Assembly (NCBI GenBank): GCA_947652325.1 | Contig: CANTCQ010000007.1 | Location: forward strand, 3,160-67,159 | Direction: 5' to 3' | DNA length: 64,000 bases | Origin: an uncultured Mycoplasmatota bacterium | GTDB taxonomy: Bacteria; Bacillota_I; Bacilli_A; RF39; UBA660 | Part shown: positions 1-64,000 of the stretch, in pieces | Layout of the letters: the number at the start of each line of letters is the position of its first letter | Numbering within the stretch: position 1 is the stretch's first letter | Notes under the pieces: model-generated | Databases searched by the model: none | The model's input: only the letters and a program-made list of their open reading frames with translations | What the model was told of the DNA's origin: nothing | Position numbers and translations under genes: made by a program

Positions 1-1056
1 TTTATAAACATCCAAAATTAAATGTACAACGGATGCAAATTCACTTTCAATTTGTTCTGGCGTTACGAATAAATGGGCATCGTTTTGACAAAAGCTTCTT
101 ACCCTTTCTATTCCTTTTAACGCTCCACTTGCTTCATATCGACAATCTCTTGCAATTTCTCCTATACGAATCGGTAAATCACGATAAGAATGAATACTAT
201 CGGCATAAATCATCATATGGTGTGGGCAGTTCATAGGTCTTAAAACAAACTCTTCTCCTTCTACCTCCATTTTTGGAAACATACTTTCTTGGTAGTGGTC
301 CCAATGCCCACTTGTTTTATAAAGCTCAACATTTCCAAGTGGCGGTGTTAATACATGCTTATACCCAAGTTTTCTTTCTTTTCCTTTGATATAATTTTCA
401 AGTGTTTCCCAAACAATATACCCATTTGGTAAATACATAGGAAGCCCTTTTCCAACCAAATCATTGGTTGTAAATATTCCTAATTCACGTCCAAGTTTAC
501 GATGGTCTCTATTTTTTGCTTCTTCTAATTCCTTTAAATAAATATTTAACTCTTCTTCTGTAGGAAAACATACACCATAAATACGTTGTAAAACTTTATT
601 ATTGACATCTCCCTTCCAGTAAGCTCCACTAAACTTAATTAATTTAAAGTTTTTACATTCCTTTACTGTATCAACATGAGGACCACGACAAAGGTCTGTA
701 AAATCTCCCTGCGTATAAGTAGAAATAATAGTATCTTCTTCATTCATTCTTTCAATTAAATCTAGTTTATAAGGGTCATCACAAAACTTGTCTATTGCCT
801 CATTCTTACTAATTTCATTACGAACTATTCTTTTACCATCTTTACTAATTTTTTTCATTTCTTTTGAAATAGCTTCAATGTCTTCTTCTGTTATAACTTT
901 ATCTCCTAAATCTACATCATAGTAAAATCCAGTTTCAATAACAGGACCAACCCAAAATTTGGCATCTTTCCATAAATGTTTAATCGCTTGAGCCATCATA
1001 TGTGCACAACTATGATTTAATTTATTTAAATATTCATCTTCTTTAAAATTTATCAT
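1..1056 (-). CDS. thrS: Threonyl-tRNA synthetase, 5' part. The CDS runs off the window edge. It starts at MINFKEDEYLNKLNHSCAHMMAQAIKHLW (editing N2 domain), with no intact TGS domain.
   Basis: Minus-strand translation from ATG at 1056 gives the HSxAHxxAQAIKxLW editing-domain motif and downstream class II aaRS-like sequence. The frame stays open to position 1. It is absent from the ORF track because it has no stop inside the window. Confidence 0.8.
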   Translation of the reverse strand, partial: MINFKEDEYLNKLNHSCAHMMAQAIKHLWKDAKFWVGPVIETGFYYDVDLGDKVITEEDIEAISKEMKKISKDGKRIVRNEISKNEAIDKFCDDPYKLDLIERMNEEDTIISTYTQGDFTDLCRGPHVDTVKECKNFKLIKFSGAYWKGDVNNKVLQRIYGVCFPTEEELNIYLKELEEAKNRDHRKLGRELGIFTTNDLVGKGLPMYLPNGYIVWETLENYIKGKERKLGYKHVLTPPLGNVELYKTSGHWDHYQESMFPKMEVEGEEFVLRPMNCPHHMMIYADSIHSYRDLPIRIGEIARDCRYEASGALKGIERVRSFCQNDAHLFVTPEQIESEFASVVHLILDVYK

Positions 1057-1203
1057 CTTTTTCTCTCCTCTTCTTTATTTTCTAACTCATCAATTATACT
1101 ATTTTCTACATCTTCCATTGTTTTTGTCTTTTCATAATAGGAACGTATTCTATTTCACCATCTGGGTATAACAAAATAAGTGCTTGATGTCGTAAATTTT
1201 TCA

Positions 1204-1430
1204 TGAATCCCCTTTCAAAAAACAAAAAAGCAAGCCAAGCTCTAAGGAGCAAAGACTTGCGGTACCATCCTTTATTTTACTTAATTTTAGATAACGGCTT
1301 ATACCGGGGAGTATTAGTCCCTCTAGAAAGTAGTAATATTATAAATCACTTATTCATTCACACCAACCATGAACTCTCTTTAAAATGATTTCATAATACC
1401 TTGTCTTCCTTTAACGATTTCTACTTGAAG
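1204..1430 (-). ncRNA. T-box riboswitch leader upstream of thrS: promoter, stem I region, T-box motif and terminator.
   Basis: Minus strand carries AATAAAGGATGGTACCGCAAG, matching the T-box consensus AAnnnGGGTGGTACCGCG (plus 1259..1270 gcggtaccatcc). This is followed by a GC-rich hairpin plus a U-run (plus ~1225-1260). A sigmaA-like -35 TTGACA (plus 1452-1457) and -10 TAAACT lie upstream. Confidence 0.6.
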
Positions 1431-1490
1431 TTTAGCACTTTCTCTATTCATTGTCAAATTTTTTCTATAGCGACAATTTATAAAATTTCA

Positions 1491-3602
1491 TTATTTTTCT
1501 TTTACAAAAATCATAAAAGAATTTTCTTGGCAATCTACAACTAAAGTATCATTAAATTTCACTTTATCTTCCAAAATTAAATTGGCAAGTAAATTTTCTA
1601 CATTTTTGGTTACATACCTTTTAATGGGACGTGCTCCGTAATTTTTATCATAAGATTCTTCTATAATTTTTTCTCGAGCAGGATTAGTAAGTTCAACATG
1701 AATATTACTTGGCACCAGACGTACCTCGATTTCTGAAATAATCTTATCCAAAATATCATTTACAACTTCTTTTGTAAGAGATTTAAAAATAATGATTTCG
1801 TCAATTCGATTAATAAATTCAGGTCGAAATGTTCTTTTTAGTTCATCCATAACCAAATTTTCACTATTTTTTTGCTCTTCTAAAATGTATTCACTACCTA
1901 AATTGCTTGTCATTATAATAATAGTATTTTTAAAATCAACTACTCTACCTTGACTATCTGTAATTCTTCCATCATCTAAAATTTGTAATAAAATATTGAA
2001 TACATCACGATGTGCTTTTTCGATTTCATCAAATAAAACAATCGAAAATGGATTTCTTCTTACGGCTTCGGTTAGTTGCCCCCCTTCATCATATCCAACA
2101 TATCCTGGAGGAGCTCCTACTAAGCGGCTAACATTAAACGATTCCATGTATTCTGAGCAATCAATCCTTACCATATGTCTTTCATCATCAAATAATTCAT
2201 TGGCTAAGCTTTTTGCAACTTCCGTCTTACCTACTCCAGTAGGTCCTAAAAAAATGAAGGAACCAATAGGGCGATTTGGGTCTTTAATGCCACTTCTTGC
2301 TCTTTTAATTGCTTCTGAAACAAGTGTTAAAGCTTCATCTTGTCCTTTAACACGTACTTTTAAACGTTCTTCCAAATGGAGCAACTTTTCTTTTTCACCA
2401 CTTACCAATTTAGAAACAGGAATATTGGTCCATTTTGATACAGTAGATGCTATATCTTCATCACTTACAATGTCAGAAAGCATTGAACTTGTCATATTCT
2501 TTCTTAAACTTTCCAATTCACGCTCTAAGTCTGGAATCACTCCATGACGCAATTTCGCACTTGTCTCCAAATCATAATTATTTTCAGCCATCGATAATTT
2601 GTGGCGAGCATTTTCTAATTCTTCTTTTTTATTACTTATTTTCTCATTAACACTTTTTTCTTCTTCCCATTTTCCTCGAAGCTCACTCTCTTTTGTTTTT
2701 AAGATTTCTAATTCTTCTTTAATTTTTTCAAGTCGTTGTTTTGATAATTCATCACGCTCTTTTTTTAATGCTTCTCGTTCAATTTCCAAACGCATAATGT
2801 CTCTAGTTAAACTATCTAGTTCTACTGGCACAGAATCCATTTGCATCTTAATTGTAGCACATGCTTCATCGACCAAATCAATTGCTTTATCTGGTAAAAA
2901 ACGGTCTGTTATATAACGGTCACTAAGTGTTGCTGCAGCAACTAAAGCATTGTCTTTAATATTTACTTTATGATATACTTCAAATCTTTCTTTTAATCCT
3001 CTTAAAATTGTAATGGTATCCATTACATTTGGTTCACTCACCTTCACTTTTTGCAAACGTCTTTCAAGTGCTCCATCTTTTTCAATATACTTACGATATT
3101 CATTTAAAGTAGTCGCACCAATTAATTTAATTTCTCCACGTGCCAGCATGGGTTTTAACATATTACCAGCATCCATGGCACCATTTTCTCCTGCACCCAC
3201 TATCATATGAATTTCATCGATAAACATAATAATGTCTCCATTACTCTCTTTTACAGTTTTTAAAACGGATTTTAATCTCTCTTCAAATTCTCCACGATAT
3301 TTCGCTCCAGCAACGAGTGCTCCCATATCAAGCTCCCAAATTTTCTTATTCTTTAAACTATTAGGAACATCACCAGCTACAATCCGTTCTGCAAGACCCT
3401 CTACAATTGCAGTCTTTCCAACACCAGGTTCTCCAATCAATACGGGATTATTTTTTGTTTTTCGAGACAAAATACGAATAACATCTCGTATTTCAGAATC
3501 CCTCCCAATAACAGGGTCTAATTTATTATCTAAAACACTTTGTACTATATCACGACCATATTTTTCAAGCACATTTTCTACTTCTTCTTGATTATTATAC
3601 AT
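1491..3602 (-). CDS. clpB: ClpB-type AAA+ disaggregase that lacks the N-terminal substrate domain. NBD1, the coiled-coil M-domain and NBD2 are present.
   Basis: Two Walker A motifs ([16 protein letters not shown]), a long coiled-coil middle domain and a C-terminal D2 small domain. The likely start is MYNNQEE at 3602, preceded by GGAGGG. The ORF-track start at 3653 would lie inside the promoter. Confidence 0.85.
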
Positions 3603-3639
3603 ATATATCCCTCCATTCATCTTTAATATACGCCTTTTA

Positions 3640-3666
3640 TTGGCACTTGTCAATAATGAGTGCTAA
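3640..3666 (-). promoter_or_regulatory. CIRCE-like inverted repeat (HrcA operator) overlapping the clpB promoter.
   Basis: Minus strand TTAGCACTC-N9-AAGTGCCAA versus the CIRCE consensus TTAGCACTC-N9-GAGTGCTAA (left arm 9/9, right arm 7/9). It overlaps -35 TTGACA with -10 TATATT. Confidence 0.55.
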
Positions 3667-3699
3667 CAAAATAAAAAAAGGACAAAATCCTTTCTTATA

Positions 3700-5241
3700 T
3701 CACATATACAAATAATTAGCCTTTTTTCCAAGTCCTGGCATCGTTAAAATTTCACCAAAATAAACAGTTATAAAACCAGCTCCTTGAAATAATTTAATAT
3801 TTTTTACTGTCATTATAAAATCTTTTGGATAACCTAAAACTTGTGCATCATCCGTTATAGAATACTGTGTTTTTGCAACACAAATAGGAAGTGAAATATT
3901 TCGATATTTTTCCAATTTTTCTAAAATTTCTTTTGAATAGACAATTTCTTTTGCTCCATAATGTACTTTACAAAATTTTTCAATTTTTGTTTTTAAATCT
4001 TCTTTCACATCGTAAGAATATATTATTTCTTTTGGCTTATATTTGGCAAGTTCTGTCACTTTTTGGGCCGCTTCTAAACTTCCACAGCTTCCCTCTAAAT
4101 AGCCAGTACTGACACTAAATAAAATGCCTAATTCTTTTACGTACTTCTCTATAAAAGAAATCTCCTCTTTTGAATCTGTTTCATGTTTATTCAAGACCAC
4201 TATTAAATTATTGGTATATTTTCGCATATTTTCAATATGATAATATAAATTTTTAATACCTTTTTCTAAACTTTCTTCTCCATTGTGTTTCAAACTCTGC
4301 ACTGTGGTATTTAAAACAACCACATCTGGAATGAATTCTTTATCTACACGTGTTATAATATCATAAAATTTTAAAGCCCCCATGTCACTTCCAAAACCAG
4401 CTTCCACAATCGTATAATCGTAATGTTCTACTGCATAAATTGTTGAAATAATACTATTTGTTCCATGCGCAATATTAGCAAATGGGCCTCCATGTACTAT
4501 TGCAAGATTTTGTTCTTTTGTAGAAACAATATTAGGTTTTATCGCATCTTTTAACAGTAAAAATAAGGCATTTATACACTTTAAATCTTTTGCGTAAACT
4601 GGCTTATTTTCATAGGTATAAGCAACAACAATATTTCCAATTCGCATACGCAAATCTTCTTCATCTTTGCTCATACATAAAAGCGCCATAAATTCCGAAG
4701 CTGTACTAATATTAAAATGCGTAACTACTCCATTAATCACAACATTTCGCAAACTTCTATCGTTTAAATCTATACACCGTTCATGACAAATCTTTGTAGG
4801 GTCAATCTGTAATTCGTTTCCTTGAAAAATGTGATTATCTAGTATAGCTGCTAGTAAATTATTCGCTGAAGTAATCGCATGAATATCTCCTGTAAAATGT
4901 AAATTTATTTCCATTTCTGGTTCAATAGAAGCACATCCTCCTCCTGTAGCTCCTCCCTTCATTCCAAAAACGGGTCCTAAAGATGGTTCTCTTAATACAA
5001 CTACACTACGCTTATTTAGTTTTCGAAGGGCATCATTCAAACTAATAGCTAACGTAGTTTTTCCTTCACCATACTTTGTAGGACTAGTTGAAGTAACCAA
5101 AATAAGTTTTCCTCGCTTATTTTCTTTTTTTGAAATATCTTTTATTTTGGCTATTTCATTTCCATAAAATATAAAATCATTTTCTACAAATCCATCTCTA
5201 TGTAGGATTTCTCTTACATTGTTTGCTTTAATCTCCTCTTT
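3700..5241 (-). CDS. fhs: Formate--tetrahydrofolate ligase. The frame is open and homologous up to 5241, but no canonical start codon lies upstream of the TTG at 5100.
   Basis: TSPTKYGEGKTT P-loop typical of Fhs. The conserved N-terminal region (KEEIKANNVREILHRDGF..YGNEIAKI) is in-frame directly after a TAG at 5242-5244. Confidence 0.8.
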   Translation of the reverse strand, partial: KEEIKANNVREILHRDGFVENDFIFYGNEIAKIKDISKKENKRGKLILVTSTSPTKYGEGKTTLAISLNDALRKLNKRSVVVLREPSLGPVFGMKGGATGGGCASIEPEMEINLHFTGDIHAITSANNLLAAILDNHIFQGNELQIDPTKICHERCIDLNDRSLRNVVINGVVTHFNISTASEFMALLCMSKDEEDLRMRIGNIVVAYTYENKPVYAKDLKCINALFLLLKDAIKPNIVSTKEQNLAIVHGGPFANIAHGTNSIISTIYAVEHYDYTIVEAGFGSDMGALKFYDIITRVDKEFIPDVVVLNTTVQSLKHNGEESLEKGIKNLYYHIENMRKYTNNLIVVLNKHETDSKEEISFIEKYVKELGILFSVSTGYLEGSCGSLEAAQKVTELAKYKPKEIIYSYDVKEDLKTKIEKFCKVHYGAKEIVYSKEILEKLEKYRNISLPICVAKTQYSITDDAQVLGYPKDFIMTVKNIKLFQGAGFITVYFGEILTMPGLGKKANYLYM

Positions 5242-5248
5242 CTATTAC

Positions 5249-6556
5249 TTAAAATGGCATTTTCATGTTTCCAGAACTTACCATTTTCATCATTTTTTTC
5301 ATTTCTTCAAACTGTTTTAACAGTTTGTTTACCTCTTCAACACTTCTTCCACTTCCTTTTGCAATCCTTTGTTTTCGAGTAGCTTTTAATATTTCTGGAT
5401 GATGTCTTTCATAAGGAGTCATAGATAAAATGATGGCTTCTACATGGGCCATATCTTTTGGATTAATGTTGACATTATTGATTCCTAGTTTTCTCGCTTG
5501 AGGAAGCATTTTTAAAATATTTTCTAAAGGACCTAACTTTTTAATTTGTTTTAAAGTAGCTAAAAAATCTTCTAAATCAAATGTTCCTTTTTTCATTTTT
5601 TTAGCTGTATCCAAAGCTTCTTCTTCACTTATAATATCGTTAACTTTGTCTGCAATGGATAAAATATCACCCATATCTAAGATTCGGTTGGCCATCCGCT
5701 CTGGAAAAAATTCTGATAAGCCATCTAACTTTTCACTATCCCCAACAAACTTAATAGGAATATTGGTTAAATGTCTAACCGATAAAGCCACTCCCCCTTT
5801 TGTATTTCCATCTAATTTGGTAAGAATGGTTCCTGTTAAAGAAAGAGCTTCATTAAATCCATTGATGACATTTATTGCATCTTGTCCCATCATGGCATCA
5901 ATGACAAGTAAAGTTTCATGAGGATTAATTGTACTTGAAATATCTTTTAACTCTTGCATCAACGCTACATCAATTTGTAAACGACCTGCTGTATCAATGA
6001 TAATATAATCATGTTTTTTTTCTTTAGCAAAATCTAGAGCATCCAAAACAATTTGAACGGGAGCAATTTTTCCTTCTGTAAAAACTGTAATTCCTAAGCT
6101 TTTTCCAATCGTTTCCAACTGTTCTATGGCTGCAGGTCTATATATATCGCAAGCGACAAGAAGTGGATTCTTTGCTTGTTTCTTTCTTAAAAAATTAGCA
6201 AGCTTTCCGGCAGTTGTTGTCTTACCACTTCCTTGTAATCCTACAAGCATTAAAATTGTGGGGTTTTTACTTGTCTCAAGTGGCACAAAGTCTCCACCTA
6301 GTAAGCTTACAAGTTCATCTTTTACTAGTTTTATAAATAACTCATCTGGTTTTAAACTTTTTCCTACTTCTGCTCCTATTGCTTTTTCTTTAATACTTGC
6401 AATGAATTCTTTTACCACAACATAATTAACATCCGCTTCCAATAGAGCCATTCTTATCTCACGTAGAGCATCACTAATATTTTCTTCCGTAATACGACCC
6501 ATTCCTCGAATATTTTTAATAGCATTTGAAAGTCTATCTCCCATGTATTCGAACAT
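5249..6556 (-). CDS. ffh: Signal recognition particle protein Ffh.
   Basis: GLQGSGKTTT SRP54 GTPase motifs and a Met-rich C-terminal M-domain. Confidence 0.95.
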   Translation of the reverse strand: MFEYMGDRLSNAIKNIRGMGRITEENISDALREIRMALLEADVNYVVVKEFIASIKEKAIGAEVGKSLKPDELFIKLVKDELVSLLGGDFVPLETSKNPTILMLVGLQGSGKTTTAGKLANFLRKKQAKNPLLVACDIYRPAAIEQLETIGKSLGITVFTEGKIAPVQIVLDALDFAKEKKHDYIIIDTAGRLQIDVALMQELKDISSTINPHETLLVIDAMMGQDAINVINGFNEALSLTGTILTKLDGNTKGGVALSVRHLTNIPIKFVGDSEKLDGLSEFFPERMANRILDMGDILSIADKVNDIISEEEALDTAKKMKKGTFDLEDFLATLKQIKKLGPLENILKMLPQARKLGINNVNINPKDMAHVEAIILSMTPYERHHPEILKATRKQRIAKGSGRSVEEVNKLLKQFEEMKKMMKMVSSGNMKMPF

Positions 6557-6688
6557 AGCAACATCACCTTTTCTATTCGTTATTATACCATGTTTTCCTA
6601 TATTTTGGATATAAACAACAAAATCTACTATTCTTTTTGCTGATATCGTTTTATCAAAAAAATATTTTAATAATAAGCAATTAGTAGT

Positions 6689-6823
6689 GATGAAAGAAGC
6701 AATAATAGACTATAGAGCTTCACTGCATAAAGAACCTAGAAATATTTATGGAAAATTAATATCATCTGCTGATAGAAATATAGATGTTACGGAATTATTA
6801 AAAAGAATTTTATATTTATAGTA
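6689..6823 (+). other. Short unlisted ORF (~44 aa, MKEAIIDYRASLHKEPRNIYGKLISSADRNIDVTELLKRILYL) in the ylxM-ffh spacer. It may be a gene remnant.
   Basis: ATG-initiated ORF in a 400-bp non-coding gap with no convincing RBS. Confidence 0.15.
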
Positions 6824-6957
6824 TTACACGTTTTAATAAACACAGCGTTGAAGAAACGATTGAGGAATGTTATGTGTATACACTAAAGAGATGACAAGGA
6901 TTATAAAACAGAAAATTTTTAATACTATATTTATAGTATTTTTTTGTTCATTATAAT

Positions 6958-7269
6958 TTAATCATGATTTAAAATTTTTAGAATTTTTTCTTTCAAACTT
7001 TCATCCGAAATTTTTGAAATCATTTTTTTTAAAGCTTGTTCTTTTTTTAAAAATCTTAGCTTTTCTTCATACTCTTGTAGTTTTTTGGTAAGGGTTGCAA
7101 TAGCACTTCCTACTGCGCTTTTACTAATCCTACGTATTTCTGCAATCTCTTGTAAAGACAAATCTTCTTCATAAAACAAACGATAAATTTCTTGTTCTCG
7201 TTCATTTAATAAATTACCATATAAATCAAACAAAGCATTATAATAAATATATTCTTCGGTACGATTCAT
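6958..7269 (-). CDS. ylxM: YlxM/UPF0122 putative DNA-binding protein (SRP operon helper).
   Basis: Sigma-70 region-4-like HTH. Conserved ftsY-ylxM-ffh arrangement. Confidence 0.85.
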   Translation of the reverse strand: MNRTEEYIYYNALFDLYGNLLNEREQEIYRLFYEEDLSLQEIAEIRRISKSAVGSAIATLTKKLQEYEEKLRFLKKEQALKKMISKISDESLKEKILKILNHD

Positions 7270-8255
7270 TACATCATGTCCTTAAATAAGCCATAAATAT
7301 ATTCTTCAATATCAAAAGTTTGTAAGTCTTCCATTCCTTCTCCTAGCCCTACAAATTTAACCGGAATATTTACTGTTTCTTTTATAGCGAGTACAATTCC
7401 ACCCTTAGCTGTTCCATCTAATTTGGTTAAAACAATTCCTGTAATCTTGGTAATTTCTTTAAAACTTTGGGCTTGCATAATCCCATTTTGACCAGTGGAA
7501 GCATCCATTACTAAAAGCGTTTCATGAGGAGCACCAGGAATGATACGGTCAATGACTTTGTTCATTTTTTCAAGTTCTTTCATTAAATTCACTTTATTTT
7601 GAAGTCTTCCTGCTGTATCAATTAAAACAATATCTGCGTTTTGTTGTTTGGCCATTTCCAATCCATCAAAAATGACTCCTGCTGGGTCTATATTGTCGCA
7701 TCCATAAAACAATGATTCTGTTTTATTTGCCCATATTTTTAATTGTTCTACTGCTCCAGCCCGAAAAGTATCTGCTGCTATTAGCATAACTTTCTTTCCT
7801 TCTTTTTTATACTTATAAGCAAGCTTAGCAATAGTGGTTGTTTTTCCAACACCATTTACTCCAACCATTAAAATAATCGTTGGACTATTTTCCACTATAT
7901 TAATTTTTGTAGTCAAAGACTCATTATTTACATAAATAATAAAAAGTTCATCAACTATCACTTCATTTAAATCTTTTGTATTTTCAATTCTTTCTTTTTT
8001 TACTCTCTGTTTTAATCGCTCTAAAAAAGAAAAAACAGTACTAACACCAATATCAGCGGAAATCAATAAGTCTTCTAGTTCTTCGAAATAAGCGTCATTT
8101 ATACGTGTATATTTAATTCCTAACCTGCTTAATTTAGAAACAAACTCTTCTCTTGTTTTTTTTAAACCCACATCATATAATGCTTCTTTTACTTGTTGCT
8201 CTTCTGTTTGTGGTTTATTACGTACTATTTTTTTTAATTTATCAAATAATCCCAT
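7269..8255 (-). CDS. ftsY: SRP receptor FtsY.
   Basis: GVNGVGKTTT, DTAGR and TKLDG motifs of SRP GTPases. Confidence 0.95.
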   Translation of the reverse strand: MGLFDKLKKIVRNKPQTEEQQVKEALYDVGLKKTREEFVSKLSRLGIKYTRINDAYFEELEDLLISADIGVSTVFSFLERLKQRVKKERIENTKDLNEVIVDELFIIYVNNESLTTKINIVENSPTIILMVGVNGVGKTTTIAKLAYKYKKEGKKVMLIAADTFRAGAVEQLKIWANKTESLFYGCDNIDPAGVIFDGLEMAKQQNADIVLIDTAGRLQNKVNLMKELEKMNKVIDRIIPGAPHETLLVMDASTGQNGIMQAQSFKEITKITGIVLTKLDGTAKGGIVLAIKETVNIPVKFVGLGEGMEDLQTFDIEEYIYGLFKDMM

Positions 8256-8270
8256 TTTCTTTTTTCCTTT

Positions 8271-8714
8271 CTAATTCGTGCAAGCCGAATCACTTGCATA
8301 TGTTTTATATTCACTATTGCCATAAGTGTCTGTATACCGATAAACTACCACCGTATCACTATTGTTACAATATTCATGGTTATCTTCAAATAAACCGGCC
8401 TCTTTTAGGGTGTCTACTCTAATTTTTGTAAGACAGGAAGCATTTGCAGCATCATTTATATGGCTCGTATTCTTATTTTCATAAAGTTCTTTTGAAAAGG
8501 AAACACTACATTTTGTTAAATGAGCATTAGTAAAAGAATAAGTAAGTGCAGCTTCTTTAAGACTCTCTCGCATTTCAAAAGCTGTTTGTTCTTTGGTATT
8601 TCGAATAATTCGGAATACACTTCTACTCGCTAGTGTAATGACAACTGCAAGGATAACCACTACTGCTAAAAGTTCTACCAAAGTAAACCCACTATTTTTC
8701 TTTTTCATTTTCAT
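8271..8714 (-). CDS. Type IV pilin-like protein (class III signal peptide, prepilin N-terminus).
   Basis: MKMKKKNSG/FTLVELLAVVVILAV matches the prepilin peptidase motif G/FTLxE plus a hydrophobic helix. It lies 15 bp upstream of ftsY. Confidence 0.7.
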   Translation of the reverse strand: MKMKKKNSGFTLVELLAVVVILAVVITLASRSVFRIIRNTKEQTAFEMRESLKEAALTYSFTNAHLTKCSVSFSKELYENKNTSHINDAANASCLTKIRVDTLKEAGLFEDNHEYCNNSDTVVVYRYTDTYGNSEYKTYASDSACTN

Positions 8715-8819
8715 CACCATAGAAAAAGTATACCACACAACAGTAGACAAGAAAATAAATTTGCGTTATAATGTGAAAGAAGAAAAAAACTTTATTTTTT
8801 ATTTGAAAGGAAATGAATA

Positions 8820-10496
8820 ATGAAAGAAGATAGTACAAGTACGTCTATCACCGCCCTAGGTGGTTTAGGTGAAGTCGGTAAAAATATGTATGTGGTCAGC
8901 CACAAAAATGAAATTTTAATTATAGATGCAGGAGTTATGTTTCCAACAGATGATTTATTAGGAGTTGACGCAGTCATTCAAGATGTGACTTATCTTAAAC
9001 AAAACGAAAAAAAAATCGTGGGACTGGTCATTACTCATGGACATGAAGACCATATTGGAGGAATACCTTACCTTTTGCAAAGTATTCGTATTCCAAAAAT
9101 TTATGCTCCAAAAATAGCAGCAGATTTAATTAACAAAAAACTAATAGAGCATAATATTAAATACCAAGAAATGGATATCATTACGGATGAAACACAAATA
9201 AAAACAAAATATTTTGCATTAGAATTTGTAAGAACCACTCACTCTATTCCCGATTCATTTGCCATTGTTATTCATACACCAAATGGAACTATTTTTGAAA
9301 CAGGGGATTTTAAATTTGATTTGACACCTATTGGCCCAGCAGCCGATATTCACAAAATGGCAAGAATTAGTGAACAAGGAGTAAAAATCTTATTAAGTGA
9401 TAGTACTAATGCTTTATCTCCTGGATTTTCAACAAGTGAAAGCAATGTAGATGAAGCCTTAGAAAGTGTTGTTAACAAACACCCTGCTCGTATTATCATC
9501 GCAACGTTTGCTTCTAATATTTACCGGATTAAACATATTATTGAAACCTGTAAACGCCATAACCGTAAAATTGTTGTTTTTGGTCGTTCTATGGAAACCA
9601 ATATTGAACTTGCCATTAACAATGGTTTAATTGAAGACAAAACGATTATTATTGATTATAATAAAGCAAAATCTTTAAAGAAAAACGAAGTTTGTATTTT
9701 ATGTACAGGTTCTCAAGGAGAACCACTTGCAGCTTTATCAAGAATAGCTAATGGAGTGCATAAACAAATTACATTACTACCTGATGATTTAGTGGTATTT
9801 TCCTCGAATCCTATTCCAGGGAATGCTAGTAGTGTTAATAAAATTATTAATAAGTTGTATTTAAAAGGAGTACAAGTATTTACAAATAGTGAATTTAGTG
9901 ACATCCATGCTTCTGGACATGGTAAACAAGAAGAACAAAAATTAATGCTTCGTTTAATTAAACCCGAATATTTTATGCCATGTCACGGAGAATATAGAAT
10001 GCTAAAAAAACATGCTGAACTTGGCGTAGCCTGTGGCATTCCCAAAGAAAACATTTTCATTTGTAAAAACGGCGATACATTAATAATGGATAAAAAAGGA
10101 ATTCATCGCGGTTCTTCTGTACAAGCTGGAGATATTTATGTTGATGGTTCTCGTATTGGGGATATCGGCAGTGTTGTTATAAAAGATAGAAAACTTATGA
10201 GCAACGATGGAATTCTTCTTACTATTTTAAATATCAATCCTTTTACAAAAAAATTGCTTATTAAACCCAATGTTACAACCAGAGGATTTGTAATGGTAAA
10301 TGAAAATGGAGAATTAATCAACCAAATTGAAAGAAAAGTATCCTACATTGTAAACAATACTTTAGAGCAAAATAATTACAATTATACTGATTTAAAAAAT
10401 CAAATTATTTTAGAATTACATCCTTTCATTAATGAACTAACAGGAAGACATCCTATTATTTTACCCGTGATTATGGAAGTAAAAGAAAATAATTAA
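8820..10496 (+). CDS. rnjA: Ribonuclease J (metallo-beta-lactamase / beta-CASP RNase).
   Basis: HGHEDHIGG motif, beta-CASP and C-terminal domains, 558 aa. Confidence 0.9.
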   Translation: MKEDSTSTSITALGGLGEVGKNMYVVSHKNEILIIDAGVMFPTDDLLGVDAVIQDVTYLKQNEKKIVGLVITHGHEDHIGGIPYLLQSIRIPKIYAPKIAADLINKKLIEHNIKYQEMDIITDETQIKTKYFALEFVRTTHSIPDSFAIVIHTPNGTIFETGDFKFDLTPIGPAADIHKMARISEQGVKILLSDSTNALSPGFSTSESNVDEALESVVNKHPARIIIATFASNIYRIKHIIETCKRHNRKIVVFGRSMETNIELAINNGLIEDKTIIIDYNKAKSLKKNEVCILCTGSQGEPLAALSRIANGVHKQITLLPDDLVVFSSNPIPGNASSVNKIINKLYLKGVQVFTNSEFSDIHASGHGKQEEQKLMLRLIKPEYFMPCHGEYRMLKKHAELGVACGIPKENIFICKNGDTLIMDKKGIHRGSSVQAGDIYVDGSRIGDIGSVVIKDRKLMSNDGILLTILNINPFTKKLLIKPNVTTRGFVMVNENGELINQIERKVSYIVNNTLEQNNYNYTDLKNQIILELHPFINELTGRHPIILPVIMEVKENN

Positions 10497-10530
10497 AAAA
10501 TTCGAATCGTTTTTTAGATTCGAATTTTTT
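10495..10530. terminator. Rho-independent terminator after rnjA.
   Basis: AAAAATTCGAATCG-TTTTTTAG-ATTCGAATTTTTT hairpin followed by a T-run. Confidence 0.7.
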
Positions 10531-10698
10531 ATTATATTTATCGCTTTCAATGCTCCAACAAACATCCGGAAGTGTTAATATTTCCAATGTGTGCGTTAAA
10601 TACTACATTTTTAAATGTTTTTGATAACTTTCAAAATGCCATTCTTTTATTGTGATTTTTCCTCATGCTTTTCAAAGTGTTTGAGCAGTTAATTCTTT

Positions 10699-11742
10699 TT
10701 AGCCAATTCGAAGTATTAGCAAAGAGGGTCCAGCGATTGTATAACCTTCTATGCTTAACTTCTGATTAGCTTTTACTGTAAAATTCCAAAGTCCACTTCT
10801 ATCAATGTTAGCCCATTTAGAATTAGCAGGAACTACAGACCCATCTACTTTGACTGTGAAATTTGATATATTTGTCACTATATAAACTACCCAATTTTCT
10901 GGAAAACTAAATGTTTTTTCAATGCCATACACAAAACTAGTATTAGACGAAGAAGGAGTCTCACCATACTGTAAGAGAATATCTCCTCGAGTAATATAAG
11001 CACTTCCCGTAACCTTAGTTCCATTTACATAAGCAGTTTTTCCTGAGCGAATGTCACCAGAATTGGCATTCGCATCACTCGTAAATGTTCCAGCTACCCC
11101 AAAAATAGAAACGCCTTTTTTAATATTAGCAGCTTTTAAATTGGCATCTCCTTTAATAGTTTGAACACCACTTAAGTGTTGTCCTGCACTTATAGTTTGA
11201 TTAACTGTACCTGGTGTATAGGTAGCTGCTGTCTTGCTAGGGATTGTACCTGTTATTTTTGTACCATTTACATATGCTGTTTTGCCACTTAAAATATTTG
11301 CTGCTGCAGCATTTGCATCACTCGTAAATGTTCCACTAACTCCAAAAATAGAAGTCCCAGCTTTTATATTTCCAGCTACTAAATTTGCATCTCCTTGAAT
11401 TGTTTGAGGTCCACTTAAATATTGACCTGCTTCAATCACTTGATTTACAGTACTTGGCTGATAAGTTGCTGCTACTTTACTTTCTATGGTACCTGTCACT
11501 AATGACCCTTGAGCATATCCAGTAGCTCCTTTTAACATTTGGTTAGATTTAACAGTACCTCCTGTCTTATAAGTATTTAATCCTTTATATAAATCATCTA
11601 ATGTTTTGGTTAAACTTTCATTGGTGCCATCATTATTGTAAATTACATCACTACTTGTAATAGCATAAACATTTTGGGTAAACAACAAAAATAATACAAA
11701 TATAAAAGCATATTTTCCATTTTTTCTTTTTAAAGACTTCAT
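10699..11742 (-). CDS. Secreted repeat protein with two ~75-aa tandem repeats rich in G/T/S/N (fibre-like).
   Basis: Signal peptide MKSLKRKNGKYAFIFVLFLLFTQNVYA. Internal repeat ...TAYVNGTK[IV]TG...TVNQ.I.AGQ.LSG.QTI.GDANL.A.NIK.G.SIFGV.GTFTSDANA. Confidence 0.6.
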   Translation of the reverse strand: MKSLKRKNGKYAFIFVLFLLFTQNVYAITSSDVIYNNDGTNESLTKTLDDLYKGLNTYKTGGTVKSNQMLKGATGYAQGSLVTGTIESKVAATYQPSTVNQVIEAGQYLSGPQTIQGDANLVAGNIKAGTSIFGVSGTFTSDANAAAANILSGKTAYVNGTKITGTIPSKTAATYTPGTVNQTISAGQHLSGVQTIKGDANLKAANIKKGVSIFGVAGTFTSDANANSGDIRSGKTAYVNGTKVTGSAYITRGDILLQYGETPSSSNTSFVYGIEKTFSFPENWVVYIVTNISNFTVKVDGSVVPANSKWANIDRSGLWNFTVKANQKLSIEGYTIAGPSLLILRIG

Positions 11743-11759
11743 TATTTCTTTTTCCTCCT

Positions 11760-12167
11760 TTAATCTACTAATTCATAGTCTAAAGCTTTATAGTTAGACA
11801 AATTACCACCATAAGAACATGTAATGGTTATCGTTTCTTGGCTTTTTATTTCTTGTTCTACAACTCCCGATAAAGTAATCATATTATCATCTTCTAATGT
11901 AACTTTAACTATAAATTCTTTTAGGTATTTTGCTTCATTTGCTAAATTTGTAACTTCAAAATCAAAGGAAGTTGCTCCATTTTCTGTTTTAGCATCTTTT
12001 AATGAAAATTGAATATCATTAAGTTCTGCTTTGCTTTCTATTGTTTTTGTTTTATCTTCTGTTTCTGTACTTGTAGGTTGTTGTGTTTTATTTCCACAAC
12101 CACTTAGTAACAGCAAAGTAATACATAATAAAATGATTTTTTTCATAATTCCTATACTCCTCCCCAT
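11760..12167 (-). CDS. Small lipoprotein of unknown function.
   Basis: Lipobox LLLLSGC, 135 aa. It overlaps the upstream gene by 16 nt, consistent with an operon. Confidence 0.6.
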   Translation of the reverse strand: MGRSIGIMKKIILLCITLLLLSGCGNKTQQPTSTETEDKTKTIESKAELNDIQFSLKDAKTENGATSFDFEVTNLANEAKYLKEFIVKVTLEDDNMITLSGVVEQEIKSQETITITCSYGGNLSNYKALDYELVD

Positions 12168-13762
12168 TTTCTACGTATAGCATCTATTGCCTCTTGTACA
12201 TTGGTAACACTAGGCTCTTCGGCAATTGAATAAGTAACCGAACTTGCTTTGTAATATATATTAACTTGTTGGGCACCACTCCAACTACTCTTATTGCCCC
12301 TGTTAGATACAGTTCTATAGAAGATATAATTAGTGCCTTCTAAATCTGAATTTATCACAGCCTGATTATCTGTTGTTCCCGATACAACTACATCACTGGA
12401 AGGCGTTTCATTCGTTTTAGAAATATAATATTCGTATTCTTTTACTCCAGATTCCGCTGTTCCTGGAATAGAGACACTAATCGTTTTAGAATATGCATAA
12501 AGAAGACTTCCCCCTGTAATGGTTGGTGCAGTTAAGATTTCATCCGTTGTAATTTTACCAGTTTCTTTGGCTACATTTCCAACTTTATCTGTCGCTTCTA
12601 TAGCATAATAATACTCTGTATTACTTTTAAATTCTGTTAATATACACTGATTATTTGCTATGGTTCCATTTAAATTTAAGTCTGTTTCGCTCAAACCATA
12701 TTTACAAACTACATCTGATAAACCAGATTCCGAATCATTTGCAGAGAAATCAATAACAACTTGATTAAGATTTACCTCGATATTATTTACTAACACTTGT
12801 GGTGAAGTAACATCTTGTTTTAATAAAGTATATTTTTCTTGTTCACTACAATCAAATCCTACACATACCATTGTCGTTAAGTCAATAGTAGAAGTTTGAT
12901 TTTCTGTAGGCCTTATCACTAAATCCGTTTTGGTCTTGTACCATGTATTAGGATTTATTTTAAAATTTTCTGAAACATCTACGCAATTTTCTGGTTCATC
13001 TTTCATTCCACAAGTTTGCAAGATAGTTCCTTCTATATTCACTTCTTCACTTGTTTTAATATAACAAACCGATTTTTCTCCTTCACAAATCAAATGTGCA
13101 GTGGAAGAAAAAGGATAATTTCCAACATCTGCTAAATTTTCAATTTCTTTACCATTAATATCTTTATTGGATATTATAACATTTGGCGTACCTGCCAATA
13201 TTTCATTTAATGTGCCTTCCACAACAACTTTACTTAAAAATGTTTTATTTTGGCTTTCATTTCCGGCACTTTCATCTATCCATAAACGTAAAACATGTCC
13301 TTGTTCTTCATATCCATCCAAAAATCCATTTAATAAAACATGACTTTCAACCGCCGAATAATCATTTCCTTCATATATAGGAGGTACATCTAAAAATTTG
13401 GATAAAACTTGTTTGGATTTTCCGTCTACAGAAACCGCAATATTTTCACTACCCATCAAATTAGCAATATCTAACGATTCCAAACGTACACTATAATCAA
13501 TTAGTGAATCACAATTATTCTTTACAGTAAAAGTATAAGGTTTCGTCTGCATTCCAGCATCATCCGTAAGCGGATATGCTTTTTCAACTGTAATGGCTTC
13601 AGTTTCATCTACAAGTGAAATACTCAAACATTCCGTTCCTGCTACATTTATTTGTTTTTGGTCTGTACTATATTTCCAAAAAGCATAAGTACTACTCATT
13701 AGGATGGCTAACATTCCAATGATTCCCAAAAACAATAAGAATACTCTTTCTATCTTTTTCAT
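12152..13762 (-). CDS. Large secreted/surface protein. It has an N-terminal signal-anchor plus a conserved ~170-aa module shared with the LRR protein at 46199..47899.
   Basis: N-terminus MKKIERVFLLFLGIIGMLAILMSSTYAFWKYS... The motifs AYPLT..PYTF.VKN.C....YSV.LE and RLWIDE are paralogous to the LRR protein. Confidence 0.6.
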   Translation of the reverse strand: MKKIERVFLLFLGIIGMLAILMSSTYAFWKYSTDQKQINVAGTECLSISLVDETEAITVEKAYPLTDDAGMQTKPYTFTVKNNCDSLIDYSVRLESLDIANLMGSENIAVSVDGKSKQVLSKFLDVPPIYEGNDYSAVESHVLLNGFLDGYEEQGHVLRLWIDESAGNESQNKTFLSKVVVEGTLNEILAGTPNVIISNKDINGKEIENLADVGNYPFSSTAHLICEGEKSVCYIKTSEEVNIEGTILQTCGMKDEPENCVDVSENFKINPNTWYKTKTDLVIRPTENQTSTIDLTTMVCVGFDCSEQEKYTLLKQDVTSPQVLVNNIEVNLNQVVIDFSANDSESGLSDVVCKYGLSETDLNLNGTIANNQCILTEFKSNTEYYYAIEATDKVGNVAKETGKITTDEILTAPTITGGSLLYAYSKTISVSIPGTAESGVKEYEYYISKTNETPSSDVVVSGTTDNQAVINSDLEGTNYIFYRTVSNRGNKSSWSGAQQVNIYYKASSVTYSIAEEPSVTNVQEAIDAIRRKWGGV

Positions 13763-13894
13763 GCTATACCTCTCTTTACTATCTATTGTTCTTTTATCTT
13801 AAATTTAGTATAACATAAATTAGTCTTTTCTTACAACAAATTGATTGTATCAAAAAATAAAAAAAACAACTTTTAAAGTCGTTAAAATAAAATA

Positions 13895-15172
13895 TTAATT
13901 GATAACTTTTAAAGTATGGGCTTTATCTTTGTGAGTAGTGTGCAATAATTTTTTAGCCTTTTCACTTAATGGAGCATCTAAAAAATTTTTATATAATTCT
14001 TTTACTTCTTTATTTTCATAACTACTTCTTTTTTTTATTTGTTTATCTTCCTTATATAAATTTTTACATCTTTCGTCGATATATGTTTCCTCTTTTTGTT
14101 TTGGTAAAATAGGTTGTCCTCCACCACCAATACATCCATGTGGACAAGTCATTACTTCTATAAACTGATATTTTGAAAGAGAGGAATAGATATTTTTCAC
14201 CGTATGAAGTCCAATAATAACTGCTACATGTAACTTAATAGAACCTAAGTTAACTTCTGCTTCCTTAAGATTTTCTTTTCCACGTACACATTCTAATTGG
14301 AAAAAATTTTCAGGTGCTTTTTCTAGATTTAGTAAAAAATATGCGGTTCGAAGAACTGCTTCTGTAACACCACCACTTGTTCCAAAAATAAGGCCTGCTC
14401 CACTTCCTTTTCCAAGTAACGAATCAAATTCTTTTTCTTCAACCGTTTTTAAATTAATTCCTTGTTCTCGAATAAGATAAGCAAGTTCACTTGTTGTAAG
14501 TATATAATCGTTGTCGTCATTATTTCCTTTTTTTATCTCTGTTTTTTTAGAAACACAAGGTGCAATTGTAACCGTAACGATATCTTTTGCATTTAAGTTT
14601 TTTAAAGTAGCAAAGTAGTTTTTGATAATTGCTCCTTGCATACCAATTGGACTTTTGCAAGTAGATAGATGTCCTAAATCTTTTGGATAATATTTTTCCA
14701 TATAATTTACCCAAGAAGAGCAACAACTTGTATACATTGGCAAAATGCCCTTATTTTGTATTCGTGAAATAAGTTCACTTGCTTCTTCCATAATTGTTAC
14801 ATCTGCACCATAAGTTATATCAAAAACATAATCGAAGCCTAAAGTTTTTAAAGCACCTACTACTTTTTTTTCCAAAAATTCACCTGGAGCAAAACCAAAT
14901 TCATCTCCAATAGAAACACGAACTGCTGGAGCAATAGATACCACAACAATCTTTTCTTCATCATGAATATTTGCTAAAACCTCTTTATAATTATATTTTG
15001 GTACTAAAGCCCCCATAGGACATGTCAAAATGCACTGTCCACAATTTACACAATCATTTTTTGCTAAATGATTCAGTTCTGTACAAGTTTTTAAACAAGC
15101 ACCGCAGTTAATGCATTTTTCATTAATTCTTTGCAAGGATAAATTATCCTCACTCACCAATACTTTTGCCAT
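13895..15172 (-). CDS. [FeFe]-hydrogenase, small monomeric type with two N-terminal [4Fe-4S] ferredoxin motifs.
   Basis: H-cluster motifs TSCCSSW, APCVSKKTE and EVMTCPHGCIGGGGQP. Two CxxCxxCxxxCP clusters at the N-terminus. Confidence 0.85.
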   Translation of the reverse strand: MAKVLVSEDNLSLQRINEKCINCGACLKTCTELNHLAKNDCVNCGQCILTCPMGALVPKYNYKEVLANIHDEEKIVVVSIAPAVRVSIGDEFGFAPGEFLEKKVVGALKTLGFDYVFDITYGADVTIMEEASELISRIQNKGILPMYTSCCSSWVNYMEKYYPKDLGHLSTCKSPIGMQGAIIKNYFATLKNLNAKDIVTVTIAPCVSKKTEIKKGNNDDNDYILTTSELAYLIREQGINLKTVEEKEFDSLLGKGSGAGLIFGTSGGVTEAVLRTAYFLLNLEKAPENFFQLECVRGKENLKEAEVNLGSIKLHVAVIIGLHTVKNIYSSLSKYQFIEVMTCPHGCIGGGGQPILPKQKEETYIDERCKNLYKEDKQIKKRSSYENKEVKELYKNFLDAPLSEKAKKLLHTTHKDKAHTLKVIN

Positions 15173-15178
15173 AAAATC

Positions 15179-16054
15179 CTACTTTCTTCTATTTTCACTT
15201 ACTAAAGCCATTGGTATGGAAAGTTGTTTAATTCTTTCAATAATTCTTCTTGCTTTTACTTTATCTACACTATTTTTAGTGAGAGATAAATGTTCTTCTA
15301 ACTCTTCTATTGTTAAATTTGAAGTGAAAAAAGTGGTTTTTTGTGTTTCCATACGAGACTGTAAAATTGTACCAAGTATTTCATCTCTTCCCCAGTCCGT
15401 TACTTTTTCAGCACCAATATCATCAAGTAAAAGAATATCCACTGTTTGATATCTATACATAAGAGATGCAAAATTATCCCAATCTTCTTTCAATGTTCTA
15501 AGAGCGTTTGGAAAATAGACAATTTCAACATCTATATTTTTGGTAATCAAAAGTTCATTTAAAAGTGCTGAAGTTAAAAATGTTTTTCCAGAACCAAAAC
15601 TTCCATGCAAATAAAGACCTTTGTAAGAAGTAACTAGTGAAAAAGAATCATAAAAACTATCCAACCACTTTATAACTTTTAATTGGTTTTTATCTGAGGT
15701 ATCAATATCTTTCATACGTACTTTTTTATTTTGCAACTGTTCTTTTTCCATTACTTTTCTTTGATAAGGACAAGGTTCATAGGAAAAATAAATTCGATTT
15801 TCTTTTTGTTTGGCGAAAAGAATATGTCCAGCATAAGCATTTTTACACATAAAAAAGCCTTTACAATTTTTGCAATTTTTATTTTCTTCTACCACTTCTT
15901 GTAGTTTGCTTGTTATTTGTTTTGCTTTTTTTTCCGTTAATTTTAATTTTTTAATTAATGAAACAAATTCTTTATCCATTATTGCTTCTCGATACGATTT
16001 TTCTAAATCTTGATTTAAATTTTCGAGTTTTGTCATTTCTTTTAAACCTTGCAT
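15179..16054 (-). CDS. dnaI: Primosomal helicase loader DnaI.
   Basis: N-terminal Cys-rich zinc domain, AAA+ Walker A GSFGSGKTFL, Walker B LLLDDIG. Confidence 0.85.
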   Translation of the reverse strand: MQGLKEMTKLENLNQDLEKSYREAIMDKEFVSLIKKLKLTEKKAKQITSKLQEVVEENKNCKNCKGFFMCKNAYAGHILFAKQKENRIYFSYEPCPYQRKVMEKEQLQNKKVRMKDIDTSDKNQLKVIKWLDSFYDSFSLVTSYKGLYLHGSFGSGKTFLTSALLNELLITKNIDVEIVYFPNALRTLKEDWDNFASLMYRYQTVDILLLDDIGAEKVTDWGRDEILGTILQSRMETQKTTFFTSNLTIEELEEHLSLTKNSVDKVKARRIIERIKQLSIPMALVSENRRK

Positions 16055-16105
16055 AATTTCACCTATCTTTTATATTAAAAGTTATACTCATTTTAAACAA
16101 TAAAA

Positions 16106-17377
16106 TTATTTATATTTATCGAGTATACTCTCTAGTTCCTCTTTTTCTTCGGCACTCATATTTTCTTTTTCAAGTGTTTCATTAAACCAAACAGGTTCAA
16201 CGGTTTTATCCACTTTTGGATTTGTAATTTTTTTACTATACTTTTTATGCTCTTTTTCGGCAACATTCATTGCATCTTCTGCTGTTTCAATATTAAGTCG
16301 TTTCCACTGTCCTGCAATCGTCTCAACAAAAGCACTATTTAATTTATTATCGTTCTTTTTTAAAACATAATCAATTAAGACATTTACTACAGCAGGTTTT
16401 AACTTCAAATCAACCAGTAAAGTTTCTAATAAACGTAAATCACGGTTCGTTGGTTGACTTCCTTTATATTTACTTTTTAAAAAGTCATACGGCGTTGTAT
16501 TTTCAAATACCCCAATAATCTTTCCACGTTTGCTATTATCCCCTACTGGATTTTTTAAATATTCAGGTTGCGTACGATAAACCAATGTGGGAAGCTTTCC
16601 ATTATGATTGTACTGGTAATACTTTCTGGCATTCTTTCGTAATTCTTCTTTATCAATAAAACCTTTTTCATTTACAACCATTCGTAATAATTCTATCATT
16701 TTAAAAGTATCTAAATTGTAAGCAAAAGATAGATTATTAATAAGTTCTTTTAATTTTTTTGTAAAACTTCTCTCATTTAAAATTCCCTTCGGAATGGAGG
16801 ATAAAAGCAAATCAAAATCCACTTGGTCTTGTAAATGGATTCCTTTTTCTTCTTTCCCAATAGCATCGAATATACAATCACTACTTGCTTTATATGTCTT
16901 ATCCATAGAAGTCGTAATATCTTCATATTCTTTTAAGTCGATTTTATATTCCCGAAATTCACTTTTCAAAAGTTCATATTCATATTTTCCTAAATTGTTA
17001 TAAAGAACAACACTTAAAATAGGATGAGAAAAAAATTCCTTAGGACTTAAGGGAGAATAAAGTTCATACACATAACTGTTAATATCTCCTGGTTTAAAAT
17101 ATGTTTTTATTAAACCGACAGCTTCTAAAGAAAGACGGGCTTTTTTAATCGTATCTAAATCGCATTTTAAAAGACTCATTAAATGATGATGTGTATAATC
17201 CATACTCACAAGTTCTAACCGGTCTAAATCGCGCCATAAGGTAAGATATAAAGAAACTGCAGTATATCCAATAATCGGTTCATATAAACTAATCACGTTT
17301 TTACGTTCCTTATCCATAAGAATTGTTTTATTTACAACAATATATTTATCTGCTGGAAGCAAAGTAATTAGTTTCAT
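16106..17377 (-). CDS. dnaB: Replication initiation / membrane attachment protein DnaB (DnaD-like DDBH2 domain).
   Basis: Position upstream of dnaI, ~420 aa, C-terminal DnaD-domain-like region. Start chosen at MKLITLL (RBS GAGGTG). Confidence 0.65.
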   Translation of the reverse strand: MKLITLLPADKYIVVNKTILMDKERKNVISLYEPIIGYTAVSLYLTLWRDLDRLELVSMDYTHHHLMSLLKCDLDTIKKARLSLEAVGLIKTYFKPGDINSYVYELYSPLSPKEFFSHPILSVVLYNNLGKYEYELLKSEFREYKIDLKEYEDITTSMDKTYKASSDCIFDAIGKEEKGIHLQDQVDFDLLLSSIPKGILNERSFTKKLKELINNLSFAYNLDTFKMIELLRMVVNEKGFIDKEELRKNARKYYQYNHNGKLPTLVYRTQPEYLKNPVGDNSKRGKIIGVFENTTPYDFLKSKYKGSQPTNRDLRLLETLLVDLKLKPAVVNVLIDYVLKKNDNKLNSAFVETIAGQWKRLNIETAEDAMNVAEKEHKKYSKKITNPKVDKTVEPVWFNETLEKENMSAEEKEELESILDKYK

Positions 17378-17452
17378 TAAAAACACCTCAAGTTCAACTC
17401 TATTATAAAGGATATTGAAAAACAAATAAAGAAAAAAAGTCTAATTTAGACT

Positions 17453-18190
17453 TTAACAAGCTTCATCGCAATTAACATCATAAACTTTGTTAATAAGTTC
17501 CATTAAACTTCCATTTAATTCTTTTGTTTCTTCTTCGGTTAAATCATCATATCCACTTTTTTGGGATTCCACAGTTCCTACATGAATCCCTACAATTTTT
17601 CCATTTTTAACTCCCACAACCGTTGGAGCATATAATCTTTTTTCTTTTGTATCTATTTTTTTTCCATCACTTGTTGTCAAATAGTAAGGCTCTAAAACAC
17701 CATCCATAAGCTCCAAGATTTTATAATACCCTTTGGTTCCTTCTTCTTTTACTTCGACTTTATTTTTTTCATCTAATGCAAGAGTGTCTCGAATGCTTCC
17801 TATATTTAAATAATACAAACGGTCAATACTCATATTATCAAGAGTACTTAAAAGAGTCGGAAGTAAACTCCTACACCAAGGACAATCTGCAAATCCAAAA
17901 TAAAGTATGCCCGTTCCGTTTTCTAATAAACTTACAGTCTCTTCTTCTGTTAAAATATCCACTGGATTTGTAGATGAAATAGAAAGTTCTTTAATCGTTT
18001 TTCCATCTTTTTCACGAACCACATTATTTAAAGATTCATATTCGTTTTTAAATAAAATTGCATCTGTACTCCCAACAATCACTTCCTTTTTATCTTGAAA
18101 TGCTAAAATTCCTATAAAAAGCATAAAAGCAAATAATAACAAAATAATTCCCAAAAACATTTTTTTATCTTTATCCATATTTACCACCAT
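17453..18190 (-). CDS. Membrane-anchored thioredoxin-fold protein (CPWC active site).
   Basis: N-terminal TM helix. The FGFADCPWCRSLLP CxxC motif is typical of thiol-disulfide oxidoreductases. Confidence 0.6.
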   Translation of the reverse strand: MVVNMDKDKKMFLGIILLLFAFMLFIGILAFQDKKEVIVGSTDAILFKNEYESLNNVVREKDGKTIKELSISSTNPVDILTEEETVSLLENGTGILYFGFADCPWCRSLLPTLLSTLDNMSIDRLYYLNIGSIRDTLALDEKNKVEVKEEGTKGYYKILELMDGVLEPYYLTTSDGKKIDTKEKRLYAPTVVGVKNGKIVGIHVGTVESQKSGYDDLTEEETKELNGSLMELINKVYDVNCDEAC

Positions 18191-18214
18191 ATAAAAAAGT
18201 GTAACTTAAAATGC

Positions 18215-19144
18215 CTAGCTTTTCAATATATTTCGAATAAGTTCTTTATTTTTAAGTGTATTTCTAGCATTTACTCTTGCATATAATAAAGATTTAGCAG
18301 CACACAGTTTTGACTCATGCAAAACAAAATCAGAAGTTTCTGCAATACAATTTTCTAAGGATACCACCATAAAATCTTCTATTTTATTTGATTCTGAAAC
18401 CGAATAAACAAAACGTTGTAAATATAACATAGCGATATACAAAGCTCTTTTTTTATCCATTCCACATGATTCAATAAAATAGGCAAAAGCTTTTTCTTTT
18501 ATATCCTTTTTAAATACAAAAACAGAGTGTAACAATTCTACTAACTCCAGTTCTGTATGTTCATATCTTTCTTCTTGATTTGAGATATCTTTGAACTCTT
18601 TTACTAGTTCTACATAATACTGGCCATTTTTTCTCTTTTTTATTTTAGTAAGTATTTGTTTATAATATTCTTCGTGATAATTTGTTGGGTCAGCTAAAAT
18701 AAAATTTTCTATCCAAGAACAAACTTCTTTATTTAAATCAAATTCAATATTTTCTTCATAAACAAATGTATCCAAATAAAATAAAAATACTTTTCCTATT
18801 TGATGATAATCATTTTTAAAATCATTATATTTTTCAATAAGATGAAGATAAAAAAAATAATCATTATTTTCAAAATAATTTTGAATAAAATTTAAAAATT
18901 GTTCATTCGCAAAAAGTACAAAAGAATGAATTTCTTGAAAAGATAAATCTTTTTTCCTATATTTAAAAAACTCATCCTTAATGGCTGTTAATTTAAAAAT
19001 ATCTTTACGAACATCCTCTAAAAAACAAGATACTCTATTTCTTACATTTTTACTTTCTTGCAATTCCTTTTGTTGTTCTTCAAAACTTTTAAAAAGAGAA
19101 CCTTGTATAAATTCTTGATTATTATATTCTGTAAATTCTGGCAT
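18215..19144 (-). CDS. Hypothetical protein, 309 aa, no recognisable motifs.
   Basis: Long ORF with gene-like codon usage and no similarity to known families. Confidence 0.5.
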   Translation of the reverse strand: MPEFTEYNNQEFIQGSLFKSFEEQQKELQESKNVRNRVSCFLEDVRKDIFKLTAIKDEFFKYRKKDLSFQEIHSFVLFANEQFLNFIQNYFENNDYFFYLHLIEKYNDFKNDYHQIGKVFLFYLDTFVYEENIEFDLNKEVCSWIENFILADPTNYHEEYYKQILTKIKKRKNGQYYVELVKEFKDISNQEERYEHTELELVELLHSVFVFKKDIKEKAFAYFIESCGMDKKRALYIAMLYLQRFVYSVSESNKIEDFMVVSLENCIAETSDFVLHESKLCAAKSLLYARVNARNTLKNKELIRNILKS

Positions 19145-19421
19145 ACTATCACCCTTTAAAAGTATTGTTTATTATAGCACGAAAAGTAAGTTATACAAGT
19201 TAAAAATCATTTTTTTCTTTTCCTTAAAAAATAATACTACACAAAAAGTAATGGCGATACTTCTTACTGACTGATGAGTTTGAACAAATCGATATCTAAT
19301 TATAATGATAAGTCCCATTAATACCAAATAAAATACATAATCAGTACTAATAATGAATCCATTTGGCTATTTTTTTATACTTATTAAAAATAACTCTCTT
19401 AAAAATTCAAACAATATTGCC

Positions 19422-19685
19422 CTATTTCATTCTCTTTTCTTTTACTTTTTCAATTTTAATGGTGTAGCCAATGGGTCCTAAAATTTCAAGTAAACTTTTT
19501 ACACTTGGGGAATACAATCCTGCTTCTATTCGTGCTATTTTTACTCGCGAAACACCTGCATACTTTGAAAACAAATCTTGTGTTAAATTATTTTCTTTTC
19601 GAAAACGAATAAATTCTTTTCGAAATATTTCATGTAATTCTTCTGGGTTATAAGAAGCTTCTATATAATTAATATCGTAATCCAT
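19422..19685 (-). CDS. XRE-family HTH transcriptional regulator (~87 aa from MDYDINYIE).
   Basis: NNLTQDLFSKYAGVSRVKIARIEAG HTH_3 motif. Divergent from the AMP-ligase gene. Confidence 0.65.
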   Translation of the reverse strand: MDYDINYIEASYNPEELHEIFRKEFIRFRKENNLTQDLFSKYAGVSRVKIARIEAGLYSPSVKSLLEILGPIGYTIKIEKVKEKRMK

Positions 19686-19817
19686 AATCTTTTTCCTTTC
19701 GAATATAGCTATTGTATCATATATGATACCAAAATATAAAATAAACTTGTAATCTAAAAAAATACATATTATATTCAAATTGTAGTAATAAAAATATGGA
19801 AGGAAATAAAATTATTT

Positions 19818-21680
19818 ATGGAATTAAATAAAATTAATGAACAGAAAAGAAGAAAACTAAATCGACCAATTACTGGCATTATTCAAAACGATAGAATTTG
19901 GGAACAATGGTTTGACCAATATTTATTAAAAAATGAGTTACCAAAAATGAGTCAAAAAGATTATTTAATAGAATGTATTCAAAGCGATCCAAATAGAATT
20001 ATATTAAATAATAGAAACAAAAAAAAATTTACAGTACAAGAATTTCTAAACAAAATTGAAATATATGAAAAAGCATTTACAGTAATGAATCTACAAGAAG
20101 GAGATGTTATTTGTACCATTGGCTTACAAACACCTGAAATGTATTTTATAAAATACGCAGCTACTAGTTTGGGTCTAATAACTAGTCATTTAAACGTTTT
20201 AGATGCAGATATAACAGATAATGATGTAAACCGCCTATATTTACAATTAAAAAATGTAAATCCTAAAATGATTTTCACTTTGGATATTTTAGAAGATAAA
20301 ATACATGAAGTTGTAAATCATGAAAGATTTTCAACAGCTTTTAAAGTTTCTATGCCGTTTACTTTTTCTACCCCTTTATTAAATCTTGAAAAAGCTATTT
20401 TAAGCCTTAAAAACTTAAAAGATTTTTTATCCGGAAAAAAGATTAAAAAGACAACGCCTTTAAATGAATTTTTAAAGTTTGGTAATCAAATTAAAAAAGA
20501 AGATATAAAAGAAATTTACTATCCTACAATGCCTTGTAATATTTCATTTACAAGTGGAACTACTGGAATAAACAAAGCAGTTGTTTTAAGTCACGATGCC
20601 AACAACGCTTTACCTTTTCAACAAAAAATTGGAGAATTTGGTTATGAAAAAGGAACTACAAATTTAGCCCTTGTTTTTCCCTTTTTAGCTTTTTGGGATG
20701 CAGACATAGTGCATGCTGTTCTTTGCCAAGAAGGAGAAAATATTATCGAAACATCACTTGATTTTAAAAATATTCCAGAATATTTTAAAAAATACCAACC
20801 GAATATGGGAATATGGAGTCAATATTTATGGAGTTCGCTTTTAACACTTCCAGAGGAGGAATTAAAAAAAGCAACTAAAAATTTAAAACATGCTATTATT
20901 GGAGGAGCAAGATGCGAAGTAAATGCTGCAAAACTATTTTATAAACTAACAGGAGTGATGCAGACTTGTGGATTTGGTGCAACAGAAGTAAATACTGCTT
21001 TTAGTGTTCCTCATCCTGATTGTATAAAGTTAGGTACAGCTGGTATTCCCCAACCTTTTAATAATGTTAAAATTGTGGATGACTCTTTCCATGATGTTAC
21101 TTATAACATTCCAGGAAAATTATTTATTACAGGTCCTGCTTTAATGAATGGTTACTATAAACGAGATGATTTAACAAAAAAAGTTTTATATACTGATGAA
21201 AAAGGGATTACTTGGTATAATACAGGTGATTATGCAATTTTAGATGACGATGGCTGTTTGACAGTTTTAGATAGGTATATGGACCCAATTGAAATACATT
21301 ATAATGATAAAATTAAAAAAGTAAATCCACTTGATATTGCTGAAATTATAAGAAAAAATCCAAACACAAAAGATATCAAAATAACATGCCATGATAATAA
21401 CAAAAAATTGGTTTTGCATATTTCTTTTGATACAACGATTACAGAATTATCAGATACTGAAGCTTTGGAAAGTGTTTTAGAAACGATAAAAAGGGATTTA
21501 CCAGAAGAAGAATGGCCAAATATTATTAACATTTATGAAGAATTCCCAAAAACACCTGTTGGAAAGTCAAACTATCCTTTATTACAACTTACTGGAGAAG
21601 AATTAAGTCATAAATTTAGCAAAACGCAAAAGCTAATTGTTTTAAAACCAAAGGGTACGTCTTTAGTAAAAAAGAAATAA
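19818..21680 (+). CDS. AMP-dependent synthetase/ligase (acyl-CoA synthetase-like adenylating enzyme).
   Basis: FTSGTTGINKAVVLSH AMP-binding motif, YNTGDYAILDDDG, and C-terminal PVGKSNYPLL (conserved Lys). Confidence 0.75.
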   Translation: MELNKINEQKRRKLNRPITGIIQNDRIWEQWFDQYLLKNELPKMSQKDYLIECIQSDPNRIILNNRNKKKFTVQEFLNKIEIYEKAFTVMNLQEGDVICTIGLQTPEMYFIKYAATSLGLITSHLNVLDADITDNDVNRLYLQLKNVNPKMIFTLDILEDKIHEVVNHERFSTAFKVSMPFTFSTPLLNLEKAILSLKNLKDFLSGKKIKKTTPLNEFLKFGNQIKKEDIKEIYYPTMPCNISFTSGTTGINKAVVLSHDANNALPFQQKIGEFGYEKGTTNLALVFPFLAFWDADIVHAVLCQEGENIIETSLDFKNIPEYFKKYQPNMGIWSQYLWSSLLTLPEEELKKATKNLKHAIIGGARCEVNAAKLFYKLTGVMQTCGFGATEVNTAFSVPHPDCIKLGTAGIPQPFNNVKIVDDSFHDVTYNIPGKLFITGPALMNGYYKRDDLTKKVLYTDEKGITWYNTGDYAILDDDGCLTVLDRYMDPIEIHYNDKIKKVNPLDIAEIIRKNPNTKDIKITCHDNNKKLVLHISFDTTITELSDTEALESVLETIKRDLPEEEWPNIINIYEEFPKTPVGKSNYPLLQLTGEELSHKFSKTQKLIVLKPKGTSLVKKK

Positions 21681-21733
21681 TATCTATATTCTTTTTTTTA
21701 TGGTATACTTTTAGTAAGATAGGTGGTTAAAAA

Positions 21734-23569
21734 ATGCAAAATGGAATTTTTTTCTCAATCATAAGTTTTGTTTATTGTATATTTGCAATTGTTTTATTTT
21801 TTTCTAAAGATAAAATAAAATCTAAAGAAAATAAAATATACAGCGTTCTTTTGATAACCAATTTAATTGGCTTATTTATTGAAGTAGTTCCTATAACTTT
21901 AGGAATCCGAAGTATAGTTACTATGAATGAGGCAACGTTAATTTTTCTTTTAAAATTGCTTCTCATTTATTTTATAATATGGACTTTATTTTTTACAGAT
22001 TATATATTAACTGTTTCCAAAATGAAAGAAAAAACATCCTTGTATTGTAAAATAATTGGCATTATTTTAGGGATAATTAGTTCTGTAATTATTTTTATTC
22101 TTCCTCTTGACTATTACATAAATAATGGTGCTGCTTATAGCTATGGTGCTGCTGTAAATTATTGTTATTTAATTGCTGGAATGTTAATAATTATATGTAT
22201 TTCTCTTTTACTTATTAATATTAAAAAAATAGCATTAAAAAAGTATTATCCTTTAATTGTATTTCTTTTATTAGGAACAATAATTACTATAATTCAAGCA
22301 AGATTTCCAGAATTAACTTTAATGTCTTCACTTCATACCTTTGTACTATTGGTTATGTTTCATTCTATTGAAAATCCTGATTTAAAATTAATAAACGAAT
22401 TAGAAATGGCCAAAGAACAAGCAGATAAAGCCAATATGGCGAAAACAGAATTTTTATCCAACATGTCTCATGAAATACGTACTCCCCTAAATGCTATTGT
22501 TGGATTTAGTGAGTGTATGTTACCTTCTACTGATTTAAATGAAATCAAAGGATTTGCTCGTGATATTGTAGATGCTTCCCATAACTTACTCGAAATCGTA
22601 AATGGTATTTTAGACATTTCTAAAATCGAAGCTAATAAAATGGAAATTATAAATAAAGAATATAATCCTCGTGAAGTATTTAATTCTCTTTGCAAATTAG
22701 TAAAACCAAGAATTAAGGAAAAGCAAATTGATTTTAAAATTAATATCTCCCCTGACCTACCAGGTATCTTAAAAGGAGATATGGGCAAATTAAAACAAAT
22801 AGTATTAAATATACTTACCAATGCTGCAAAATACACAGATAAAGGACAAATTGAATTTAATATTACTTGTGTCAATCGAACAGATATAAATAAATGTCTA
22901 CTATATATTGCCGTTAAAGACACAGGTCGAGGTATCAAAAAAGAAAATATTGAAAAATTATTTAATAAATTTGAACGCATTGATGTAGATAAAAATACAA
23001 CCATTGAAGGTACTGGCTTAGGTCTTGCTATTACCAAAAGTTTAACAGAAATGATGGGCGGAAAAATTACTGTTAATTCTAAATTTGGCGAAGGCTCTAC
23101 TTTTAGAATTTATCTAGAACAAGAAATTATTAGTATGGAAATACCAGAAGGAACATCAGAAGAAATTGAAATTGATTATACAAAACACAGTGGAAAAAGA
23201 ATACTCATTGTGGATGATTCCAAAATCAATTTAAAAGTGGCAAATCAAATATTGAAGCCTTATAAGTTTAATGTAAAATTAGTCGAAAGTGGATATGAAG
23301 CTTTAGAATGCTTAGAAAGTGGAACGTTTGATTTAATTTTAATGGATATTATGATGCCTAAAATGAATGGTGTGGAAACGCTTAGAAGATTAAAGAAAAT
23401 AGAAGGTTTTGATATTCCTGTTGTTGCTCTCACTGCAGATGCCATTGAAGGAACAGATGAAAAATACTTAAATGCTGGATTTGATGATTATTTATCAAAA
23501 CCAATCGATAGATATGAGTTAGATAGAGTTTTAAAGAAATTTTTTGGAGGTAAAAAAAATAATGAATAA
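21734..23569 (+). CDS. Hybrid sensor histidine kinase: N-terminal polytopic membrane sensor, HisKA, HATPase_c and a C-terminal receiver domain.
   Basis: ~6 TM helices in the first 200 aa. H-box [14 protein letters not shown]-boxes DTGRGI and GTGLGLAI. Receiver ILIVDDS...LILMDIMMP...K. Confidence 0.85.
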
Positions 23570-24311
23570 TATAGAAATTTTAAAATCTAATAATGTAGAC
23601 ATTGATGCAGCTTTAGAATTATGGGGAGATATGGATTCTTACAACGAAAGTTTACTAGAATTCAAAGAGTCTTTAAATTCTAAACTTGCAAGTTTAGAAA
23701 ATTATAAAAATAGCAGAGATTGGAATAATTACGCTATTCTGGCACACAGTATGAAAAGTGAATCAAAATACCTAGGTTTTATGAGAGAAGCAGAAGTATT
23801 TTTAGACCATGAACTAAAAGGAAAAGAAGAAAATGGTATCTATATTGAAGCAAATTTTAGTACTGTATCAAACACAGTTCGAAATATTGTTACCCTTCTT
23901 ACTTCTTATTTTGGTGAAGAAAATCCAAATAAAAAAAATATATTAATTGCCGATGATTCTAACATTATTTTAAATTATTTAGAAAAAAATATTGGAAATG
24001 AATATGCAATTTTAAAAGCCTTAAATGGGCAAGAAGCTATTCATTTACTTACAAAACATAACATTTATGCCATTTTACTTGATTTAAACATGCCAGGAAT
24101 TAATGGTTTTGAAGTATTGCAATATTTAAAAGAAAGTAATTTAATGGATAAAATCCCTGTAGTAATTATTACAGGAGATGATACAGAAGAAACTATAAAA
24201 AAAGCTTTTACTTACCCTATTTTGGATGTATTAAATAAACCCTTTAATGAAAAAAGTATTTACAGTGTTATTACTTCTATAAAAAACTTTTATGAAAATC
24301 AAAATTTATAA
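23562..24311 (+). CDS. Hpt (histidine phosphotransfer) domain fused to a stand-alone receiver domain.
   Basis: [13 protein letters not shown] fits the Hpt HxxKGxxxxxG signature. C-terminal [11 protein letters not shown]...[13 protein letters not shown]. The start at 23562 (RBS GGAGGT) overlaps the end of the kinase gene by 8 nt. Confidence 0.75.
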
Positions 24312-24362
24312 ATTTATAGTTGCGAACGATATAAAAATTTGTTACAATTATATTGTTCTTAT

Positions 24363-24439
24363 GGCGCTGTAGCTCAGTTGGCTAGAGCAACCGGTTCATA
24401 CCCGGTAGGTCGAGAGTTCGAATCTCCCCGGCGCTACCA
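24363..24439 (+). tRNA. tRNA-Met (anticodon CAT), elongator type.
   Basis: Cloverleaf: acceptor GGCGCUG/CGGCGCU, D-arm GCUC..GAGC, anticodon loop UUCAUAC, T-loop GUUCGAAUC, encoded CCA. Close to the B. subtilis elongator tRNA-Met. Confidence 0.85.
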
Positions 24440-24450
24440 ATTTTGATTTT

Positions 24451-24482
24451 AAAACCCTTTTTTAGAAGGGTTTATTTTTTTA
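24451..24482 (+). terminator. Rho-independent terminator after tRNA-Met.
   Basis: AAAACCCTTTTTTAGAAGGGTTT hairpin plus a T-run. Confidence 0.75.
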
Positions 24483-24729
24483 TTATAAATGTGAAAAAGA
24501 ATATTGTACAAAATAAATAAAATTAAATAATTGAAGGAATTTTAAGAATTTTAAATTATGATAAATCCTTATTTTATAAGGAAACATAGGAAATATACTT
24601 AATATTATAATTAGAGTTTTCATATATTTAAAATTATGATAAAATACTATATATTAGAATTAGTTAGTCTATTTATAAAAAATTTGTATATTGTTTCTGT
24701 CAATATACATTTAAATTAGAAGAGGTCTT

Positions 24730-25434
24730 ATGAATAAAGATTATAAATTGGTTTTTTATGAAAATTTTGATAATCTAGATAATTGGAATTTTGATATTGG
24801 AAGTGGACTTAAAAATTTATGGGGAAATCACGAAAAAGAGTTTTATACTAACAAAAATGACAACATATATATAAAAGATAATAAATTATATATTGTTGCT
24901 AAGAAAGAAAAATTTGAAGATTGCCATTACACTTCGTCAAGAATAAACACAAAAGATAAAAAATATTTTAAGTATGGTTATATTGAAATTAATGCCAAAC
25001 TTCCTACAGGAACGGGGTCATGGCCGGCTTTATGGATGATGGGGCAAAATGACTCATGGCCTGTAGGTGGAGAGATAGACATTATGGAACATATCGGAAT
25101 CAACCAGAATATGATTTATCATACAATTCATTCTAAAAATCATATATGTAAACCATATTTTTCATATAAAGAAAAAATAAATGATGTTTCAAATAATTTT
25201 CATAGATATGGATTGCTGTGGGAAAAAAATAGTATTGAATTCTTAGTTGATGATATTTCTTATGGAAAGATTATAAATCAAAATTATACAAAAAAAGAGG
25301 ATTGGCCATTTAATGATTATTTTTATTTTATTATTAATTTAGCAGTAGGAGGAGATTTTGCAGGGAAAATCGTCGATGAAGATTTGCCATTTGTTTTCGT
25401 AATTGATTATGTAAAAGTTTACCAAAAAAATTAG
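24730..25434 (+). CDS. Glycoside hydrolase family 16 (laminarinase/licheninase-like) with no signal peptide.
   Basis: Catalytic EIDIME motif (ExDxxE) and GSWPALWMMG. 234 aa with no N-terminal hydrophobic segment. Confidence 0.75.
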   Translation: MNKDYKLVFYENFDNLDNWNFDIGSGLKNLWGNHEKEFYTNKNDNIYIKDNKLYIVAKKEKFEDCHYTSSRINTKDKKYFKYGYIEINAKLPTGTGSWPALWMMGQNDSWPVGGEIDIMEHIGINQNMIYHTIHSKNHICKPYFSYKEKINDVSNNFHRYGLLWEKNSIEFLVDDISYGKIINQNYTKKEDWPFNDYFYFIINLAVGGDFAGKIVDEDLPFVFVIDYVKVYQKN

Positions 25435-25816
25435 TTATTGAACTATCTTTTTCAAAAAAATTTAAGTTAAATATTCACAACTTTTTTGTTACTGTAAAAT
25501 CCTTAATTTACATGGATGGAAATTAAATTTTAAAGAAGTTAATGAGTATGTCAAGAAAACTTGCATAAAAATAAAAAAGGAATACCTGTTTTTAGAAAGT
25601 TAGGTATTCCTTTTCAATTCGATATAGTATAAACTTATATAGAACTATTTGACTAAAATCACTAAATTTTCCTGAATTAATTATGTTAAATAATTGTTTT
25701 TAAAGCAACAATATTACAAATTTGATAATAAATATTAAAATATTAGTTACATTGTTGCAATAGCGATTTAAAACTATATGAAGGTAAAGGGCCCTTTATG
25801 AAATAGCTTGTCTTTT

Positions 25817-26758
25817 TTATTTATCTAACCAATAACTGTCTTCTTCGATATTTCTGAAAACATTTTCTTTTTCTTTAGAGTCTGTTGAAACTTTATTAAA
25901 TGTACTTTCAACCGCCTGCTCCATATTGGTATTTCTCTTTGGTAAATCTGCCATTTTAGGAAGTTCAAATTGAGGTCTTGTAGGAGTAATTGTTCTTCTT
26001 GGAATTGATTCTGTTTTTTTATCTTCTTGTATGTTCTTTTCCTCATTATTTAAATATACCGAGCTAAATATGCTAGAAGATGGCATTTTTTTAATAGTCT
26101 CTTCTTTTCTTAAATCTTCTGTACTCGGAAATATATGTAAATCATTTTCAGTTTGTGTATCTCTCCTATTATTTTCTAAAGGTTCTTCTATAATAGAAAT
26201 ATTTTCTTCTACCGAATCATATTTATTTAAAACTTCTTCAATGCTTTGTTCTTTTTCTTCATAAAGAGGTATATTATATTCAGGCTCTTCTAAAATGCTT
26301 TTTTCAAAAACAGTTGGTTCTTCTTGAATACTGTATTCTTTATTATATAATGAACTTTTATTTTCTGGTAGAGTTTCTTTTATTTCTCTAAATGTATCAG
26401 ATATTTCGCTTGGAGGATATTCTTCCATTTCTACTTGATTTATATCCTCGTTATTATTTGTTAAAGAAATAGTTCCTAAGTCTTCTTCTTTTAAGCCTAT
26501 TGGTTCTAAAGATATCTCTTCTACTACTTTTTCTTCTTCTAAAGGTTGGTTTGTAGGTAGTATTTTTTGCTTTTCTTCTAAAGAATTTAGTATTTTTGCA
26601 TTTTCTTCTACATTATTCATCATTTCTGTATTTCTAGCTTTCTCATCTTTTTTTCCAAAAAATAAAATAATTAAAAATGAAAAAGCCAAAACGGTAATTA
26701 CTATAAATAAACCTATTCCAAAATAGTTATTGCTATAAAGTTTGTATAGAAATTCCAT
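25817..26758 (-). CDS. Membrane-anchored acidic low-complexity protein (E/P/S-rich).
   Basis: N-terminal TM helix YFGIGLFIVITVLAFSFLIILFF followed by ~270 aa of acidic low-complexity sequence. Confidence 0.5.
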   Translation of the reverse strand: MEFLYKLYSNNYFGIGLFIVITVLAFSFLIILFFGKKDEKARNTEMMNNVEENAKILNSLEEKQKILPTNQPLEEEKVVEEISLEPIGLKEEDLGTISLTNNNEDINQVEMEEYPPSEISDTFREIKETLPENKSSLYNKEYSIQEEPTVFEKSILEEPEYNIPLYEEKEQSIEEVLNKYDSVEENISIIEEPLENNRRDTQTENDLHIFPSTEDLRKEETIKKMPSSSIFSSVYLNNEEKNIQEDKKTESIPRRTITPTRPQFELPKMADLPKRNTNMEQAVESTFNKVSTDSKEKENVFRNIEEDSYWLDK

Positions 26759-26863
26759 GGTTCCACCACCTTTTATTCTGTTCTTAGAATATCATATTCT
26801 ATTTTACAAATCAAGAAAAAATGTCGACATCTTTAAAGAAATGACAATAAAAAAAGCAAAAAA

Positions 26864-27073
26864 CTACATATATTTTGTCATTTGCTTCATTACTTGGTTT
26901 ACTTGTTTTTGACTTGGTTTTCTTCCCATACTACTCATCATAACTTCAATCATTTTCTCATTGATTGGAGGATTTTTTTTCATATATTTTTTCATTACAA
27001 ATCTAGCACCAAAAAAACCGATTATAAGCCCCACAAGAAGGCCAATTCCAATTAATATGATATCATGAAACAT
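26864..27073 (-). CDS. yneF: UPF0154 small membrane protein YneF.
   Basis: GFFGARFVMKKYMKKNPPINEKM...MGRKPSQKQVNQVMKQM closely matches the YneF family. Syntenic with tkt. Confidence 0.85.
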   Translation of the reverse strand: MFHDIILIGIGLLVGLIIGFFGARFVMKKYMKKNPPINEKMIEVMMSSMGRKPSQKQVNQVMKQMTKYM

Positions 27074-27116
27074 TTTGTTTCCTCCTTTTTCTTATTTTAC
27101 TAAAAATTATCCTTTT

Positions 27117-27539
27117 TCACAAGTTTGTTGTTAGTTTTTCTAACCAAAAATAATCTTTATTTTCAAAATCACATAAAAAGAGATTTTCCAATTCTTCCAA
27201 ATCTTGTAAAAAAGTTGGGCGAATGATTGTACTTTTTAAAAGCAAAAAATGTTGGTGAACAATTAATTTTGATTCTTCTTTTTTATATATGTTATTTATT
27301 TGATGAATATTCTTAAATTTGGTATAAAAAAAATTATCCTGGTATTTTTTGAAAAGTTTATTATCAAATTCTTTATTTCTAAATCGCTCTACCATCTTAT
27401 AAAAAAGGTCTGCTCCCCTTTTTATTTCTTCACGGTCAATATTGTAAATATAAGAAAGCATTTTAAATAAATGATAAGGATTGTTTTTTGTTAAATGAGC
27501 ATATTCTTCTTTGATTTTAAAAATATAGAAGGTACGCAT
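27117..27539 (-). CDS. sirA: SirA-like (YneE) sporulation inhibitor of replication, tentative.
   Basis: Position between tkt and yneF as in B. subtilis. N-terminus RTFYIFKIKEEYAH resembles the SirA N-terminus; weak similarity otherwise. Confidence 0.45.
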   Translation of the reverse strand: MRTFYIFKIKEEYAHLTKNNPYHLFKMLSYIYNIDREEIKRGADLFYKMVERFRNKEFDNKLFKKYQDNFFYTKFKNIHQINNIYKKEESKLIVHQHFLLLKSTIIRPTFLQDLEELENLFLCDFENKDYFWLEKLTTNL

Positions 27540-27602
27540 AAGCATCACCATATTTAGTATATAAGAAAAAAAAACTTATTTTGTCGAAAAAAAGCGAAAA
27601 AT

Positions 27603-29588
27603 TTACTTTTCTAAAAATAATCTTGCTACTTTCATTTTTATGGTTTCATAATCAAAACCACATTTTTTCAAAACTTCTTCTGGTTTACCACTATAACCAA
27701 AATCATTAACTCCTATAATATATTTTTCATTGTTTACAAATAATCCCCAATTCATTTTATGACTTGGTTCTATGACAAGTGTCCGAATATTTTTTGGTAA
27801 TACTCCATTTTGATACGCTTTGTCTGTTTTTAAAAACAATTCTTGACTGGGCATGCTAACCACTCGAATATCTAAATTTTCTTTTTTTATTTCTTCCTTA
27901 ATTTGCATTGCTGTTAAAACTTCTGTTCCTGTTGCTATAATGATACCATCAAGTCTTTTTTCTTCTTTTCCCAATATATATGCACCTGCGGCAACTAATT
28001 TAGGATTCGAATTGGGTATTTTGGGCATTTTCTTTTTACTAATAATTAAGTTAATTGGCTTTTTATTTTTGGCAATGTATTCCCAACATCCCAAAACTTC
28101 ATTAAAATCGCATGGCCGAAAAGTTACCATATTGGGAATACTGCGAAGGGTAAGTATTTGTTCTATTGGTTCATGAGTAGGCCCATCTTCCCCTATCGAA
28201 ATAGAATCATGTGTAAAAATATAAGTGATGGGTAAATTCATTAATGCACTCATCCGCATAGAGGGCTTTAAGTAATCACTAAATGCAAGCATTGTACTAC
28301 AATATGTTTTTAAACCAAGCATAGATAACCCATTTAAAATTCCTGCCATTGCTTGCTCTCGAACTCCAAAGTTTATGTTTCTTCCTAAAGGATATTCTGC
28401 AGAATTTATATGAGTATTATCAATATAAGCTTTTGTAGAAGAGGCTAAATCGGCACTTCCACCAAGTAATAAGTCAGTTTTAGAAGCTATTAAATTTAAA
28501 ATTTTATGATTAGTCATTCGCATTTCTTCTTGATAAGTATCATTTACACGATAATTTAGACTTTCAAAAGGAACTATAATTTCTTTATTTAGTAAGGCTC
28601 GAAGTACATACATCAGTTTATCATTACCAGAAGTTTTCATTTTATTAAAATAAGAAATATGGTCTTTGTATTTTTGCTCTACTCTATCTTTTATTAAATT
28701 CCTTACATGTACTACTGTATCTTTTCTTACTTCAAAAGGAGCAATGGTTACATTTAATTTTCTTTTAATAGCAAAAATATCATCATCACTTAGGGGGGTT
28801 CCATGAACAACACTTTTGTTTTCGTACATACTATCTTTCCCTAAAATCGTATTAAAAATAATAAGAGATGGTTTTTTACTTTTTTTAGCAGCGGTTATGG
28901 CTTTATCAATGGCTTTTAAATTCGTACCATCTTTTACTGTATCTACATAAAATCCCATGGCTTCAAAGCACATTTCTATGTCTTCTAAAAAGCAAGTATC
29001 GATACTTCCATCATTGGTCATTTTATTACAATCATATAAAATTATAAGTTTTTCTAATTTTTGAGTTCCTGCAAAAGACGTAGCTTCATAAGAGATACCT
29101 TCCATTAAATCACCATCACCACATAAAACATAAGTGCGATAGTCAATTAAATTTTGCGTTTCTTCTTCTTTTTTTATATATGATTCTATATATCTTTCTC
29201 CAAGGGCAAAACCTACAGCATTTGCAATTCCTTGTCCAAGAGCTCCGGTTGTCATATCTACTCCTGGAGTTACTCCATATTCAGGATGTCCTGGACATTT
29301 CGAATCGATGCTTCTAAATTGTTTTAAATCCTCTTTTGTTATATTATATCCACATAAATGAAGTGTCGCATATAAAAGAGCTGAACCATGTCCAGCGGAC
29401 AAAACAAAACGGTCACGATTTATCCATTCAGGATTTTCTGGATTAATCATTAAATGTTTTGCATATAAAGTATAAATGATAGGAGCGGACGATAAAACAA
29501 TACCTGGATGTCCACTTTTAGCAGTACTTATCATGTCTAAAGCAAGTGCTTTTATTTCACTTACAGCATTGGTATCGTTTATATTCAT
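27603..29588 (-). CDS. tkt: Transketolase.
   Basis: TPP-binding motif GHPG near the N-terminus, GDGDLMEG, and a transketolase C-terminal domain. Start chosen at MNINDTNAV. Confidence 0.9.
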   Translation of the reverse strand: MNINDTNAVSEIKALALDMISTAKSGHPGIVLSSAPIIYTLYAKHLMINPENPEWINRDRFVLSAGHGSALLYATLHLCGYNITKEDLKQFRSIDSKCPGHPEYGVTPGVDMTTGALGQGIANAVGFALGERYIESYIKKEEETQNLIDYRTYVLCGDGDLMEGISYEATSFAGTQKLEKLIILYDCNKMTNDGSIDTCFLEDIEMCFEAMGFYVDTVKDGTNLKAIDKAITAAKKSKKPSLIIFNTILGKDSMYENKSVVHGTPLSDDDIFAIKRKLNVTIAPFEVRKDTVVHVRNLIKDRVEQKYKDHISYFNKMKTSGNDKLMYVLRALLNKEIIVPFESLNYRVNDTYQEEMRMTNHKILNLIASKTDLLLGGSADLASSTKAYIDNTHINSAEYPLGRNINFGVREQAMAGILNGLSMLGLKTYCSTMLAFSDYLKPSMRMSALMNLPITYIFTHDSISIGEDGPTHEPIEQILTLRSIPNMVTFRPCDFNEVLGCWEYIAKNKKPINLIISKKKMPKIPNSNPKLVAAGAYILGKEEKRLDGIIIATGTEVLTAMQIKEEIKKENLDIRVVSMPSQELFLKTDKAYQNGVLPKNIRTLVIEPSHKMNWGLFVNNEKYIIGVNDFGYSGKPEEVLKKCGFDYETIKMKVARLFLEK

Positions 29589-29908
29589 ATTATCCCTACC
29601 TATTCTTTTCCTATTAAGTATAACAAAAAAAAAAGAAAGTCGCAAACTTAACTCTTTTATTTTTTATAAAAAATCAAATATTTTTAATAGCACTTATCTT
29701 TTTTTGTATTTACTCTAATATTTATTGGATATTTACCCTGATTTTATTTTCTAGTTCTTTTGCGTATTTTACTAATTCATCATTATACCTAAAAATTTGC
29801 TATATTCATACAGCAAAGCTAGAGTTTTACAACAATAATCTTAATTTCTTTTACTATCTTTATTATACTTGAAAATTTAAAAGTGCAAAGACAATTCTAA
29901 TTTTATTT

Positions 29909-31225
29909 CTATTTACTATTCAAACAGTCCTGTAAGACTAAAACTTTTTTATGTCCGATTTCTTTTGCATAAACAACATTTGTAGCATTTTCAAATTGTT
30001 CTCTTATTAAATTAAAATAACTTTCTTTGTTGGAACTTATTAATTTATATATATCTTCTACTGGAGTATTTATTAATAATTTTGGTGACAACGGGTCAAA
30101 CTCTTCTTCAAGTCTCCCATTTCTAAACTCCATTTTATTTCTAAAGGTTTCTATATTCTCACAAATAATTGCAATAAAACTATCTTTTCCAAATCTTTTT
30201 TGGATAGTTACCATAATCTCTTTTAATTCTTCACTCGTTATTTTGCCTTCACTAAAAACAGGTAAATTAAATTCTTCATTTACAAGAATTTTTCTGCGAA
30301 ATTCAGGTTTAAATGTACGTTTTTCCCAAAAATATTTAATATAGATTGATTGATTATTTTTATAAATTTCCATTGTATGATGATTTCCCTCACCTGTTCC
30401 TCCTCTAAATACTATTGCTGAATTCGTTTGACTGTCTTTTATAAAAGGATAATCTTCAACTCGTAAATTTAAAGGAAAATAATTTTCCACATCCGTATCT
30501 TTCGTATTTTCTAAACATATTCCTCTTAAGTAATTACATATATCTCTTTGCTTAAAATTATTTATTCCGAAAATAATATCATTATTTTTATAAAAAAAAT
30601 ATTTATCTTGTGAATCATTTGTTTTTATCTTATTAGATAATCCGTAAGTAAAAACTCGTTCAAAAGCTTTAGTTCCAAGCTTTTGTCCATTAAAGGAATG
30701 CCTAAAAACTTTTGTTAATAATGGTTGATTATACATATTATCATTTTCTAATATATTTTTATTGTATCTAACAGTGAACTTCTCTCCATCATTTATAAAA
30801 AAATGAATAGAATTGGGCATCTCTTTTTCAATAATTAATTCATATTTTTCTTTTATAAATGTTATTTTTGTTATAATAGGGTTATTTTCTCCAATATAAT
30901 AAAGAGCCTCTATGTTAGCATTTTTATTTTTTACTTTCGTACTAATAAAACGTGTTACACATCCGCTATAATTTAGTAAATCTGCATCTTCAGTAAATTT
31001 TCCTTCGTAAGAAGTATTGTATTTTGTATCTACTATTACTATAGAAGGACAATCATAATCTATCTTTTCTATTTTATAATCATCTTCTCTTTCTCTATCA
31101 ATTAAAATATTAAAATAAGATGCTATTTCAAATAATGTGGCTGTTCCATCCGTTCTTTCTTTTGTATAAAATTTGTGTGTTCTTCTTATAGAACGTTTTA
31201 TATATTCTATATCATTTTGTCCCAT
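29909..31225 (-). CDS. Hypothetical protein (~438 aa), last gene of the putative SOS-controlled operon divergent from lexA.
   Basis: RBS AAGAGG before MGQNDIEYIK. No recognisable domains. Confidence 0.5.
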   Translation of the reverse strand: MGQNDIEYIKRSIRRTHKFYTKERTDGTATLFEIASYFNILIDREREDDYKIEKIDYDCPSIVIVDTKYNTSYEGKFTEDADLLNYSGCVTRFISTKVKNKNANIEALYYIGENNPIITKITFIKEKYELIIEKEMPNSIHFFINDGEKFTVRYNKNILENDNMYNQPLLTKVFRHSFNGQKLGTKAFERVFTYGLSNKIKTNDSQDKYFFYKNNDIIFGINNFKQRDICNYLRGICLENTKDTDVENYFPLNLRVEDYPFIKDSQTNSAIVFRGGTGEGNHHTMEIYKNNQSIYIKYFWEKRTFKPEFRRKILVNEEFNLPVFSEGKITSEELKEIMVTIQKRFGKDSFIAIICENIETFRNKMEFRNGRLEEEFDPLSPKLLINTPVEDIYKLISSNKESYFNLIREQFENATNVVYAKEIGHKKVLVLQDCLNSK

Positions 31226-31314
31226 ATGTACCTCTTCTTTTTGTTTATATTTTATCATGTATCAACACTTATTAACAATAAAAAATTGTATCAAAGAAGA
31301 TACATGTTTTCTTA

Positions 31315-31647
31315 TTATATCCATTTGGCAAGTGTTCCATTTAGAACCATTTCTTTTTCGGTTAAGGCATCAAATAAATTAATATTTAAACTATTACAAA
31401 TCGAAACAAGTACGAGGAATATGTCAGCAATTTTGGACTCAGAATTTTTATAATTTTCTTCTTTAATCGAAACACGTACTTCACGCCCTAATTCTATTAC
31501 ATTAAAGAATAAACGGAACATTTCACTTGCTATATCTTTTTTATTAAATGTATTTACATTTATTTTTTCTTCTACGTAAGCTTGTATTAAATCCAGGCTA
31601 TCTTCACGTGATAATTTGTTTAGTAATTCTTCTTTTTTTATATTCAT
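31315..31647 (-). CDS. MazG-like all-alpha NTP pyrophosphohydrolase domain protein (110 aa), tentative.
   Basis: Small helical protein with an E-rich central helix (FNVIELGREV) and an IADIFLVL...NINLFDA pattern resembling MazG/YpjD-type house-cleaning NTPases. Confidence 0.4.
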   Translation of the reverse strand: MNIKKEELLNKLSREDSLDLIQAYVEEKINVNTFNKKDIASEMFRLFFNVIELGREVRVSIKEENYKNSESKIADIFLVLVSICNSLNINLFDALTEKEMVLNGTLAKWI

Positions 31648-31650
31648 TAT

Positions 31651-31800
31651 TTAATCCTCCATTCCTATTGCAACAATCGTATTGTTGTTTTTTTCTATTT
31701 CATTTAGATGTCTAAATCTGGCATTTAGTATAAATACCCCAAAAACGATAACCGAGTAAAGAAAAATTGCTCCACTATATTTTGTTATTAATTTTTTCAT
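31651..31800 (-). CDS. Small single-pass membrane protein (50 aa), first gene divergent from lexA. It is a candidate SOS cell-division inhibitor analogue.
   Basis: RBS AGAGGGA 7 nt before ATG. MKKLITKYSGAIFLYSVIVFGVFILNARF... has one TM helix. It sits in the genomic position of yneA/sosA. Confidence 0.5.
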   Translation of the reverse strand: MKKLITKYSGAIFLYSVIVFGVFILNARFRHLNEIEKNNNTIVAIGMED

Positions 31801-31860
31801 ATACATTCCCTCTTTCTGAATCCACTTTAACACGTATATTTGTTCGTGTCAATATCTTTA

Positions 31861-31874
31861 TGAACATTTGTTTG
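31861..31874. promoter_or_regulatory. Candidate LexA (Cheo) box between the divergent lexA and SOS operon promoters.
   Basis: tGAACATTTGTTTG versus the Firmicute consensus CGAACRNRYGTTCG (12/14). It overlaps the lexA -35 region. Confidence 0.45.
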
Positions 31875-31922
31875 ACTTTTTACATTTGCTATGATACGAT
31901 GATTATGGAGGTTACGTTTAAA

Positions 31923-32540
31923 ATGAAAGAACTAACTACAAAACAAACGGAAGTCTTAAATTTTATTAAAAAATATACAGCTATGCATGGGTATCCCCCT
32001 GCTATTCGAGAAATTTGTGCTGGACTTGGTTTATCTAGTCCTGCAACGGTTCATGCTCATGTTAAAAAGCTAGAAGAAGCTGGAGTTATTAAAACGAGTA
32101 ATAACAAATTTAGAACGATTGAAATCTTAGTGGAAAATGAATATGTAGAAAAAGAAGAAGATGTTGTAAAAATTCCTCTTTTGGGAAAAGTTACAGCAGG
32201 AAGTCCAATCGAGGCTATTGAACAACCCAATGAATTTTTTAATATTCCTGCTTCTTTGGTTCCTAGAAAAGAAGTTGTATTTGCTTTACATGTAAGTGGT
32301 GAATCGATGATTAACAAAGGAATATTCGATGGAGATTATGTAATAGTACAAAAGCAAAAGGTAGCTCGTAATGGCGATGTCGTTGTTGCCATGACGGAAG
32401 ATAATGAAGTTACTTTAAAAACGTTTTATAAAGAAAAAGATTATGTACGCTTGCAACCTGAAAATGATACAATGGCTCCAATTATTTTAGCAAATTGTAC
32501 TATTTTAGGAAAAGCGATTGGTTTATATCGACAATTTTAA
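31923..32540 (+). CDS. lexA: LexA repressor.
   Basis: N-terminal wHTH and C-terminal S24 peptidase with the cleavage-site AG and catalytic S...K (VSGESMIN). Start at MKELTTKQTEV after GGAGG. Confidence 0.9.
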   Translation: MKELTTKQTEVLNFIKKYTAMHGYPPAIREICAGLGLSSPATVHAHVKKLEEAGVIKTSNNKFRTIEILVENEYVEKEEDVVKIPLLGKVTAGSPIEAIEQPNEFFNIPASLVPRKEVVFALHVSGESMINKGIFDGDYVIVQKQKVARNGDVVVAMTEDNEVTLKTFYKEKDYVRLQPENDTMAPIILANCTILGKAIGLYRQF

Positions 32541-32590
32541 AAAAGACACTATTAAGAAAAACTCGTATGTTATTTTTGATGCGAAAGTTT

Positions 32591-33655
32591 TTAGAGCCCA
32601 TATCTTCGATTAAATTTTTCTATTTGAGATAATCTTTTCTTTTGTAAAGTATACGATTGTTCTGTTTGGCTTTGTTCTTGATATGTTGTTTCATTATAAT
32701 TTATCAAATTTTCTTTTCTTAACTCTTCTTCATTATTAATGTATCCAAAAGTTACATTTCGATTTTTTAGTAAATTATACTGTGCTTCACTTAGTAAGTA
32801 TATTTTTTCACCAAAAAATATTTGTTTTAAATATACTGTGCTTATATATCCTTTTATAAAATTTAAATTTATTTCTACTGCTGTTGGAAACGAGGCATTT
32901 ATATCTGATAATGAAGGAACATTGACATGTAAAGTTTTGTTATGCGCATTTATCAAATATTTGTGGGAATGTCCATGAAGTACAATAGGAGCGGTTGGAA
33001 GTAATACTTTTCCACCTAATATATGATGATAAAGTAATATGTTATCATTTTTTATATTTATAATTGTATTATTAAATCCACCAATAATAATATCTTGGCG
33101 ATAACTTTTTGCAATTTCAATAATATTTTGTGCACTACTTTGTAAAGCACTTTTATCATGGTCTCCTGCTACTCCAAATGTTAAAATATTTTTATCAAAT
33201 GGATAATCCTTAATAAAATGTTCTATTTGTAAAAAGGTGTCTTCTATGTTTTGTTGTGTTTTTGAAAAAGTACCATCTATCAAATCACCACAACAGAAAA
33301 TAATATGAATTCCATTATTTATACAATAATCAAATGCTTTATCTAATAAATCTAATCGCTCTAAAGAACTTCCAAAATGTAAATCCGAAATTGCTAGACA
33401 TCTAAATTCTGTTTCTTTATGGGATGTAATTATATTTAATTGTTGTTTCTCATTCAACTCCTTTATTGAAAAAATAGGTTTATAAGAAATAACTCCATTA
33501 GAATAATATTTTTGTTTTAATAAGAATCCTTTATTTTTTAAATTTGTTAAATTATTAAATAGCTGTTTATTTGAAATGTTTAAAATAGAACATATTTCAT
33601 TACAGGTCTTCTTTTCCTTTAAAAGCTGTATTAATTGTGTAGTTTGGTCTGACAT
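32591..33655 (-). CDS. Fusion of an N-terminal HTH domain to a calcineurin-like metallophosphoesterase.
   Basis: N-terminal ~70 aa HTH-like (CNEICSILNISNKQLFNNLTNLKNKGFL). The phosphoesterase motifs are ISDLHFG, GDLIDG, GNHD-like GDHD and GHSH. Confidence 0.7.
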   Translation of the reverse strand: MSDQTTQLIQLLKEKKTCNEICSILNISNKQLFNNLTNLKNKGFLLKQKYYSNGVISYKPIFSIKELNEKQQLNIITSHKETEFRCLAISDLHFGSSLERLDLLDKAFDYCINNGIHIIFCCGDLIDGTFSKTQQNIEDTFLQIEHFIKDYPFDKNILTFGVAGDHDKSALQSSAQNIIEIAKSYRQDIIIGGFNNTIINIKNDNILLYHHILGGKVLLPTAPIVLHGHSHKYLINAHNKTLHVNVPSLSDINASFPTAVEINLNFIKGYISTVYLKQIFFGEKIYLLSEAQYNLLKNRNVTFGYINNEEELRKENLINYNETTYQEQSQTEQSYTLQKKRLSQIEKFNRRYGL

Positions 33656-33680
33656 AAATATATCCCCCTTTTTTATTGGG

Positions 33681-33716
33681 CTATATTATAACTCCCCCCC
33701 CCCGATACTTGTCAAG
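33681..33716 (-). promoter_or_regulatory. SigmaA-type promoter of the HTH-phosphoesterase gene with a G10 tract in the spacer.
   Basis: Minus strand: TTGACA-agtatcGGGGGGGGGGagt-TATAAT. The spacer is 19 nt and a strong RBS AAGGGGGAT precedes the ATG. Confidence 0.6.
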
Positions 33717-33734
33717 CAAAAATGGCATAAAAAA

Positions 33735-33760
33735 AACAGATAATGCTCTGTTTTTTTCAA
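33735..33760. terminator. Bidirectional rho-independent terminator downstream of the rhomboid gene.
   Basis: AAAAAAACAGATAATGCTCTGTTTTTTT hairpin flanked by A- and T-runs. Confidence 0.65.
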
Positions 33761-33766
33761 AAATTT

Positions 33767-34906
33767 TTATCTAAACAACACAAATATTAAAAATATAAGA
33801 TAAATAATTAGGACAATTGCACCATTTAATTTATCGTTTTTTTCAGATTTGCCTATAATACCAACTGCCATTGTAGCAAGATATCCTCCTATTAAACCAC
33901 CCAGATGCGCAGCATTATCAATACCACTCATCATAAACCCTAAAAACAAATTCATTAAAATTAAAGGAATAATTTGAGCTTTTAATATGTTTCCTAAAAA
34001 CAATCGGTAATGGTAACCAAAGTAAAGCATACTGCCAAGTAACCCAAATATGGCTCCACTTGCTCCAACGGAGATTGTTGTTGAAAATATAGATGACATG
34101 AGGCTTCCACTTATAGCACTTATGATATAAACAAATAAAAATTTCTTTTTCCCGATGAAATTTTCAAGCTGAGAACCTATAATACATAATGAATACATAT
34201 TGACAAACAAATGGATTAGACCAGCATGTAGCAATGTCCCAGTTAACAGGCGCCATATTTCTCCTTCTTGAATAGCTGGTGCAGATACTGCTCCAAATTT
34301 ATAAAGCGTTAAAGCGTTCATACTTCCATTCCCTAAGGCATAAGTAAGCAAAAACATAATCGTACAGATTGTCATAATAGCATAGGTAATGATTATTTTT
34401 TTTGGTTTAAACGTTGCTTCATAAATTCGATTATTTTTTTCCGTTTTGGCGTTAATACCTTCTGTTACATTTAAAATCAAATCAATTCCTTTTGTATCTT
34501 TTATCAACTTATTTTCTATGCTCGGGAAAAAAGGAATAATTTTTGTTGTTTCTTTTTCGCTTCCATCTTTTAAAATAACTGTCTTAATATGTTTATCTTC
34601 AAGAGGTTTTACTTCATCATTTACATCTAAAAAAATATTAAATGTATTCATTGTAAATGAAACGGTTTTTTTCTTTATTTGGCGCATTACATTTTTTATT
34701 TTAAATAAATCAGTTCTTAATTGCTCATTGTTATGAATATAATTAGAATTAATACGAACGATTTTATATTTTGCTTCACTATTTTCTAACCAAACTTCAT
34801 CTTTTACACCATTTACTATAATTGGTACATAATTTTCTTCTGTTATAAAATAATGAACAAGTCGCATTACGATTTCATCTTTTTTAGTAATTGTAATTGT
34901 ATTCAT
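33767..34906 (-). CDS. Rhomboid intramembrane serine protease with an N-terminal cytoplasmic domain (YqgP/GluP-like).
   Basis: Six TM core with GASGAIFGLLG (GxSG) and a downstream His. ~180-aa soluble N-terminal domain. Confidence 0.8.
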   Translation of the reverse strand: MNTITITKKDEIVMRLVHYFITEENYVPIIVNGVKDEVWLENSEAKYKIVRINSNYIHNNEQLRTDLFKIKNVMRQIKKKTVSFTMNTFNIFLDVNDEVKPLEDKHIKTVILKDGSEKETTKIIPFFPSIENKLIKDTKGIDLILNVTEGINAKTEKNNRIYEATFKPKKIIITYAIMTICTIMFLLTYALGNGSMNALTLYKFGAVSAPAIQEGEIWRLLTGTLLHAGLIHLFVNMYSLCIIGSQLENFIGKKKFLFVYIISAISGSLMSSIFSTTISVGASGAIFGLLGSMLYFGYHYRLFLGNILKAQIIPLILMNLFLGFMMSGIDNAAHLGGLIGGYLATMAVGIIGKSEKNDKLNGAIVLIIYLIFLIFVLFR

Positions 34907-35282
34907 TTCATTCTCCCTTTGGTACTATTATTTTAGTATATTTCATATCTTTAGTAAAGAGGTGATATTTATTCTACTCCTTTATTTTACAATTGGTTTT
35001 ATTTTCACTCATTTACTTCTTTTTGTTCCAATTCGAAAAATTATTATCCAAGAAAAAGTAGACAATGACTTTTTATTTATATATCTCAGCAATCTCATTT
35101 TACTTTTTACTTTTTTCTTTTTCTTTATTTTAAACAATAATTTACTTTTTTCTTTTTATATTTCCTTATTTTTAATGATTTTTTCCTATTTATTTGTTTA
35201 TCATATCAAAAATATTTTGGGGAAATATCAATTTTATAGTTTACCATATTTTTTCTTTAGTGTTTATACTTTTGCCAAAATT

Positions 35283-36185
35283 TTAATTTTTTTTCTCTTC
35301 TAACGTTTCTAAGTATTCTGCAAAATAAGAAGGCAAAGAAGATGAAAAATACATTTCTTTTTTGGTAATAGGATGAATGAAATTAATTGTTTTTGAATGC
35401 AAAAACTGCCCTACTTCTTCATATTTTTGTTGTCCATATACGGGGTCATTAAAGATAGGATATCCAATGTATTTCATATGTACTCTGATTTGATGTGTTC
35501 TTCCTGTTTCTAAATGTAAACTTACTAATGTATTTTCTGTATACCTTTTTAAAACAGAAAGATGTGTAATAGCATTTTTCGAATTTTCACTTGTCACAGT
35601 CATTTTCTTTCTATTTTGTTTATCTCTTCCAATAGGAGCATCTATTTTGGCTTTGTTATGTGGTAATATTCCACAAAGAAGCGCTATATACTCCCGTTTT
35701 ACTGCATGATTTTTAAAGTCCTCTGTTAAAATGGAATGGGCTTTATTTGATTTGGCAACTAACATAAGTCCCGAAGTATCTTTATCTAAACGGTGCACAA
35801 TTCCAGGTCGTTCTTGCCCATTACAGTCACTTAAATTTTTTGTGTAGTATAATAGGCCGTTTGCAAGTGTATTTTGTTTATTTCCACTTCCAGGATGAAC
35901 CACCATCCCAGTTGGCTTGTTAATAACCATTATGTCTTCATCTTCATAGAGAATATCTAATTTCATTGGAATTGGAAGCAAATTCGTATCTTCTTCCAAT
36001 TCTCTTACAATTTTTATTGTATCCTTTTCTTTTACTTTATAACTAGGTTTTGTAGGTATACCATTTACCAAAATATCTTCTTTTTCAATCATTTTGATAA
36101 GAGTACTTCTAGAATATGCTGTTGTTTCAGCTAAAAATTTATCAAGGCGTTTTTGCATTGGTTCTGTTACTACTATTTCTTTCAT
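35283..36185 (-). CDS. rluD: RluD/YlyB pseudouridine synthase (S4 domain plus RluA-family catalytic domain).
   Basis: S4-like N-terminus and the HRLDKDTSGL catalytic Asp motif. It follows lspA as in Bacillus. Confidence 0.85.
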   Translation of the reverse strand: MKEIVVTEPMQKRLDKFLAETTAYSRSTLIKMIEKEDILVNGIPTKPSYKVKEKDTIKIVRELEEDTNLLPIPMKLDILYEDEDIMVINKPTGMVVHPGSGNKQNTLANGLLYYTKNLSDCNGQERPGIVHRLDKDTSGLMLVAKSNKAHSILTEDFKNHAVKREYIALLCGILPHNKAKIDAPIGRDKQNRKKMTVTSENSKNAITHLSVLKRYTENTLVSLHLETGRTHQIRVHMKYIGYPIFNDPVYGQQKYEEVGQFLHSKTINFIHPITKKEMYFSSSLPSYFAEYLETLEEKKN

Positions 36186-36636
36186 TTTTGTCTTCTCCTT
36201 TTATAATGGCTATTATTAAAAGAAATACACCTATAACAATAAAAGTATCGGCGAAATTAAATACGGGATAATGATAATTAAATATTTTAAATGATAAAAA
36301 ATCTCTCACGTATCCTAAAAAAATCCGGTCAATTAAATTCCCAAAGATACCACCTATTATAAAGCCAAATGCTATGTTATTTCTTTTATTTTCTTTAAAA
36401 TTATACATATATCGATAAATAATAACAAGTGCTATTATACTTGTTATTATTAATATTTCTACTTTATAATTAAAAATGCTCCATGCAGCACCATAATTTT
36501 CAAGAGGATAAAGCGAGAAAAAATCTTTAATGATTATTACTTTTTCATTTATATGAATAAACATATTCATCATAATTTTCGTTGTTTGGTCTATTAATAA
36601 AGCTATAACTGCTGCTAAAAATATTTTTCGATTCAT
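36142..36636 (-). CDS. lspA: Lipoprotein signal peptidase II.
   Basis: 4-TM protein with conserved NxGAAW-like and FNFAD motifs (GAAWSIF, FNFADTFIVIG). Confidence 0.85.
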   Translation of the reverse strand: MNRKIFLAAVIALLIDQTTKIMMNMFIHINEKVIIIKDFFSLYPLENYGAAWSIFNYKVEILIITSIIALVIIYRYMYNFKENKRNNIAFGFIIGGIFGNLIDRIFLGYVRDFLSFKIFNYHYPVFNFADTFIVIGVFLLIIAIIKGEDKNERNSSNRTNAKTP

Positions 36637-36674
36637 ACTTACTAGCTCCTTTTTGTATTATAGCAATACACCTT

Positions 36675-36905
36675 TTATATTTCAACCAATATTACATCTT
36701 CCCCAATTTTTTTTATTTCTTTCATACTTACGTTTACTTCACTACTCGTGCCAAAAAAGTGAAAAAATCTTTTAGGTTCTATTACAAAATATTTGACTGC
36801 TCCATTTTCTTCCAGTTCAATATCTACAATTCTCCCTAATTTTCTCCCATCCACAATGCTTACCACATCTTTTATTTGTAAATCTGAAACACGCATAGAT
36901 ACCAC
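36675..36905 (-). CDS. YlmC/YmxH-family PRC-barrel sporulation protein.
   Basis: 76 aa with the PRC-barrel motif VVSIVDGRKLGRIVDIELEENG. Confidence 0.75.
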   Translation of the reverse strand: MVSMRVSDLQIKDVVSIVDGRKLGRIVDIELEENGAVKYFVIEPKRFFHFFGTSSEVNVSMKEIKKIGEDVILVEI

Positions 36906-37441
36906 CTTTATAAAAGATATGACTAAGTATTAAAAAAATGTCTAGAGGTCTTGGATATTTAATCTCTTCTTTGATTATTCTTTGCTAAAGTAGTTTTATG
37001 ATTTTCATCCTATATCAATTGATTGAATACTCATATAGTAAATATATATCTGTTGAAAATTGTAAAGTATATAGTCTGTTGCGTAATTGAGATTTTCTTT
37101 CTTTTACAAAAAAATATGGATTTTTTTATCCCATTTTACTATATAACATATAAAAGCAAATGCTTTGTCTTTGCTTCTCTAATATTCTTAAAATTTTTCC
37201 TACTAATAAGCTTTCTACATTTTCCCATAGTATAATAGTATTATCTAAAAAGATTAACCTAAATGTATAGGTTAATCTCTCAAAGTATTGGTTTTATTTT
37301 CCCATATCTCATTTTTTTATATCCATCATAATAGGTGTTATATTATCTTCAAAAATTTTGTTTTCTTTGTAGCAAATTCTGGAAAGTCTTACAAACTTTA
37401 TTTCTTGTTACTCCACTTTTACTTCAATAATTATATTGTTT

Positions 37442-37909
37442 CTACTTTGCATCTGTCGTTCCAAAGCCACCTATTCTTATGCCATCTGCTTGGTCATTGT
37501 CTACCAGTAAATATTTTTGAAATATAGCTTGTCCAATGACATCCCCTTTTTTGATTTCTATATCGTGGTCTAAAATATTATAATATTGAAAATAAAAGTG
37601 ACCATCGTTCGTTTCATTTTCATAATAATCTGCATCTATTACACCAATACTATTGCTCATTACTAAACCTTTTTTTGGCCCCGAGCTACGATTTACAAGC
37701 ATATACCATTCATCGTCTTGACAATATGCTTTTAATCCTGTTGGGATAAGTGTTGGTTTTCCACCTAGTTGAAATGGAGGAATTACTACATCCTCAGCAG
37801 CTTCTATATCATATCCTGCGGCATGTTTTGTCTTTCTTACAGGCAAATGAATGTCTTTATCTTCCCAACCTTTTGCTATTTCAAATCCTCTTATTTTTTC
37901 TTTTAACAT
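37442..37909 (-). CDS. dut: dUTP diphosphatase (dUTPase).
   Basis: Motifs AGYDI, RSSGPKKGLVMSNSIGVIDADY and C-terminal GGFGTT. Confidence 0.8.
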   Translation of the reverse strand: MLKEKIRGFEIAKGWEDKDIHLPVRKTKHAAGYDIEAAEDVVIPPFQLGGKPTLIPTGLKAYCQDDEWYMLVNRSSGPKKGLVMSNSIGVIDADYYENETNDGHFYFQYYNILDHDIEIKKGDVIGQAIFQKYLLVDNDQADGIRIGGFGTTDAK

Positions 37910-38484
37910 CTACAAACACTACTTTCTATATTATTTAATTCTTCTTTATTATGCTTTGCTATATCCGTATTATCAATATATAACACAATTTCTTTTTGTT
38001 CTAAAGATTTTTTTACGTCAATAATTCTTTGATTGGAACTTCCCACATAATGGAGTTTTTCATTGGCAAGCTTTAACACAAATCTTCCTTCCAATAAAAC
38101 ATCGATATTTTCTAAAATTTCTTTTAGATTTTTATCATCATGCATTTGCTCCATTAGTTCTTCCCATGTGTATCCTGTATAAGACCAAATGGTTTTATTA
38201 GGATATATTTTTTTTACATTGGTTACTAAATCGCGAATGTTTTTTCGATTTGGAATAAAGAGTGGATCCCCTCCTGAAAGCGTAAGTCCACTACACCAAT
38301 CGGTATCTAACTCCGCATAAATTTCTTTAATGGCATCATCATCAAAATCTACTCCATCGTTTTCATCCCAAGTAAGCGCATTTTGACAAGCTGGACAGTG
38401 ATGAATGCAACCACTTGTCCATAAAACTACACGAAGTCCTTCTCCGTTTAACATATCAGCTTTTGTTATATTATGATATTTCAT
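37903..38484 (-). CDS. nrdG: Anaerobic ribonucleotide reductase activating protein (radical SAM).
   Basis: GCIHHCPACQN cluster motif. It overlaps dut by 7 nt and follows nrdD. Confidence 0.85.
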   Translation of the reverse strand: MKYHNITKADMLNGEGLRVVLWTSGCIHHCPACQNALTWDENDGVDFDDDAIKEIYAELDTDWCSGLTLSGGDPLFIPNRKNIRDLVTNVKKIYPNKTIWSYTGYTWEELMEQMHDDKNLKEILENIDVLLEGRFVLKLANEKLHYVGSSNQRIIDVKKSLEQKEIVLYIDNTDIAKHNKEELNNIESSVCRC

Positions 38485-38494
38485 TTTTCTTCAC

Positions 38495-40651
38495 CTACAT
38501 TGACTTTCTTTCCGCTATTTCGGCCATTTTGGCTTTATTAAGTCTTGTATCTCCATGTACTCTTGAGTAAGATAAATATCCATTCATTCTATCAATTTTG
38601 GTAAGGTCAGAACTTCCACATTTAGGACAAGTATCCATATCTAATTCTTCATGTCCACAGTTACTACAGTATGCTAAGGATAAATTAACTCCTTCATAAA
38701 ATCCTTTTTCCATCGCTCTTTCAATATAGGTAGTCATGGCTTTTTTGTTGTAATTTAAATTGTAACGAACATATTGGATTCTGCCACCACGGAAAAGGTC
38801 CCAAAATCTTTCTTCTAAGTCTTGTTTTTGAACTCCTGTTATTTCCTCCCAAACGCCACAGTGGAAAGAATTACTTACGTATTCTCTTGAAGATACACCT
38901 TCTACAATTCCATATTTTTTTCTAAATTGTTCGACTTGAAGTCCACACAAATTTTCAGCTGGAGTTCCATAAATGGCATATAAAATATGGTCTTCTTTCT
39001 TAAATTCTGCAATTTTATCGTTAATGTATTTCATCACATCTAAAGAAAATGCACCATCTTCTACTAAAGATTTGCCATTGTAAAGTACTTGTAATTCGTT
39101 AAGCGCTGTAATTCCAAACGATGCTGTTGCTGCTTCTAATAATGGTTCAATATTATCGTTTTGTTTCAAATGCCCTTTATAAAATCCGCCTTCGCAATAT
39201 GCTAGTGGATTCGTGCTTGCTTTTTTCTTTCCTAAATATTTATAAGTCCGAATGTGAATTTTACGAATCATTTCTAAATAATAGTCAAGCACTTCATAAA
39301 AATCTTTTCTTTCTTCTCTGGCTTTTGCTAAAATCATAGGTAAATGAAGGGATACTGCTCCAATATTAAATCTTCCGATAAATATTGGTTTATCGTCTTT
39401 ATCCGCTGGTTCAAATCCTCCACGTTCAAAGTAAGGACTTAAAAAAGCACGACATCCCATTGGACTTACAACACGACCATATTTTTTATACATTTCGGGA
39501 ACGTATCCTTCTCCAGTTAAAGATAAATAATCTGGATACATGGTTTTAGAACTACATTCAATGGCTGCCAAAAAGTTTTCATACAATTCTTTTCCTTCTT
39601 TATGCAAATTTTTGTCATACAAAAAAACAAGTTTTGGAAATAAAGTTGGTTTTTTGAAGCCTTCACGTCCTTGTCCTTTTTGGTGTGTTTCTAAAATAGT
39701 TTTAGCAATCATACGACCAAAACGACTGGTGTCAATTCCAAATGTAAAGGTAACAAAAGGATAATCGCCACGGGAAGAACCAACACTGTTTAATTTATAT
39801 TCGATACCTTGATACCCTTGTTCACATTCTCTATGTGTTTTCTTTAACGCATAGGCCTCTGCCCCTTCTGAATCGCCATCCTCTCCTTTAATATCTAAAT
39901 ACTCTTGGTAATATTTCCGATAGGTTTTTTCAGCATAAGGAGTGAGTATACTATCTACTTCAGGAACAGTAAATCCTCCGTATTGCATAGCAGCTGTATT
40001 TATGACAACATCTCCCATAACATCAAAGGCTGTATCCAAGGTCTTTGGTTCAGTGTACCAAAGATTTCCCATTTCAAATCCACCTTTCATAATAGCCCCA
40101 ACATCACATAAGCAACAGTTCATTGTATCGCGTCTTGCACTCATATCGTGTACATAAATATAACCATCTTCACAAGCCTCTACTTCCGCTGTTGTTAGAA
40201 AAAATTTTCTATATAATTCTTTATTTAAAGAACCATATACTAAACTTCTTTGAGTAGCTACTAAAGCACTATCCGTATTTGAATTTTCTTTATCTCCAAT
40301 ATAATTTATAGCTTGAGCTTTTTTATATACTTTATCTAAAATATGAACAAATTCTTTTTTATAATTTCTATATTCACGGTAACTTTTGGCCACTAGCGGA
40401 TTTACTTTTTCTAAAGCGGCTTCTACACAATTGTGAATTTGTTGTACTTCAGGATTTGTTGTTTGATTTTTTAAAAAATCAAGCACAATCGATACAACTT
40501 CATCTTCAGCTTCTGGAGTTAACTCTACCATTACTCTTTCGGCACTTTTTTGAATAGCGGATTTTATCTTTTCAGCATCAAATTCTTGTTGGTTTCCATT
40601 TCTTTTTACAATTTTTATTTTTGCGGCAATCGCTGCTTCTTTTTTATTCAT
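38495..40651 (-). CDS. nrdD: Anaerobic ribonucleoside-triphosphate reductase (class III RNR).
   Basis: N-terminal ATP-cone and a C-terminal CxxC...CxxC zinc ribbon next to the glycyl-radical region. 718 aa. Confidence 0.9.
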   Translation of the reverse strand: MNKKEAAIAAKIKIVKRNGNQQEFDAEKIKSAIQKSAERVMVELTPEAEDEVVSIVLDFLKNQTTNPEVQQIHNCVEAALEKVNPLVAKSYREYRNYKKEFVHILDKVYKKAQAINYIGDKENSNTDSALVATQRSLVYGSLNKELYRKFFLTTAEVEACEDGYIYVHDMSARRDTMNCCLCDVGAIMKGGFEMGNLWYTEPKTLDTAFDVMGDVVINTAAMQYGGFTVPEVDSILTPYAEKTYRKYYQEYLDIKGEDGDSEGAEAYALKKTHRECEQGYQGIEYKLNSVGSSRGDYPFVTFTFGIDTSRFGRMIAKTILETHQKGQGREGFKKPTLFPKLVFLYDKNLHKEGKELYENFLAAIECSSKTMYPDYLSLTGEGYVPEMYKKYGRVVSPMGCRAFLSPYFERGGFEPADKDDKPIFIGRFNIGAVSLHLPMILAKAREERKDFYEVLDYYLEMIRKIHIRTYKYLGKKKASTNPLAYCEGGFYKGHLKQNDNIEPLLEAATASFGITALNELQVLYNGKSLVEDGAFSLDVMKYINDKIAEFKKEDHILYAIYGTPAENLCGLQVEQFRKKYGIVEGVSSREYVSNSFHCGVWEEITGVQKQDLEERFWDLFRGGRIQYVRYNLNYNKKAMTTYIERAMEKGFYEGVNLSLAYCSNCGHEELDMDTCPKCGSSDLTKIDRMNGYLSYSRVHGDTRLNKAKMAEIAERKSM

Positions 40652-40706
40652 CTTACTCCCACTTCCTTCTATGTTGTATTCATTTTAGCATTTAAAAAAA
40701 TTAAAG

Positions 40707-40726
40707 TTTGTTGCAATTGCAACAAA
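40707..40726. promoter_or_regulatory. Perfect 20-bp palindrome TTTGTTGCAATTGCAACAAA in the nrdD / crp-family divergent intergenic region. It overlaps the -35 of the crp-family gene.
   Basis: Read directly. -35 TTGCAA (40717-40722), 17-nt spacer, -10 TATAAT (40740-40745). The TTGT..ACAA arms resemble Rex and Crp/Fnr-family operators. Confidence 0.5.
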
Positions 40727-40778
40727 TATGTACTTTTGTTATAATTTTTTTAAGAGGTATTTTGGGAGGCCTGGAACT

Positions 40779-41423
40779 ATGCATAATTTTAAGCAAAAAA
40801 AATTAACTGATTTACAAATAGAAGTCATGTCAAACTGTGTCAATATAAAAAAGAAAACATTTAAAACCGGAGAATACATTTTAAGTTTTGGATTAAGACA
40901 AAAAATGATAGGACTTGTAGCTGTGGGAAAAGCCGATATTATTCGTATCGATATTGATGGAAATGCTTCTGTTATTAAAAAGTTAATTCCTGGAAGTATT
41001 TTTAACGATGCTTTTTCCTGTTTTTCGAATACTTCCACTTTTGTAATAAGCCGAACAGATACAGAAATTTATTTTATTGATTATGCCCAAATCATGACGA
41101 ATTGCTTAATGAACTGCAAATATCATCATCAAATGATACAAATCATTTTAGAACTTTTAACGGAAAATACTATTATTTTAAATGAAAAAATCGAAATTTT
41201 AAGTTATCCGAAAATTCGTGACCGTATTTTATCTTTTTTATCTATCAAAATGGAAGATATTCATACACAAAGCATTACCCTTCCCTTTTCTATTACAGAA
41301 TTTGCAGAATTTTTATGTGTAGATAGAAGTGCTTTAATGCGTGAACTTAAAAAAATGGAGAGTGATGGAATTATTAGGCGCCATAATAAAACCATTACTT
41401 TATTAAACGTTTCACATTACTAA
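40779..41423 (+). CDS. Crp/Fnr-family transcriptional regulator.
   Basis: cNMP-binding-like beta-roll and C-terminal HTH (FSITEFAEFLCVDRSALMRELKKME). Start MHNFKQKK after GGGAGG. Confidence 0.75.
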   Translation: MHNFKQKKLTDLQIEVMSNCVNIKKKTFKTGEYILSFGLRQKMIGLVAVGKADIIRIDIDGNASVIKKLIPGSIFNDAFSCFSNTSTFVISRTDTEIYFIDYAQIMTNCLMNCKYHHQMIQIILELLTENTIILNEKIEILSYPKIRDRILSFLSIKMEDIHTQSITLPFSITEFAEFLCVDRSALMRELKKMESDGIIRRHNKTITLLNVSHY

Positions 41424-42177
41424 TGGCATTCTTTTCGATTCTAGAGACTTGGGCTTGAGAAATGCCCAAACTTTGTGCAATTTCCATTTGGGTTTTGCCA
41501 ATAATGAAACGTTCAACAAGTACATTTCGTTCTCGTGTTTTAATTTTGTTAATAGCACGCCTTAAAGAAATGAGCATATCTTTGTCTTCTCTCATATCTT
41601 TTTTATCCGCAATTTGGTCTAGTAAATAAATGGTATCTCCACCATCATTATAAATTGGTTCAAAAATACTCATGGGTTCCTTTAAACTGTCTAGTGCAAA
41701 GTTAATTTGGTATTCTTCTATTTCTAATGCTTTTGCTATCTCTTTATTTGTAGGTTCCACTCCATTTGTTTTTAGACAATCTTCTTTATATTTTATAATC
41801 GAATATGCTAAGTCTTTTATACTTCTACTTACGCGAATGGAAGTATTATCTCGGATATATCTTTTGATTTCTCCCACAATTAAAGGAATAGCATAAGTTG
41901 ATAATTTTAAATTATAAGATAAATCGAAATTATCGATAGCTTTTATTAAACCAACAACTCCGACTTGAAACAAATCATCTAAATTGTATTTTTCTTTATT
42001 AAACTTCTTTAAAACGCTTAATACCAGTTTTAAATTTCCTTCTACGAGTTCATCTTTCGCTTTCACATCTCCTGCTTGATACCGTTTAAAAAGTTCAACC
42101 ATTTCTTTTTGTTTTAATACTTTAAGATTACTTGTATTTACATTGGTAATGTCCACTTTATATTTACTCATAAACAA
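41395..42177 (-). CDS. sigG: Sporulation sigma factor SigG (forespore late).
   Basis: Sigma-70 regions 2-4. It is immediately downstream of sigE in the conserved spoIIGA-sigE-sigG cluster. Confidence 0.85.
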   Translation of the reverse strand: MFMSKYKVDITNVNTSNLKVLKQKEMVELFKRYQAGDVKAKDELVEGNLKLVLSVLKKFNKEKYNLDDLFQVGVVGLIKAIDNFDLSYNLKLSTYAIPLIVGEIKRYIRDNTSIRVSRSIKDLAYSIIKYKEDCLKTNGVEPTNKEIAKALEIEEYQINFALDSLKEPMSIFEPIYNDGGDTIYLLDQIADKKDMREDKDMLISLRRAINKIKTRERNVLVERFIIGKTQMEIAQSLGISQAQVSRIEKNAISNVKRLIK

Positions 42178-42240
42178 AAGCTCCTTTCATAGTTGTTTTG
42201 CTATGAAAAGAGCTTTTTTATTCTTTTTTTTGCTTTTTTA

Positions 42241-42930
42241 TTATGTTTTTAATAAATTTTTTAAATTTTTAATTACTTTTTTTTCAATTCTTGATATATA
42301 TGATTGACTAATTCCAAGCATTTCTGCTACTTCTTTTTGAGTATATTCTTCTGTATTATTTAAACCGTACCGTAAAACCATAATTTGCTTATCACGGGGT
42401 TCTAGTTTATTGATTTCGCTTGCAAGCATCCTTTTATCCATGGAATTTTCAAATTCTTTAATAACAATATCTTCTTCTGTTCCCAAAATATCTTCTAAAT
42501 GCAATTCATTTCCTTCGGAATCATAATTTAAAGCATCTTCAAACGATATTTCTGTTTTTCTTCTTTTGTTTTTTCTTAAAAACATTAAAATTTCATTAGC
42601 AATACAACGCGAAGCATAAGTAGCAAGTTTAATGTTTTTATCAATTTTATATGTATTAATCCCTTTAATTAAACCAATGGAACCAATACTCACTAAATCT
42701 TCAATGTCATATCCAGCGCTCTCATACTTTTTTGCTAAAAATACGACCAATCGTAAGTTGTGTTCAATTAACGAATCTCTCGCACTTTCATCGCCTTCTT
42801 TTAATCGAATTAAAAGAGAAAGCTCTTCTTCTTTACTCAAAGGTGGGGGGAGTTTATCTGTACTTCCCACAAAGAAACATTCTGCGTATTTTTTCCTTAA
42901 CCACAAAATGATTTTTTTAATTATATTCAT
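42241..42930 (-). CDS. sigE: Pro-sigma-E (mother-cell early sigma factor precursor).
   Basis: The N-terminal pro-sequence ...YAECFFVGSTDKLPPPLSKEEE is typical of pro-sigmaE. Sigma-70 r2-r4 follow. Confidence 0.9.
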   Translation of the reverse strand: MNIIKKIILWLRKKYAECFFVGSTDKLPPPLSKEEELSLLIRLKEGDESARDSLIEHNLRLVVFLAKKYESAGYDIEDLVSIGSIGLIKGINTYKIDKNIKLATYASRCIANEILMFLRKNKRRKTEISFEDALNYDSEGNELHLEDILGTEEDIVIKEFENSMDKRMLASEINKLEPRDKQIMVLRYGLNNTEEYTQKEVAEMLGISQSYISRIEKKVIKNLKNLLKT

Positions 42931-43715
42931 GATAGTTCCTCCATTAATTTATTATTTAATATGCATTCTACACCTTCTAAAGAAAATTTTTTGTCGCTTA
43001 TACCAAGCAAATAATTTTTATAAGTTTTTCCTTGTATTTCTACTCTTTCTGGTTTTAAACATTTTATTAAGTTGTGATTATTTAAACTATTAAAAGGAAC
43101 ATAATAATATTTTATATTTTCCTCGTTTATTACTCCCTTTTGGAGCAAAATAATGGGCTTATTTGTTATGGGGTCAACGAGTTTATTTCCTGTATCTAAA
43201 AAACCATGAAGTGTATATTTTTTTTTCTCTTTTAAAATAATTGTCACTTCATAAATCAAATTATAATTACTTTTCATTTTTTTTGCTTGCCTATAATAAA
43301 TATATAATATAACAGGGGAAAAAATGATTAAAAAAATAGCATTTATATTAAGTCCTTTATTTATAAAGATAAGTCCAATGTGGGAATAACTGAATTCTAA
43401 ATTTAAATAATATAAGAATCCTCCTAAAATGACACTAATCATGTAAAAATACCCAAAATTATTTACAAAATATTTTATATCTTTAAAACCAAATGTAAGA
43501 ATGTTCATCAAACAGGCTAGTCCTATTTTAAAGAAAAAAAGAAGAATATTATTGGTATTCCAAAATAAAAACAAAGTAGAGAGACTTCCTACGATGGCTC
43601 CCAAACCTATTTTTTTTAGTGGGGCACTTCTTTTTAATACAATAGAAGTTGTCATTAAAAGAAGAAAGTCTAAGTATAAGTTTAAAATAAGAACTAAATC
43701 TATGTAGACTTTCAT
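42927..43715 (-). CDS. spoIIGA: SpoIIGA pro-sigma-E processing aspartic protease.
   Basis: Five N-terminal TM helices and C-terminal HGFLDTGNKLVDP (DTG). Start MKVYIDLV with RBS AGGTGAT. Confidence 0.85.
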   Translation of the reverse strand: MKVYIDLVLILNLYLDFLLLMTTSIVLKRSAPLKKIGLGAIVGSLSTLFLFWNTNNILLFFFKIGLACLMNILTFGFKDIKYFVNNFGYFYMISVILGGFLYYLNLEFSYSHIGLIFINKGLNINAIFLIIFSPVILYIYYRQAKKMKSNYNLIYEVTIILKEKKKYTLHGFLDTGNKLVDPITNKPIILLQKGVINEENIKYYYVPFNSLNNHNLIKCLKPERVEIQGKTYKNYLLGISDKKFSLEGVECILNNKLMEELS

Positions 43716-43776
43716 ACTATCACCTAAAAGAAGTATACAAAAAAACAACATAAAATTATGTTGTTTTTTGTATTAT

Positions 43777-44871
43777 TTAAAATCCATTGTGATTTCTTAA
43801 AAATGGTGGGATATCATATTCTGAATCAAAATCTTCTTCCCTATTTCTTCCTCTATTTTTTTGTTCACGTTGTCCATATTGTGGTTCATCATCACGACTG
43901 CTAGATGTTTGTTTTCCATCAAATCCAGTTGCAATAACGGTTACAATAACTTCTTCATTTAAATTAGAGTTAGGTATTGCCCCAAAAATAATATTGATAT
44001 CGTTATTTGCAGCAGAACGTACGGTTTCTACAGCATCTTCAATTTCAAATAAAGTTAGAGAATCTCCTCCTGTGATATTAATAATAGCATCTGTAGCTCC
44101 TTCTATAGTTGTTTCCAGAAGAGCACTTGATACAGCTTGTTCTGCAGCTTCAACAGCTCGATTTTCACCAACACCCATTCCAATACCAATCAAAGCGGTT
44201 CCTGATTTTTCCATAACAGTTTTAACATCTGCAAAATCTAGGTTAATAATTCCAGTTACTGCAATTAAATCAGAAATGGATTGTACTCCTCTATGTAATA
44301 CGTTATCTACTTCTTTGAAAGCATCTTGAAAACTTGTTGTTTTGTCAATAATATCGCGTAGACGGTCATTTGGAATAATGATTAATGTATCCACGTGTTT
44401 TTTAAGTTCTTCTAAGCCTACTAAAGCATGTTCCATTCTTCTTTTTCCTTCAAAACGAAATGGTTTTGTAACAATTCCCACTGTTAAAGCTCCTAAATCT
44501 TGCGCTATTTCTGCAATAACTGGAGCTGCTCCTGTACCTGTTCCACCACCTAAACCACAAGCAATGAAAACCATATCTGCCCCACGAATAGCATTTTCAA
44601 TTTCAGATTTACTTTCTAAAGCTGCTTCCCTACCTACTTCTGGATTAGAACCAGCTCCACGACCACCTGTAATATTTTCACCAATTTGAATTTTATGTGG
44701 TGCACGTGATGCATCTAGCACTTGTTTATCTGTATTTACTACGTAAAATTCAACACCTTGTACACCTTCTTCTATCATTCGATTTACTGCATTACAGCCG
44801 CCACCACCAGCACCAAATACTTTTATTTTCGCAATTGGGTTTATTTTTAATCCGTTACTTATCCCGTCCAT
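43777..44871 (-). CDS. ftsZ: Cell division protein FtsZ.
   Basis: GGGTGTG tubulin signature. Confidence 0.95.
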
Positions 44872-44883
44872 AATACACTCTCC

Positions 44884-46128
44884 TTAATTATCGAAAAAAT
44901 ATCCAAATAATTTTCCTAAAATGGAATTATCAGATATATTGATTTTTTTATGTTTTCCACTCAGTTCTTCTTGTTCCTCTACACTAAATATAGAAATCTC
45001 TTTTCCACGCAATTCTAATTTACTATTGTAAAACTTAATTAAGCCTAAACAAGCAGAATATTTATTATTTCGAACTCCAATTTCTTGTATCTTTCCTATT
45101 TTAGCACTTCTGCCAAAAATACTTTCAAGTGTTAGTTCAAAATCAGGCATCTCGCTTACGCCGCCCGTTACTATTATATAATGAATTTCTTTTTTTGTTA
45201 AGTGATTAATTTGATTTTTTGCAACATTTAAAATTTCTTCTAAGCGGCTCATTATAATTTCACTTAATTCATATTGATTTATGGAAATACTTTCCCCTAA
45301 CTTATTTGTAACAATTGCTGATGCTGTTGCTTGGGCCATTCTTTTATGAGCTAATCCTAAATTTTCTTTTAAATACCTTGCATCATTCTTCGTTACTTTA
45401 TATATAAATGATATATCATTATCAATATTTTGTCCACCCATTTCAATCACATTTGTATTTGTTTCAACTCCTTTATTAAAAATAGATACTGTTGTTGTTG
45501 CCTCACCAATGTTAATAATTGCTCCTACTAAATTATCCATTTTTTCATTTCGAAGAGCGTAATAATCTCCATTAGAAGTTAAAGCAATATCCATTATTTC
45601 TACTCCTATTTTTTCAAAACTTTCTAACAAGGCATGCACATTTTCTTTCGGAATAATAGAAGATACTGTCTTTACAGTTAATTTATTTGCTACACAATTT
45701 AATGGATTTTTAATAGGCTCCTCGTTATTTATTTTAAATCCTGCTGGAACAATACTTACAATTTCTTTTTCTGGTGGAATACGATTGTAAACCGATGCTT
45801 GCATAGCCCTTACAATATCAATTCCTTTTACTATTTTATCCTCATTGGTAATAGAAGTACTTCCTTCACTCATTAAAAATTCTGTTTGAAAACTTGGAAC
45901 GGTCACAATCATTTTTCGAATACTTAAGCCTAGCATGTCTTCTGCTTTTTTTATCGTTGCTTTTAAAATAGGCATTAATACTTCTTTGTTTACAATTAAT
46001 CCTTTTTTTATTCCTTTTGCCTCTGTTTCCGCAACTGCTAAAATATTGGTTCTATATTTTTGGATTTCCGCAACAATTATTTTAATTGAATTGGTTCCAA
46101 TATCCATACTGGCTATGATTTTTCTCAT
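44884..46128 (-). CDS. ftsA: Cell division protein FtsA.
   Basis: Actin-fold ATPase. IASMDIGTNSIK phosphate-1 motif. It sits upstream of ftsZ. Confidence 0.9.
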   Translation of the reverse strand: MRKIIASMDIGTNSIKIIVAEIQKYRTNILAVAETEAKGIKKGLIVNKEVLMPILKATIKKAEDMLGLSIRKMIVTVPSFQTEFLMSEGSTSITNEDKIVKGIDIVRAMQASVYNRIPPEKEIVSIVPAGFKINNEEPIKNPLNCVANKLTVKTVSSIIPKENVHALLESFEKIGVEIMDIALTSNGDYYALRNEKMDNLVGAIINIGEATTTVSIFNKGVETNTNVIEMGGQNIDNDISFIYKVTKNDARYLKENLGLAHKRMAQATASAIVTNKLGESISINQYELSEIIMSRLEEILNVAKNQINHLTKKEIHYIIVTGGVSEMPDFELTLESIFGRSAKIGKIQEIGVRNNKYSACLGLIKFYNSKLELRGKEISIFSVEEQEELSGKHKKINISDNSILGKLFGYFFDN

Positions 46129-46198
46129 TGCAACGCTCCTATTTTTTTACTACTACCATTATATAAAAATTGCTTGAAAAACACAAGTCGTTCTATTT

Positions 46199-47899
46199 TT
46201 AAAAAACTCCATTCCAAGATTCATGTGTTGGTTTATTTGCTGGGCTTTTATAAAACATATTTGATATTTGAGAACTGGATTGTCGTATAAAATTATTTCC
46301 ATAATTGATTTGATTCAAGTTTTTGCATTCATAAAACATTTCAGTCATATCTGTTACATTGCTTGTATCAAAATTACTTATATCTAAATTAATTAAATTT
46401 TCTCTTCCATAAAACATACGTCGCATGTTGGTTACTTTATTGGTATTAAAATTACTTAAATTTAAATTTGTTATTTTACTACGATTATTAAAATTATCAT
46501 AAAACATTTCTTCCATATTTGTTACGTTACTTGTGTTAAAATGGCTTATATTTAAGTTTACTAAACTTGGACAAAGCCCAAACATTTGTCTCATATTTGT
46601 TACATTACTTGTATCAAAGCTACTTAAATTTAAATTAACTAAATTTCGACTATTATAAAACATACCAAACATATTTGTTACATTACTTGTATCAAAGCTA
46701 CTTAAATTTAAATTAACTAAATTTATGTCACCAGCAAACATATTAGACATATCTTTTACTTTGCTCGTATTAAAATTACTTACATCCAAATCAGTTAATC
46801 TTTCACACGCGAAAAACATACCAGACATATTTGTTACATTACTCGTATCAAAATGGCTTACATCTAAATTTGTTATGTGATTACTCCCTTGAAACATACC
46901 AGACATATTTGTTACATTACTTGTATCAAAATTACTTAAATCTAAATTAATTAAATTTATGTTAGAACGAAACATACCAGACATATTTGTTACATTACTC
47001 GTATCAAAATATTCTAATCCTTCAATACTTTCTAAATAATAAAAACTTTCAAATAACATTCTACTATTAGAAGGTGCTTTAACCCCACCTTCACTTTGTA
47101 TATATAAAGTATATTTTGATGCGTTATTTTCATTCGGAACCAAATAACCCATAACACTTCCATCCGAATTTTCAGATAAATTAAAGCTTTCTATAACATT
47201 TTCTTTAGAATGCATTTCGGGTTCAAATACTATCTTTGTAATAGTATTTTGATACTTTAACGACCAAAAAGCTTCATACTGTTTATAAGCCATCATTGTT
47301 CCTCTAGCATCATAATTATCATCTATGACTCCTGTAACACTTATTTTTCCGATAAGATTTTTGTTCATAACATCATCTTCCATTGTAACGTTTTCATCTA
47401 ACCATAATTTTAAAGTATATGTTTTACTTTCTCCTATTCCTAAAGAATCAGTAGTTAGTTCATAAGCTTCTATAGCTTTTTTGTTATTTTCTTCATAAGT
47501 AGGTTCTACACTTGTATATTCTTTTAATTTTTGTATTTTTTTCTCATTAAAATTTGTATGGATATATTCACTTGAAAGTTGATTTTCTACTTCTAGTATT
47601 TCTAAATTCACACTATAACTTACTGCTAAATTACAAGTATTTTTTACTCTAAATGTATAGGGAACTAAACTTTTTGCTTCTTCTTTAGTTAATGGATAAG
47701 CATTTTTTAAACTAATAGCACTATTCTCTACATCTTCTATTATTACTTGTAAACAATTACTGGTTATTTTATTAATGCTTTCTTGATAGGCAGTATGAGT
47801 CCATAATGCATAACTGACACCTAGTGCTACTCCTATTATTGTTATGATTCCGATTATAAGTAAAAATATTTTTGTTTTCTTTTTGTATTTTTCTTTCAT
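46199..47899 (-). CDS. Surface protein with BspA-type leucine-rich repeats. Its N-terminal module is paralogous to 12152..13762.
   Basis: About nine ~22-aa repeats of the form L.NL.[LI]S.FDTSNVTNM.GMF. N-terminal signal-anchor plus the AYPLT..PYTFRVKNTC..YSVNLE module. Confidence 0.75.
   Translation of the reverse strand: MKEKYKKKTKIFLLIIGIITIIGVALGVSYALWTHTAYQESINKITSNCLQVIIEDVENSAISLKNAYPLTKEEAKSLVPYTFRVKNTCNLAVSYSVNLEILEVENQLSSEYIHTNFNEKKIQKLKEYTSVEPTYEENNKKAIEAYELTTDSLGIGESKTYTLKLWLDENVTMEDDVMNKNLIGKISVTGVIDDNYDARGTMMAYKQYEAFWSLKYQNTITKIVFEPEMHSKENVIESFNLSENSDGSVMGYLVPNENNASKYTLYIQSEGGVKAPSNSRMLFESFYYLESIEGLEYFDTSNVTNMSGMFRSNINLINLDLSNFDTSNVTNMSGMFQGSNHITNLDVSHFDTSNVTNMSGMFFACERLTDLDVSNFNTSKVKDMSNMFAGDINLVNLNLSSFDTSNVTNMFGMFYNSRNLVNLNLSSFDTSNVTNMRQMFGLCPSLVNLNISHFNTSNVTNMEEMFYDNFNNRSKITNLNLSNFNTNKVTNMRRMFYGRENLINLDISNFDTSNVTDMTEMFYECKNLNQINYGNNFIRQSSSQISNMFYKSPANKPTHESWNGVF
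46596..46735. repeat. Near-perfect ~66-bp tandem duplication inside the LRR coding region.
   Basis: ...catatttgttacattacttgtatcaaagctacttaaatttaaattaactaaattt... occurs twice in direct succession. Further diverged copies occur through 46380-47000. Confidence 0.7.
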
Positions 47900-48003
47900 A
47901 TTTTTTCTCCTACTATTGTTTTTATTATATCTGTTTTTTTTCTGTTTTTCAACTTCTTATCATCTTAAACAGCGTATTAAAAGGATTGCATTTTGCAATC
48001 CTT

Positions 48004-49053
48004 TTAAAATAATTTTAAAATATCTTGACAGGTTATATATATCATTAAAATCATAAGTAGAAGAAAACCTACTGTATGAAATGCATTTTCTATTTTTGCA
48101 TTCATTGGACTTCCTTTTATTTTTTCAATTATCATGAAGAGTACTCGACCACCGTCAAAAGCTGGGAAAGGTAAAATATTAATAAATCCAACATTAATGC
48201 TTAAAAATGCTATTATGTATAAAAATTGTGATAATCCAAGACCCATGGAACTATCTACTACTTCATACATTCCCACTGGTCCAGATAAAGCATTTAAAGA
48301 AATTTTTCCTGTAAACAAACTTGTGATGGTTAAAATCATTGAGTCTACTATACTTTCAAATTTTAAAAATGCATATTTTAAACTTGCTATTATTCCATGA
48401 TATTTTGTCGTATCAATCCCAAAGCCAAATTTATTCGTTTCTATGCCATTTTCATCTTTTACCTTTTCGGGTATTACTTGGTATGTTTTTTCACTACCAT
48501 CTTTCTTTTTTACAACAAACTCAAAAGAATCTTTTGGATTTTTTCGGTATAAGGCTATTTGTAATTTATCCCAAGAAGATGATTTTATTCCATTAATTGC
48601 TAGTATTTGGTCTCCTACTTCTATTCCTGACTTTGCAATAGCAGAATTTTCTAAAATAGTTCCAACAATTGGTTTTGTTGTAGTAGACCCCCCTATAAGC
48701 GCAATAAAAAATAACAAAACAATAGCTAAAATAAAGTTATTCACTACTCCAGCTATTAAAATCATTAATCGTTGTAGCCATGGTTTGTTGCACATAAATC
48801 TTTCTTTTTTTATTTTTTCATCATCTTCGTACACTTCTCCAGCCATTGAAACAAATCCTCCAATAGGAAAAGCTCGTATATTATAATTTATACCATCACG
48901 ACCCTTATGCGTAAAAAGAACTGGCCCCATTCCTAATGAGAATTCATAAATATATACACCACATTTTTTGGCCCAAATAAAGTGCCCAAATTCATGCACT
49001 AAAATAATAATGCTCAATATAAGAACTAATAAAAGTATTGTTACTAACCACAT
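48004..49053 (-). CDS. rseP: RseP/RasP site-2 zinc metalloprotease with a PDZ domain.
   Basis: HEFGHF HExxH motif in TM1, a PDZ domain and a C-terminal LDG motif. Confidence 0.9.
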   Translation of the reverse strand: MWLVTILLLVLILSIIILVHEFGHFIWAKKCGVYIYEFSLGMGPVLFTHKGRDGINYNIRAFPIGGFVSMAGEVYEDDEKIKKERFMCNKPWLQRLMILIAGVVNNFILAIVLLFFIALIGGSTTTKPIVGTILENSAIAKSGIEVGDQILAINGIKSSSWDKLQIALYRKNPKDSFEFVVKKKDGSEKTYQVIPEKVKDENGIETNKFGFGIDTTKYHGIIASLKYAFLKFESIVDSMILTITSLFTGKISLNALSGPVGMYEVVDSSMGLGLSQFLYIIAFLSINVGFINILPFPAFDGGRVLFMIIEKIKGSPMNAKIENAFHTVGFLLLMILMIYITCQDILKLF

Positions 49054-49067
49054 TTTTTTTCCTCCTT

Positions 49068-49865
49068 TTAAATTATTTCAAATAAAATCATATAGGTTAA
49101 AACGATAAACAATAAACTATCTAAACGGTCTAGTATTCCCCCATGACCAGGAATTAAATTACTAAAATCTTTCGTTTTATTTTCTCTTTTTATTTTACTA
49201 AAAACCAAATCCCCTATTTGTCCCATAATCGATAGAATAAAAGTAATTAAAATGACTTTTCCTACTACATTTCCACCAATAAAATATATGTATAAAACTG
49301 TTGCTATACTTGTTCCTATAATGGTTCCTCCGATGGTTCCTTCCCACGTTTTTTTTGGACTAATAGTAGGAAAAGATTTATGTTTTCCTAAAAAACTTCT
49401 TCCAATTAGCATTGCAACAATATCTGTAGTTATTGCGATACTTGCCAAGTAAAACAAGTGCCACATACTGTAATTCCTTATTAAAACAAGACCACTAAAA
49501 GATGCTCCCAAAAATAAAATGCTTCCGCATAAATAAATGGCTTCATGGGTTGTGTATCTTTCATTTTTATAAAATAAAGTGGGGATAAATAAACTAAACA
49601 GAATTAGTGAAATTATACGATAACTTAAACCTAAAATAGTTCCATATCCATAAAATCCAGAAAAGATAAGTAATAATAAATCCGCAATACTTACAAAAAA
49701 TATCATTTCAGGTATTTTTTTATGATGCTCTTTTAAATCTATTATTTCTTTTAAAGCAAATACTCCGACTATTCCTGATAAAATAGCAAAATATTTTTCT
49801 CCTAAAATAACTAACGGAAGAAGAAGCAAAGTCATGCCAATAGCACTTATTATTCTTTTTTTCAT
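49068..49865 (-). CDS. cdsA: Phosphatidate cytidylyltransferase.
   Basis: Polytopic membrane protein with the C-terminal CTP-transferase signature SKIKRENKTKDFSNLIPGHGGILDRLDS. Confidence 0.9.
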   Translation of the reverse strand: MKKRIISAIGMTLLLLPLVILGEKYFAILSGIVGVFALKEIIDLKEHHKKIPEMIFFVSIADLLLLIFSGFYGYGTILGLSYRIISLILFSLFIPTLFYKNERYTTHEAIYLCGSILFLGASFSGLVLIRNYSMWHLFYLASIAITTDIVAMLIGRSFLGKHKSFPTISPKKTWEGTIGGTIIGTSIATVLYIYFIGGNVVGKVILITFILSIMGQIGDLVFSKIKRENKTKDFSNLIPGHGGILDRLDSLLFIVLTYMILFEII

Positions 49866-49995
49866 ACATCATCTACTCTCTTTTTAAGTATACGTTCCTA
49901 TTTTCAAAATGTCAATTTTGAAAAGTATTTTTCATATAAAAATAAAAAAAGTTAACATATAATTGGTTAACTTTTACTTCTAATTTATAACTAAA

Positions 49996-50268
49996 TTAGT
50001 TAACTGATTCTTTTAATTTGCTTCCAGCTTTGAATGAAACAACAGTTTTAGCTGGGATTTTAAGTGGTTCTTTTGTTAATGGATTAATTCCTTCACGTGC
50101 AGCTCTTTCTTTAGCACTGAATGTTCCAAATCCTACAAAAGTAACTTTTCCTTCTTTTTTTAGTCCTTCTGTAATTGCTTCAAATGCAGCATCTAATGCA
50201 CGACCTGCAGCAGCTTTTGATATTTCAGCTTGTTCAGCTATTCTTTCGATTACATCTTGTTTTGACAT
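49996..50268 (-). CDS. hup: DNA-binding protein HU.
   Basis: HU/IHF fold: GFGTFSAKERAAREGINPLT arm motif. Start at MSKQDVIER. Confidence 0.9.
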   Translation of the reverse strand: MSKQDVIERIAEQAEISKAAAGRALDAAFEAITEGLKKEGKVTFVGFGTFSAKERAAREGINPLTKEPLKIPAKTVVSFKAGSKLKESVN

Positions 50269-50376
50269 AATTTTTCTTACCTCCAAATTTTTTATTTTTT
50301 ATAAGTGCATCAGCCTTACATACTAAAAATAGCAAATATTCAAATCAAAAGCAAGAAAAAATAAAGTCTTTTGTCA

Positions 50377-51855
50377 CTATATGACAATTGTAATTAAATT
50401 GCTTGACCCTTTATTGACAATCTTCGTTACTGTTTGGCTTAGTTTATAACGCATATTTTCGGGCATTACAGACAATTTTGCTTGAATTCCTTCTTTTACA
50501 ATTACATCTAAACTACGGCCAAATATTTCACTTTTCCAAATACTTCCAGGGTCTACTTCATAATCTTTCATTAAATAGTTAATAAGTTCTTTACTTTGTA
50601 ATTCACTTCCAATAATAGGTTCAAAAGTAGATTCTACATTTACTTTCATTAAATGAATGCTTGAGGCTACTGCTTTTAATTTTACTCCATAACGAGAACC
50701 TTGTTTTACAATTTCTGGTGTAGATAAAGTCATATCTTTTAAACTAGGATACACAATACCATATCCAGTACTTTTAGCCATTCGTAAGGCTTCTTTCATT
50801 CCATCTAGCTCTTCTTTTCCTTCTTTGTAACTTGCAAATATTTTTAAAAGACCTGCTTTGGTTGTTACCATATCGCCCATTAAATCTTTTAAAACATCAT
50901 TATAGAGTTCATCGCTACTTTCAAGCGTAATTGTTATTACTCCTGTTGAAGTATCTACTTCGCTAATGTAACTTTTTGAAATAATTTCCGAATCATTAAA
51001 CAATCCCAATATATTATCTACATCGCGTATTTTATTAACAGAAATAACACTTTCTTTTATTTTTTCTAGGTAATATTTCTTTATATAATGATTATTATCT
51101 AAAACATGTACCCATTTGGGAATTTGAACATTAATATCTAAAACAGGAAATTCATACAAAGCCTCTTTTAAAACATTTAAAATTTCTGGTTCTTCCATTT
51201 CTGTTGCATTAAGAGGAATAACAGGAACTTCATACGTATTTCTAAGTTCATGAGCCAAATTGTTAGCAGTTTCACTGTTTTTGTTTTTTGTGTTTAGTAC
51301 CACAATAAATGGTTTACCAAGTTCCTTTAATTCAGCTACAATTTTTTCTTCAGCTTCTATGTAATTTTCTCTTGGGATTTCTCCAAACGTTCCATCAGAA
51401 GTCATCACAATGCCAATGGTTGCATGGTCTTTAATTACCTTTTCTGTTCCAATTTCTGCCGCTTCATAAAAGGGTACAGAATCTTCAAACCATGGTGTTT
51501 TTACCATTCTTGGATTTCCATCTTCATCTACATGGCCATTTGCTCCTTTTATAACAAACCCGACACAGTCTACTAACTTTATATTCGTTGAGAATTCTCC
51601 TACTTTTATTGTAGCACCACTGGAAGGTACAAATTTGGGTTCAGTTGTCATGATGGTTTTTCCTTCTGCACTTTGAGGGATTTCATCTAAGCATTTTCTT
51701 TTTTCATATTCATCTTCAATGTTTGGAACCACTAAATTTTCAATAAAACGTTTGATAAAAGTTGATTTACCACATCGTACGGCACCAACTACACCTAAAT
51801 ATATTTCACCATTACCACGAGTTGCAATGGATTTAATTATTTCACTTTTTTCCAT
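50377..51855 (-). CDS. spoIVA: Stage IV sporulation protein A (spore coat basement-layer ATPase).
   Basis: Walker A GVVGAVRCGKSTF, 492 aa, next to hup as in Bacillus. Confidence 0.9.
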   Translation of the reverse strand: MEKSEIIKSIATRGNGEIYLGVVGAVRCGKSTFIKRFIENLVVPNIEDEYEKRKCLDEIPQSAEGKTIMTTEPKFVPSSGATIKVGEFSTNIKLVDCVGFVIKGANGHVDEDGNPRMVKTPWFEDSVPFYEAAEIGTEKVIKDHATIGIVMTSDGTFGEIPRENYIEAEEKIVAELKELGKPFIVVLNTKNKNSETANNLAHELRNTYEVPVIPLNATEMEEPEILNVLKEALYEFPVLDINVQIPKWVHVLDNNHYIKKYYLEKIKESVISVNKIRDVDNILGLFNDSEIISKSYISEVDTSTGVITITLESSDELYNDVLKDLMGDMVTTKAGLLKIFASYKEGKEELDGMKEALRMAKSTGYGIVYPSLKDMTLSTPEIVKQGSRYGVKLKAVASSIHLMKVNVESTFEPIIGSELQSKELINYLMKDYEVDPGSIWKSEIFGRSLDVIVKEGIQAKLSVMPENMRYKLSQTVTKIVNKGSSNLITIVI

Positions 51856-52148
51856 TTATACTAATCCTTTCCTCTTTCTACTTAACCGTATGAAAAAAGA
51901 AAGTCTTTTAGAACTTTCTTGTGAATTTTATTTCTTACATTGTTTTTGCAAGTCGTTTAAATGAAGTTTTATTCTTCTTTGTAATATTTCCGTTTTGGTA
52001 GGAAAAAAGGCGGATATTTCCGAATTTAATTCTGCAAAAAAATCGTTTAAAGATACCGTACATGCGTTTTCTAAACAACAACTTGCCTATCTACATCTTT
52101 TAATACAATTCTATAGCAATTTTCTATAATCATCAATAATTAAAAAAA

Positions 52149-52355
52149 CTATTTTTCTTTTTCATAGAAAATATCATCTGGCTTTAAATCGAATACCTTT
52201 GCAATATTTTTAGCCATATCATAATAAAGTCTTCTCTTTTTATGTTCAATTTGCCAATAAAAACATTTACTAATTTTTAATTTTTCGGCCATATCATCAT
52301 AACTATATTGTTTTGCCTTTCTTATTTTAGTTAATTTAGGATACCCATTTACCAT
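52149..52355 (-). CDS. Small XRE/Cro-like HTH regulator (68 aa), copy 1.
   Basis: HTH_3: YSYDDMAEKLKISKCFYWQIEHKKR. ~65% identical to the 53197..53418 product. Confidence 0.7.
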   Translation of the reverse strand: MVNGYPKLTKIRKAKQYSYDDMAEKLKISKCFYWQIEHKKRRLYYDMAKNIAKVFDLKPDDIFYEKEK

Positions 52356-52469
52356 ATATATACTTCACCTTTTTCTATTTAAATTAATTATAACACAATT
52401 TATAACTATATCCCACATATTCCCGTATTTTAAATTTTTTTAGGAGAAAATTATTACTAGGTGATTCTA

Positions 52470-52904
52470 ATGTATGAAATCCTAAAAGATTTAAGAGAGT
52501 ACCATGATTTAACCCAACAAGAAGTAGCTGATGCTCTTAAAATAAGTCGTTCTACCTATGCTGGATATGAAAGTGGAAAAGATGTTATTCCTTTAAAAAG
52601 GTTAAATGACTTTGCTAATTTTTATCATACAACCATTGATTATTTAGTAGGAAATAGTCCTACTATGGAAGAAGTTTTAATTTACCATACTTTTGATAGA
52701 AAGCAAGTTGCCCAAAATCTAAAGTCCTTTCGTGAAACTCGTAATATTACTCAAGAAGAGATTGCCGAAAAAATTAAGGTAAGTCAATCTTGTATTCATA
52801 AATACGAAACCAATAAAATTTTAATTACCACTTATTATACTTTAGAGTTTTCTAAGCAATACCACTATTCTTTGGATGAATTATTAGGAAGAAAAAACAA
52901 CTAA
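52470..52904 (+). CDS. XRE-family regulator with two tandem HTH_3 domains.
   Basis: The two HTH motifs are LTQQEVADALKISRSTYAGYESGK and ITQEEIAEKIKVSQSCIHKYETNK. Divergent from the small XRE. Confidence 0.7.
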   Translation: MYEILKDLREYHDLTQQEVADALKISRSTYAGYESGKDVIPLKRLNDFANFYHTTIDYLVGNSPTMEEVLIYHTFDRKQVAQNLKSFRETRNITQEEIAEKIKVSQSCIHKYETNKILITTYYTLEFSKQYHYSLDELLGRKNN

Positions 52905-52920
52905 TTTTTTAGTTGTTTTT

Positions 52921-53172
52921 TTAAAACATTTTGTCTATATTTTTGGGTACTTTATCACTTACGATTGTATTAATTATTTTATCTTCTTGCTCTTTGGATA
53001 CTTTCTTACCAGTCATTAAACTCAGAGTATTTATCACTTCTCGTAATGTATTTTCATTTTTCATATTTCCATCTTGTAATTTTTTAGCTAAATCAATGAT
53101 AGTATCTTTATTTACTTTTGTTTTCTTTTCTACTTTCTGAAAGAAATCATCTTTAAATTCCATTATACTCAC
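52921..53172 (-). CDS. spoVIF: Stage VI sporulation protein F-like (SpoVIF/YjcC family).
   Basis: FFQKVEKKTKV...DLAKKLQ..N.KNENTLREVINTL...KKVSKEQEDKIINTI matches the SpoVIF pattern (FFKNIEKKTGV...LA..LQ.ANF.DE.TVR.VI..V......V.KE.EDKIV). Confidence 0.55.
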   Translation of the reverse strand: MSIMEFKDDFFQKVEKKTKVNKDTIIDLAKKLQDGNMKNENTLREVINTLSLMTGKKVSKEQEDKIINTIVSDKVPKNIDKMF

Positions 53173-53196
53173 CTAGTAGTAATATATGAAATCTTT

Positions 53197-53418
53197 TTAT
53201 TTCGTTGTCATTTTTTCTTTTTCTTCATAAAAAATATCATCTGGTTTTAAATCAAAAACTGCTGCTATTTTTACAGCCATGTCATAATATAGTCTGCGAT
53301 TTTTATGTTCAATTTGCCAATAGTACGCTTTGCTTATTTCTAATATTTCAGCCATATCTTTACAGCTTAATTTTCTTTCTTCTCTTAATTTTTTTAAATA
53401 GTTTGTACTATTGTCCAT
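53197..53418 (-). CDS. Small XRE/Cro-like HTH regulator (73 aa), copy 2.
   Basis: LSCKDMAEILEISKAYYWQIEHKNRRLYYDMA. Paralogous to 52149..52355 at both protein and DNA level. Confidence 0.7.
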   Translation of the reverse strand: MDNSTNYLKKLREERKLSCKDMAEILEISKAYYWQIEHKNRRLYYDMAVKIAAVFDLKPDDIFYEEKEKMTTK

Positions 53419-53475
53419 AAAAACCCTCCAAAGTGTTTTTTATCATACTCTATATTTTTTAGAATGTCAATTTTA

Positions 53476-53534
53476 TATAGTTATAGCTAGGTAGACTTAC
53501 AAAGACTTAATTTCTATAGTTATTAGTAGGTAGA
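53476..53534. promoter_or_regulatory. Two 20-bp direct repeats, TATAGTTATAGCTAGGTAGA and TATAGTTATTAGTAGGTAGA, spaced 39 bp apart: candidate operators between the divergent XRE genes.
   Basis: Read directly at 53476-53495 and 53515-53534. The related motif TTATAACTATA (reverse complement) lies in the paralogous intergenic region at 52410-52420. Confidence 0.5.
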
Positions 53535-53548
53535 AATGAGGAAAATAT

Positions 53549-53821
53549 ATGAAATGTATTCGAAAAATTATTGGGGAAAATTTAAAACTTTTGCGCTATA
53601 AAAGTGGAAAAAGCCAAGAAAAATTTTATGAAGAATATAAATTAAGTTCTAAATATTATGCTTGTATTGAACGTGGTGAAATCAATATGACTATTGACTT
53701 TTTAGAAAAACTTGCTAAAACTTTGCATGTCGACATATCAGAGTTTTTTAATCGAGATGAAACAAGATTTGTTGATAAAAAACGAATTGATGAAAAAGAA
53801 AAAGAAGAATGTTTAAATTAA
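53549..53821 (+). CDS. XRE-family HTH regulator (90 aa).
   Basis: HTH_3: KSQEKFYEEYKLSSKYYACIERGE. Its end overlaps the der stop by 4 nt. Confidence 0.65.
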   Translation: MKCIRKIIGENLKLLRYKSGKSQEKFYEEYKLSSKYYACIERGEINMTIDFLEKLAKTLHVDISEFFNRDETRFVDKKRIDEKEKEECLN

Positions 53822-55125
53822 TCTTCTTTTTTATTTTTAAATTTTAATAGAATTGGTGTTCCCGAAAAATCAAAATTTTCTCTTATTTTATTTTCTAAAT
53901 ATCTTTCATAACTAAAATGAATTAATCCTTTATTATTTACTTGAAAGGTAAATTTTGGAGGTTTATTATCTGTTTGGCTTGCAAAATAGATTTTCAAACG
54001 TTTTCCTTTATAAGAAGGTGATTGGTGCATCGCTACTGCCTCTGTAATTACATTATTTAAATCGCTTGTTTTAATTTCTTTTTTGTTATTTTCATAAGCA
54101 GAGATTATAGCAGGCATAAGTGTATGTAATCTTTTTTTAGTTGTTGCTGAAACAAATACAATATTAGCATAGGATGCAAACATAAAGTGCGATTCTAAAT
54201 TTTTCTTCCATACTTTTATGGTTTTATCTGGGTCTTCAATCGTGTCCCATTTATTTACAACGATAACAATCCCTTTTCCTGCTTCTATCGCGTAAGATAA
54301 AATGTGTTTATCGTGTTCTATAATTCCTTCTTCGGCATTTACAACAAGTACACAAACATCACTTCTATCCATTGCTTTTAAACTACGAAGTAGACTGTAT
54401 TTTTCAATATTTTCATAAATACGCCCTTTTTTACGCATTCCGGCTGTATCAATTGCAACATATTCTTCCTTATTATATAAAAAAGGAGTGTCTGTTGCAT
54501 CTCGAGTAGTTCCAGCAATATCACTTACAATTACTCTTTCTTCATTTAATAAAGCGTTGATAAGGCTACTTTTTCCTACATTTGGTCTTCCAATAAAACA
54601 AAATTTAAGACGATTATCTTCTTCTTTTTCTTGTTCTAAGAAATCTTCTGTAATATTTTCTAACAGTTCTTCAAAACCTAAATTATGCGTGGCACTTATA
54701 GGTAATACTATTGCAAATCCTAGTTCATAAAAATTATAAATTAACTCATTTCTTTTTTGATTATCGATTTTATTCACTGCAACAATTACTTTTTTATTGG
54801 TTTTTATGAGCATATCACGAATTTTTAAATCACTTGCACTCATCTCTTCTTTGCCATCAACTACAAATACAATACAATCTGCTTCCTCTATAGCAAGTGT
54901 TGCTTGCGCTAAAATATCTTTGTTCCAATCATCATTATTATCTTCTATTCCACCCGTATCAATTAGTAAAAATGATTTGTTTTTATAAAATACATCTCCG
55001 TAAATCCTATCTCTTGTTACACCGGGTGTATCTAAAACAATCGATTTATTTTCTTTGATTAAACGATTAAAAATTGTAGATTTTCCTACATTCGGTTTTC
55101 CAATTAAACAAACAGTTTGTTTCAC
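53818..55125 (-). CDS. der: GTPase Der/EngA (tandem GTP-binding domains plus KH-like domain).
   Basis: Two G-domains (GKPNVGKST and GRPNVGKSS Walker A; DTGG/DTAG). Confidence 0.95.
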   Translation of the reverse strand: MKQTVCLIGKPNVGKSTIFNRLIKENKSIVLDTPGVTRDRIYGDVFYKNKSFLLIDTGGIEDNNDDWNKDILAQATLAIEEADCIVFVVDGKEEMSASDLKIRDMLIKTNKKVIVAVNKIDNQKRNELIYNFYELGFAIVLPISATHNLGFEELLENITEDFLEQEKEEDNRLKFCFIGRPNVGKSSLINALLNEERVIVSDIAGTTRDATDTPFLYNKEEYVAIDTAGMRKKGRIYENIEKYSLLRSLKAMDRSDVCVLVVNAEEGIIEHDKHILSYAIEAGKGIVIVVNKWDTIEDPDKTIKVWKKNLESHFMFASYANIVFVSATTKKRLHTLMPAIISAYENNKKEIKTSDLNNVITEAVAMHQSPSYKGKRLKIYFASQTDNKPPKFTFQVNNKGLIHFSYERYLENKIRENFDFSGTPILLKFKNKKED

Positions 55126-55167
55126 TCCTCACCCTCCTTTTTTGTTTCGTTATCTTACCATATTTTC

Positions 55168-55584
55168 TTATTTTCCGCAAATTGTTTTTACATCGTCATT
55201 AAAACCTACATAAACACGGTTGTATTTCACATAAACCTTAAAACTCATGTTATATAAATCTTCACTTGCTTTATCGCGAGGGTCAACTACATAAGGAGCA
55301 GCATTTTGGTCTTTTTTTAAATATCCTGTATCAATTAAGTCTTTTACTGTTAATACTTTTGTAGGATAACCTGTTGCGTTATCTATTGAAAAACTTTCTC
55401 TTCTATCTTCTCCATACATTTTCGCTGCTGTTTCTATAGAAGTATCTATTTTGGAACAATACATATTTACTTTTATTTTATTTGAAATACTAATTGTACT
55501 TGGTACAGCAATGGTTACTAAAACGGCTAATATTACAATAACCGCTAATAACTCTACTAATGTAAATCCTTTTTTATTTTTCAT
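55168..55584 (-). CDS. Type IV pilin-like protein, second orphan copy.
   Basis: MKNKKG/FTLVELLAVIVILAVL prepilin leader. RBS AAGGTGA. The C-terminal region is similar to the 8271 pilin (LTVKDLIDTGYL vs IRVDTLKEAGLF). Confidence 0.7.
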   Translation of the reverse strand: MKNKKGFTLVELLAVIVILAVLVTIAVPSTISISNKIKVNMYCSKIDTSIETAAKMYGEDRRESFSIDNATGYPTKVLTVKDLIDTGYLKKDQNAAPYVVDPRDKASEDLYNMSFKVYVKYNRVYVGFNDDVKTICGK

Positions 55585-55724
55585 ATTCTTCACCTTATTT
55601 TTAGTATAACATATTTTTTTCAAACATAATCTAGACTTTTTTTTATTATGTAAATAAATTGCAAAAATGCCTTGACATATATTCGCTTTTTCTTTATATT
55701 AATTAATTACGAAGGGGGATTTAT

Positions 55725-56957
55725 ATGTCTAATTTTAGCAACAATACAATTAAAGACGAAATAGAAAATTTGTTTCCAAATGAAAGTGTATATGATGTAA
55801 TTCATTTTATAAAAAAAATAAAAAAATTAATTCCTTTTGATTCTAAAGAAAAACTTGCTTATTTTAACGAAATTATAATATATGTTGATGGATTAATTAA
55901 TGGAGATATTATTTCTCAATATTCTACTTATGATGGTTTATCTAAGTATGCAAAAGAGGCATTTGATACCATTCTGCATTCTATTCATAAACAAATATTA
56001 GAATCTTACAAACAAGAAAAATATGAATTAGAAACAAGTATTAATAAGCTATCGAATGAACAAAAAGTACTTACAGAAGATGTTTCTAACTTACAACAAA
56101 AAAAGACAGATTTACAAAATGATACTTCTACTCTTGCTTTAGAACTTTTAAAAATCAAAGAAGAATTAGAACAACTAAAAGTAGAAGGGGTTAAAAATGC
56201 ACATGCAGAATTAGATAGTGAAAAAGAAATCATTCAAGCAGAAATTTCTACATTGAAAGGTGAAAAAGATAATTTAACTACTGCTACAGGCGAACTAAAA
56301 ACTTTATTAGCCAATTATAATCACACTATTTTAAAGCTTTTAGGGGATGAATCAAATAATTCCTGTACTTGGGAGCCTGTAAGTAAGGATGATGCCATTT
56401 ATAATACCAATGTATATACTATTGATAAATATGTTAAATCTTTAAAACGCACTTATCAAGAAAAAATGGGAGTATCTGAAAAAAAAGCTGAAAAAGATTT
56501 TAAAATGCATTGTCCTGGATTAACAGAATTTGTAAGTATATTAAAAGAATTTACTAACAAGATTCCTGAATGTGCTTCCGTTACAAATATTATTAATTTC
56601 GATAATTGGAACGAGAAAGCAAATTTCGATGTACAACGATTAATTGCAACATTAAAACTCTTAAAAATGCCAGCTTATTCTCCAAAAAAGATAAGTAATA
56701 TAGATAGTTATAGTATAACTCCAGATACGATTTCCAATAATATGAATATTATGTTACGAGAATTACATTTACAAAGAGTTGCCATGGAAGCAGTTGCAAA
56801 GCAAAAGATTTTAGAGGCAGAGCTTAAATCTGTTATTGAAATTTTAAAAAATGTAGTTCCTCAAGATTTTGATTTTGCACCACTTCTTCAAATGTATGGT
56901 CAAATAGACAGCTTGTTGCTTGATGAATTTAGTAATGATGCTAAGTTAACATTATAG
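55725..56957 (+). CDS. Hypothetical coiled-coil protein (410 aa).
   Basis: The central ~150 aa have a heptad-rich Q/E/L/K composition. No catalytic motifs. Confidence 0.5.
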   Translation: MSNFSNNTIKDEIENLFPNESVYDVIHFIKKIKKLIPFDSKEKLAYFNEIIIYVDGLINGDIISQYSTYDGLSKYAKEAFDTILHSIHKQILESYKQEKYELETSINKLSNEQKVLTEDVSNLQQKKTDLQNDTSTLALELLKIKEELEQLKVEGVKNAHAELDSEKEIIQAEISTLKGEKDNLTTATGELKTLLANYNHTILKLLGDESNNSCTWEPVSKDDAIYNTNVYTIDKYVKSLKRTYQEKMGVSEKKAEKDFKMHCPGLTEFVSILKEFTNKIPECASVTNIINFDNWNEKANFDVQRLIATLKLLKMPAYSPKKISNIDSYSITPDTISNNMNIMLRELHLQRVAMEAVAKQKILEAELKSVIEILKNVVPQDFDFAPLLQMYGQIDSLLLDEFSNDAKLTL

Positions 56958-56970
56958 ATTTTTAATTTAA

Positions 56971-56997
56971 AGAACACGAGAGTTTGTTCTTTTTTTA
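56971..56997 (+). terminator. Rho-independent terminator after the coiled-coil gene.
   Basis: AGAACACGAGAGTTTGTTCT hairpin plus TTTTTTT. Confidence 0.7.
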
Positions 56998-57103
56998 TCT
57001 TCTATTTTTTCAAAAAGTCGCTTGTAATGGGTTTCAAAATAGTTTTCTAAAAAATTTTGTTCTTCCTCACTACTACTATTAAAAAAAGAGAGTTTTTTCT
57101 CTC

Positions 57104-57352
57104 TTAAAAAGAATCAATATTGATTTTTACTTTTTTCTTATCGTGTAAATACGAATAGGCTTGTACGAGTGTACGAATAGCTTTAGCAGTAGAGCCAGAT
57201 TTTCCAATTACAGCTCCCATATCACTTTCTTTTACTAAAACTTCTAAATTTATAAACTCTTCTTCACTTCCTATTTCCTTAACACTTACCATATCGGAAT
57301 CTTTGGCAACACTTTTTACCAAAAATAATGTGTATTCTATAATACTATCCAT
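57104..57352 (-). CDS. KH-domain RNA-binding protein (YlqC-like).
   Basis: GAVIGKSGSTAKAIRTL (GxxG KH motif). It is cotranscribed with rpsP. Confidence 0.8.
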   Translation of the reverse strand: MDSIIEYTLFLVKSVAKDSDMVSVKEIGSEEEFINLEVLVKESDMGAVIGKSGSTAKAIRTLVQAYSYLHDKKKVKINIDSF

Positions 57353-57627
57353 TACTTACCTGCTTTTTTAGCTTCAGCGTATTTTTTCATTATTCCTTCT
57401 TTTGAAAGAATATTTCTTACTGTTTCTGTTGGAAGTGCTCCATTGTTTAACCAATAAAGCGCTTTTTCTTCATCTATTTTTGTTTCAGCAGGATTTGTAA
57501 TTGGATTATATGTTCCCACTACTTCCAAAAAACGTCCATCTCTAGGAAATCTAGAATCTGCCGCAACAATACGATAAAAAGGTCTTTGTTTTGCTCCCAT
57601 TCTTTTTAATCTTAATTTAACAGCCAT
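57352..57627 (-). CDS. rpsP: 30S ribosomal protein S16.
   Basis: [26 protein letters not shown] matches the canonical S16 N-terminus. Confidence 0.95.
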
Positions 57628-57698
57628 TTTTTTTCCTCCTTTAATTCGTTTTTAGTATAACACAGTAGAAAAATAGTGTCAACTTGATTTGGTTGACA

Positions 57699-58235
57699 CT
57701 ACTTCAAATATTCCTCATCAATCTCTTCGATTGCTTCTTCTTCTTTTTCACTTAAAATGTCTTCATCCGTAATAATTTCATATTCATCTTCCTCTTCTTC
57801 GATTGAAACTTTTATTTTTGTATCTCCTACTACTTCTACTCCAAGTTCTTTTTCTACATTTAATTTTACAATACCTTCATTTACAGATACATTGGTAACT
57901 GTTGGTTGTTTTAAACTCCTTACAATAATTTCTTCTTTGTTTGTAAGAGTCATATTATCCTTTAGATGTACTGGCATTTTTTCTTGATAACTAAAAGAAT
58001 TGTTTGTAACAGCTGTTTTTGTATCATTATCATAAGAATACCAAACATTTACATCAAATGTTCCTTCAATGTTTACAATACCTCCATTATTTCTTCCTTG
58101 AAACTGGTGGTTAATCACCCAACACCCTAAAATAGTGTCTGGTCTTAATTCTGGTGTAATTGTAAAATTTGATGTACTGGTTTTTTTAGCTTTTCCAATA
58201 ATTGCTTTTGTTACTATCTCTTTGTAATTTGCCAT
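57699..58235 (-). CDS. cotE: Spore coat morphogenetic protein CotE.
   Basis: The N-terminus MANYKEIVTKAIIGKAKK...FTITPE...ILGCWVINHQF...NVWYSY.D.TKT is collinear with B. subtilis CotE, and the tail is acidic. Confidence 0.8.
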   Translation of the reverse strand: MANYKEIVTKAIIGKAKKTSTSNFTITPELRPDTILGCWVINHQFQGRNNGGIVNIEGTFDVNVWYSYDNDTKTAVTNNSFSYQEKMPVHLKDNMTLTNKEEIIVRSLKQPTVTNVSVNEGIVKLNVEKELGVEVVGDTKIKVSIEEEEDEYEIITDEDILSEKEEEAIEEIDEEYLK

Positions 58236-58351
58236 TTTCGTAACCCTCCTCTATTTTAATGTATGCTACTCTATAGTATTTGTTCACATTCCTTTGCTAT
58301 TTTTATACTTTTGTGCTAGGATAAATTCTACATTTATTTAGAGGGGGTATT

Positions 58352-59209
58352 ATGAAAAAAATTTATTTAAACGAACAAGAAATTTTAAAATATCCTTTGT
58401 ATACTAAAAATAAAACAAATGAAGCTGAAGTACGAATATTTAGTTCAACAGAACTGATGAAGATTTTTCATTTTTATAGTCAAAACAAAGTAGATACTTT
58501 GTATTTACTTAATAAGTATCAGAATGATTTAGCTTTGGTTTCTGAATTTATTCTCTTTAAAAAATATATATACAATAAAAAGGATTTGTTACAAGGAATA
58601 CTTATAAATAAAGGTTATAAAATAAATTTACGAACACTTCTACAGGAGGGGTACAACTTTTCTTTTAATGATTTAATAGTTACTTTACAAAATGTAGGGA
58701 AAGTATTAGAAAAATTAAAATATATTCGTAATCATGAAAATAAATTAACTACTTTTTTTATTGGCGATTTGCAAGAGAGTAATATTTTGGTGGATATCCA
58801 AACAAAAAAGATTCAAATTATCGATTTAGATAGTTGCAAAATTGAGAATAATCGTGCTTTTGCTGCTAAATATTTAGAGTTTTTAAAAACATATTTTTAT
58901 GTAAGAGAAAATTTACAAGAAAAATATCCTTGGGATGGTTATCATTTTTCGAATAATGAAAATACAGACCTTTATTGCTATACTATGATAATTTTGAGAT
59001 TTTTATTTGGTGTGGATATAATGTTACTCGATTTAAATGCTTTTTATAACAAAATGTATGATTTAAAACAAGATGGTCTTCCAGATAGCCTGTATCAAAT
59101 TTTTATAAACCTTTATAACCATGTACCTAATCAAAATCCTTATCGGCTTTTGGATTTTATCCCCTCTTCTTTTGAAAGAAAAAGAGATTTGCATACACAA
59201 AAACAGTAA
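58352..59209 (+). CDS. Protein kinase-like fold protein (APH/CotS-type phosphotransferase-like), tentative.
   Basis: FFIGDLQESNILVD resembles the catalytic loop HGDLHxxNIL, and IQIIDLDS resembles the DFG/IDxD metal-binding motif. 285 aa, next to cotE. Confidence 0.4.
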   Translation: MKKIYLNEQEILKYPLYTKNKTNEAEVRIFSSTELMKIFHFYSQNKVDTLYLLNKYQNDLALVSEFILFKKYIYNKKDLLQGILINKGYKINLRTLLQEGYNFSFNDLIVTLQNVGKVLEKLKYIRNHENKLTTFFIGDLQESNILVDIQTKKIQIIDLDSCKIENNRAFAAKYLEFLKTYFYVRENLQEKYPWDGYHFSNNENTDLYCYTMIILRFLFGVDIMLLDLNAFYNKMYDLKQDGLPDSLYQIFINLYNHVPNQNPYRLLDFIPSSFERKRDLHTQKQ

Positions 59210-59228
59210 CAAAATTGTTACTGTTTTT

Positions 59229-61019
59229 TTATTCATACCAACTATTCTCAATATTGACGTTGCTACTTGCTGGCATTGGGTCTGGTAAATTTAATTTAGT
59301 TAATAATGGAACCCGAAAAGCTGTTCCAAAGACTAAAGCAGTCCCAGGTCTTAAGGTTTTTAATTTTTCAATATCTTGAGAGGTCAAATTACTAGAAATG
59401 GAAATTACTATATTTAAATCTTCTGGATGGAAAATACGATAGATTAAGAAGTTTGAACATTGTGATAAACAAGTTGTAGATAATTCACTTGGTCTTTGGG
59501 TAACAAAACCAAGTATTACCCCATATTTTCTTCCTTCTTTGGTAATTCTATCAAAAATGTTGTATCCAATTATATTGATATCGTTGTCATTTTGAACATA
59601 ACGATGTGCTTCTTCAATTATAATATGAATTGGAAAACTTGCTCTTTTTTCTAAAGATGTTGCAAAATCAAAAAACAATTTCATGTATAATTTAGTTAAA
59701 ATTTTAGCAAATCTTTCATCTACATAATTAAAATTCATATTTAAAAGTTGGACATATTCGACTTGATTTGTTAAAAACATACTTTTTACGAATTGCTCTT
59801 TTTTTATAAATTCACCTTTGTATTCAAAGTATTTTGATAGACCACTATTTAAAATAGAATGCATACGTACACGTAAATCGTTTGCTTTTTCATAAAGAGT
59901 AGCGTTATTTAGCATTCCTTCACTCATAAGTGCAAATTCTAAAGCATTGTATATATCTTCTAAGGTATAAGTAAGTTCTGTTTTCTCTATTTCAAAAGTT
60001 TCTATAGTTGTAAATGTATTTAAAAATTCAATAATGAATTGTAATGCTCCCATTTTTCCTTGTGAATCTATATTTAAGCATTGTTTTAAAGTTCTAGTAT
60101 ATCCTGGTTGCACGATAGCACTTTCTAAATTTAACTCTGGCGTATTAAATTTATTTAAAGTAGAAATAATTTGGTCACTTAATTGAGTAGAGGATTTTCC
60201 ACTTCCAATAATATCTAGCAAACTTTTGGCAATGATAGAATTTTTATATTTTATGGCTTTTTCTCCTGCTCCATGAAAAATAGCAACGTATTGTAAAGTT
60301 TTTTCCAAAATAGGAAGTAAAGTATGGTCATTTACATTAAGTAGAATAGCTAAATCATCTACTTCTAAAAAATAAGGAGGTATACTTACAATTTCGGATG
60401 ATACTTCATCTATATCTGTTTTAGTTGTATAGTATTTTACATTAATATTTGGAAAATTATTAATTTTCGTTAAGGCCGCATGGTATTCTCCATAAATATC
60501 AAATATTACTATATGCGCATTTTTAGGTATTTTGTTATTATAGTAAAATATATTTTGAATGAGACTTGCAACACCGCATGATTTACCGCAACCAGAATTT
60601 CCAATAATTGCAAAATGTTGATTAAAAAAGTCATTCATCTTTGCTGTTATTTTGTAGCCATCATATAAAGTGGATGCCCCTATTAAAAGATTTTCAGAGG
60701 ACATATACTCTTGGGAACCAATTATTAATTCTAATTCTTGTTTGTAAACAATTCGACAGTTACTTGTAATACTTGGATATTTCGTGGCCCCTGAGATAAA
60801 AGTATTTTCTTTTATTTCTCCAATTAATAAAATCGTAATTTCTTCTTCATTCATTCCAGAAATTTCTCCCACTATTTTAGGAGAAGTCGATGTACCTGTA
60901 TCTAATTCTTCAAACACTACATGAAAATTAATAACGTTTGCTTGAATCATTTTTGTTTTATTTTCTATTTTTACTACTTTTTCATCTATTTTTACAATTT
61001 TTCCAAACATACTAGTCAC
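59229..61019 (-). CDS. HerA/FtsK-superfamily (DUF87-like) P-loop ATPase, 596 aa.
   Basis: N-terminal beta-barrel-like region, Walker A GNSGCGKS, Walker B IIIEEAHRY and the VTQRPSE motif typical of HerA-like ATPases. No TM segments. Confidence 0.65.
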   Translation of the reverse strand: MTSMFGKIVKIDEKVVKIENKTKMIQANVINFHVVFEELDTGTSTSPKIVGEISGMNEEEITILLIGEIKENTFISGATKYPSITSNCRIVYKQELELIIGSQEYMSSENLLIGASTLYDGYKITAKMNDFFNQHFAIIGNSGCGKSCGVASLIQNIFYYNNKIPKNAHIVIFDIYGEYHAALTKINNFPNINVKYYTTKTDIDEVSSEIVSIPPYFLEVDDLAILLNVNDHTLLPILEKTLQYVAIFHGAGEKAIKYKNSIIAKSLLDIIGSGKSSTQLSDQIISTLNKFNTPELNLESAIVQPGYTRTLKQCLNIDSQGKMGALQFIIEFLNTFTTIETFEIEKTELTYTLEDIYNALEFALMSEGMLNNATLYEKANDLRVRMHSILNSGLSKYFEYKGEFIKKEQFVKSMFLTNQVEYVQLLNMNFNYVDERFAKILTKLYMKLFFDFATSLEKRASFPIHIIIEEAHRYVQNDNDINIIGYNIFDRITKEGRKYGVILGFVTQRPSELSTTCLSQCSNFLIYRIFHPEDLNIVISISSNLTSQDIEKLKTLRPGTALVFGTAFRVPLLTKLNLPDPMPASSNVNIENSWYE

Positions 61020-61117
61020 CCTATTCTTTTAATAGAATATCATAAAATTTTAGAAAATTAAATAGATAAAAAATCAACTTTATTTCTTTTACAAAAAAAA
61101 GAAGGTTGTTCCTCCTT

Positions 61118-61255
61118 TTAATATACGCCGTATCCGCTAAATCCTGCAAAGATTATTGCTAACAATATAAATAATACGATTATGATTAAAGCTGAACTTA
61201 TTCCTTGATTATTGTTATTGCAGCAATTGTCTTGATTTTTTTTACAGCAATTCAT
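61118..61255 (-). CDS. Tiny Cys-rich transmembrane protein (45 aa), YjcZ-like / tiny_TM_bacill family.
   Basis: RBS AAGGAGGTG 9 nt before ATG. MNCCKKNQDNCCNNNNQGISSALIIIVLFILLAIIFAGFSGYGVY: Cys-rich head, one TM helix, G/Y tail. Not in the ORF track (<60 aa). Confidence 0.7.
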   Translation of the reverse strand: MNCCKKNQDNCCNNNNQGISSALIIIVLFILLAIIFAGFSGYGVY

Positions 61256-61286
61256 TTAATTGGACACCTCCTTATATTTTTAAAGA

Positions 61287-61379
61287 CTAAATGAAAGCCC
61301 CTACAATGATAATGAGTAAGATAAATAATACAAGTATAATAGCTGGACCAAGTCCGTTATTGCAGCAACCATGATTCAT
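61287..61379 (-). CDS. Tiny Cys-rich transmembrane protein (30 aa), tandem paralogue.
   Basis: RBS AGGAGG 8 nt before ATG. MNHGCCNNGLGPAIILVLFILLIIIVGAFI. Confidence 0.7.
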   Translation of the reverse strand: MNHGCCNNGLGPAIILVLFILLIIIVGAFI

Positions 61380-61502
61380 AATTTCATTCCTCCTTTATTT
61401 GTCTTTTCATTTATATTGTATGGTAAGTTTTGTAGTTGGTGAGTGTTCTTCTTGTATTTTTTTTTTAAATTCGTTATAATAATTATTGTTTAGGAGGATT
61501 TT

Positions 61503-62513
61503 ATGAAGAAAAAAATAATTGTACTTGGTTTATGTAGTTTAATGATATGTGGATGCGGTAAAACAATACCGAAGCTGGAAAATGGAAGTGATGCAATCGT
61601 TAGTTTTTCCAATGGAGAAAAAATAAGCATTGATGATTTATACAATGATTTAAAAAATAACTATGCTTTGGAGTCTCTTATTAGTTTAGTCGATAAGAAA
61701 ATATTAGAAGATAAATATAAAGACAATTTAAGTAGTGCAACTGAATATGCAGATGCGACTATGAAATCTCTAGAAGAAAATTATGGAGAAGATTTACTTA
61801 GTGCCATTCAAAGTTATACTTCTTTTTCTACTGTAGAAGCCTATAAAAATTATGTTTATATTAGTTATTTACAAAATCAAGCTATTGAAGATTATGCTAA
61901 AAATCAAATACAGGAAAAAGAATTAAAAGAATATTACGAAAAAAGCATTTATGGAGATGTTTTGGTTCATCATATACTTGTGACACCTAATGTAAAAGAT
62001 GGAGCAACAGCAGAAGAAAAAACGGCTGCTGAAGAAGAAGCGAAAAACAAAATAAATACGGTTATTGCGAAATTAAAAGAAAGCGATAATATAAAAGATA
62101 CTTTTGCTTCTCTTGCTAAAGAATACTCCGAAGATACTTCTACAAAAGATGAAGGAGGTTCTCTTGGATATATTAATGATGGAACACTTTCAAGTAGCTA
62201 TGATGAAATTATAAAAAATGCTTTTAAGTTAAAAGATGGAGAATACTCAACTGAAATAATTACTACAGAACTAGGCTACCATGTTATTTATCGTGAAGCA
62301 TCAAAAGAAAAAGCAAAATTTGAAGATGTAGTAGATAGCATTCGTGAAACGTTAGGAAAAAAACTCTTAAGTGAAGATACCACAATTAATACAAAAGCAA
62401 TGCAAAATATTCGAAAAGAATATGGAATGGATATTATTGATAGCGAAGTACAAAATCAATATGCAAGATATATTCAAAATGCTCTTTCTCAAAAACAAAA
62501 TACAACTAACTAA
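61503..62513 (+). CDS. prsA: PrsA-like foldase lipoprotein (parvulin-type peptidyl-prolyl isomerase).
   Basis: Lipoprotein signal LGLCSLMICGC. Parvulin motifs VHHILV, GGSLGYI and ELGYHVIY. Confidence 0.8.
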   Translation: MKKKIIVLGLCSLMICGCGKTIPKLENGSDAIVSFSNGEKISIDDLYNDLKNNYALESLISLVDKKILEDKYKDNLSSATEYADATMKSLEENYGEDLLSAIQSYTSFSTVEAYKNYVYISYLQNQAIEDYAKNQIQEKELKEYYEKSIYGDVLVHHILVTPNVKDGATAEEKTAAEEEAKNKINTVIAKLKESDNIKDTFASLAKEYSEDTSTKDEGGSLGYINDGTLSSSYDEIIKNAFKLKDGEYSTEIITTELGYHVIYREASKEKAKFEDVVDSIRETLGKKLLSEDTTINTKAMQNIRKEYGMDIIDSEVQNQYARYIQNALSQKQNTTN

Positions 62514-62520
62514 AAAAATA

Positions 62521-63312
62521 TCATTTGATTGATATTTTTTTTATACCTTCTAAAACTTCTTCTATATCTTCATATAAAAATCCCTTATTTATAAGTCTTC
62601 CTTTAATTTGAAAAAACAATTCTTTTTCTTTATACTTCTTATTTAATTTATTATAAAGTTTTTCAGCTTCTTTTTCTAAAGCTTGATTATTTTTAGGAAT
62701 ATTTATCATTTCCAAAATACTTAAAATTTCTTCTTTATTAAATCCTTCCCTTATAAAAGTAAAAAGTATTTTTTCTTTTATTTTATTACTTCCCTCTTTT
62801 TTATTAGCTTTTGTTTTTTTTATAATGCTATGTTTTAATTTTTCATGCCAGATTTCATCGGGAATTTTTGCTAAATAGTCCTCTATTTTTTCTTCTGCAA
62901 ATTCTAAATCCATCAATTTTTTTTTAATTTTCTTAGGACCATTTGCTGTTAATTTTAGTTGGTCATTTACAAATGCTTCTATATAATTTTCTTCATTGAT
63001 AATATTTTTTTCTTCTAATTTTGTTATGGTATTTTCAATTTGTTGATAGTCAAAACCATTTCTTTTTAAATACTCTTTTATTTCTTTTTTCGCTCGATTT
63101 TTATTGGTTACATAATGGATCGCTTTGTAATAACAGTTTAGTTTTTCATTTTCTTTTTGTATTTCTATTAATTCTTTTTCTGTTATTTCTTTTTTTAAAA
63201 GTAAATTGTATTTTAAAATAATATCATCGTAAAGCGTAATCTCTTTTTGATTATCAATAAAATATATTTGATAACAATTGTTTTTTACTTTTTTATAATT
63301 TTTTATTTTCAT
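62521..63312 (-). CDS. recX: RecX regulatory protein.
   Basis: 263 aa of repeated three-helix RecX motifs (KKEI.EYLKRNGFD..., EAFVNDQLK...GPKKIKKKL). Confidence 0.7.
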   Translation of the reverse strand: MKIKNYKKVKNNCYQIYFIDNQKEITLYDDIILKYNLLLKKEITEKELIEIQKENEKLNCYYKAIHYVTNKNRAKKEIKEYLKRNGFDYQQIENTITKLEEKNIINEENYIEAFVNDQLKLTANGPKKIKKKLMDLEFAEEKIEDYLAKIPDEIWHEKLKHSIIKKTKANKKEGSNKIKEKILFTFIREGFNKEEILSILEMINIPKNNQALEKEAEKLYNKLNKKYKEKELFFQIKGRLINKGFLYEDIEEVLEGIKKISIK

Positions 63313-63374
63313 GTATTAATTATAACACCATTTTTTTTAAATTAAAAAAAAATTAATATTTTCATATTAATTTT

Positions 63375-63959
63375 TTATTTTTTTAATTGTTTTAAGTAGC
63401 CTTCTACCACTTCCATTTGTTCCAAAAGTTCATTTTTTTTATTATATGTTTCTTCTAATTGCCTTATACAATCTTCTAAAAAATATATCTTTGCTGTGTT
63501 ATTAGTATTTCTTATTTGTAGGTGTAACTGCTCTATTAAAAGTAAAGATTTGGTACAAACTTCCTTATCTTCTTTTTCCATTTCATTCACTATTGGTGCT
63601 ATTTCTTTTTGTCTATTTTTTTCAATTTGTCCAGTTTCAATTGCTTTTTTATTTTTATTTAATTCTTCAGATAATGCAATAGTTAAATCATATATTTTCT
63701 TTAATCTATTTTCTGTTTTATCTTCTATTTCCATTTTTAAATTGTTATATAAGTATTCTGTATAAGTATTTAAATCAAAACGAGGGCCTTGTATAACAAT
63801 TTCTTTTGCTTCTATCATTTTTTCGGCTTCATTTAAAATAAATTTTGCTTTTTTGCATAAATATTTTTCTACTGTTTTTGTATCCACATAATCAAAAATT
63901 TCATTATAAATACTTGCTAAACCAAAATTTTCTATTTCTACTAATCTTTTTAAAGACAC
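63375..63959 (-). CDS. Hypothetical coiled-coil protein (194 aa).
   Basis: ORF with charged heptad-rich sequence and no motifs. Confidence 0.4.
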   Translation of the reverse strand: MSLKRLVEIENFGLASIYNEIFDYVDTKTVEKYLCKKAKFILNEAEKMIEAKEIVIQGPRFDLNTYTEYLYNNLKMEIEDKTENRLKKIYDLTIALSEELNKNKKAIETGQIEKNRQKEIAPIVNEMEKEDKEVCTKSLLLIEQLHLQIRNTNNTAKIYFLEDCIRQLEETYNKKNELLEQMEVVEGYLKQLKK

Positions 63960-64000
63960 TGGTTTATTGTTTGTGTCATATTTTTGATTTTCTTTTAAAC

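Follow-up and report, generated by a model that had tools for sequence, protein, structure and literature searches.

The interval between lexA and tkt in this uncultured Mycoplasmatota bacterium probably holds two layers: a lineage-specific SOS checkpoint cassette of two small genes, tm49 and p110, divergent from lexA, and an unrelated gene, big438, placed in a cargo slot. The three open reading frames of the interval lie on one strand (Table 1), and a preliminary description of this DNA had taken them together as one cargo. That idea has been abandoned, as tm49 and p110 are found throughout the clade and big438 in this species alone. Here, the window is the whole stretch of DNA that was analysed, 64,000 nucleotides in length.

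Table 1. Features of the lexA-yneF region, in window coordinates.
Feature	Coordinates	Strand	Description
lexA	31923..32540	+	205 aa; winged-HTH DNA-binding and S24 autopeptidase domains; TIGR00498, PF01726, PF00717
lexA promoter	31872..31900	+	-35 TTGACT (31872-31877), 17-nt spacer, TG-extended -10 TACGAT
LexA-type box 1 (TGAACATTTGTTTG)	31861..31874	+	GAAC-N4-GTTT, overlaps lexA -35
LexA-type box 2 (CGAACAAATATACG)	31833..31846	-	fills -35/-10 spacer of tm49 promoter
tm49-p110 promoter	31824..31852	-	TTGACA, 17 nt, TG-extended TAAAGT
tm49	31651..31800	-	49-aa single-pass membrane peptide, candidate SOS-induced division inhibitor
p110	31315..31647	-	110-aa MazG-fold protein, degenerate metal site N49..E52 / K72..D75
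Weak AT-rich hairpin and U-run	31280..31304	-	3' of p110 stop; possible leaky terminator, not significant
big438 promoter	31249..31278	-	TTGTTA, 18 nt, TG-extended TAAAAT; 9/12 with TG
big438	29909..31225	-	438-aa cytoplasmic protein, unannotated family, species-specific insertion
Promoter-like site	29862..29889	-	TTTGCA, 16 nt, TATAAT; 10/12; segment shared with sister-species cargo region
Decayed gene remnant	29660..29815	-	3' part of a 126-aa membrane-protein gene, several in-frame stops
tkt	27603..29588	-	661 aa; three transketolase Pfam domains
sirA-like gene	27117..27551	-	PF10747 24.9 bits, gathering score 26
yneF (UPF0154)	26864..27073	-	PF03672 100.5 bits

In B. subtilis, the genes of this region are arranged as lexA<>yneA-yneB-ynzC-tkt-sirA-yneF. 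The preliminary description held that both ends of this order are preserved, and the synteny holds: TIGR00498 and Pfam searches confirmed lexA, tkt and yneF. The lexA product matches TIGR00498 over its full length (226.7 bits, cutoff 110.95), together with PF00717 (115 bits) and PF01726 (70 bits), and its translation shows a VTAG cleavage site (Ala-Gly), the serine in GESM and the lysine in LKTF; by score, both domains, cleavage site and Ser/Lys dyad it is a LexA. At the other end, the sirA-like product falls just under the gathering score of its family, with residues 6-138 aligned to positions 1-137 of a profile of 140, and its orthologues carry a weak SirA flag. Immediately 5' of tkt (29589-29645), a promoter scan found a conserved TG-extended -10 of its own (TGTTATACT) and an RBS, an element that is kept in loci L010 and L016. 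The earlier proposal that yneB and ynzC had been replaced was also upheld, since the locus contains a homologue of neither yneB (resolvase-like) nor ynzC (DUF896; BSU17880, PMC3814617). The organisms compared are uncultured MAGs from a very AT-rich clade of gut Bacilli.

Two conserved boxes of LexA type occupy the 122-bp spacer between lexA and tm49. The Bacillus-type LexA operator (Cheo box) has the consensus CGAAC-N4-GTTCG, and a single site resembling it had been noted before and placed between the divergent promoters. The site exists (box 1), but it overlaps the -35 of lexA instead of lying between the promoters, and the second box had been overlooked. The block of box 1, GTCAAACAAATGTTC, is near-invariant in 23 loci, and box 1 is presumed to be the autoregulatory lexA operator. 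Box 2 (CGAACAAATATACGTG) is invariant in 19 of the 23; in most loci it reads CGAAC-N4-ATACG, with a single perfect half-site, and its equivalent in L030-L032, CGAACAAATGTTTT, is a better GAAC-N4-GTTT. This box is presumed to be the operator of the tm49-p110 operon. Regarding the promoters themselves, that of lexA agrees with the consensus at 9 of 12 positions with TG, and its -35 and a -10 of TGnTAAGAT type are kept in 23 loci, while that of tm49-p110 (10 of 12 with TG) is the top promoter match in 27000-32700 and is kept in relatives.

Over the window as a whole, no enrichment was observed either for GAACN4GTTY (3 matches, 3.2 expected) or for CGAACN4GTTCG with up to two mismatches (6 matches, 6.1 expected). 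Both boxes are among these 6 matches and both fall in one 122-bp spacer beside lexA, which is beyond chance (estimated at about 5e-5). Additionally, the two boxes and the two promoters hardly change across the 23 loci while other spacer positions vary, and this conservation of the boxes against variable surroundings is also beyond chance. In the mechanism that we propose, LexA would occupy both sites as operators of GAAC-N4-GTTY type: at box 1, over the lexA -35, its binding would give autoregulation and, at box 2, inside the -35/-10 spacer of the divergent promoter, it would repress tm49-p110. DNA damage would then de-repress these two genes through the RecA-stimulated self-cleavage of LexA.

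The first of them, tm49, had been described as a 50-aa ORF with one transmembrane (TM) segment and a good RBS; the segment and the RBS (AGAAAGAGGGA, which is conserved) stand, and the length is corrected to 49 aa. The peptide starts with MKK, followed by one strong hydrophobic segment (TM ~9-26; Kyte-Doolittle maximum 2.76, residues 11-25), a conserved LNARF(K/R)(Y/H)LNE motif and a variable tail. In 22/22 related loci, the gene that diverges first from lexA encodes an orthologue of 48-51 aa, and the substitutions counted at the three codon positions (1811:851:3104) follow a protein-coding pattern. Searches of Pfam, NCBIfam, PHROGs and PADLOC gave no significant family match, and LysM (PF01476) gave nothing at E <= 1. 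With the SosA model NF041581, 14.3 bits were obtained (cutoff 60, E 0.034), in a match confined to the TM region.

Homology is notoriously lacking among the SOS division inhibitors of Gram-positive bacteria, and adjacency to lexA is the main feature by which they are recognised. They are sequence-diverse single-TM proteins with genes beside lexA, and a gene immediately divergent from lexA is a hallmark of the division inhibitors of Firmicutes and Actinobacteria (PMC6851548). Being small, single-TM, lexA-adjacent and divergent, tm49 is by position a candidate member of the class of YneA and SosA. In fact, the preliminary description had already recognised a YneA/SosA-like arrangement here, that is, a small protein with one membrane pass whose gene diverges from lexA and has a LexA-type operator, and the present data agree. 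By analogy with that class, tm49 is probably a damage-induced brake on cell division.

The closest parallels are with SosA of S. aureus, whose gene is also the first one divergent from lexA and has a LexA operator (predicted for tm49). Like tm49, SosA has an N-terminal TM (residues 10-30), a predicted external C-terminus and no LysM, and it is most strongly conserved just C-terminal of the TM, in a membrane-proximal stretch (PMC6851548). By contrast, no sequence homology is detectable between the two proteins at the score given above, and SosA has 77 aa, so that the external part of tm49, with just ~23 residues, is much shorter. Moreover, tm49 always appears in one transcript with the gene of a MazG-fold protein, to which it is translationally coupled, whereas this does not hold for sosA. 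With YneA, the SOS division inhibitor of B. subtilis and Listeria, and its locus, the shared characteristics are the neighbourhood (lexA, tkt, sirA-like gene and yneF), the divergent promoters, multiple LexA boxes (putative for tm49) and a single-pass membrane protein in first position. However, YneA carries an N-terminal TM and a C-terminal LysM, while tm49 lacks LysM and lies outside the YneA family, and a degenerate MazG-fold gene stands in place of yneB and ynzC. The TM of YneA targets FtsW, and YneA depends on its LysM domain for activity (PMC13396833). By analogy with SosA and YneA, tm49 would be oriented N-in/C-out and, with its conserved juxtamembrane motif, would join the divisome, delaying the synthesis of the septal wall.

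Small membrane peptides of another kind are induced by DNA damage. For instance, TisB and DinQ of E. coli are LexA-controlled, very small toxins with a single membrane helix; each belongs to a type I toxin-antitoxin system with an antisense RNA, and neither is known to lie next to lexA. It is conceivable, albeit rather improbable, that tm49 is an SOS-induced toxin of this type, damaging or depolarising the membrane, with p110 as its cytoplasmic modulator or antitoxin. Its very short length, one hydrophobic helix, short and variable external tail and lack of LysM or any other periplasmic effector domain would suit a toxin, as would its tight co-translation with a conserved cytoplasmic protein of non-enzymatic appearance. 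However, type I toxins usually have an antisense RNA as their partner, which was not detected here: the single Rfam match in the whole window is a tRNA (24363-24436). Additionally, the juxtamembrane motif parallels that of SosA, and the slot immediately divergent from lexA is the one typical of division inhibitors (PMC6851548).

The second gene of the proposed cassette, p110, starts 3 nt past the tm49 stop, with a GGAGG RBS within the final tm49 codons, and this tightly coupled bicistron is divergent from lexA in 22/22 related uncultured-Bacilli loci. The 90 homologues of p110 are 51-100% identical to it. The preliminary description called this protein MazG-like and NTP-pyrophosphatase-like; the relationship with MazG stands, and the enzymatic role is doubtful. 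As p110 itself has no match to PF03819 at E <= 1, its homology to MazG is transitive only, through the MazG of locus L038, to which it is 43% identical (BLASTP E 9e-24). The L038 protein passes PF03819 (30.9 bits, gathering 22) and is encoded in an rdgB-mazG-phosphoesterase operon. A p110 profile retrieved YpjD (2gta) from the PDB with an E of 0.0068. The AF2 model has five helices (pLDDT 75.5), and the top 10 PDB matches found by Foldseek are HisE/MazG proteins (probability <=0.99, E 0.15 or worse, TM 0.4-0.6). A search of PADLOC-DB v2 gave only a spurious match to Cas3d (E 0.01), and searches of Pfam, NCBIfam and PHROGs with p110 returned no significant match. In sequence and length (~110 aa), p110 resembles the all-alpha NTP pyrophosphohydrolases of the MazG/YpjD group (PF03819; 2gta, 1vmg), its predicted helical bundle would agree with theirs, and the 43% identity marks it as a true MazG homologue.

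The differences concern the metal site and the genomic setting. The Mg2+ tetrad of MazG, EXXE...EXXD, comprises E35, E38, E54 and D57 in 1vmg and E119, E122, E138 and D141 in Mtb MazG (PMC2954211, PMC10014863), and the activity of MazG enzymes requires this canonical four-ligand site (PMC10014863). By contrast, p110 and its relatives have N-x-x-E ... K-x-x-D, with two of the four Mg ligands replaced family-wide: position 49 is N in 76 sequences of the family alignment, S in 6, Y in 2, D in 1 and L in 1, and all 86 have K at position 72. Because the whole family lacks two of the four metal ligands, a role in nucleotide-pool cleaning is doubtful, and it is improbable that p110 is a conventional NTP pyrophosphatase. 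On the other hand, E52 and D75 are kept and E42 and E56 are also conserved, so that an atypical active site is possible. The MazG relatives belong to a nucleotide house-cleaning operon (rdgB-mazG), while p110 belongs to a putative SOS operon.

There is some, but not much, likelihood that p110 is an active house-cleaning NTP pyrophosphatase that, induced by damage and using a non-canonical site, clears damaged or non-canonical dNTPs in the SOS response. The retained acidic residues, the clear homology to MazG/YpjD enzymes, the position of ancestral relatives next to rdgB and one JGI record, which labels a family member 'NTP pyrophosphatase', would all agree with this. However, such activity is difficult to reconcile with the four-ligand requirement of MazG enzymes (PMC10014863), with an invariant Lys at one ligand position and Asn/Ser at another, and with the failure of p110 to match PF03819. 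In the mechanism that we favour, p110, translationally coupled to tm49, descends from a housekeeping MazG/YpjD-type NTP pyrophosphohydrolase; having lost half of its Mg2+ ligands, it would be a partner without catalytic activity, with a nucleotide-binding or regulatory role, and not an enzyme that cleans the pool. A more specific version, which we consider rather unlikely, is that p110 is a MazG-fold pseudoenzyme recruited to the SOS checkpoint, where, as a partner in the cytoplasm that senses nucleotides or binds protein, it gates, chaperones or antagonises the putative division inhibitor tm49, and that, separately, big438 represents a new fold and family carried as mobile single-gene cargo.

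As for big438 itself, lengths of 438 and 449 aa had both been given, and the former is preferred. The ATG at 31225 has a GAGG ribosome-binding site 6 nt 5' of it, homologues align from this Met and some gene callers also give 438 aa; consequently, 31225 is most likely the start, and not 31258 (449 aa). The earlier statement that the protein has no recognisable domain was borne out, as no match was found in Pfam, NCBIfam, PHROGs or PADLOC. Similarly, Pfam gave nothing for 56 diverse homologues, nor did PDB sequence-profile searches with big438. Its AF2 model is confident (pLDDT 82.9, pTM 0.82) and matches no fold in the PDB or BFVD (TM below 0.3). Among 56 sequences of the family, K289 is the sole invariant residue, and no catalytic motif is recognisable. 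An N-terminal 'ATLxDVAKFFNIP' was considered as a helix-turn-helix, which, without HMM support, remains speculation.

It had been suggested that the MazG-like protein and big438 form a pair, and that all three genes constitute one DNA-damage-induced operon in which p110 and big438 serve as a nucleotide-pool or defence module. The genes share a strand and occur together in 9/9 contigs of this species (those with an identical p110), and no strong terminator separates them: the scan for intrinsic terminators between genes detected none, missing even the hairpin 3' of p110 (fold of 31226-31325(-), z = -1.27). Consequently, co-induction of big438 by read-through is possible. However, big438 is absent from 21/21 loci of other species that have tm49-p110, and it has a promoter of its own, with an equivalent TGnTAnAAT ~35 nt 5' of the ATG in homologues from unrelated contexts. 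Neither a p110 nor a lexA homologue ever appears in the neighbourhoods of big438 homologues that were examined; an all-against-all BLAST of neighbour proteins from 8 contexts revealed no common partner, and no LexA box lies within 400 bp 5' of 11 homologues. The lack of PADLOC matches also speaks against a defence module. The comparative data thus largely refute a single operon, which we consider highly improbable.

The region between p110 and tkt also argues against a single operon, as other species fill it with different cargo and a cargo relic persists here. Although this gap measures 55-65 bp in most loci, it contains a 126-aa ORF in L015, a J-domain gene in L030 and a truncated copy of the latter in L018; at four loci, tkt is wholly missing. 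The membrane-protein gene that is intact in the sister species L015 survives in the present genome as the decayed remnant of Table 1 (blastn 79.5% over 337 nt; tblastn 38% identity, with stop codons). Nearby, 29848-29905 is 90% identical to L015 5702-5759, 5' of the 126-aa ORF. The p110|tkt junction is a variable cargo slot in which big438 adjoins what is left of a previous cargo gene, and big438 is an accessory gene unrelated to the SOS module and inserted in this species alone. No convincing target-site duplications or terminal inverted repeats were found around it, and its GC content (24-26%) is similar to that of the flanks.

The big438 family comprises 211 cluster representatives, with 4 loci only in a metagenome scan, and its members are scattered singly over unrelated contexts. 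Within the two-layer account, big438 stands alone as an accessory gene under a promoter of its own and belongs to this mobile and unannotated family, and read-through from the SOS promoter might reach it. As mobile single-gene cargo, it possibly serves defence. The stronger proposal of a stand-alone anti-phage or anti-MGE gene in a permissive slot would fit its solitary nature, own promoter, patchy distribution and varied insertion sites, as well as the diversity of an unannotated family in which one homologue lies directly after Abi_2, another in a conjugative (T4SS) element and another beside a DUF87 ATPase near an integrase. However, this proposal seems unlikely to us, as several homologues are flanked by plain housekeeping genes, none was found in viral contigs, PADLOC and PHROGs gave no match, and neither a catalytic motif nor a known fold was recognised.

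Regardless of its role, the eye-catching big438 is not to be taken for SOS cargo. It belongs to a sizeable, completely unannotated mobile family whose confidently predicted fold has no match, and which merits a structural or defence screen. The tm49-p110 pair, for its part, suggests, by analogy, a non-homologous variant of the lexA-divergent checkpoint cassette of YneA/SosA type, and the locus adds a new candidate family of SOS division-inhibitor peptides. To our knowledge, tm49 would be the shortest such peptide so far among Firmicutes, and we know of no other inhibitor gene that always comes coupled to another conserved protein, here a MazG-fold protein with a disabled metal site. If confirmed, this would make a checkpoint cassette of two components, different from YneA and SosA, and, should p110 be a pseudoenzyme, would put the all-alpha NTP-PPase fold to a new regulatory use. 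With two small genes and one promoter, the pair may offer a simple system in which to understand how checkpoints are tuned.

The preliminary description had proposed an SOS slot with non-canonical cargo between lexA and tkt, namely the genes for a small membrane protein (tm49; 49 aa by our reading), a 110-aa MazG-like protein (p110) and a 438-aa protein (big438). Its open reading frames and synteny were confirmed, but the three genes do not form one unit, as big438 is species-specific. The B. subtilis gene order, lexA<>yneA-yneB-ynzC-tkt-sirA-yneF, is matched by lexA on one side and by tkt, a SirA-like gene and yneF on the other, so the synteny is real at both ends. The gene ynzC corresponds to BSU17880 (PMC3814617). 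The LexA translation contains the VTAG cleavage site and the Ser (GESM) and Lys (LKTF) motifs. Neither tm49, p110 nor big438 has a significant match in Pfam, NCBIfam, PHROGs or PADLOC; p110 has a sub-threshold match to MazG/pyrophosphatase models (E 0.06) and tm49 one to the SosA model (14.3 bits vs a cutoff of 60), confined to its hydrophobic segment. No Rfam match was observed in the lexA-yneF region. As the tkt leader, with its TG-extended -10 (TGTTATACT) and AGGTAGGGA RBS, is conserved and common to relatives, the listed 680-aa TTG-start ORF is an over-extension of a 661-aa gene.

Features of the locus and of the comparison loci
Locus	Feature	Position	Strand	Remarks
Window	313-aa protein	25817-26758	minus	After yneF
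Window	yneF (UPF0154)	26864-27073	minus	
Window	SirA-like gene	27117-27551	minus	PF10747 24.9 bits vs gathering score 26
Window	tkt	27603-29588	minus	
Window	tkt leader	29589-29645	minus	
Window	Decayed cargo ORF	29660-29815	minus	Several stop codons
Window	Segment shared with L015	29848-29905		90% match
Window	Promoter-like site	29889-29862		TTTGCA, 16 nt, TATAAT; strong
Window	big438 ORF	29909-31225/31258	minus	
Window	big438 promoter, with TG-extended -10	31278-31249		
Window	p110, 110-aa ORF	31315-31647	minus	
Window	tm49, 49-aa ORF	31651-31800	minus	
Window	Divergent promoter (block 2)	31852-31824		
Window	CGAAC-containing box	31833-31846	minus	
Window	Block 1 site	31861-31874		
Window	lexA -35	31872-31877		TTGACT
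Window	lexA	31923-32540	plus	TIGR00498 226.7 bits vs 110.95
Window	354-aa protein	32591-33655	minus	PF12850 34 bits
L005	185-aa DnaJ-domain gene	2306-2863		Near big438 homologue
L015	126-aa membrane-protein ORF	5775-6155		p110-tkt gap 900 bp
L018	185-aa ORF	5434-5991		p110-tkt gap 728 bp
L030	344-aa J-domain protein	5406-6440		p110-tkt gap 1.2 kb; PF00226 (DnaJ) 38.4 bits
L038	rdgB(Ham1)-mazG-metallophosphoesterase operon	4391-5837		Start/stop codons overlapping
L048	Firmicute conjugative element	1-13700		big438 homologue 45% identical

Relatives of p110 were sought by a degenerate-pattern scan with one genome per species, which gave 24 loci (21 of them in mouse- and rabbit-gut MAGs that carry the label uncultured Bacilli or ‘Tenericutes’), and all window proteins were mapped onto these and other fetched loci. 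The order lexA<>tm49-p110-(gap)-tkt-sirA-yneF was found in every related locus with enough flank, with identities of 50-96% for tm49 and 51-97% for p110. In four related MAGs (L025, L027, L033 and L034), tkt is missing at the locus and p110 is followed directly by the sirA-like gene and yneF, so tkt is not obligatory in the conserved block. The big438 gene is absent from all related mapped loci, including the closest relative, L015 (p110 97% and tkt 88% identical), and is present in all nine contigs, from separate samples, that encode an identical p110; it is therefore fixed in, yet specific to, the window species. The real feature is a lexA<>tm49-p110 cassette found across the clade, with a pair of conserved candidate operators; behind it lies a cargo slot, where the window species has captured the unannotated big438.

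The 122-bp lexA/tm49 spacer, aligned from 23 loci, consists of two long, near-invariant blocks in otherwise variable sequence, and the RBS of tm49 (AGAAAGAGGGA) is also conserved. Block 1, GTCAAACAAATGTTC, is the reverse complement of the site TGAACATTTGTTTG reported in the preliminary description; it overlaps the lexA -35, from which a 17-nt spacer leads to a TG-extended TACGAT. Block 2, TTGACA-CGAACAAATATACG-TGTTAAAGT, is a divergent promoter, the top promoter match in 5.7 kb (10/12 with TG), and a CGAAC-containing box exactly occupies its 17-nt spacer. In L030-L032 the same box reads CGAACAAATGTTTT, nearer to GAAC-N4-GTTC. Counts of GAACN4GTTY (3 vs 3.2 expected) are not above chance, and those of the Bacillus-type CGAACN4GTTCG with up to two mismatches (6 vs 6.1 expected) are not significant; two of the latter six lie 28 bp apart in the spacer beside lexA (about 5e-5, by our own estimate). 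That the promoter-spacer sequence is maintained across species, when identity in the flanking proteins is only 50-90%, speaks for an operator, and LexA may bind at these boxes.

On the other side of lexA, the convergent 354-aa protein combines an N-terminal HTH-like region with a calcineurin-like metallophosphoesterase; L016 has it (74% identity), and L009-L011 instead have an unrelated 219-aa protein without a Pfam match. This is a further variable position flanking lexA.

Orthologues of tm49 have 48-51 aa and follow the pattern MKK(I/L)xxKYxGAILLYSVIIxGVFxLNARFKYLNE(I/L)E, with a variable tail, and their substitutions at codon positions 1:2:3 (1811:851:3104) indicate purifying selection on the protein. 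The only hydrophobic segment (Kyte-Doolittle 2.76 over residues 11-25) comes after MKK, and from this the positive-inside rule gives an N-in, C-out topology. Only 3 nt separate the tm49 stop from the p110 ATG, and the GGAGG of p110 lies within the last tm49 codons; therefore, the conserved C-terminal G-(M)-E/D of tm49 may partly reflect this RBS. The SOS division inhibitors of Gram-positive bacteria vary in sequence but are single-TM proteins whose genes co-localise with lexA; SosA, for instance, has 77 aa, a TM at 10-30, an external C-terminus and no LysM, with conservation peaking right after the TM (PMC6851548). In YneA, the TM acts on FtsW and the LysM is needed (PMC13396833). While tm49 fits the published description of SosA in miniature, it lacks the LysM of YneA, and its assignment to either sequence family was rejected. 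Being lexA-divergent, with a single TM and conserved LexA-type boxes, it is a plausible analogue of YneA and SosA, as previously suggested, and probably behaves as a member of that functional class.

The p110 family comprises 90 members (51-100% identity, mean column identity 68%), in addition to three distant relatives (39-43% identity) in Clostridia/Defluviitaleaceae MAGs. Two of these, L037 and L038, were scanned; both exceed the Pfam MazG gathering score of 22 (33.2 and 30.9 bits), have the canonical motifs LLEExGEL and ExExADV and match p110 by BLASTP (E 9e-24, to L038, and 8e-19). Additionally, the p110 profile matches B. subtilis YpjD (2gta, E 0.0068). The AF2 model (pLDDT 75.5) has five helices, and its best Foldseek matches are HisE/MazG (probability up to 0.99, E 0.15 or worse, TM 0.4-0.6). 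The term MazG-like thus holds as homology, but the metal site is disabled. In the superfamily, Mg2+ is bound by four residues, E35/E38/E54/D57 in 1vmg and E119/E122/E138/D141 in Mtb MazG (PMC2954211, PMC10014863), and the aligned p110 residues are N49/E52/K72/D75. Tallied over 86 members, position 49 gives N76/S6/Y2/D1/L1, and every member (86/86) has Lys at position 72. Strong purifying selection keeps a Lys where a Glu would bind the metal, which suggests that the protein is not catalytic or, at the least, not canonical. The rdgB-mazG operon of L038, which holds one canonical relative, likely reflects the ancestral setting, in nucleotide house-cleaning, of the gene that diverged into the SOS-linked p110. 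With low confidence, p110 could be a regulatory or binding partner beside tm49.

The p110|tkt junction is a slot with variable cargo. Most loci have a gap of 55-65 bp; the exceptions, L015, L018 and L030, each carry an ORF there. That of L018 is a truncated homologue of the L030 J-domain protein (32% identity, E 3e-15), the C-terminal part of which is coiled-coil; a 185-aa DnaJ-domain gene is also found in L005. In the window, the 320-bp big438-tkt interval is more than a plain spacer: it contains a segment shared with the region upstream of the L015 126-aa ORF, including a promoter-like site, and a decayed copy of the 3′ part of that ORF, so big438 adjoins the wreck of an earlier cargo gene. 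This relic is evidence that genes in the slot turn over. The big438 insert is bordered by neither a target-site duplication nor terminal repeats, and at 24-26% GC it does not stand out. At the far end of the locus, the 313-aa protein has an N-terminal TM helix, a long acidic low-complexity Glu/Asn-rich region and no family match; at this position, relatives have counterparts of 305-326 aa.

For big438, we favour the 438-aa start over that at 31258, because of a GAGG RBS and the alignment of homologues. A word-based search gave only 12 relatives, and a full HMM search 211 cluster representatives, 108 of them at E <= 1e-30 and nearly all of 400-460 aa. No consistent Pfam match was obtained among 56 diverse members, nor any match in a PDB sequence search. 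The confident AF2 model (pLDDT 82.9, pTM 0.82) predicts helices at the N-terminus, some 20 beta-strands in residues 50-322 and, at the C-terminus, a bundle of helices; K289 is the sole invariant residue in the diverse alignment. Eight homologue contexts were compared, all different and with no common neighbour: after an Abi_2 gene (L005); after a DUF87 ATPase and a coiled-coil protein, with an integrase nearby (L013); between lysS and a citrate transporter (L043); after mreCD (L046); before tgt (L049); in a conjugative T4SS cluster with TraG, TrbL and PrgI (L048); and two with uninformative neighbours. The L048 homologue lies between a VirB4-like ATPase and a CHAP hydrolase, and several surrounding genes have no Pfam match. 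No homologue was found in viral contigs, and no LexA-like box within 400 bp upstream of any homologue examined; in most, as in the window, a TG-extended -10 precedes the ATG by about 35 nt. Differing contexts, an own promoter and the lack of a LexA box indicate that big438 is a solitary, mobile accessory gene. Consequently, and given its absence from relatives that keep tm49-p110, the proposal that the MazG-like protein and big438 form one module is not supported. After p110 there is only a weak, non-significant hairpin and U-run, so read-through from the SOS promoter may contribute damage-dependent expression to big438. A defence role is a reasonable guess, but no PADLOC defence-system model supports it.

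The concept of a lexA-adjacent SOS checkpoint is already established, and we infer all functions proposed for the window locus. What is new and testable is the coupling of tm49 to a pseudo-MazG protein and the orphan fold of big438.

Follow-up and report, generated by a model that had tools for sequence, protein, structure and literature searches.

A poly-G tract of variable length in the promoter spacer of a winged-helix/metallophosphoesterase gene: a candidate phase-variation switch in uncultured gut Bacilli

In a 64,000-nucleotide stretch of DNA from an uncultured Mycoplasmatota bacterium (hereafter the window), a run of 10 G residues lies between the -35 and -10 hexamers predicted for a metallophosphoesterase (MPE) gene, and the length of this run differs between samples of the same species while the flanking sequence does not. 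We consider it likely that the run is a hypermutable homopolymer that alters promoter spacing through slipped-strand mispairing. Related lineages carry the tract at the same position, and known promoters with spacer repeats offer close parallels.

Read on the minus strand, the promoter has a -35 hexamer, TTGACA (33715-33710), and a -10 hexamer, TATAAT (33690-33685), each of which matches the sigma-70/SigA consensus perfectly. The 19-nt spacer between them (33709-33691) is made up of AGTATC (33709-33704), G10 (33703-33694, C10 on the plus strand), and AGT (33693-33691), exactly as the initial annotation of this DNA had described it. The ribosome-binding site placed downstream by the same annotation was also recovered as AAGGGGGAT (33670-33662); it ends 6 nt before the ATG (33655-33653), and this G-rich Shine-Dalgarno sequence is kept in the orthologues. 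The -10 hexamer and the start codon are separated by 29 nt. The two hexamers presumably act as a working SigA-type promoter of the MPE gene (32591-33655, minus strand).

The window has a GC content of 28.6% and not the ~27% first given. G10 is the sole G or C run longer than 6 nt in 64 kb, the next-longest runs are 6 nt (n = 4), and only ~0.0008 runs of at least 10 would be expected under an independent-base model. It also exceeds the length of about 8 at which uninterrupted G:C repeats are classed as hypermutable. Perfect matches to TTGACA-N15-21-TATAAT occurred just once in the window, bracketing G10, and this lone pair is by itself not significant because at least one match was found in 31 of 100 shuffles. 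Rather, what is non-random is that both perfect hexamers bracket the sole long G run and are correctly spaced from the start codon.

Other readings of these bases were rejected. At G10, the alternative -35 hexamer with 17-nt spacing would be GACAAG, which on inspection agrees with the consensus in one position out of six, and the promoter does not have an extended -10, as AGT rather than TGn precedes TATAAT. On both strands, ORFs that run across the tract lack conservation, which excludes a frameshift switch or small-ORF model, and a 55-aa antisense ORF (33576-33743) is a by-product of one particular tract length. Rfam models found one tRNA in the window and no match at this locus.

Exact-protein look-ups retrieved further same-species assemblies. 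In the window species, four assemblies contained G10 (SRR25706372, SRR26138733, SRR26138806, and ERZ12802852) and one contained G11 (SRR31203361), the flanks of which were identical to those of the G10 contigs at 1060 of 1060 positions. In a second species (P0005, 67% identical to the window protein), G9, G10, and G11 were assembled from three runs of a single project, again with 1060/1060 identical flanking positions. A third species (P0006/P0123, 66% identical) had G8 and G11 contigs with 1022/1022 identical flanking positions, as well as G10 in a metagenome-assembled genome (MAG). Tract length was therefore the sole difference over more than 1 kb between samples within each of the three species. 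Length heterogeneity among related isolates had been suggested as a check on the initial annotation, and its presence in these three species (G10/G11, G9/G10/G11, and G8/G10/G11) means that G10 is not invariant. The repeat varies and its flanks do not, with all lengths being assembly consensus values.

Each of these lengths was taken from a consensus contig rather than from reads, and some of the short-read metagenomes behind the contigs have a coverage of 2-5x. Because Illumina sequencing miscalls long G runs, tract differences of one base could be technical, whereas the difference between G8 and G11 is less easily dismissed. About ten contigs (L003, L005, L008, L010-L015, L110, and L112) end at, in, or a few bases from the tract. 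Furthermore, two ENA SPAdes contigs of the window species (L002:1-60 and L004:1-60) have more than 50 bases of poly-C fused to garbled sequence at the -10 region. The breaks and the poly-C junk together indicate that this region is hard to sequence, and the breaks fit sequencing drop-out and true heterogeneity equally well. The poly-C ends could also be taken to mean that the whole G run is a sequencing or assembly artefact, such as poly-G from two-colour Illumina dark cycles, and is absent from the genome. However, several independent runs, different assemblers, and different species all yielded an internal G10 with identical flanks on both sides, and this recurrence across independent samples and assemblers indicates that the tract is not an assembly artefact; we consider such an origin extremely improbable. 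The ends of L002 and L004 are instead typical two-colour poly-G artefacts captured by a real G tract. As a separate observation, on one G11 allele (P0122, L108:96-1190), the gene caller ran the ORF upstream through the promoter to give 364 aa instead of 339 aa, showing that tract length alters automatic annotation.

Related loci were gathered through look-ups of the nearest homologues and a scan of GTDB, and they share the gene order rluD-rhomboid-MPE(-lexA). The closest relatives in this one-genome-per-species collection are uncultured gut MAGs labelled as Bacilli, “Tenericutes,” or CAG:451/CAG:1000-type, which we take to correspond to RF39-like Bacilli. The best match was 74% identical, which places the window's own species outside the representatives scanned. 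Three of the loci (L016 [CAYSFO010000003.1], L064, and L075) are labelled “uncultured Muribaculaceae bacterium,” yet each is a low-GC Bacilli-type locus with rhomboid/lexA-type neighbours, and these labels are probably binning or taxonomy errors. A scan of JGI metagenomes with the clade alignment was uninformative, returning two distant homologues (40-41% identity) with no tract.

The window lineage and four others, with orthologues 66-75% identical, have an uninterrupted tract of G8-G11 between recognisable hexamers, and the spacer bases flanking it differ. The nearest of these (P0002/L016, 74%) reads TTGACT-tttcgtt-G10-t-TATAAT, with an 18-nt spacer, and P0004/L103 (68%) reads TTGACA-gaaggtt-G10-TATAAT, with 17 nt. 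The three runs of the P0005 species (67%) read TTGACA-aacctatc-G9/G10/G11-TATAAT, for spacers of 17, 18, and 19 nt (L096 has G9 and 17 nt). In the P0006/P0123 species (66%), the MAG (L017) reads TTGACA-gaaggtc-G10-TACAAT, with 17 nt, while two other runs have G8 and G11 before CACAAT, with 15 and 18 nt. We note that in these P0123 variants (L109:1457-1470 and L111:23-39), the CACAAT in place of TACAAT is predicted to weaken the promoter, in addition to the variation in tract length between G8 and G11. A sixth lineage (P0003/L102, 72%) reads TTGACA-aaagtc-GGGAGGGGGG-t-TATAAT. Its tract is interrupted and its spacer is exactly 17 nt, so that this single contig looks like a locked-ON derivative.

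By contrast, outgroup orthologues (58-60% identity) lack a tract; there, unremarkable sequence of 16-17 nt separates TTGACA from TAAAAT or TATTAT. More distant orthologues either directly follow a tRNA gene or are N-terminally extended, and they too lack a spacer tract. The tract-less outgroup promoters fix the ancestral promoter position: every orthologous promoter, these outgroups included, has TTGACA or TTGACT in an equivalent position, and across eight lineages the hexamers are conserved and the distance from the -10 hexamer to the ATG is 28-32 nt. Five of six lineages have kept the tract free of interruptions, even as the other spacer bases changed. Long G or C runs are otherwise rare in this DNA; of ten runs of at least 8 nt in 517 kb of related sequence, nine are in the 5′ control region of this metallophosphoesterase gene family (eight of nine when only distinct runs are counted, because L104 is the same contig as L017). 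By this distribution, the tract dates back to the common ancestor of the clade, within which protein divergence now reaches about a third. Together with the length-only differences within species, this is the pattern typical of a hypermutable repeat under selective maintenance.

G runs were also seen in two distant, N-terminally extended phosphoesterase homologues of 440 and 398 aa. In these (L027:891-899, G9, and L083:1275-1282, G8), the run forms or overlaps the ribosome-binding site, 4-5 nt before the ATG, and L027 has a second G9 just 3′ of the gene, at position 2512. Such recurrence of G tracts at the 5′ end raises the speculative idea that this phosphoesterase family has perhaps come under G-tract control repeatedly.

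The number of non-G spacer bases is 9 in the window species and 7-8 in its relatives, and yet G10 is the modal tract length in four lineages with 7, 8, or 9 such bases. This could leave some room for selection on the G run as such, perhaps in the role of a binding site. Under this explanation, the tract would be a static promoter element and the observed length differences would be noise. It might serve as an operator, with the winged-helix protein as one possible regulator, or as a stiff stretch of G:C pairs that determines the basal strength of the promoter. Low coverage and the frequent breaks and poly-C junk at the tract are in line with error-prone reads, and one contig (L107, 2.35x coverage) has obvious errors beside the tract. 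Still, G8 vs. G11 with 1022/1022 identical flanking positions and G9, G10, and G11 within one project exceed the usual consensus error of one base, and the fact that Logan contigs require repeated k-mers counts further against noise. Moreover, neither the length of an operator nor its distance to the hexamers would be expected to vary, yet the total spacer spans 15-20 nt (mostly 17-18 nt in the relatives), and the interrupted L102 allele retains the 17-nt spacing but not the G run. We therefore find a static element unlikely.

The reading that we prefer is that replication slippage (slipped-strand mispairing) would add or drop single G:C pairs in the tract. Because the tract is positioned by the hexamers and by the tract-less outgroups, every single-base slip changes the -35/-10 spacing; each would shift the distance by 1 bp, altering the rotational phasing of the hexamers along with their spacing. 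Sigma-70/SigA promoters are optimal at 17 ± 1 nt. With 9 non-G bases in the spacer, G8 would give the optimal 17 nt in the window species. Its predicted states are thus high expression at G8, intermediate expression at G9 (18 nt), and low or no expression at G10 and G11 (19 and 20 nt), and the window sequence would itself be a weak allele. Transcription of the MPE gene would then be set stochastically and heritably. By analogy with known systems, changes in tract length probably alter expression, and we would expect switching to be fast and reversible within a population. The comparative evidence, both the length variation between identical flanks and the tract between hexamers in five lineages, supports the slipped-strand spacing switch that the initial annotation had proposed. 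Judged by sequence, the locus has the hallmarks of phase variation mediated by a promoter-spacer repeat.

One result fits this model less comfortably. All six of the window-species samples had a spacer of 19 or 20 nt, and none had 17 or 18 nt. Either expression of the MPE gene stays low in all populations sampled, or this promoter does not follow the spacing rule in a simple way. The explanations that we can offer for the long spacers are selection for low expression or promoter decay. Alternatively, the tract could be hypermutable but neutral or decaying, an accident passed on from the ancestor of the clade that drifts in length without a bet-hedging role and has simply weakened the promoter in the window species. 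The uniformly weak predicted state of these samples, the interrupted tract of one lineage, and a gene product with no evident tie to host or phage interaction are all consistent with such a history. However, five lineages retain an uninterrupted G run of at least 8 despite protein divergence of 25-34%, in DNA where G or C runs of at least 7 are otherwise almost absent, and this persistence would be difficult to account for in the absence of selection. At the ribosome-binding site, G8 or G9 also occurs independently in two more distant homologues. Neutrality or decay is thus quite improbable in our estimation, and the conservation of the tract suggests that it may be maintained by selection for switching.

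The gene under this putative control encodes a protein of 354 aa, in which a winged helix at the N-terminus (residues ~1-60) is followed by a calcineurin-like metallophosphoesterase domain. The initial annotation had called it a fusion of a helix-turn-helix (HTH) domain and a phosphoesterase, and the two halves of that description are not equally secure. Pfam identified the phosphoesterase directly (Metallophos_2, 3e−08; Metallophos, 1.5e−06; both above the gathering score), and the superfamily motifs D-x-H, G-D, G-[ND]-H-[DE], H, and G-H-x-H are all present. The corresponding metal ligands (D91, H93, D124, H166, H210, H229, and H231) are invariant across 32 homologues. The HTH half, by contrast, was recognised through the winged-helix topology of an AlphaFold2 model and through sub-threshold HMM matches. 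This model (mean pLDDT 87.6) has an N-terminus of three helices and two strands (H-H-H-beta-beta) and then a phosphoesterase sandwich. Structure searches recovered the generic fold alone, with matches to the PolD DP1 exonuclease, YfcE, MJ0936, Vps29, Mre11, and purple acid phosphatase. None of the NCBIfam, PADLOC, or PHROG models names the protein. The PADLOC matches were weak (E 3e−4 to 3e−3), falling short of a defence assignment, and they aligned the N-terminal winged helix with the HTH parts of CARF, Csa3, and CasR models.

It is possible that the poly-G tract causes a DNA-binding phosphoesterase to be expressed stochastically, which would generate heritable differences between subpopulations of this gut commensal in regulatory or nucleic-acid/nucleotide-processing activity. 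Such phasevarion-like bet-hedging would centre on a protein resembling a transcription factor, in place of a surface antigen or a methyltransferase. The family would then have been recruited repeatedly to G-tract control, at the promoter spacer in this clade and at the ribosome-binding site in L027 and L083. We offer this as a tentative suggestion that may well prove wrong.

The MPE gene lies in a chromosomal context, as indicated by its neighbours lspA, rluD, a rhomboid protease gene, and a convergent lexA. The order rluD-rhomboid-MPE-lexA is kept in the clade (synteny in L001, L096, and L104). Upstream is the gene for the rhomboid-family membrane protease (33767-34906, minus strand; Pfam Rhomboid, 1.4e−35). 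An AT-rich hairpin with A7/T8 flanks (33759-33728, minus strand) follows the rhomboid gene and resembles a terminator usable on both strands. It has a folding energy of −12.6 kcal/mol (z = −3.6), and 0 of 200 shuffles folded equally well. The bidirectional terminator of the initial annotation thus exists as a hairpin, but it is weak and AT-rich, and a terminator scan called no terminator, this hairpin included, because it has only 2 G-C pairs.

Downstream, lexA (31899-32540, plus strand; Pfam LexA_DNA_bind and Peptidase_S24) may start at 31899 or 31923 and is 213 aa long in the calls of other assemblies. SOS control of the MPE gene was considered and rejected after we found no GAAC-N4-GTTC in the 64-kb window, the MPE promoter included. 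The sole LexA-box-like sequence, with one mismatch, is 5′ of lexA itself, where GAACATTTGTTT and TTTGTTCG (31855-31875, plus strand) are candidate LexA (Cheo) boxes. Adjoining lexA is a 110-aa ORF (31315-31647, minus strand) with no Pfam match, the position of which is kept in sister species (L096 and L002-L005), and beside it is a 449-aa ORF (29909-31258, minus strand) with only a sub-threshold match to Alp7A_like_C. Elsewhere in the window, a 566-aa protein (46199-47899, minus strand) combines a membrane anchor at its N-terminus with a tandem array of about ten 26-residue repeats. The repeats (46501-47010) have the consensus “...FDTSNVTNMSGMF...” and a 78-nt DNA period, with a TRF score of up to 458. 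They appear to us to resemble the DUF285/BspA-like leucine-rich repeats, which are common in Mollicutes-like bacteria.

Promoters of this design are well known from pathogens. PMC5320596 (citing van der Ende 1995 and Carson 2000) and PMC7864442 place a poly-G tract of Neisseria meningitidis porA and a poly-C tract of N. gonorrhoeae/meningitidis fetA between the -35 and -10 hexamers. The tract length differs by strain and sets the hexamer spacing and thereby the level of transcription (PMC5320596; PMC7864442). Expression is graded as high, medium, or low rather than strictly ON or OFF. Our locus shares with these genes a homopolymeric G:C tract in the promoter spacer. However, porA and fetA encode outer-membrane proteins of Gram-negative pathogens under immune selection, whereas here the host is a low-GC gut Bacilli lineage and the target is a cytoplasmic winged-helix/phosphoesterase. 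The expression effects of the Neisseria tracts have also been demonstrated, while ours are predicted from sequence.

In Treponema pallidum, the OmpW homologue tp0126 has a poly-G tract between its -35 and -10 hexamers, with optimal transcription at a 17-nt spacer (PMC7864442). The tprL tract of this species ranges from 7 to 11 G within isolates by fragment analysis, and the tprE/G/J/L poly-G tracts are not strictly spacer tracts, being located just 5′ of the transcription start (PMC7864442). Like tp0126, our promoter has poly-G inside the spacer, and its G8-G11 falls within the tprL range. By contrast, the Treponema tracts control surface-protein genes in a spirochaete, and the heterogeneity there was found within isolates while here it was found between samples.

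The phylogenetically nearest precedent is in Mycoplasma hyorhinis, a wall-less, AT-rich relative of the Bacilli that likewise has a homopolymer in its promoter spacers. In work of the 1990s by Yogev, Citti and Wise, the length of a poly-A tract between the -35 and -10 hexamers of the vlp genes reportedly switches these lipoprotein genes ON (17 nt) or OFF. In contrast to our locus, the tract there is poly-A and controls a multigene family of surface lipoproteins. The Vlp system is also cited in a 2025 review (PMC11868660). The same review describes Clostridioides difficile pdcB and pdcC, phase-variable c-di-GMP phosphodiesterases with downstream regulatory consequences (PMC11868660). These provide the nearest precedent for our type of target, the stochastic ON/OFF expression of a cytoplasmic phosphodiesterase in a Firmicute. 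Even so, they use an invertible promoter, site-specific recombination, and EAL-type enzymes, and not a repeat tract and a calcineurin-like metallophosphoesterase. Phase-variable genes mostly encode surface structures or restriction-modification systems (PMC11868660), and among them a cytoplasmic target such as ours is atypical.

The mechanism itself is already known, and what is less usual is its host, an uncultured commensal of the gut Bacilli, and its cytoplasmic winged-helix/phosphoesterase target. A literature search for RF39 and phase variation found nothing relevant. Nearly all documented cases of repeat-driven phase variation are from cultured pathogens and involve surface or restriction-modification genes, and the 2025 review poses as an open question whether this limitation is genuine or stems from database bias (PMC11868660). 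The locus described here is a clear, evolutionarily conserved candidate for phase variation in an uncultured, AT-rich lineage of gut Bacilli. If the candidate holds true, promoter-spacer switches would extend to commensal bacteria of the Firmicute lineage, and the MPE protein family would be marked as one with expression under fluctuating selection. It would also serve as a warning to annotators that contigs break and gene calls shift at the tract in these organisms.

Follow-up and report, generated by a model that had tools for sequence, protein, structure and literature searches.

The spoVIF gene of an uncultured Mycoplasmatota bacterium lies between two divergently oriented pairs of XRE-type regulator genes, which raises the question of whether a phage-like switch has been placed in control of a late sporulation gene. 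An earlier note on this DNA described a duplicated module, likened to a bistable cI/cro-style switch and possibly phage-derived, that carries 20-bp direct-repeat operators, occupies a single insertion of about 1.7 kb between spoIVA and der, and is positioned to control spoVIF. The locus was analyzed within a stretch of 64,000 nucleotides (the window) and compared with related genomes, phages and known regulatory systems.

Gene content and ancestry of the regulators

The five genes of the locus are bracketed by spoIVA (50377-51855) and der (53818-55125):

52149-52355, minus strand: sX1, the copy-1 small regulator, a Cro-sized XRE/HTH protein of 68 aa (Pfam HTH_19, E=3.5e-8)
52470-52904, plus strand: dHTH, 144 aa, with two tandem XRE HTH domains (HTH_3 twice, E=5.5e-22)
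52921-53163, minus strand: spoVIF homologue, 80 aa from the ATG at 53163 (PF14069, E=6.6e-21)
53197-53418, minus strand: sX2, a Cro-sized XRE protein of 73 aa (Pfam HTH_19, E=4.9e-11)
53549-53821, plus strand: X90, an XRE protein of 90 aa (Pfam HTH_19 and HTH_3) with a conserved KKRIDEK C-terminal tail

Gene calls and Pfam matches agreed with the earlier description of two divergent XRE pairs (sX1 with dHTH, and sX2 with X90), of spoVIF between them, and of a tandem-HTH protein, dHTH with its two HTH_3 stretches, as one of the plus-strand partners. All four regulators scored above the gathering threshold of the XRE/Cro-C1 HTH family (Pfam HTH_3, HTH_19 and HTH_31) with HTH_19 and/or HTH_3. X90 is convergent with der and has a 4-nt overlap with the der stop codon. 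For dHTH, the ATG at 52470 was preferred as the start over the GTG at 52461 because of a conserved AGGTGA Shine-Dalgarno sequence at 52459-52464. Judged by its sequence, the spoVIF product is a member of PF14069 (74.2 bits against a cut-off of 27). It shares this family and, by putative assignment, a sigmaK-type promoter with Bacillus subtilis SpoVIF (YjcC), from which it is set apart by a score of 72.3 bits with the NCBIfam SpoVIF model (NF052662), below the equivalog cut-off of 130. B. subtilis spoVIF is not known to have neighboring XRE genes.

As had been noted, no phage genes accompany the locus, and neither a tRNA gene nor a compositional anomaly does so. The neighbors are housekeeping and sporulation genes without a shift in GC content, and the same is true of relatives. 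No integrase, toxin, structural or defense effector gene was found near the locus or in the flanks of relatives, no restriction or methylase gene around the locus in the window, and no ImmA-like partner or protease gene near it; Rfam and tRNA scans found no features. A toxin gene of the type II toxin-antitoxin kind is likewise absent from the adjacent positions, where the ORFs encode HTH proteins, SpoVIF, Der and SpoIVA.

The small proteins, estimated earlier to be about 65% identical, are 65.2% identical over 66 aa, and their recognition helices are almost identical. The likeness reported at the DNA level holds for the genes (77% identity over 183 nt) but not for the flanks, as alignment of the two intergenic regions found no homology beyond the coding parts. 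What was duplicated is the small gene alone, rather than a module; the two pairs have unrelated partners and unrelated control regions. Between the larger proteins, the C-terminal domain of dHTH and X90 share 29% identity, as distant relatives only, and the two domains of dHTH are 37% identical to each other.

Homologues of the sX proteins were found on 44 IMG/VR viral contigs at 33-61% identity. A divergent ORF lies upstream in 17 of the 18 viral contigs examined, nearly all of these ORFs being cI-like HTH repressors by reading. In Bacillus phage MY192 and Geobacillus phage GBSV1, the regulators that occupy the Cro position share 52-54% identity with sX. These homologues bear out the suggested phage derivation for the small XRE, and the sequences support descent of the small sX proteins from regulators found in the Cro position of temperate Bacillota phages. 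Tandem-HTH regulators of Brevibacillus phages are about 31% identical to dHTH over its full length. X90 cannot be called phage-derived, because a scan of viral contigs for its relatives returned one weak match only.

The AlphaFold2 model of X90 is a five-helix HTH domain (residues 1-70, blockwise mean pLDDT 87-97) followed by a low-confidence tail of about 20 aa that is predicted to be disordered; R79 and D81 in this tail are invariant in 18 orthologues. The dHTH model, made without an alignment, had a pLDDT of 59 and was unusable. SlrR and SinR were weak matches to X90, and a word-index search yielded seven close matches only and was uninformative. Examination for the additional domains of phage-type repressors found X90 to consist of an HTH domain and a tail and dHTH of two HTH domains, with no S24 peptidase, oligomerization, sensor or cleavage domain in either. 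An antitoxin identity was considered and rejected, as matches covered the HTH domain only and fell far below model cut-offs.

Assembly and conservation of the cassette in relatives

Related loci were taken as the best 80 of 571. Among these 80, spoVIF occurs without XRE genes in 16 loci; in 11 of the 16, spoIVA follows spoVIF at a distance of no more than about 1 kb, and six of the 11 also have der upstream, in the order der-spoVIF-spoIVA. X90 divergent from sX-spoVIF is present in 11 loci of the same set, the full five-gene cassette in 10, and sX-spoVIF without X90 in one (L067). More distant relatives have the der-spoVIF-spoIVA arrangement without XRE genes. SpoVIF itself had 2,087 family matches in a protein collection, of which the closest 120 were covered. 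The idea of one insertion of about 1.7 kb was therefore abandoned: the position of spoVIF between der and spoIVA is ancestral, and the XRE genes alone were added, in two steps. The locus is best explained as a vertically inherited chromosomal cassette, in which X90 diverges from sX2-spoVIF and dHTH diverges from sX1, built in these two steps around an ancestral der-spoVIF-spoIVA-hup order.

The cassette recurs, without phage genes, in many species-level metagenome-assembled genomes. By the earlier note, its reading would fall if related genomes carried these XREs inside an intact prophage elsewhere; in every related genome examined, the sX gene instead lies in this chromosomal cassette beside spoVIF. 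Consistent with this, sX-family proteins 58-59% identical to sX2 lay in the same cassette beside spoVIF, and never in a prophage, in all three contexts examined, one of which is an sX1-type copy. The cassette remains intact where der is not adjacent (L083 and L084) or where spoIVA is not adjacent (L085 and L086). In all 22 related loci with sX, the gene is directly upstream of spoVIF and co-directional with it, across a gap of about 30-75 nt that contains no terminator.

Nearly every locus retains all five ORFs in intact form, and the two apparent in-frame stops are possibly extraction artefacts. Median pairwise dN/dS values of the five genes were 0.2-0.35 (0.25 for dHTH, and 0.21 for sX1, which has orthologues in 11 related loci), values that are rough because dS is near saturation. 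Genomes with intact ORFs span SpoIVA identities of 67-93%. The cassette, which occurs in a clade of spore-forming gut Bacilli that are uncultured and AT-rich, is real and subject to purifying selection.

Promoters and control regions

Promoter classes were assigned from consensus matches, the sigma assignments resting on 5-7 matching positions in DNA of 27% GC. Three elements were recognized around spoVIF and spoIVA:

53180-53209, minus strand: putative sigmaK-type promoter of spoVIF, with -10 CATATATTA at 53180-53188 and the -35 'AC' in GACAAC at 53204-53209
52891-52922, both strands: hairpin resembling a bidirectional terminator, where dHTH and spoVIF converge, with a 14-bp stem and U-tracts on both strands
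51885-51920, minus strand: putative sigmaE-type promoter of spoIVA, with -10 CATACGGT; an upstream hairpin and U-tract separate spoIVA from sX1

The spoVIF promoter overlaps the 3' end of sX2. Its -10 element agrees with the B. subtilis sigmaK -10, GCATANNNTA, at 6 of 7 specified positions of the published consensus (PMC3416734), and AC-N15/16-CATATAnTA was found just upstream of the spoVIF Shine-Dalgarno sequence in nearly all of 38 related loci, whether or not they carry sX, although the -10 is degenerate in a few (e.g., L029, L046, L053, L060 and L070). This conserved match to the sigmaK consensus suggests late mother-cell expression of spoVIF. The claim that the module is positioned to control spoVIF held as to position, with sX always upstream and co-directional, no terminator between them and the cassette retained, but a dependence of spoVIF on the XREs was not supported, since the gene's own sigmaK-type promoter is conserved in genomes with and without them. 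The hairpin between dHTH and spoVIF had folding energies of -13.6 and -11.4 kcal/mol (z = -3.7 and -3.9), and no hairpin was found in the 33-nt gap between sX2 and spoVIF (z=0.18).

On the other side of the locus, the hairpin upstream of the spoIVA promoter had an energy of -12.2 kcal/mol (z=-2.05). Among the best 80 of 571 loci, nearly all have a conserved CATAnnnT -10 block ahead of spoIVA, a clear CATA block being missing in a few (e.g., L037, L059 and L061); the -35 region is looser and A/T-rich (GTTCTAAA, GTATAAA, TTATATTTTT and similar). B. subtilis spoIVA is sigmaE-dependent (PMC517825).

The control region between sX2 and X90 contains the following:

53442-53470, minus strand: putative sigmaA-type promoter of sX2, TTGACA-17-TATGAT, with 11/12 consensus matches
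53492-53520, plus strand: putative sigmaA-like promoter of X90, TAGACT-17-TATAGT, with 9/12 consensus matches
53465-53498, no strand assigned: conserved control core, GTCAA-N-TTTTnTrTAGTTATAnnTAGGTrGACTT, a footprint in 22 sequences that holds repeat 1
53476-53495: repeat 1, TATAGTTATAGCTAGGTAGA, inside the conserved control core
53515-53534, plus strand: repeat 2, TATAGTTATTAGTAGGTAGA, overlapping the X90 -10 and likely transcription start

The divergent genes have the back-to-back putative promoters of a CI/Cro-type switch, running from 53470 to 53442 and from 53492 to 53520 with their -35 boxes 21-22 bp apart in a control region of 130 bp that is conserved in 22 sequences. The most conserved columns of this region are the -35 and -10 blocks of the two promoters: GTCAA is invariant and ATnATA conserved in the sX2 promoter, and GGTrGACtT of the X90 promoter is invariant or nearly so. 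Within the control core, GTCAA and GAC keep a fixed separation of 30-32 nt. The two promoters by themselves could account for much of the conserved signal. No conserved dyad was found between the -35 boxes, where a near-palindrome, AGTTATAACT, is perfect in two species only and drifts elsewhere.

The two 20-bp direct repeats described for this region are present and identical at 17 of 20 positions, a value reached by none of 300 dinucleotide shuffles (maximum 16), but repeat 2 is conserved in 0 of 18 related genomes. None of the 18 orthologous control regions has a significant direct repeat, L002 giving p=0.03 at an unrelated position. Direct-repeat operators of 20 bp are not supported as a general feature of the cassette: this genome has the two repeats and a third related site, and across species there is one conserved element only, which includes repeat 1 and much of which looks like the two back-to-back -35 boxes.

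Between sX1 and dHTH, the conserved footprint is a different one:

52387-52395, minus strand: putative promoter of sX1 by consensus, with the extended -10 TGTTATAAT; ATTATA is invariant in 12 species
52401-52411, minus strand: copy 1 of the ATATAGTTATA motif, in the spacer of the putative sX1 promoter
52423-52453, plus strand: two blocks upstream of dHTH, CCGTATTTT and GAGAAAATTA, at fixed spacing, a putative sigmaF/G-type promoter

The related motif attributed to this copy survives as the 11-mer ATATAGTTATA, which has two exact occurrences in the 64 kb, one per XRE intergenic region (52401-52411 and 53475-53485; 0.16 expected). Its identity is lineage-specific, however, because most relatives have TTATTACAATAA at the copy-1 site. 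All four exact TATAGTTAT sites of the window lie within 52299-53523 in this genome. A wider regulon was sought across the window with the 19-mer core and with the 11-mer, neither of which gave additional sites above expectation, and no motif common to both intergenic regions rose above shuffles in any of 10 other genomes.

The blocks upstream of dHTH are unique in the window and align gap-free in 12 species, with a variable spacer; CCGTATTTT is nearly invariant (10/12 species), and 9 of 10 columns of GAGAAAATTA are invariant. By the consensus table used for spoVIF (PMC3416734), they fit GTATA-N14-GGNAANAMTR at 6 of 8 specified -10 positions, or alternatively GNATA-N17-CAWAMTA at 5 of 7, and thus appear closer to the sigmaF/G consensus than to sigmaA. 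A sigmaA promoter for dHTH was rejected, as no acceptable TTGACA/TATAAT pair is present there.

Proposed role of the cassette and alternatives

From these sequence features, we tentatively favor, short of calling it probable, a domesticated Cro/repressor-type module that adds a second, regulator-gated transcriptional input to spoVIF. The gene would keep its ancestral sigmaK-type promoter and so would still be expressed late in the mother cell. In addition, spoVIF would lie second, after sX2, in an operon driven by the near-consensus sigmaA-type promoter, back-to-back with the weaker promoter of X90. X90 would act in the repressor position and sX2 in the Cro position, both binding the common region and, perhaps by mutual repression, choosing which promoter fires; this choice would gate the second, sigmaK-independent input. 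sX1 and dHTH would form a second divergent pair, in which sX1 would probably recognize the same kind of site as sX2, since its recognition helix is almost identical. A forespore (sigmaF/G)-type promoter of dHTH would tie the cassette to the sporulation program. The module is of a familiar kind, and its control of sporulation is plausible.

Several observations speak against this proposal. The direct repeat and the 11-mer are both genome-specific and the inner dyad is unconserved, making them candidate operators only. Because X90 has no sensor, cleavage or oligomerization domain and no ImmA-like partner, an input signal for the switch is missing. The XREs may even be irrelevant to spoVIF, because the gene does without XREs in 16 related genomes and has kept its own promoter. 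A more far-reaching version is unlikely: a true sporulation node, with spoVIF as the sole 'early-operon' cargo of a domesticated phage Cro/repressor switch joined by a forespore tandem-HTH regulator, in which SpoVIF would be made outside the sigmaK window, or its level tied to a heritable on/off state, and SpoVIF might act as a small co-factor of the sX HTH proteins, in a manner akin to its functional tie to GerE in B. subtilis.

The XRE genes might instead be self-contained domesticated regulators, with targets in themselves or in unlinked genes or with a role in phage immunity, that happen to lie beside a spoVIF gene transcribed from its sigmaK-type promoter only. We regard this as somewhat doubtful. 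It accounts well for a spoVIF promoter that is the same with and without XREs and has no detectable XRE-type operator within it, for the patchy presence of XRE genes among genomes of similar SpoIVA divergence, and for the variable genes downstream of sX1 (hydrolases, peptidase S51, rhodanese/RmuC, or nothing). It does not account for the unbroken placement of sX upstream of spoVIF in 22 of 22 related loci, maintained even where X90 is absent (L067), or for movement of the cassette as a unit when its flanks change; read-through into spoVIF from an 11/12 sigmaA-type promoter would also be hard to avoid.

By analogy with restriction-modification (R-M) systems, an autoregulatory HTH gene could set a threshold or delay for spoVIF, without a two-state switch. 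In C-R operons, a small HTH gene immediately precedes the cargo gene, an order mirrored here. The controller proteins C.AhdI, C.Esp1396I and C.BclI, dimeric small XRE proteins whose autoregulation uses sites beside their own promoters, are among the closest solved sequences and folds to X90, and the PADLOC R-M 'Control_protein' model was matched by X90, as its top match, at E=2e-13 and by sX2 at 1e-5. This similarity is at the family level only: the fold search returned generic XRE neighbors, all with E >1e-3, the most C-like protein is the divergent X90 rather than the one upstream of the cargo, R-M genes are absent, and neither a C-box of the GACT-N3-AGTC type nor a recognizable C-box-like dyad was seen on inspection by eye of the sX2/X90 intergenic region. 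Such a timing device is improbable. A decaying prophage remnant, or a toxin-antitoxin or defense locus, with no host regulatory role is highly improbable, since the generic phage-repressor and antitoxin HTH models that match the cassette proteins do so over the HTH domain only and below curated family cut-offs, no integrase, toxin, structural or defense effector gene is nearby, and the ORFs are intact in nearly all loci, with dN/dS medians well below 1, across genomes of 67-93% SpoIVA identity.

The favored Cro/repressor-type module can be placed among known switches. Lambda CI/Cro is the paradigm of the divergent repressor/Cro switch. The immunity regions of temperate Bacillota siphophages (e.g., vB_BceS-MY192 and GBSV1) resemble the cassette in their divergent pair of a larger and a small XRE gene, in a homologous small protein whose gene heads a co-directional operon, and in back-to-back promoters in a short common control region. 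In contrast to these phages, the cassette has no integrase, ImmA protease, anti-repressor or replication genes, lacks a conserved set of repeated operators and is chromosomally fixed across many species; its 'early operon' cargo is one host sporulation gene, and its repressor position is held by a 90-aa HTH-only or a tandem-HTH protein, where the phages have an HTH domain with an oligomerization or cleavage domain. Unlike a prophage switch, it lies in no prophage and has no phage genes beside it to control.

Chromosomal cI/Cro-like XRE pairs without a functional phage are known from B. subtilis in SknR (YqaE)/YqaF of skin and Xre of PBSX, the skin pair being physically linked to the sporulation gene sigK. 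Those pairs control neighboring phage-derived genes inside a recognizable element, whereas the cassette has no phage-derived cargo and places two such pairs around spoVIF. SinR/SinI and SlrR are, similarly, XRE HTH regulators by which B. subtilis gates a developmental decision; X90 differs from SinR in lacking the C-terminal helical hook, its tail being predicted to be disordered, and the cassette has no SinI-like antagonist gene and a different gene arrangement.

SpoVIF is a spore-coat gene of most Bacilli and is absent from Clostridia (PMC3533761), and in B. subtilis it is reported to be functionally linked to GerE, a small HTH protein (Kuwana 2003 and 2004). If the XRE pair gates spoVIF, the locus would clearly exemplify the recruitment of a phage immunity switch to the late mother-cell program, and would show how uncultured gut spore-formers with reduced genomes have rewired the branch of the cascade for the coat and GerE. 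Otherwise, the locus would remain a clean, datable example of the stepwise domestication and duplication of a Cro-type regulator. The promoter footprints, of sigmaA, sigmaE, sigmaK and possibly sigmaF/G type, may be used for a lineage that has no cultured member.

Genes of the spoVIF locus

Analysis of the spoVIF region bore out the observation, made in the earlier note, that two divergent XRE pairs flank this gene. Each pair comprises a small Cro-sized protein (sX1 or sX2) and a larger partner (dHTH or X90, respectively).

Features of the locus (window coordinates, strand, identity)
49996-50286, minus, hup
50377-51855, minus, spoIVA
52149-52355, minus, sX1, 68-aa XRE protein
52470-52904, plus, dHTH, two HTH domains in tandem
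52921-53163, minus, spoVIF
53180-53209, minus, putative sigmaK-type element of spoVIF, -35 inside the last codons of sX2
53197-53418, minus, sX2, 73-aa XRE protein
53549-53821, plus, X90, 90-aa XRE protein
53818-55125, minus, der

The GC content of the window is ~27%, and its sporulation genes include spoIVA and the spoIIGA-sigE-sigG genes beside ftsZ (cluster at 41395-44871, minus strand). SpoVIF was above threshold for Pfam PF14069 (E=6.6e-21) and scored 72 bits with NCBIfam against an equivalog cut-off of 130. The small proteins are 65% identical, as anticipated from the sequence, and their genes share 77% DNA identity across 183 nt; the similarity claimed for their flanks did not hold, as the sX1-dHTH (ig1) and X90-sX2 (ig2) intergenic regions gave no match over their whole lengths. 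No further sX paralogue was present in the 64-kb window. The larger partners are distant relatives only (29% identity), and dHTH is the one with the tandem HTH domains previously described.

The convergent genes X90 and der share 4 nt at their stop codons (53818-53821) with no intervening terminator, so that X90 transcription would run antisense into the der 3' end; related locus L002 has the same tight junction. Close relatives differ in the length of the sX1-spoIVA interval (87 nt to 2.7 kb), and relative to loci L001 and L002 the window has lost hydrolase and NUDIX-type genes from it (1.5-2.7 kb). At 51935-52081 (minus), a 48-aa ORF is what remains, from the 3' end, of a gene of ~280 aa; L001 (2403-3263) and L002 (7091-7930) retain intact copies. 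Between a pilin gene and the rpsP operon, the coiled-coil protein encoded at 55725-56957 (plus; 410 aa) belongs to no Pfam family and has weak matches only, to JetC/MukB-like proteins (PADLOC E=7e-6) and PbeC.

Order of assembly and origin of the regulators

The window's proteins were mapped onto the best 80 of 571 loci from a SpoIVA-seeded scan. All 80 were from MAGs of uncultured Bacilli from the guts of mice, rabbits and humans, among them 'Mycoplasma sp. CAG:776' and relatives of Candidatus Caccenecus and Coprovivens. Among these 80, the full order der-X90<>sX-spoVIF-dHTH<>sX-spoIVA (<>, divergent) was found in 10 loci (SpoIVA identity 75-93%), X90<>sX-spoVIF only in 11 (about 70-75%), sX-spoVIF without X90 in one (L067), and spoVIF without any XRE in 16. 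The der-X90-sX-spoVIF block was inverted, 6 kb past spoIVA, in 4 of the 11 loci with X90<>sX-spoVIF. Where XREs were absent, spoVIF lay upstream of spoIVA, within about 1 kb, in 11/16 loci, 6 of which also had der upstream (der-spoVIF-spoIVA). These four arrangements indicate that a spoVIF gene between der and spoIVA is ancestral, that a single XRE pair was added beside it, and that a later duplication placed a second copy of the small gene on the far side of spoVIF, joined to the tandem-HTH gene. Such stepwise addition replaces the proposed insertion of ~1.7 kb between spoIVA and der. The description of these two genes as neighbours in Bacillus is approximately right; in B. subtilis, gpsA, yphE and yphF lie between them. 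By neighbour-joining, copy-1 proteins formed one clade beside a near-clade of copy-2 proteins, with the weak resolution of a ~70-aa protein.

The five-gene cassette (X90<>sX-spoVIF-dHTH<>sX) recurred around three more distant sX-family proteins (58-59% identity to sX2; one sX1-type). It was present with murE/padR-type genes in place of der in L083 and L084, without spoIVA downstream in L085 and L086, and with two dHTH copies, in tandem within the cassette (3924-4894), in L087. In L067 (7087-7617), sX-spoVIF is directly upstream of spoIVA and the divergent ORF, of 116 aa, is not HTH-like by eye; this locus suggests that sX-spoVIF is the minimal conserved pair. The five genes were intact in nearly all loci, with pairwise dN/dS medians of 0.21-0.35, rough values given dS near saturation. 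As the earlier note had stated for the window, phage genes were absent from every cassette context examined.

Among phages of Bacillus, Listeria and Geobacillus, small regulators shared 52-54% identity with sX; those of MY192 and GBSV1 occupy the Cro position, close to the integrase gene and divergently oriented to a larger XRE repressor. An alignment-based scan of IMG/VR detected sX relatives on 44 viral contigs (33-61% identity). A divergent 69-157-aa ORF lay within 450 nt in 17 of 18 viral contigs examined, nearly always with a typical cI-like HTH N-terminus by inspection. Over its full length, dHTH was about 31% identical to tandem-HTH regulators of Brevibacillus phages. X90 had essentially no relatives in viral sequences; its nearest matches were restriction-modification controller proteins, both in profile comparison (PADLOC, E=2e-13) and at the level of sequence or fold. 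Its structure was modelled with confidence as a five-helix HTH followed by a tail that is conserved in sequence (KKRIDEK) although unstructured.

Promoters and control regions

Of 38 related loci, nearly all, whether or not they have sX, carry an AC-N15/16-CATATAnTA element just 5' of the spoVIF Shine-Dalgarno. This element has the sigmaK pattern (GCATANNNTA) and is the putative spoVIF promoter. No hairpin was detected in the sX2-spoVIF gap (z=0.18). Both spoVIF and dHTH are followed by a bidirectional terminator hairpin with a 14-bp stem (52891-52922; z about -3.8). With its own putative late promoter and no hairpin after sX2, spoVIF is positioned for two inputs, this promoter and read-through from the sX2 promoter. 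B. subtilis spoVIF is described as a coat-assembly gene with a functional link to GerE (Kuwana 2003 and 2004), and the gene is present in most Bacilli and absent from Clostridia (PMC3533761). The gene at 57699-58300 (minus), for an acidic protein of 178 aa and unknown family, is preceded by AGCATACATTA, a perfect match to the sigmaK -10 consensus, and may therefore be an unannotated late mother-cell gene. A conserved putative sigmaE-type promoter (-10 CATACGGT) precedes spoIVA, in agreement with sigmaE control of B. subtilis spoIVA (PMC517825); 5' of it, a hairpin and U-tract separate spoIVA from sX1.

Alignment of 22 ig2 sequences revealed two invariant blocks at a constant spacing of 30-32 nt (GTCAA to GAC). 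GTCAA is the -35 of the putative sX2 promoter (TTGACA-17-TATGAT, 53470->53442; scan score 11/12), and GGTrGACtT that of a weaker putative X90 promoter (TAGACT-17-TATAGT, 53492-53520; 9/12). The ig1 footprint, from 12 species, differs: it holds ACAC followed by an invariant ATTATA, the putative extended -10 (TGnTATAAT) of sX1, a TTATT-AC-AATAA dyad, CCCAC, and the invariant or nearly invariant blocks CCGTATTTT and GAGAAAATTA, with fixed spacing and a variable spacer. A sigmaA assignment was rejected for these two blocks, as no such reading of them was acceptable. They fit the B. subtilis sigmaF (GTATA / GGNAANAMTR) and sigmaG (GNATA / CAWAMTA) consensus sequences (PMC3416734) and resemble the region upstream of the window's sigG (GAATA-N18-CAAAACA, a sigmaG/F-type pattern); we infer a sigmaF/sigmaG-type promoter.

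The direct repeats and related copy-1 motif reported as operators were present in this genome but largely without counterpart in its relatives. The 20-nt repeat (53476-53495 and 53515-53534) is identical at 17/20 positions, a level reached by 0/300 dinucleotide shuffles; two exact copies of the 11-mer ATATAGTTATA are present in the 64 kb, one in each XRE intergenic region (0.16 expected); and all four exact TATAGTTAT sites lie within 52299-53523. Thus, motif clustering in this genome exceeds chance. The fourth TATAGTTAT site (52299-52307, minus) is within the sX1 coding sequence. A comparable repeat was absent from 18 related genomes, no motif common to both control regions was found in 10 other genomes, and the copy-1 site is TTATTACAATAA in most relatives. 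Repeat 1 corresponds to the sequence between and across the two ig2 -35 boxes, and repeat 2 to the X90 promoter's -10 and leader. The inner near-palindrome of ig2, AGTTATAACT, is perfect in 2 species only.

Relation of the XRE pairs to spoVIF

Collectively, these data best support a domesticated Cro/repressor-type module that is now stably established at the spoVIF locus, with a putative functional link of the XRE pairs to spoVIF. The interpretation in the earlier note, a cI/cro-style switch, is supported in part. Three points count against the domesticated module: no conserved operator set was found, X90 has no sensor domain, and 16 related genomes do without XREs. The main rival, in which the regulators act on their own beside spoVIF and leave it unaffected, is weakened by three facts: sX and spoVIF never vary in relative orientation and spacing, no terminator separates them, and the cassette stays whole after rearrangements. 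A threshold device of the controller-protein kind is a variant worth testing; prophage decay and toxin-antitoxin and defence readings of these regulators are unlikely.

XRE pairs are ubiquitous, and this module is a variant of a well-known kind in an uncultured organism. In the second pair (sX1<>dHTH), the larger partner may be sporulation-specific. The module would add a regulator-gated, sigmaA-type transcriptional input to spoVIF, which would otherwise be under its sigmaK promoter.

Follow-up and report, generated by a model that had tools for sequence, protein, structure and literature searches.

Gene and signal organization of the locus

The window, by which we mean the whole 64-kb stretch of DNA analysed here, carries genes of the core chromosome, among them ftsA, ftsZ, spoIIGA, sigE, sigG, spoIVA, der, ffh, ftsY and a dnaB/dnaI-like gene. 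The initial annotation had described two convergent open reading frames of 285 and 596 aa; they lie on the plus strand (58352-59209) and on the minus strand (59229-61019), respectively, and we refer to them as K285 and HerA. The two frames and their orientation were retained, and the length of HerA was corrected to 593 aa: the ATG at 61010 (MFGK...) is kept in 23 orthologous loci and lies just behind a conserved Shine-Dalgarno sequence, AGGGTGA; we take it as the start in place of the GTG at 61019, which would give 596 aa. The public gene call P0027 likewise has 593 aa. The neighbours named earlier, cotE on one side and tiny Cys-rich peptide genes upstream of HerA on the other, are both present. 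An Rfam search of positions 55000-64000 found nothing. The features of the locus are as follows.

57699..58235, minus strand: cotE (Pfam CotE, E=3.9e-49), divergent from K285, given as context only
58265-58257, minus strand: cotE -10 element CATACATTA, kept in 8 loci
58294..58322, plus strand: K285 promoter, with -35 TTGCTA, a 17-nt spacer and an extended -10 TGcTAGGAT
58352..59209, plus strand: K285, kinase-like gene (285-aa open reading frame)
59199..59228, both strands: predicted shared bidirectional terminator, a perfect 13-bp inverted repeat AAAAACAGTAAC-AAAA-GTTACTGTTTTT
59229..61010, minus strand: HerA gene, encoding a stand-alone HerA-family P-loop ATPase of 593 aa (open reading frame and conserved MFGK start)
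61022-61016, minus strand: HerA Shine-Dalgarno sequence AGGGTGA, kept with the same spacing to the start codon by 24 orthologous loci
61034..61042, minus strand: HerA extended -10 TGaTATTCT, with TGnTATnnT kept at a fixed distance from the start in 24 orthologous loci
61062-61057, minus strand: weak HerA -35 TTTAAT, a consensus reading
61097..61119, minus strand: terminator-like hairpin and T-run after the 45-aa peptide gene
61118..61379, minus strand: two tandem genes for tiny Cys-rich membrane peptides, upstream of HerA
61379-61287, minus strand: the first of these, a YjcZ-family peptide of 30 aa (TIGR01732, 22.1 bits at a cut-off of 21.35)
61255-61118, minus strand: the second, a 45-aa Cys-rich peptide gene recognized from its sequence, without any match in the model search

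An A-run and a T-run flank the inverted repeat at 59199..59228, one on either side, and the repeat overlaps the stop codon of K285 and borders directly on that of HerA. At the other end of HerA, the hairpin at 61097..61119 is predicted to insulate the gene from upstream transcription, and comparable hairpins were found upstream of HerA in other loci. The K285 promoter is conserved as TTGnnn-17-TGnTA(G/A)(G/A)AT in 8 loci. A mother-cell-type -10 element (CATAnnnTA) was found at cotE but not at K285 or HerA, and by the consensus reading on which all our sigma-factor assignments are based, the latter two promoters appear to be of the sigma-A type. We also considered the K285 -10 (GGATAAATT) as a sigma-F element and rejected this on two grounds: the spacing to the -35 is wrong for it, and neither L014 nor L001 retains the GG, whereas the TGnTAnnAT pattern is retained. 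A generic sigma-70 scan found 25 sites against 25.2 expected and is uninformative in such AT-rich DNA.

Family and fold of the two proteins

The 593-aa protein belongs to the HerA clade of the FtsK-HerA superfamily of P-loop ATPases. It matches Pfam DUF87 (PF01935) with 70.9 bits (cut-off 23.2, E=2.2e-19), and a sequence search of the PDB returned HerAs exclusively. Its motifs comprise a Walker A (GNSGCGKS), a Walker B (HIIIEEAH, within HIIIEEAHRY), KEGRKYG and VTQRPSEL; these, including the catalytic Glu of Walker B, are invariant in 20 HerA orthologues. An N-terminal beta-barrel spans approximately residues 1-125 and a helical insert residues 226-420. The AF2 model, although of moderate confidence (overall pLDDT 68.6), shows residues 1-125 as all-beta (pLDDT 70-89) and 226-420 as helical. 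Foldseek searches with the full-length model matched HerAs, the best being those of S. aureus, E. coli and other SIR2-HerA and DUF4297-HerA systems, ahead of those of NurA-HerA. The assignment to HerA/DUF87 made in the initial annotation, with a HAS-barrel-like N-terminus, Walker A and B and a VTQRP motif, is thus borne out by the domain match, the motifs and the structure model. Homologues of 829-943 aa carry C-terminal extensions, which are low-complexity, S/T/N-rich tails; we considered whether these might be fused effector domains and rejected this on their lack of Pfam matches and their low complexity.

The model of K285 is of high quality (pLDDT 93.3, pTM 0.91) and shows a single domain with the bilobal fold of a protein kinase. 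In Foldseek searches, the PDB matches included JAK2, BRAF, CK2 and IRAK4 at E values of about 1e-8 and probability 1.0, the best 50 were all eukaryotic-like kinases, and the matches in BFVD were viral Ser/Thr kinases. The motifs GDLQESN and IIDLDS, quoted earlier in support of a kinase fold, are present. Among 20 family members, K37, D139, N144 (GDLxExN) and D158 (IDLD) are invariant, and a DLYCY motif accompanies them. All four residues lie on the expected secondary-structure elements and can be equated, by position rather than by residue-level superposition, with the beta-3 Lys (K37), the catalytic loop (D139/N144) and the metal-binding Asp equivalent to that of DFG (D158).

At the level of sequence the family is remote from described kinases. 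A glycine-rich loop (GxGxxG) was not found in K285, the region reading KTNEAEV; Pfam Pkinase (PF00069) gave no match at E<=0.01, and sequence-only searches of PDB and Pfam returned nothing significant. The PADLOC model STK_OB reached E=0.005 on the catalytic loop, and kinases were the only, albeit weak, matches of a K285 profile in the PDB. The relatives of K285 number at least 353, and no Pfam domain is assigned to any of them; phage genomes gave no match. By its confident model, K285 has a eukaryotic-like (Hanks-type) Ser/Thr protein-kinase fold. Structure prediction and Foldseek searches, which the initial annotation had proposed for both proteins, confirmed the HerA fold and the kinase fold, but not the APH/CotS type to which the kinase had been assigned, given the absence of a Pfam match to it and top 50 PDB matches that are all eukaryotic-like kinases. 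Minimal Ser/Thr-kinase-fold proteins like K285, at least 353 in number, thus make up an undescribed family of uncultured gut Bacilli that escapes all Pfam models.

Distribution and genomic contexts of HerA and K285

HerA is present in all of the approximately 30 related loci, and the distribution of K285 among them is patchy. An intact K285 lies beside HerA in seven loci (the window, L005/6, L008, L010, L014, L015 and L023), with L009 as a probable eighth. In two lineages, L021 and L001/2, the gene is frameshifted; in the latter the remnant lies beside cotE, with HerA 4 kb away. Six loci lack K285 while keeping the HerA-cotE neighbourhood (L007, L011, L012, L016, L017 and L018), and it is also absent from L003, L019, L020, L022 and L024-L027 and from the vicinity of all more distant stand-alone HerAs. 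Distant relatives of K285 in L029 and L030, the two for which we read the context, adjoin neither HerA nor cotE. A 299-aa open reading frame two genes downstream of HerA in L001 was considered as a diverged K285 and rejected, as it proved unrelated by BLASTP and alignment and resembles a membrane protein. In the same genomes, K285 is 47-55% and HerA 74-79% identical, so that K285 evolves much faster. We conclude that HerA and K285 are separate genes and not the two-gene module that had been proposed, which fails because the two do not co-occur consistently. Conservation of the pair across neighbourhoods had been put forward as a check on that module; K285 proved to be missing or broken in most HerA loci, and the two genes converge on a common terminator and each have a conserved promoter of their own.

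In a distance (NJ) tree of 48 sequences, the stand-alone HerAs were monophyletic in 100 of 100 bootstraps and grouped with the SIR2-linked HerAs as sister clade in 89 of 100. The SIR2-linked HerAs carry SIR2_2 directly upstream, as in L036, L037 and L040, where the SIR2 gene is present, and are located in defence islands or on Listeria plasmids. All contexts seen for stand-alone HerAs, by comparison, are housekeeping and without an effector. Here the order is RecX-PrsA|HerA|cotE-rpsP; elsewhere we found FtsK-HIT-PrsA|HerA|sigE-spoIIGA, FtsY-YlxM-HerA, rpmH|HerA|dnaA-dnaN, and PP2C-HerA-SepF-DivIVA-IleS, in which a PP2C Ser/Thr phosphatase gene lies 81 bp upstream of HerA on the same strand (the lineage of P0149). 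A basal member lies directly downstream of a gene resembling the recombination nuclease RmuC. Some members of the clade bear long Ser/Thr-rich tails.

The identity of HerA across genomes tracks that of the essential GTPase Der (80 vs 82% in L007, 77 vs 83% in L012, 86 vs 92% in L021 and 71 vs 78% in L016). The catalytic motifs are unchanged in most members of the stand-alone clade, with degenerate Walker B or TQR motifs in P0147, P0152 and P0163. On account of this Der-like divergence, the mostly invariant motifs and the housekeeping contexts without effector, HerA looks like a core gene. The HerA of L005/L006 is approximately 51% identical to all others, amid flanks that are 80-95% identical; this resembles allelic replacement and is unusual for a housekeeping gene.

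The initial annotation had noted that no NurA, Sir2 or DUF4297 partner is present, and we agree: neither SIR2, NurA nor DUF4297 was matched by any open reading frame of at least 120 aa in the window. SIR2 was also absent from the called genes of the stand-alone HerA loci that we read, no DUF4297 (Cap4-like nuclease) gene was found in the window or in related loci, no effector gene was found beside any of the approximately 30 stand-alone HerA loci, and no defence-island neighbours were seen in the loci examined. The HerA protein remained below the cut-offs of both NCBIfam HerA_antiphage models (163.6 bits vs 800 and 148 bits vs 850) and below that of the NurA-HerA-type equivalog NF040819 (104.5 bits vs 970). 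A PADLOC test, also suggested in the initial annotation, gave HerA PDLC04102 as the best model (368 bits), and no partner effector for it was found in the window. A PADLOC match to HerA by itself does not make a defence system, which is a caution for annotation pipelines.

Interpretation and relation to known systems

The locus probably comprises two independent, abutting transcription units, one for a chromosomally fixed stand-alone HerA DNA motor and the other for an unrelated accessory kinase; we favour this reading with moderate confidence. HerA is a motif-intact ATPase of the stand-alone clade, sister to the SIR2-HerA subunit; it has no effector gene and is a fixed part of the core chromosome in uncultured low-GC gut Bacilli, spore formers of an Erysipelotrichaceae-like kind. 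Homology predicts that it forms a ring with an N-terminal beta-barrel collar and translocates or unwinds DNA at the expense of ATP, and it would be expressed from its own sigma-A-type promoter. Family homology and weak, heterogeneous neighbourhood hints (RecX, RmuC, dnaA and FtsK) suggest that its task is a housekeeping one on DNA, in repair, recombination or the handling of the chromosome, and not defence by abortive infection. K285 would be a soluble Hanks-like Ser/Thr protein kinase with a single domain, of an undescribed family; the gene of this putative enzyme is accessory, has its own promoter, is inserted at a variable site between HerA and cotE and is often lost or frameshifted. In the literature on stand-alone or sporulation-linked HerA we found no description of the present clade, which is well supported and combines the lack of an effector partner with housekeeping neighbours (dnaA, sepF/divIVA, ftsY/ylxM and prsA/recX) and slow, Der-like evolution. 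If this reading holds, the clade would represent a defence-type motor in a core cellular task or, in reverse, the housekeeping stock that supplied the defence motor.

The most serious rival is that the stand-alone HerA is still an anti-phage ATPase, acting either as a single-gene system or together with an effector from another part of the genome, which we regard as a minor though real possibility. Its nearest relatives are defence HerAs, as are its best matches in PADLOC and by structure, so that, judged from 64 kb, a role in defence through an unlinked effector keeps some probability. The divergent L005 allele amid conserved flanks recalls the turnover of defence genes. Some HerAs possess a nickase or nuclease activity of their own, which would allow a single gene to suffice; a type III E. 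coli HerA has intrinsic nickase activity (PMC13434337). Against this stand the missing effector, both in the 64 kb and beside the approximately 30 stand-alone loci, the lack of defence-island neighbours in the loci seen, the syntenic place among housekeeping genes with a rate of evolution like that of Der, and the HerA_antiphage score of 164 bits against a cut-off of 800. In SIR2-HerA, the SIR2 NADase provides the toxic output, and this component is missing here. The anti-phage reading raised in the initial annotation thus keeps relatedness to SIR2-HerA as its one line of positive support, with no effector found. A role in sporulation is in our view unlikely. K285 would then be a kinase of the spore coat or the mother cell, under common regulation with cotE and similar in function to CotS/CotH, and HerA an ATPase specific to sporulation. 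K285 is immediately divergent from cotE in eight of eight loci with a visible flank, and its remnant stays by cotE in L001/2 despite the distance to HerA; YjcZ-family peptides, a SpoVIF-like gene and spoIVA lie nearby, and the lineage has sigE, sigG and spoIIGA. The -10 elements of K285 and HerA, however, are TGn-extended and of the sigma-A type, with CATAnnnTA confined to cotE. K285 is lost or frameshifted in many genomes that bear cotE and has no APH/CotS or CotH signature, and its distant relatives and the distant stand-alone HerAs occur in non-sporulation contexts. Of the earlier suggestion of a sporulation role, synteny is the one supporting element that stood.

A functional two-gene system of HerA and the kinase, in which the latter might, for instance, regulate the HerA motor or be its effector, is very improbable. 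The two are adjacent in seven to eight loci and, counting the PP2C gene upstream of HerA in another stand-alone lineage, phospho-signalling genes neighbour the stand-alone clade twice. This reading conflicts with the convergent orientation, common terminator and distinct promoters, with the absence or breakage of K285 in most loci of a HerA that is never absent, with the much faster divergence of K285 and with its separation from HerA in L001/2; moreover, the K285 family has at least 353 proteins, and the two distant members whose context was read are not next to HerA. In a more far-reaching reading, the stand-alone HerA clade would descend from the SIR2-HerA defence motor, or be its sibling, and would have been domesticated in a lineage of gut Bacilli as a core chromosome-handling ATPase tuned by Ser/Thr phosphorylation. 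This would explain K285 here, PP2C in the P0149 lineage and the Ser/Thr-rich tails, and we consider it a long shot.

The kinase is best compared with the catalytic domains of the Hanks-type kinases PrkC/PknB, with which K285 shares the bilobal fold, the beta-3 Lys, the D..N pair, the DFG-equivalent Asp and, in DLYCY, a subdomain-IX-like motif. Unlike them, it has just 285 aa and lacks the glycine-rich loop, an obvious alpha-C Glu, and regulatory, transmembrane or PASTA domains. The spore kinases CotS/CotI/YtaA/YutH (APH-like, PF01636) and CotH belong to the same protein-kinase-like superfamily, and the position of K285 beside a coat morphogenetic gene is its likeness to them in context. In contrast to these kinases, K285 matches neither the APH nor the CotH model of Pfam and has eukaryotic-like kinases as its top 50 PDB matches; its promoter does not appear to be of the sigma-E/K type, and it is dispensable in many relatives bearing cotE.

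Most current discussion of bacterial HerA ATPases concerns either their part in abortive infection, as motor or scaffold of the SIR2-HerA and DUF4297-HerA systems, or their partnership with NurA; solved HerAs are hexamers. The HerA of SIR2-HerA (Nezha), exemplified by S. aureus SaHerA (PDB 8yhx, 8yho) and its E. coli counterpart (8j4u, 8su9), is both the best structural match and the sister clade of the protein described here. The two have in common the N-terminal beta-barrel, the RecA-like ATPase, the helical-bundle insert and the motifs (Walker A/B, KEGRKYG and SQRP/TQRP), and SIR2-linked members are 32-40% identical to the HerA of the window. Differences concern the absence of SIR2 upstream of HerA here and in every locus of the stand-alone clade, the location in the core chromosome instead of a defence island or plasmid, and scores far under the NCBIfam antiphage cut-offs. 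Between the stand-alone and the SIR2-linked clade, similarity is lowest (22% identity) in the N-terminal 60 residues, which SaHerA needs for Sir2 binding (PMC11514289). From DUF4297-HerA, the present HerA differs by the missing adjacent DUF4297 gene, in the window as in related loci. The NurA-HerA end-resection machines of Sulfolobus (4d2i), Thermococcus (9x1m) and Deinococcus (7wrw) are less similar in sequence and structure than the defence HerAs, and, unlike in these systems, no NurA, Mre11 or Rad50 gene adjoins HerA here. They nevertheless share the HerA fold and the P-loop motifs, and set an example of a HerA that works with a nuclease as a housekeeping translocase on dsDNA.

The HerA gene and its surroundings

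The HerA gene of the window encodes an intact HerA-type P-loop ATPase. It stands alone at a conserved place in the chromosome and has both a conserved promoter and terminators of its own. It converges, 19 bp apart, with the gene for K285, a 285-aa kinase-fold protein encoded between HerA and cotE. The initial annotation described the two convergent ORFs, the HerA motifs, the cotE neighbour and the Cys-rich peptides upstream correctly. Its 596-aa HerA ORF (59229-61019, minus strand) is present, but the start codon had to be corrected to yield 593 aa, because in 23 orthologous loci the HerA protein starts with MFGK, behind a conserved AGGGTGA Shine-Dalgarno sequence, and the public gene call is also 593 aa long.

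Features of the HerA locus
57699-58235, minus: cotE (Pfam E=3.9e-49)
58257-58287, minus: cotE promoter, AC-N16-CATACATTA 5' of cotE, kept in 8 related loci
58352-59209, plus: K285
59199-59228: 13-bp inverted repeat without mismatches, bordered by an A-run and a T-run, spanning the K285-HerA gap
59229-61010, minus: HerA, corrected
61119-61097, minus: terminator-like hairpin upstream of HerA
61118-61379, minus: two tandem genes for tiny Cys-rich transmembrane peptides upstream of HerA
61379-61287, minus: 30-aa Cys-rich peptide, meeting the YjcZ sporulation-protein family cut-off
61255-61118, minus: 45-aa Cys-rich peptide, N-terminus MNCCKKNQDNCCNNNN, no model matched

The inverted repeat serves as a bidirectional terminator for K285 and HerA. 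HerA has an extended -10 element, TGnTATnnT, kept in 24 loci with constant spacing to the start codon, and K285 has a separate conserved promoter, TTGnnn-17-TGnTAGGAT. Among the three genes, only cotE carries a CATAnnnTA element, a form characteristic of mother-cell promoters; no mother-cell-type element of the cotE kind was found at the K285 and HerA promoters. The cotE element AC-N16-CATACATTA fits the B. subtilis sigma-K/sigma-E mother-cell consensus, and from that consensus we infer a putative mother-cell promoter for cotE.

The window belongs to the core chromosome of an uncultured gut organism, Bacilli/Erysipelotrichaceae-like, that forms spores and has ~28% GC; it includes ftsA, ftsZ, spoIIGA, sigE, sigG, spoIVA, der, ffh, ftsY, lexA and nrdDG. 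All ORFs of at least 120 aa were compared with Pfam, and the unassigned ones also with PADLOC; as the initial annotation had stated, no SIR2, NurA or DUF4297 gene was found among them in the 64 kb.

Other features of the window
27117-27551, minus: weak SirA-like ORF (sporulation inhibitor of replication; 24.9 bits, just below the cut-off of 26)
46199-47899, minus: 566-aa protein with DUF285 repeats (Mycoplasma-type family), beside ftsA
52149-53821: four small XRE/HTH_3 regulator genes with a SpoVIF-like gene (52921-53172) among them, adjoining der
55725-56957, plus: 410-aa coiled-coil ORF with a ComGC-like pilin gene on one side and KH/rpsP on the other

The XRE/HTH_3 cluster is kept, rearranged, in the related loci L005, L007, L012 and L016. 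The 410-aa ORF had only weak SMC/JetC coiled-coil matches and no homologue in any related locus; it marks a second variable slot, filled in L005 by an unrelated 354-aa ORF. In L005 the Cys-rich peptide slot is taken by two peptides (51 and 45 aa), an ORF of 143 aa and an ABC exporter with a C39 peptidase.

K285, a kinase-like protein in a variable slot

No Pfam or NCBIfam family was assigned to K285. Its AlphaFold2 model, built from a 20-sequence alignment, is confident (pLDDT 93.3, pTM 0.91), and Foldseek identified a protein-kinase fold, as had been proposed from motifs, with JAK2, BRAF, CK2, IRAK4 and BAK1 as PDB matches (E about 1e-8, probability 1.0) and viral Ser/Thr kinases as BFVD matches. 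The family profile retrieved only kinases from the PDB, with weak scores. The invariant residues K37 (third strand), D139 and N144 (GDL(H/Q)ExN) and D158 (IDLD) are positioned as a kinase needs them, and a DLYCY motif resembles subdomain IX. Profile searches recovered at least 353 related proteins of ~295 aa from gut metagenomes, none with a Pfam domain. K285 represents an undescribed, uncatalogued kinase-like family inside a known superfamily. Several homologues are only 165-173 aa long (e.g. P0007, P0014, P0017, P0018); frameshifts seem to have reduced these gene calls to the C-lobe.

We compared 28 loci recovered via HerA or K285 homologues, scoring K285 by family HMM and BLAST labels. An intact K285 separates HerA from cotE in the window and in L005/6, L008, L010, L014, L015 and L023; L009, where the contig ends, probably has one too. 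K285 is frameshifted in L021 and L001/2; in the latter the remnant still adjoins cotE, with HerA 4 kb away. In L007, L011, L012, L016, L017 and L018, K285 is absent while HerA and cotE remain neighbours, and the slot is empty or holds HIT and a lipoprotein, or Gmk and HIT. The HerA-cotE interval also varies between these six loci, L001 and the K285 loci; across them it contains K285, HIT with a 288-aa lipoprotein, Gmk with a small membrane protein and HIT, ABC-transporter genes, or nothing. K285 is missing from every locus whose HerA is 51-57% identical, no K285 relative was found near more distant stand-alone HerAs (those without an effector gene), and K285 relatives at 29-36% identity lie in unrelated gene contexts. 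Compared in the same genomes, identity is 47-55% for K285 and 74-79% for HerA. Because the two genes fail to occur together consistently in other genomes, the two-gene module proposed in the initial annotation does not hold: K285 is an accessory gene occupying a variable slot, and the two genes together do not make up a system.

Conservation and relatives of HerA

HerA carries Walker A (GNSGCGKS), Walker B (HIIIEEAH), KEGRKYG and VTQRPSEL motifs. It matched Pfam DUF87/HerA (70.9 bits, cut-off 23.2) and several PADLOC HerA models (top PDLC04102, 368 bits), and every significant match in a PDB sequence search was a HerA protein. Its AlphaFold2 model is moderate (pLDDT 68.6), with beta-barrel, ATPase and helical insert visible. 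HerA and the essential GTPase Der diverge in step, with identities (HerA vs Der, locus by locus) of 80 vs 82%, 77 vs 83%, 86 vs 92% and 71 vs 78%.

Only 139 clusters reached E<=1e-30 when HMMER was run exhaustively against 1.84 billion cluster representatives. Full-length relatives occur in two kinds of context. Stand-alone HerAs (35-57% identity) have housekeeping neighbours, whereas at 32-40% identity a SIR2_2 gene overlaps the HerA start, in defence islands or on Listeria plasmids annotated SIR2 plus DUF87. In a neighbour-joining tree the stand-alone group is monophyletic (100/100 bootstraps) and groups with the SIR2-linked HerAs (89/100).

Contexts of stand-alone HerAs (vertical strokes of the gene order written as slashes)
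PP2C-HerA-SepF-DivIVA-IleS
FtsY-x-YlxM-HerA
rpmH/HerA/dnaA-dnaN
sulfatase-family gene (Pfam Sulfatase) beside HerA
RmuC-HerA
FtsK-HIT-PrsA/HerA/sigE-spoIIGA

The P0149 lineage (L031/L032 5125-7992) has a PP2C phosphatase gene 81 bp upstream of HerA, both on one strand, and sepF-divIVA-ileS come next; the P0159 lineage (L038/L039) has RmuC 44 bp upstream of HerA in two independent samples. The catalytic motifs are unchanged in most of the clade. In P0147, P0152 and P0163 the Walker B or TQR motif is degenerate, and these three proteins may be inactive; P0153, P0154 and P0163 (829-943 aa) bear disordered Ser/Thr/Asn-rich C-terminal tails of 250-350 aa.

Role of HerA and comparison with known systems

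By analogy with the family, HerA subunits would assemble into a ring that would translocate along or unwind DNA, driven by ATP. We favour a housekeeping DNA transaction, at about even odds, because HerA is conserved much as Der is, has housekeeping genes around it in every neighbourhood (with RecX, RmuC, dnaA and FtsK as recurrent but weak DNA-metabolism hints), is served by a sigma-A-type promoter and lacks an effector. The main rival, less likely on the evidence of the 64 kb, is a residual defence function, exerted through intrinsic nuclease activity or through an effector encoded elsewhere. The HerA of L005/L006 (GCA_964430695.1; L005:6879-8639) lends this rival some weight: with its motifs intact, it shares only about 51% identity with each of the other members of the clade, whereas Der, RpsP, KH and CotE on its flanks are 80-95% identical to those of the window; this disparity suggests allelic replacement or a recombination breakpoint at HerA. 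A sporulation-specific role, suggested earlier from the placement near cotE, would have synteny as its sole basis and is unlikely. It is improbable that a domesticated HerA is regulated by phospho-signalling genes, namely the kinase in this window and PP2C in another lineage.

We found no description of an effector-less HerA clade in the literature searched. The closest structural matches of the HerA model are the HerAs of SIR2-HerA and DUF4297-HerA from S. aureus and E. coli, with NurA-HerA ranking behind (PMC11514289).
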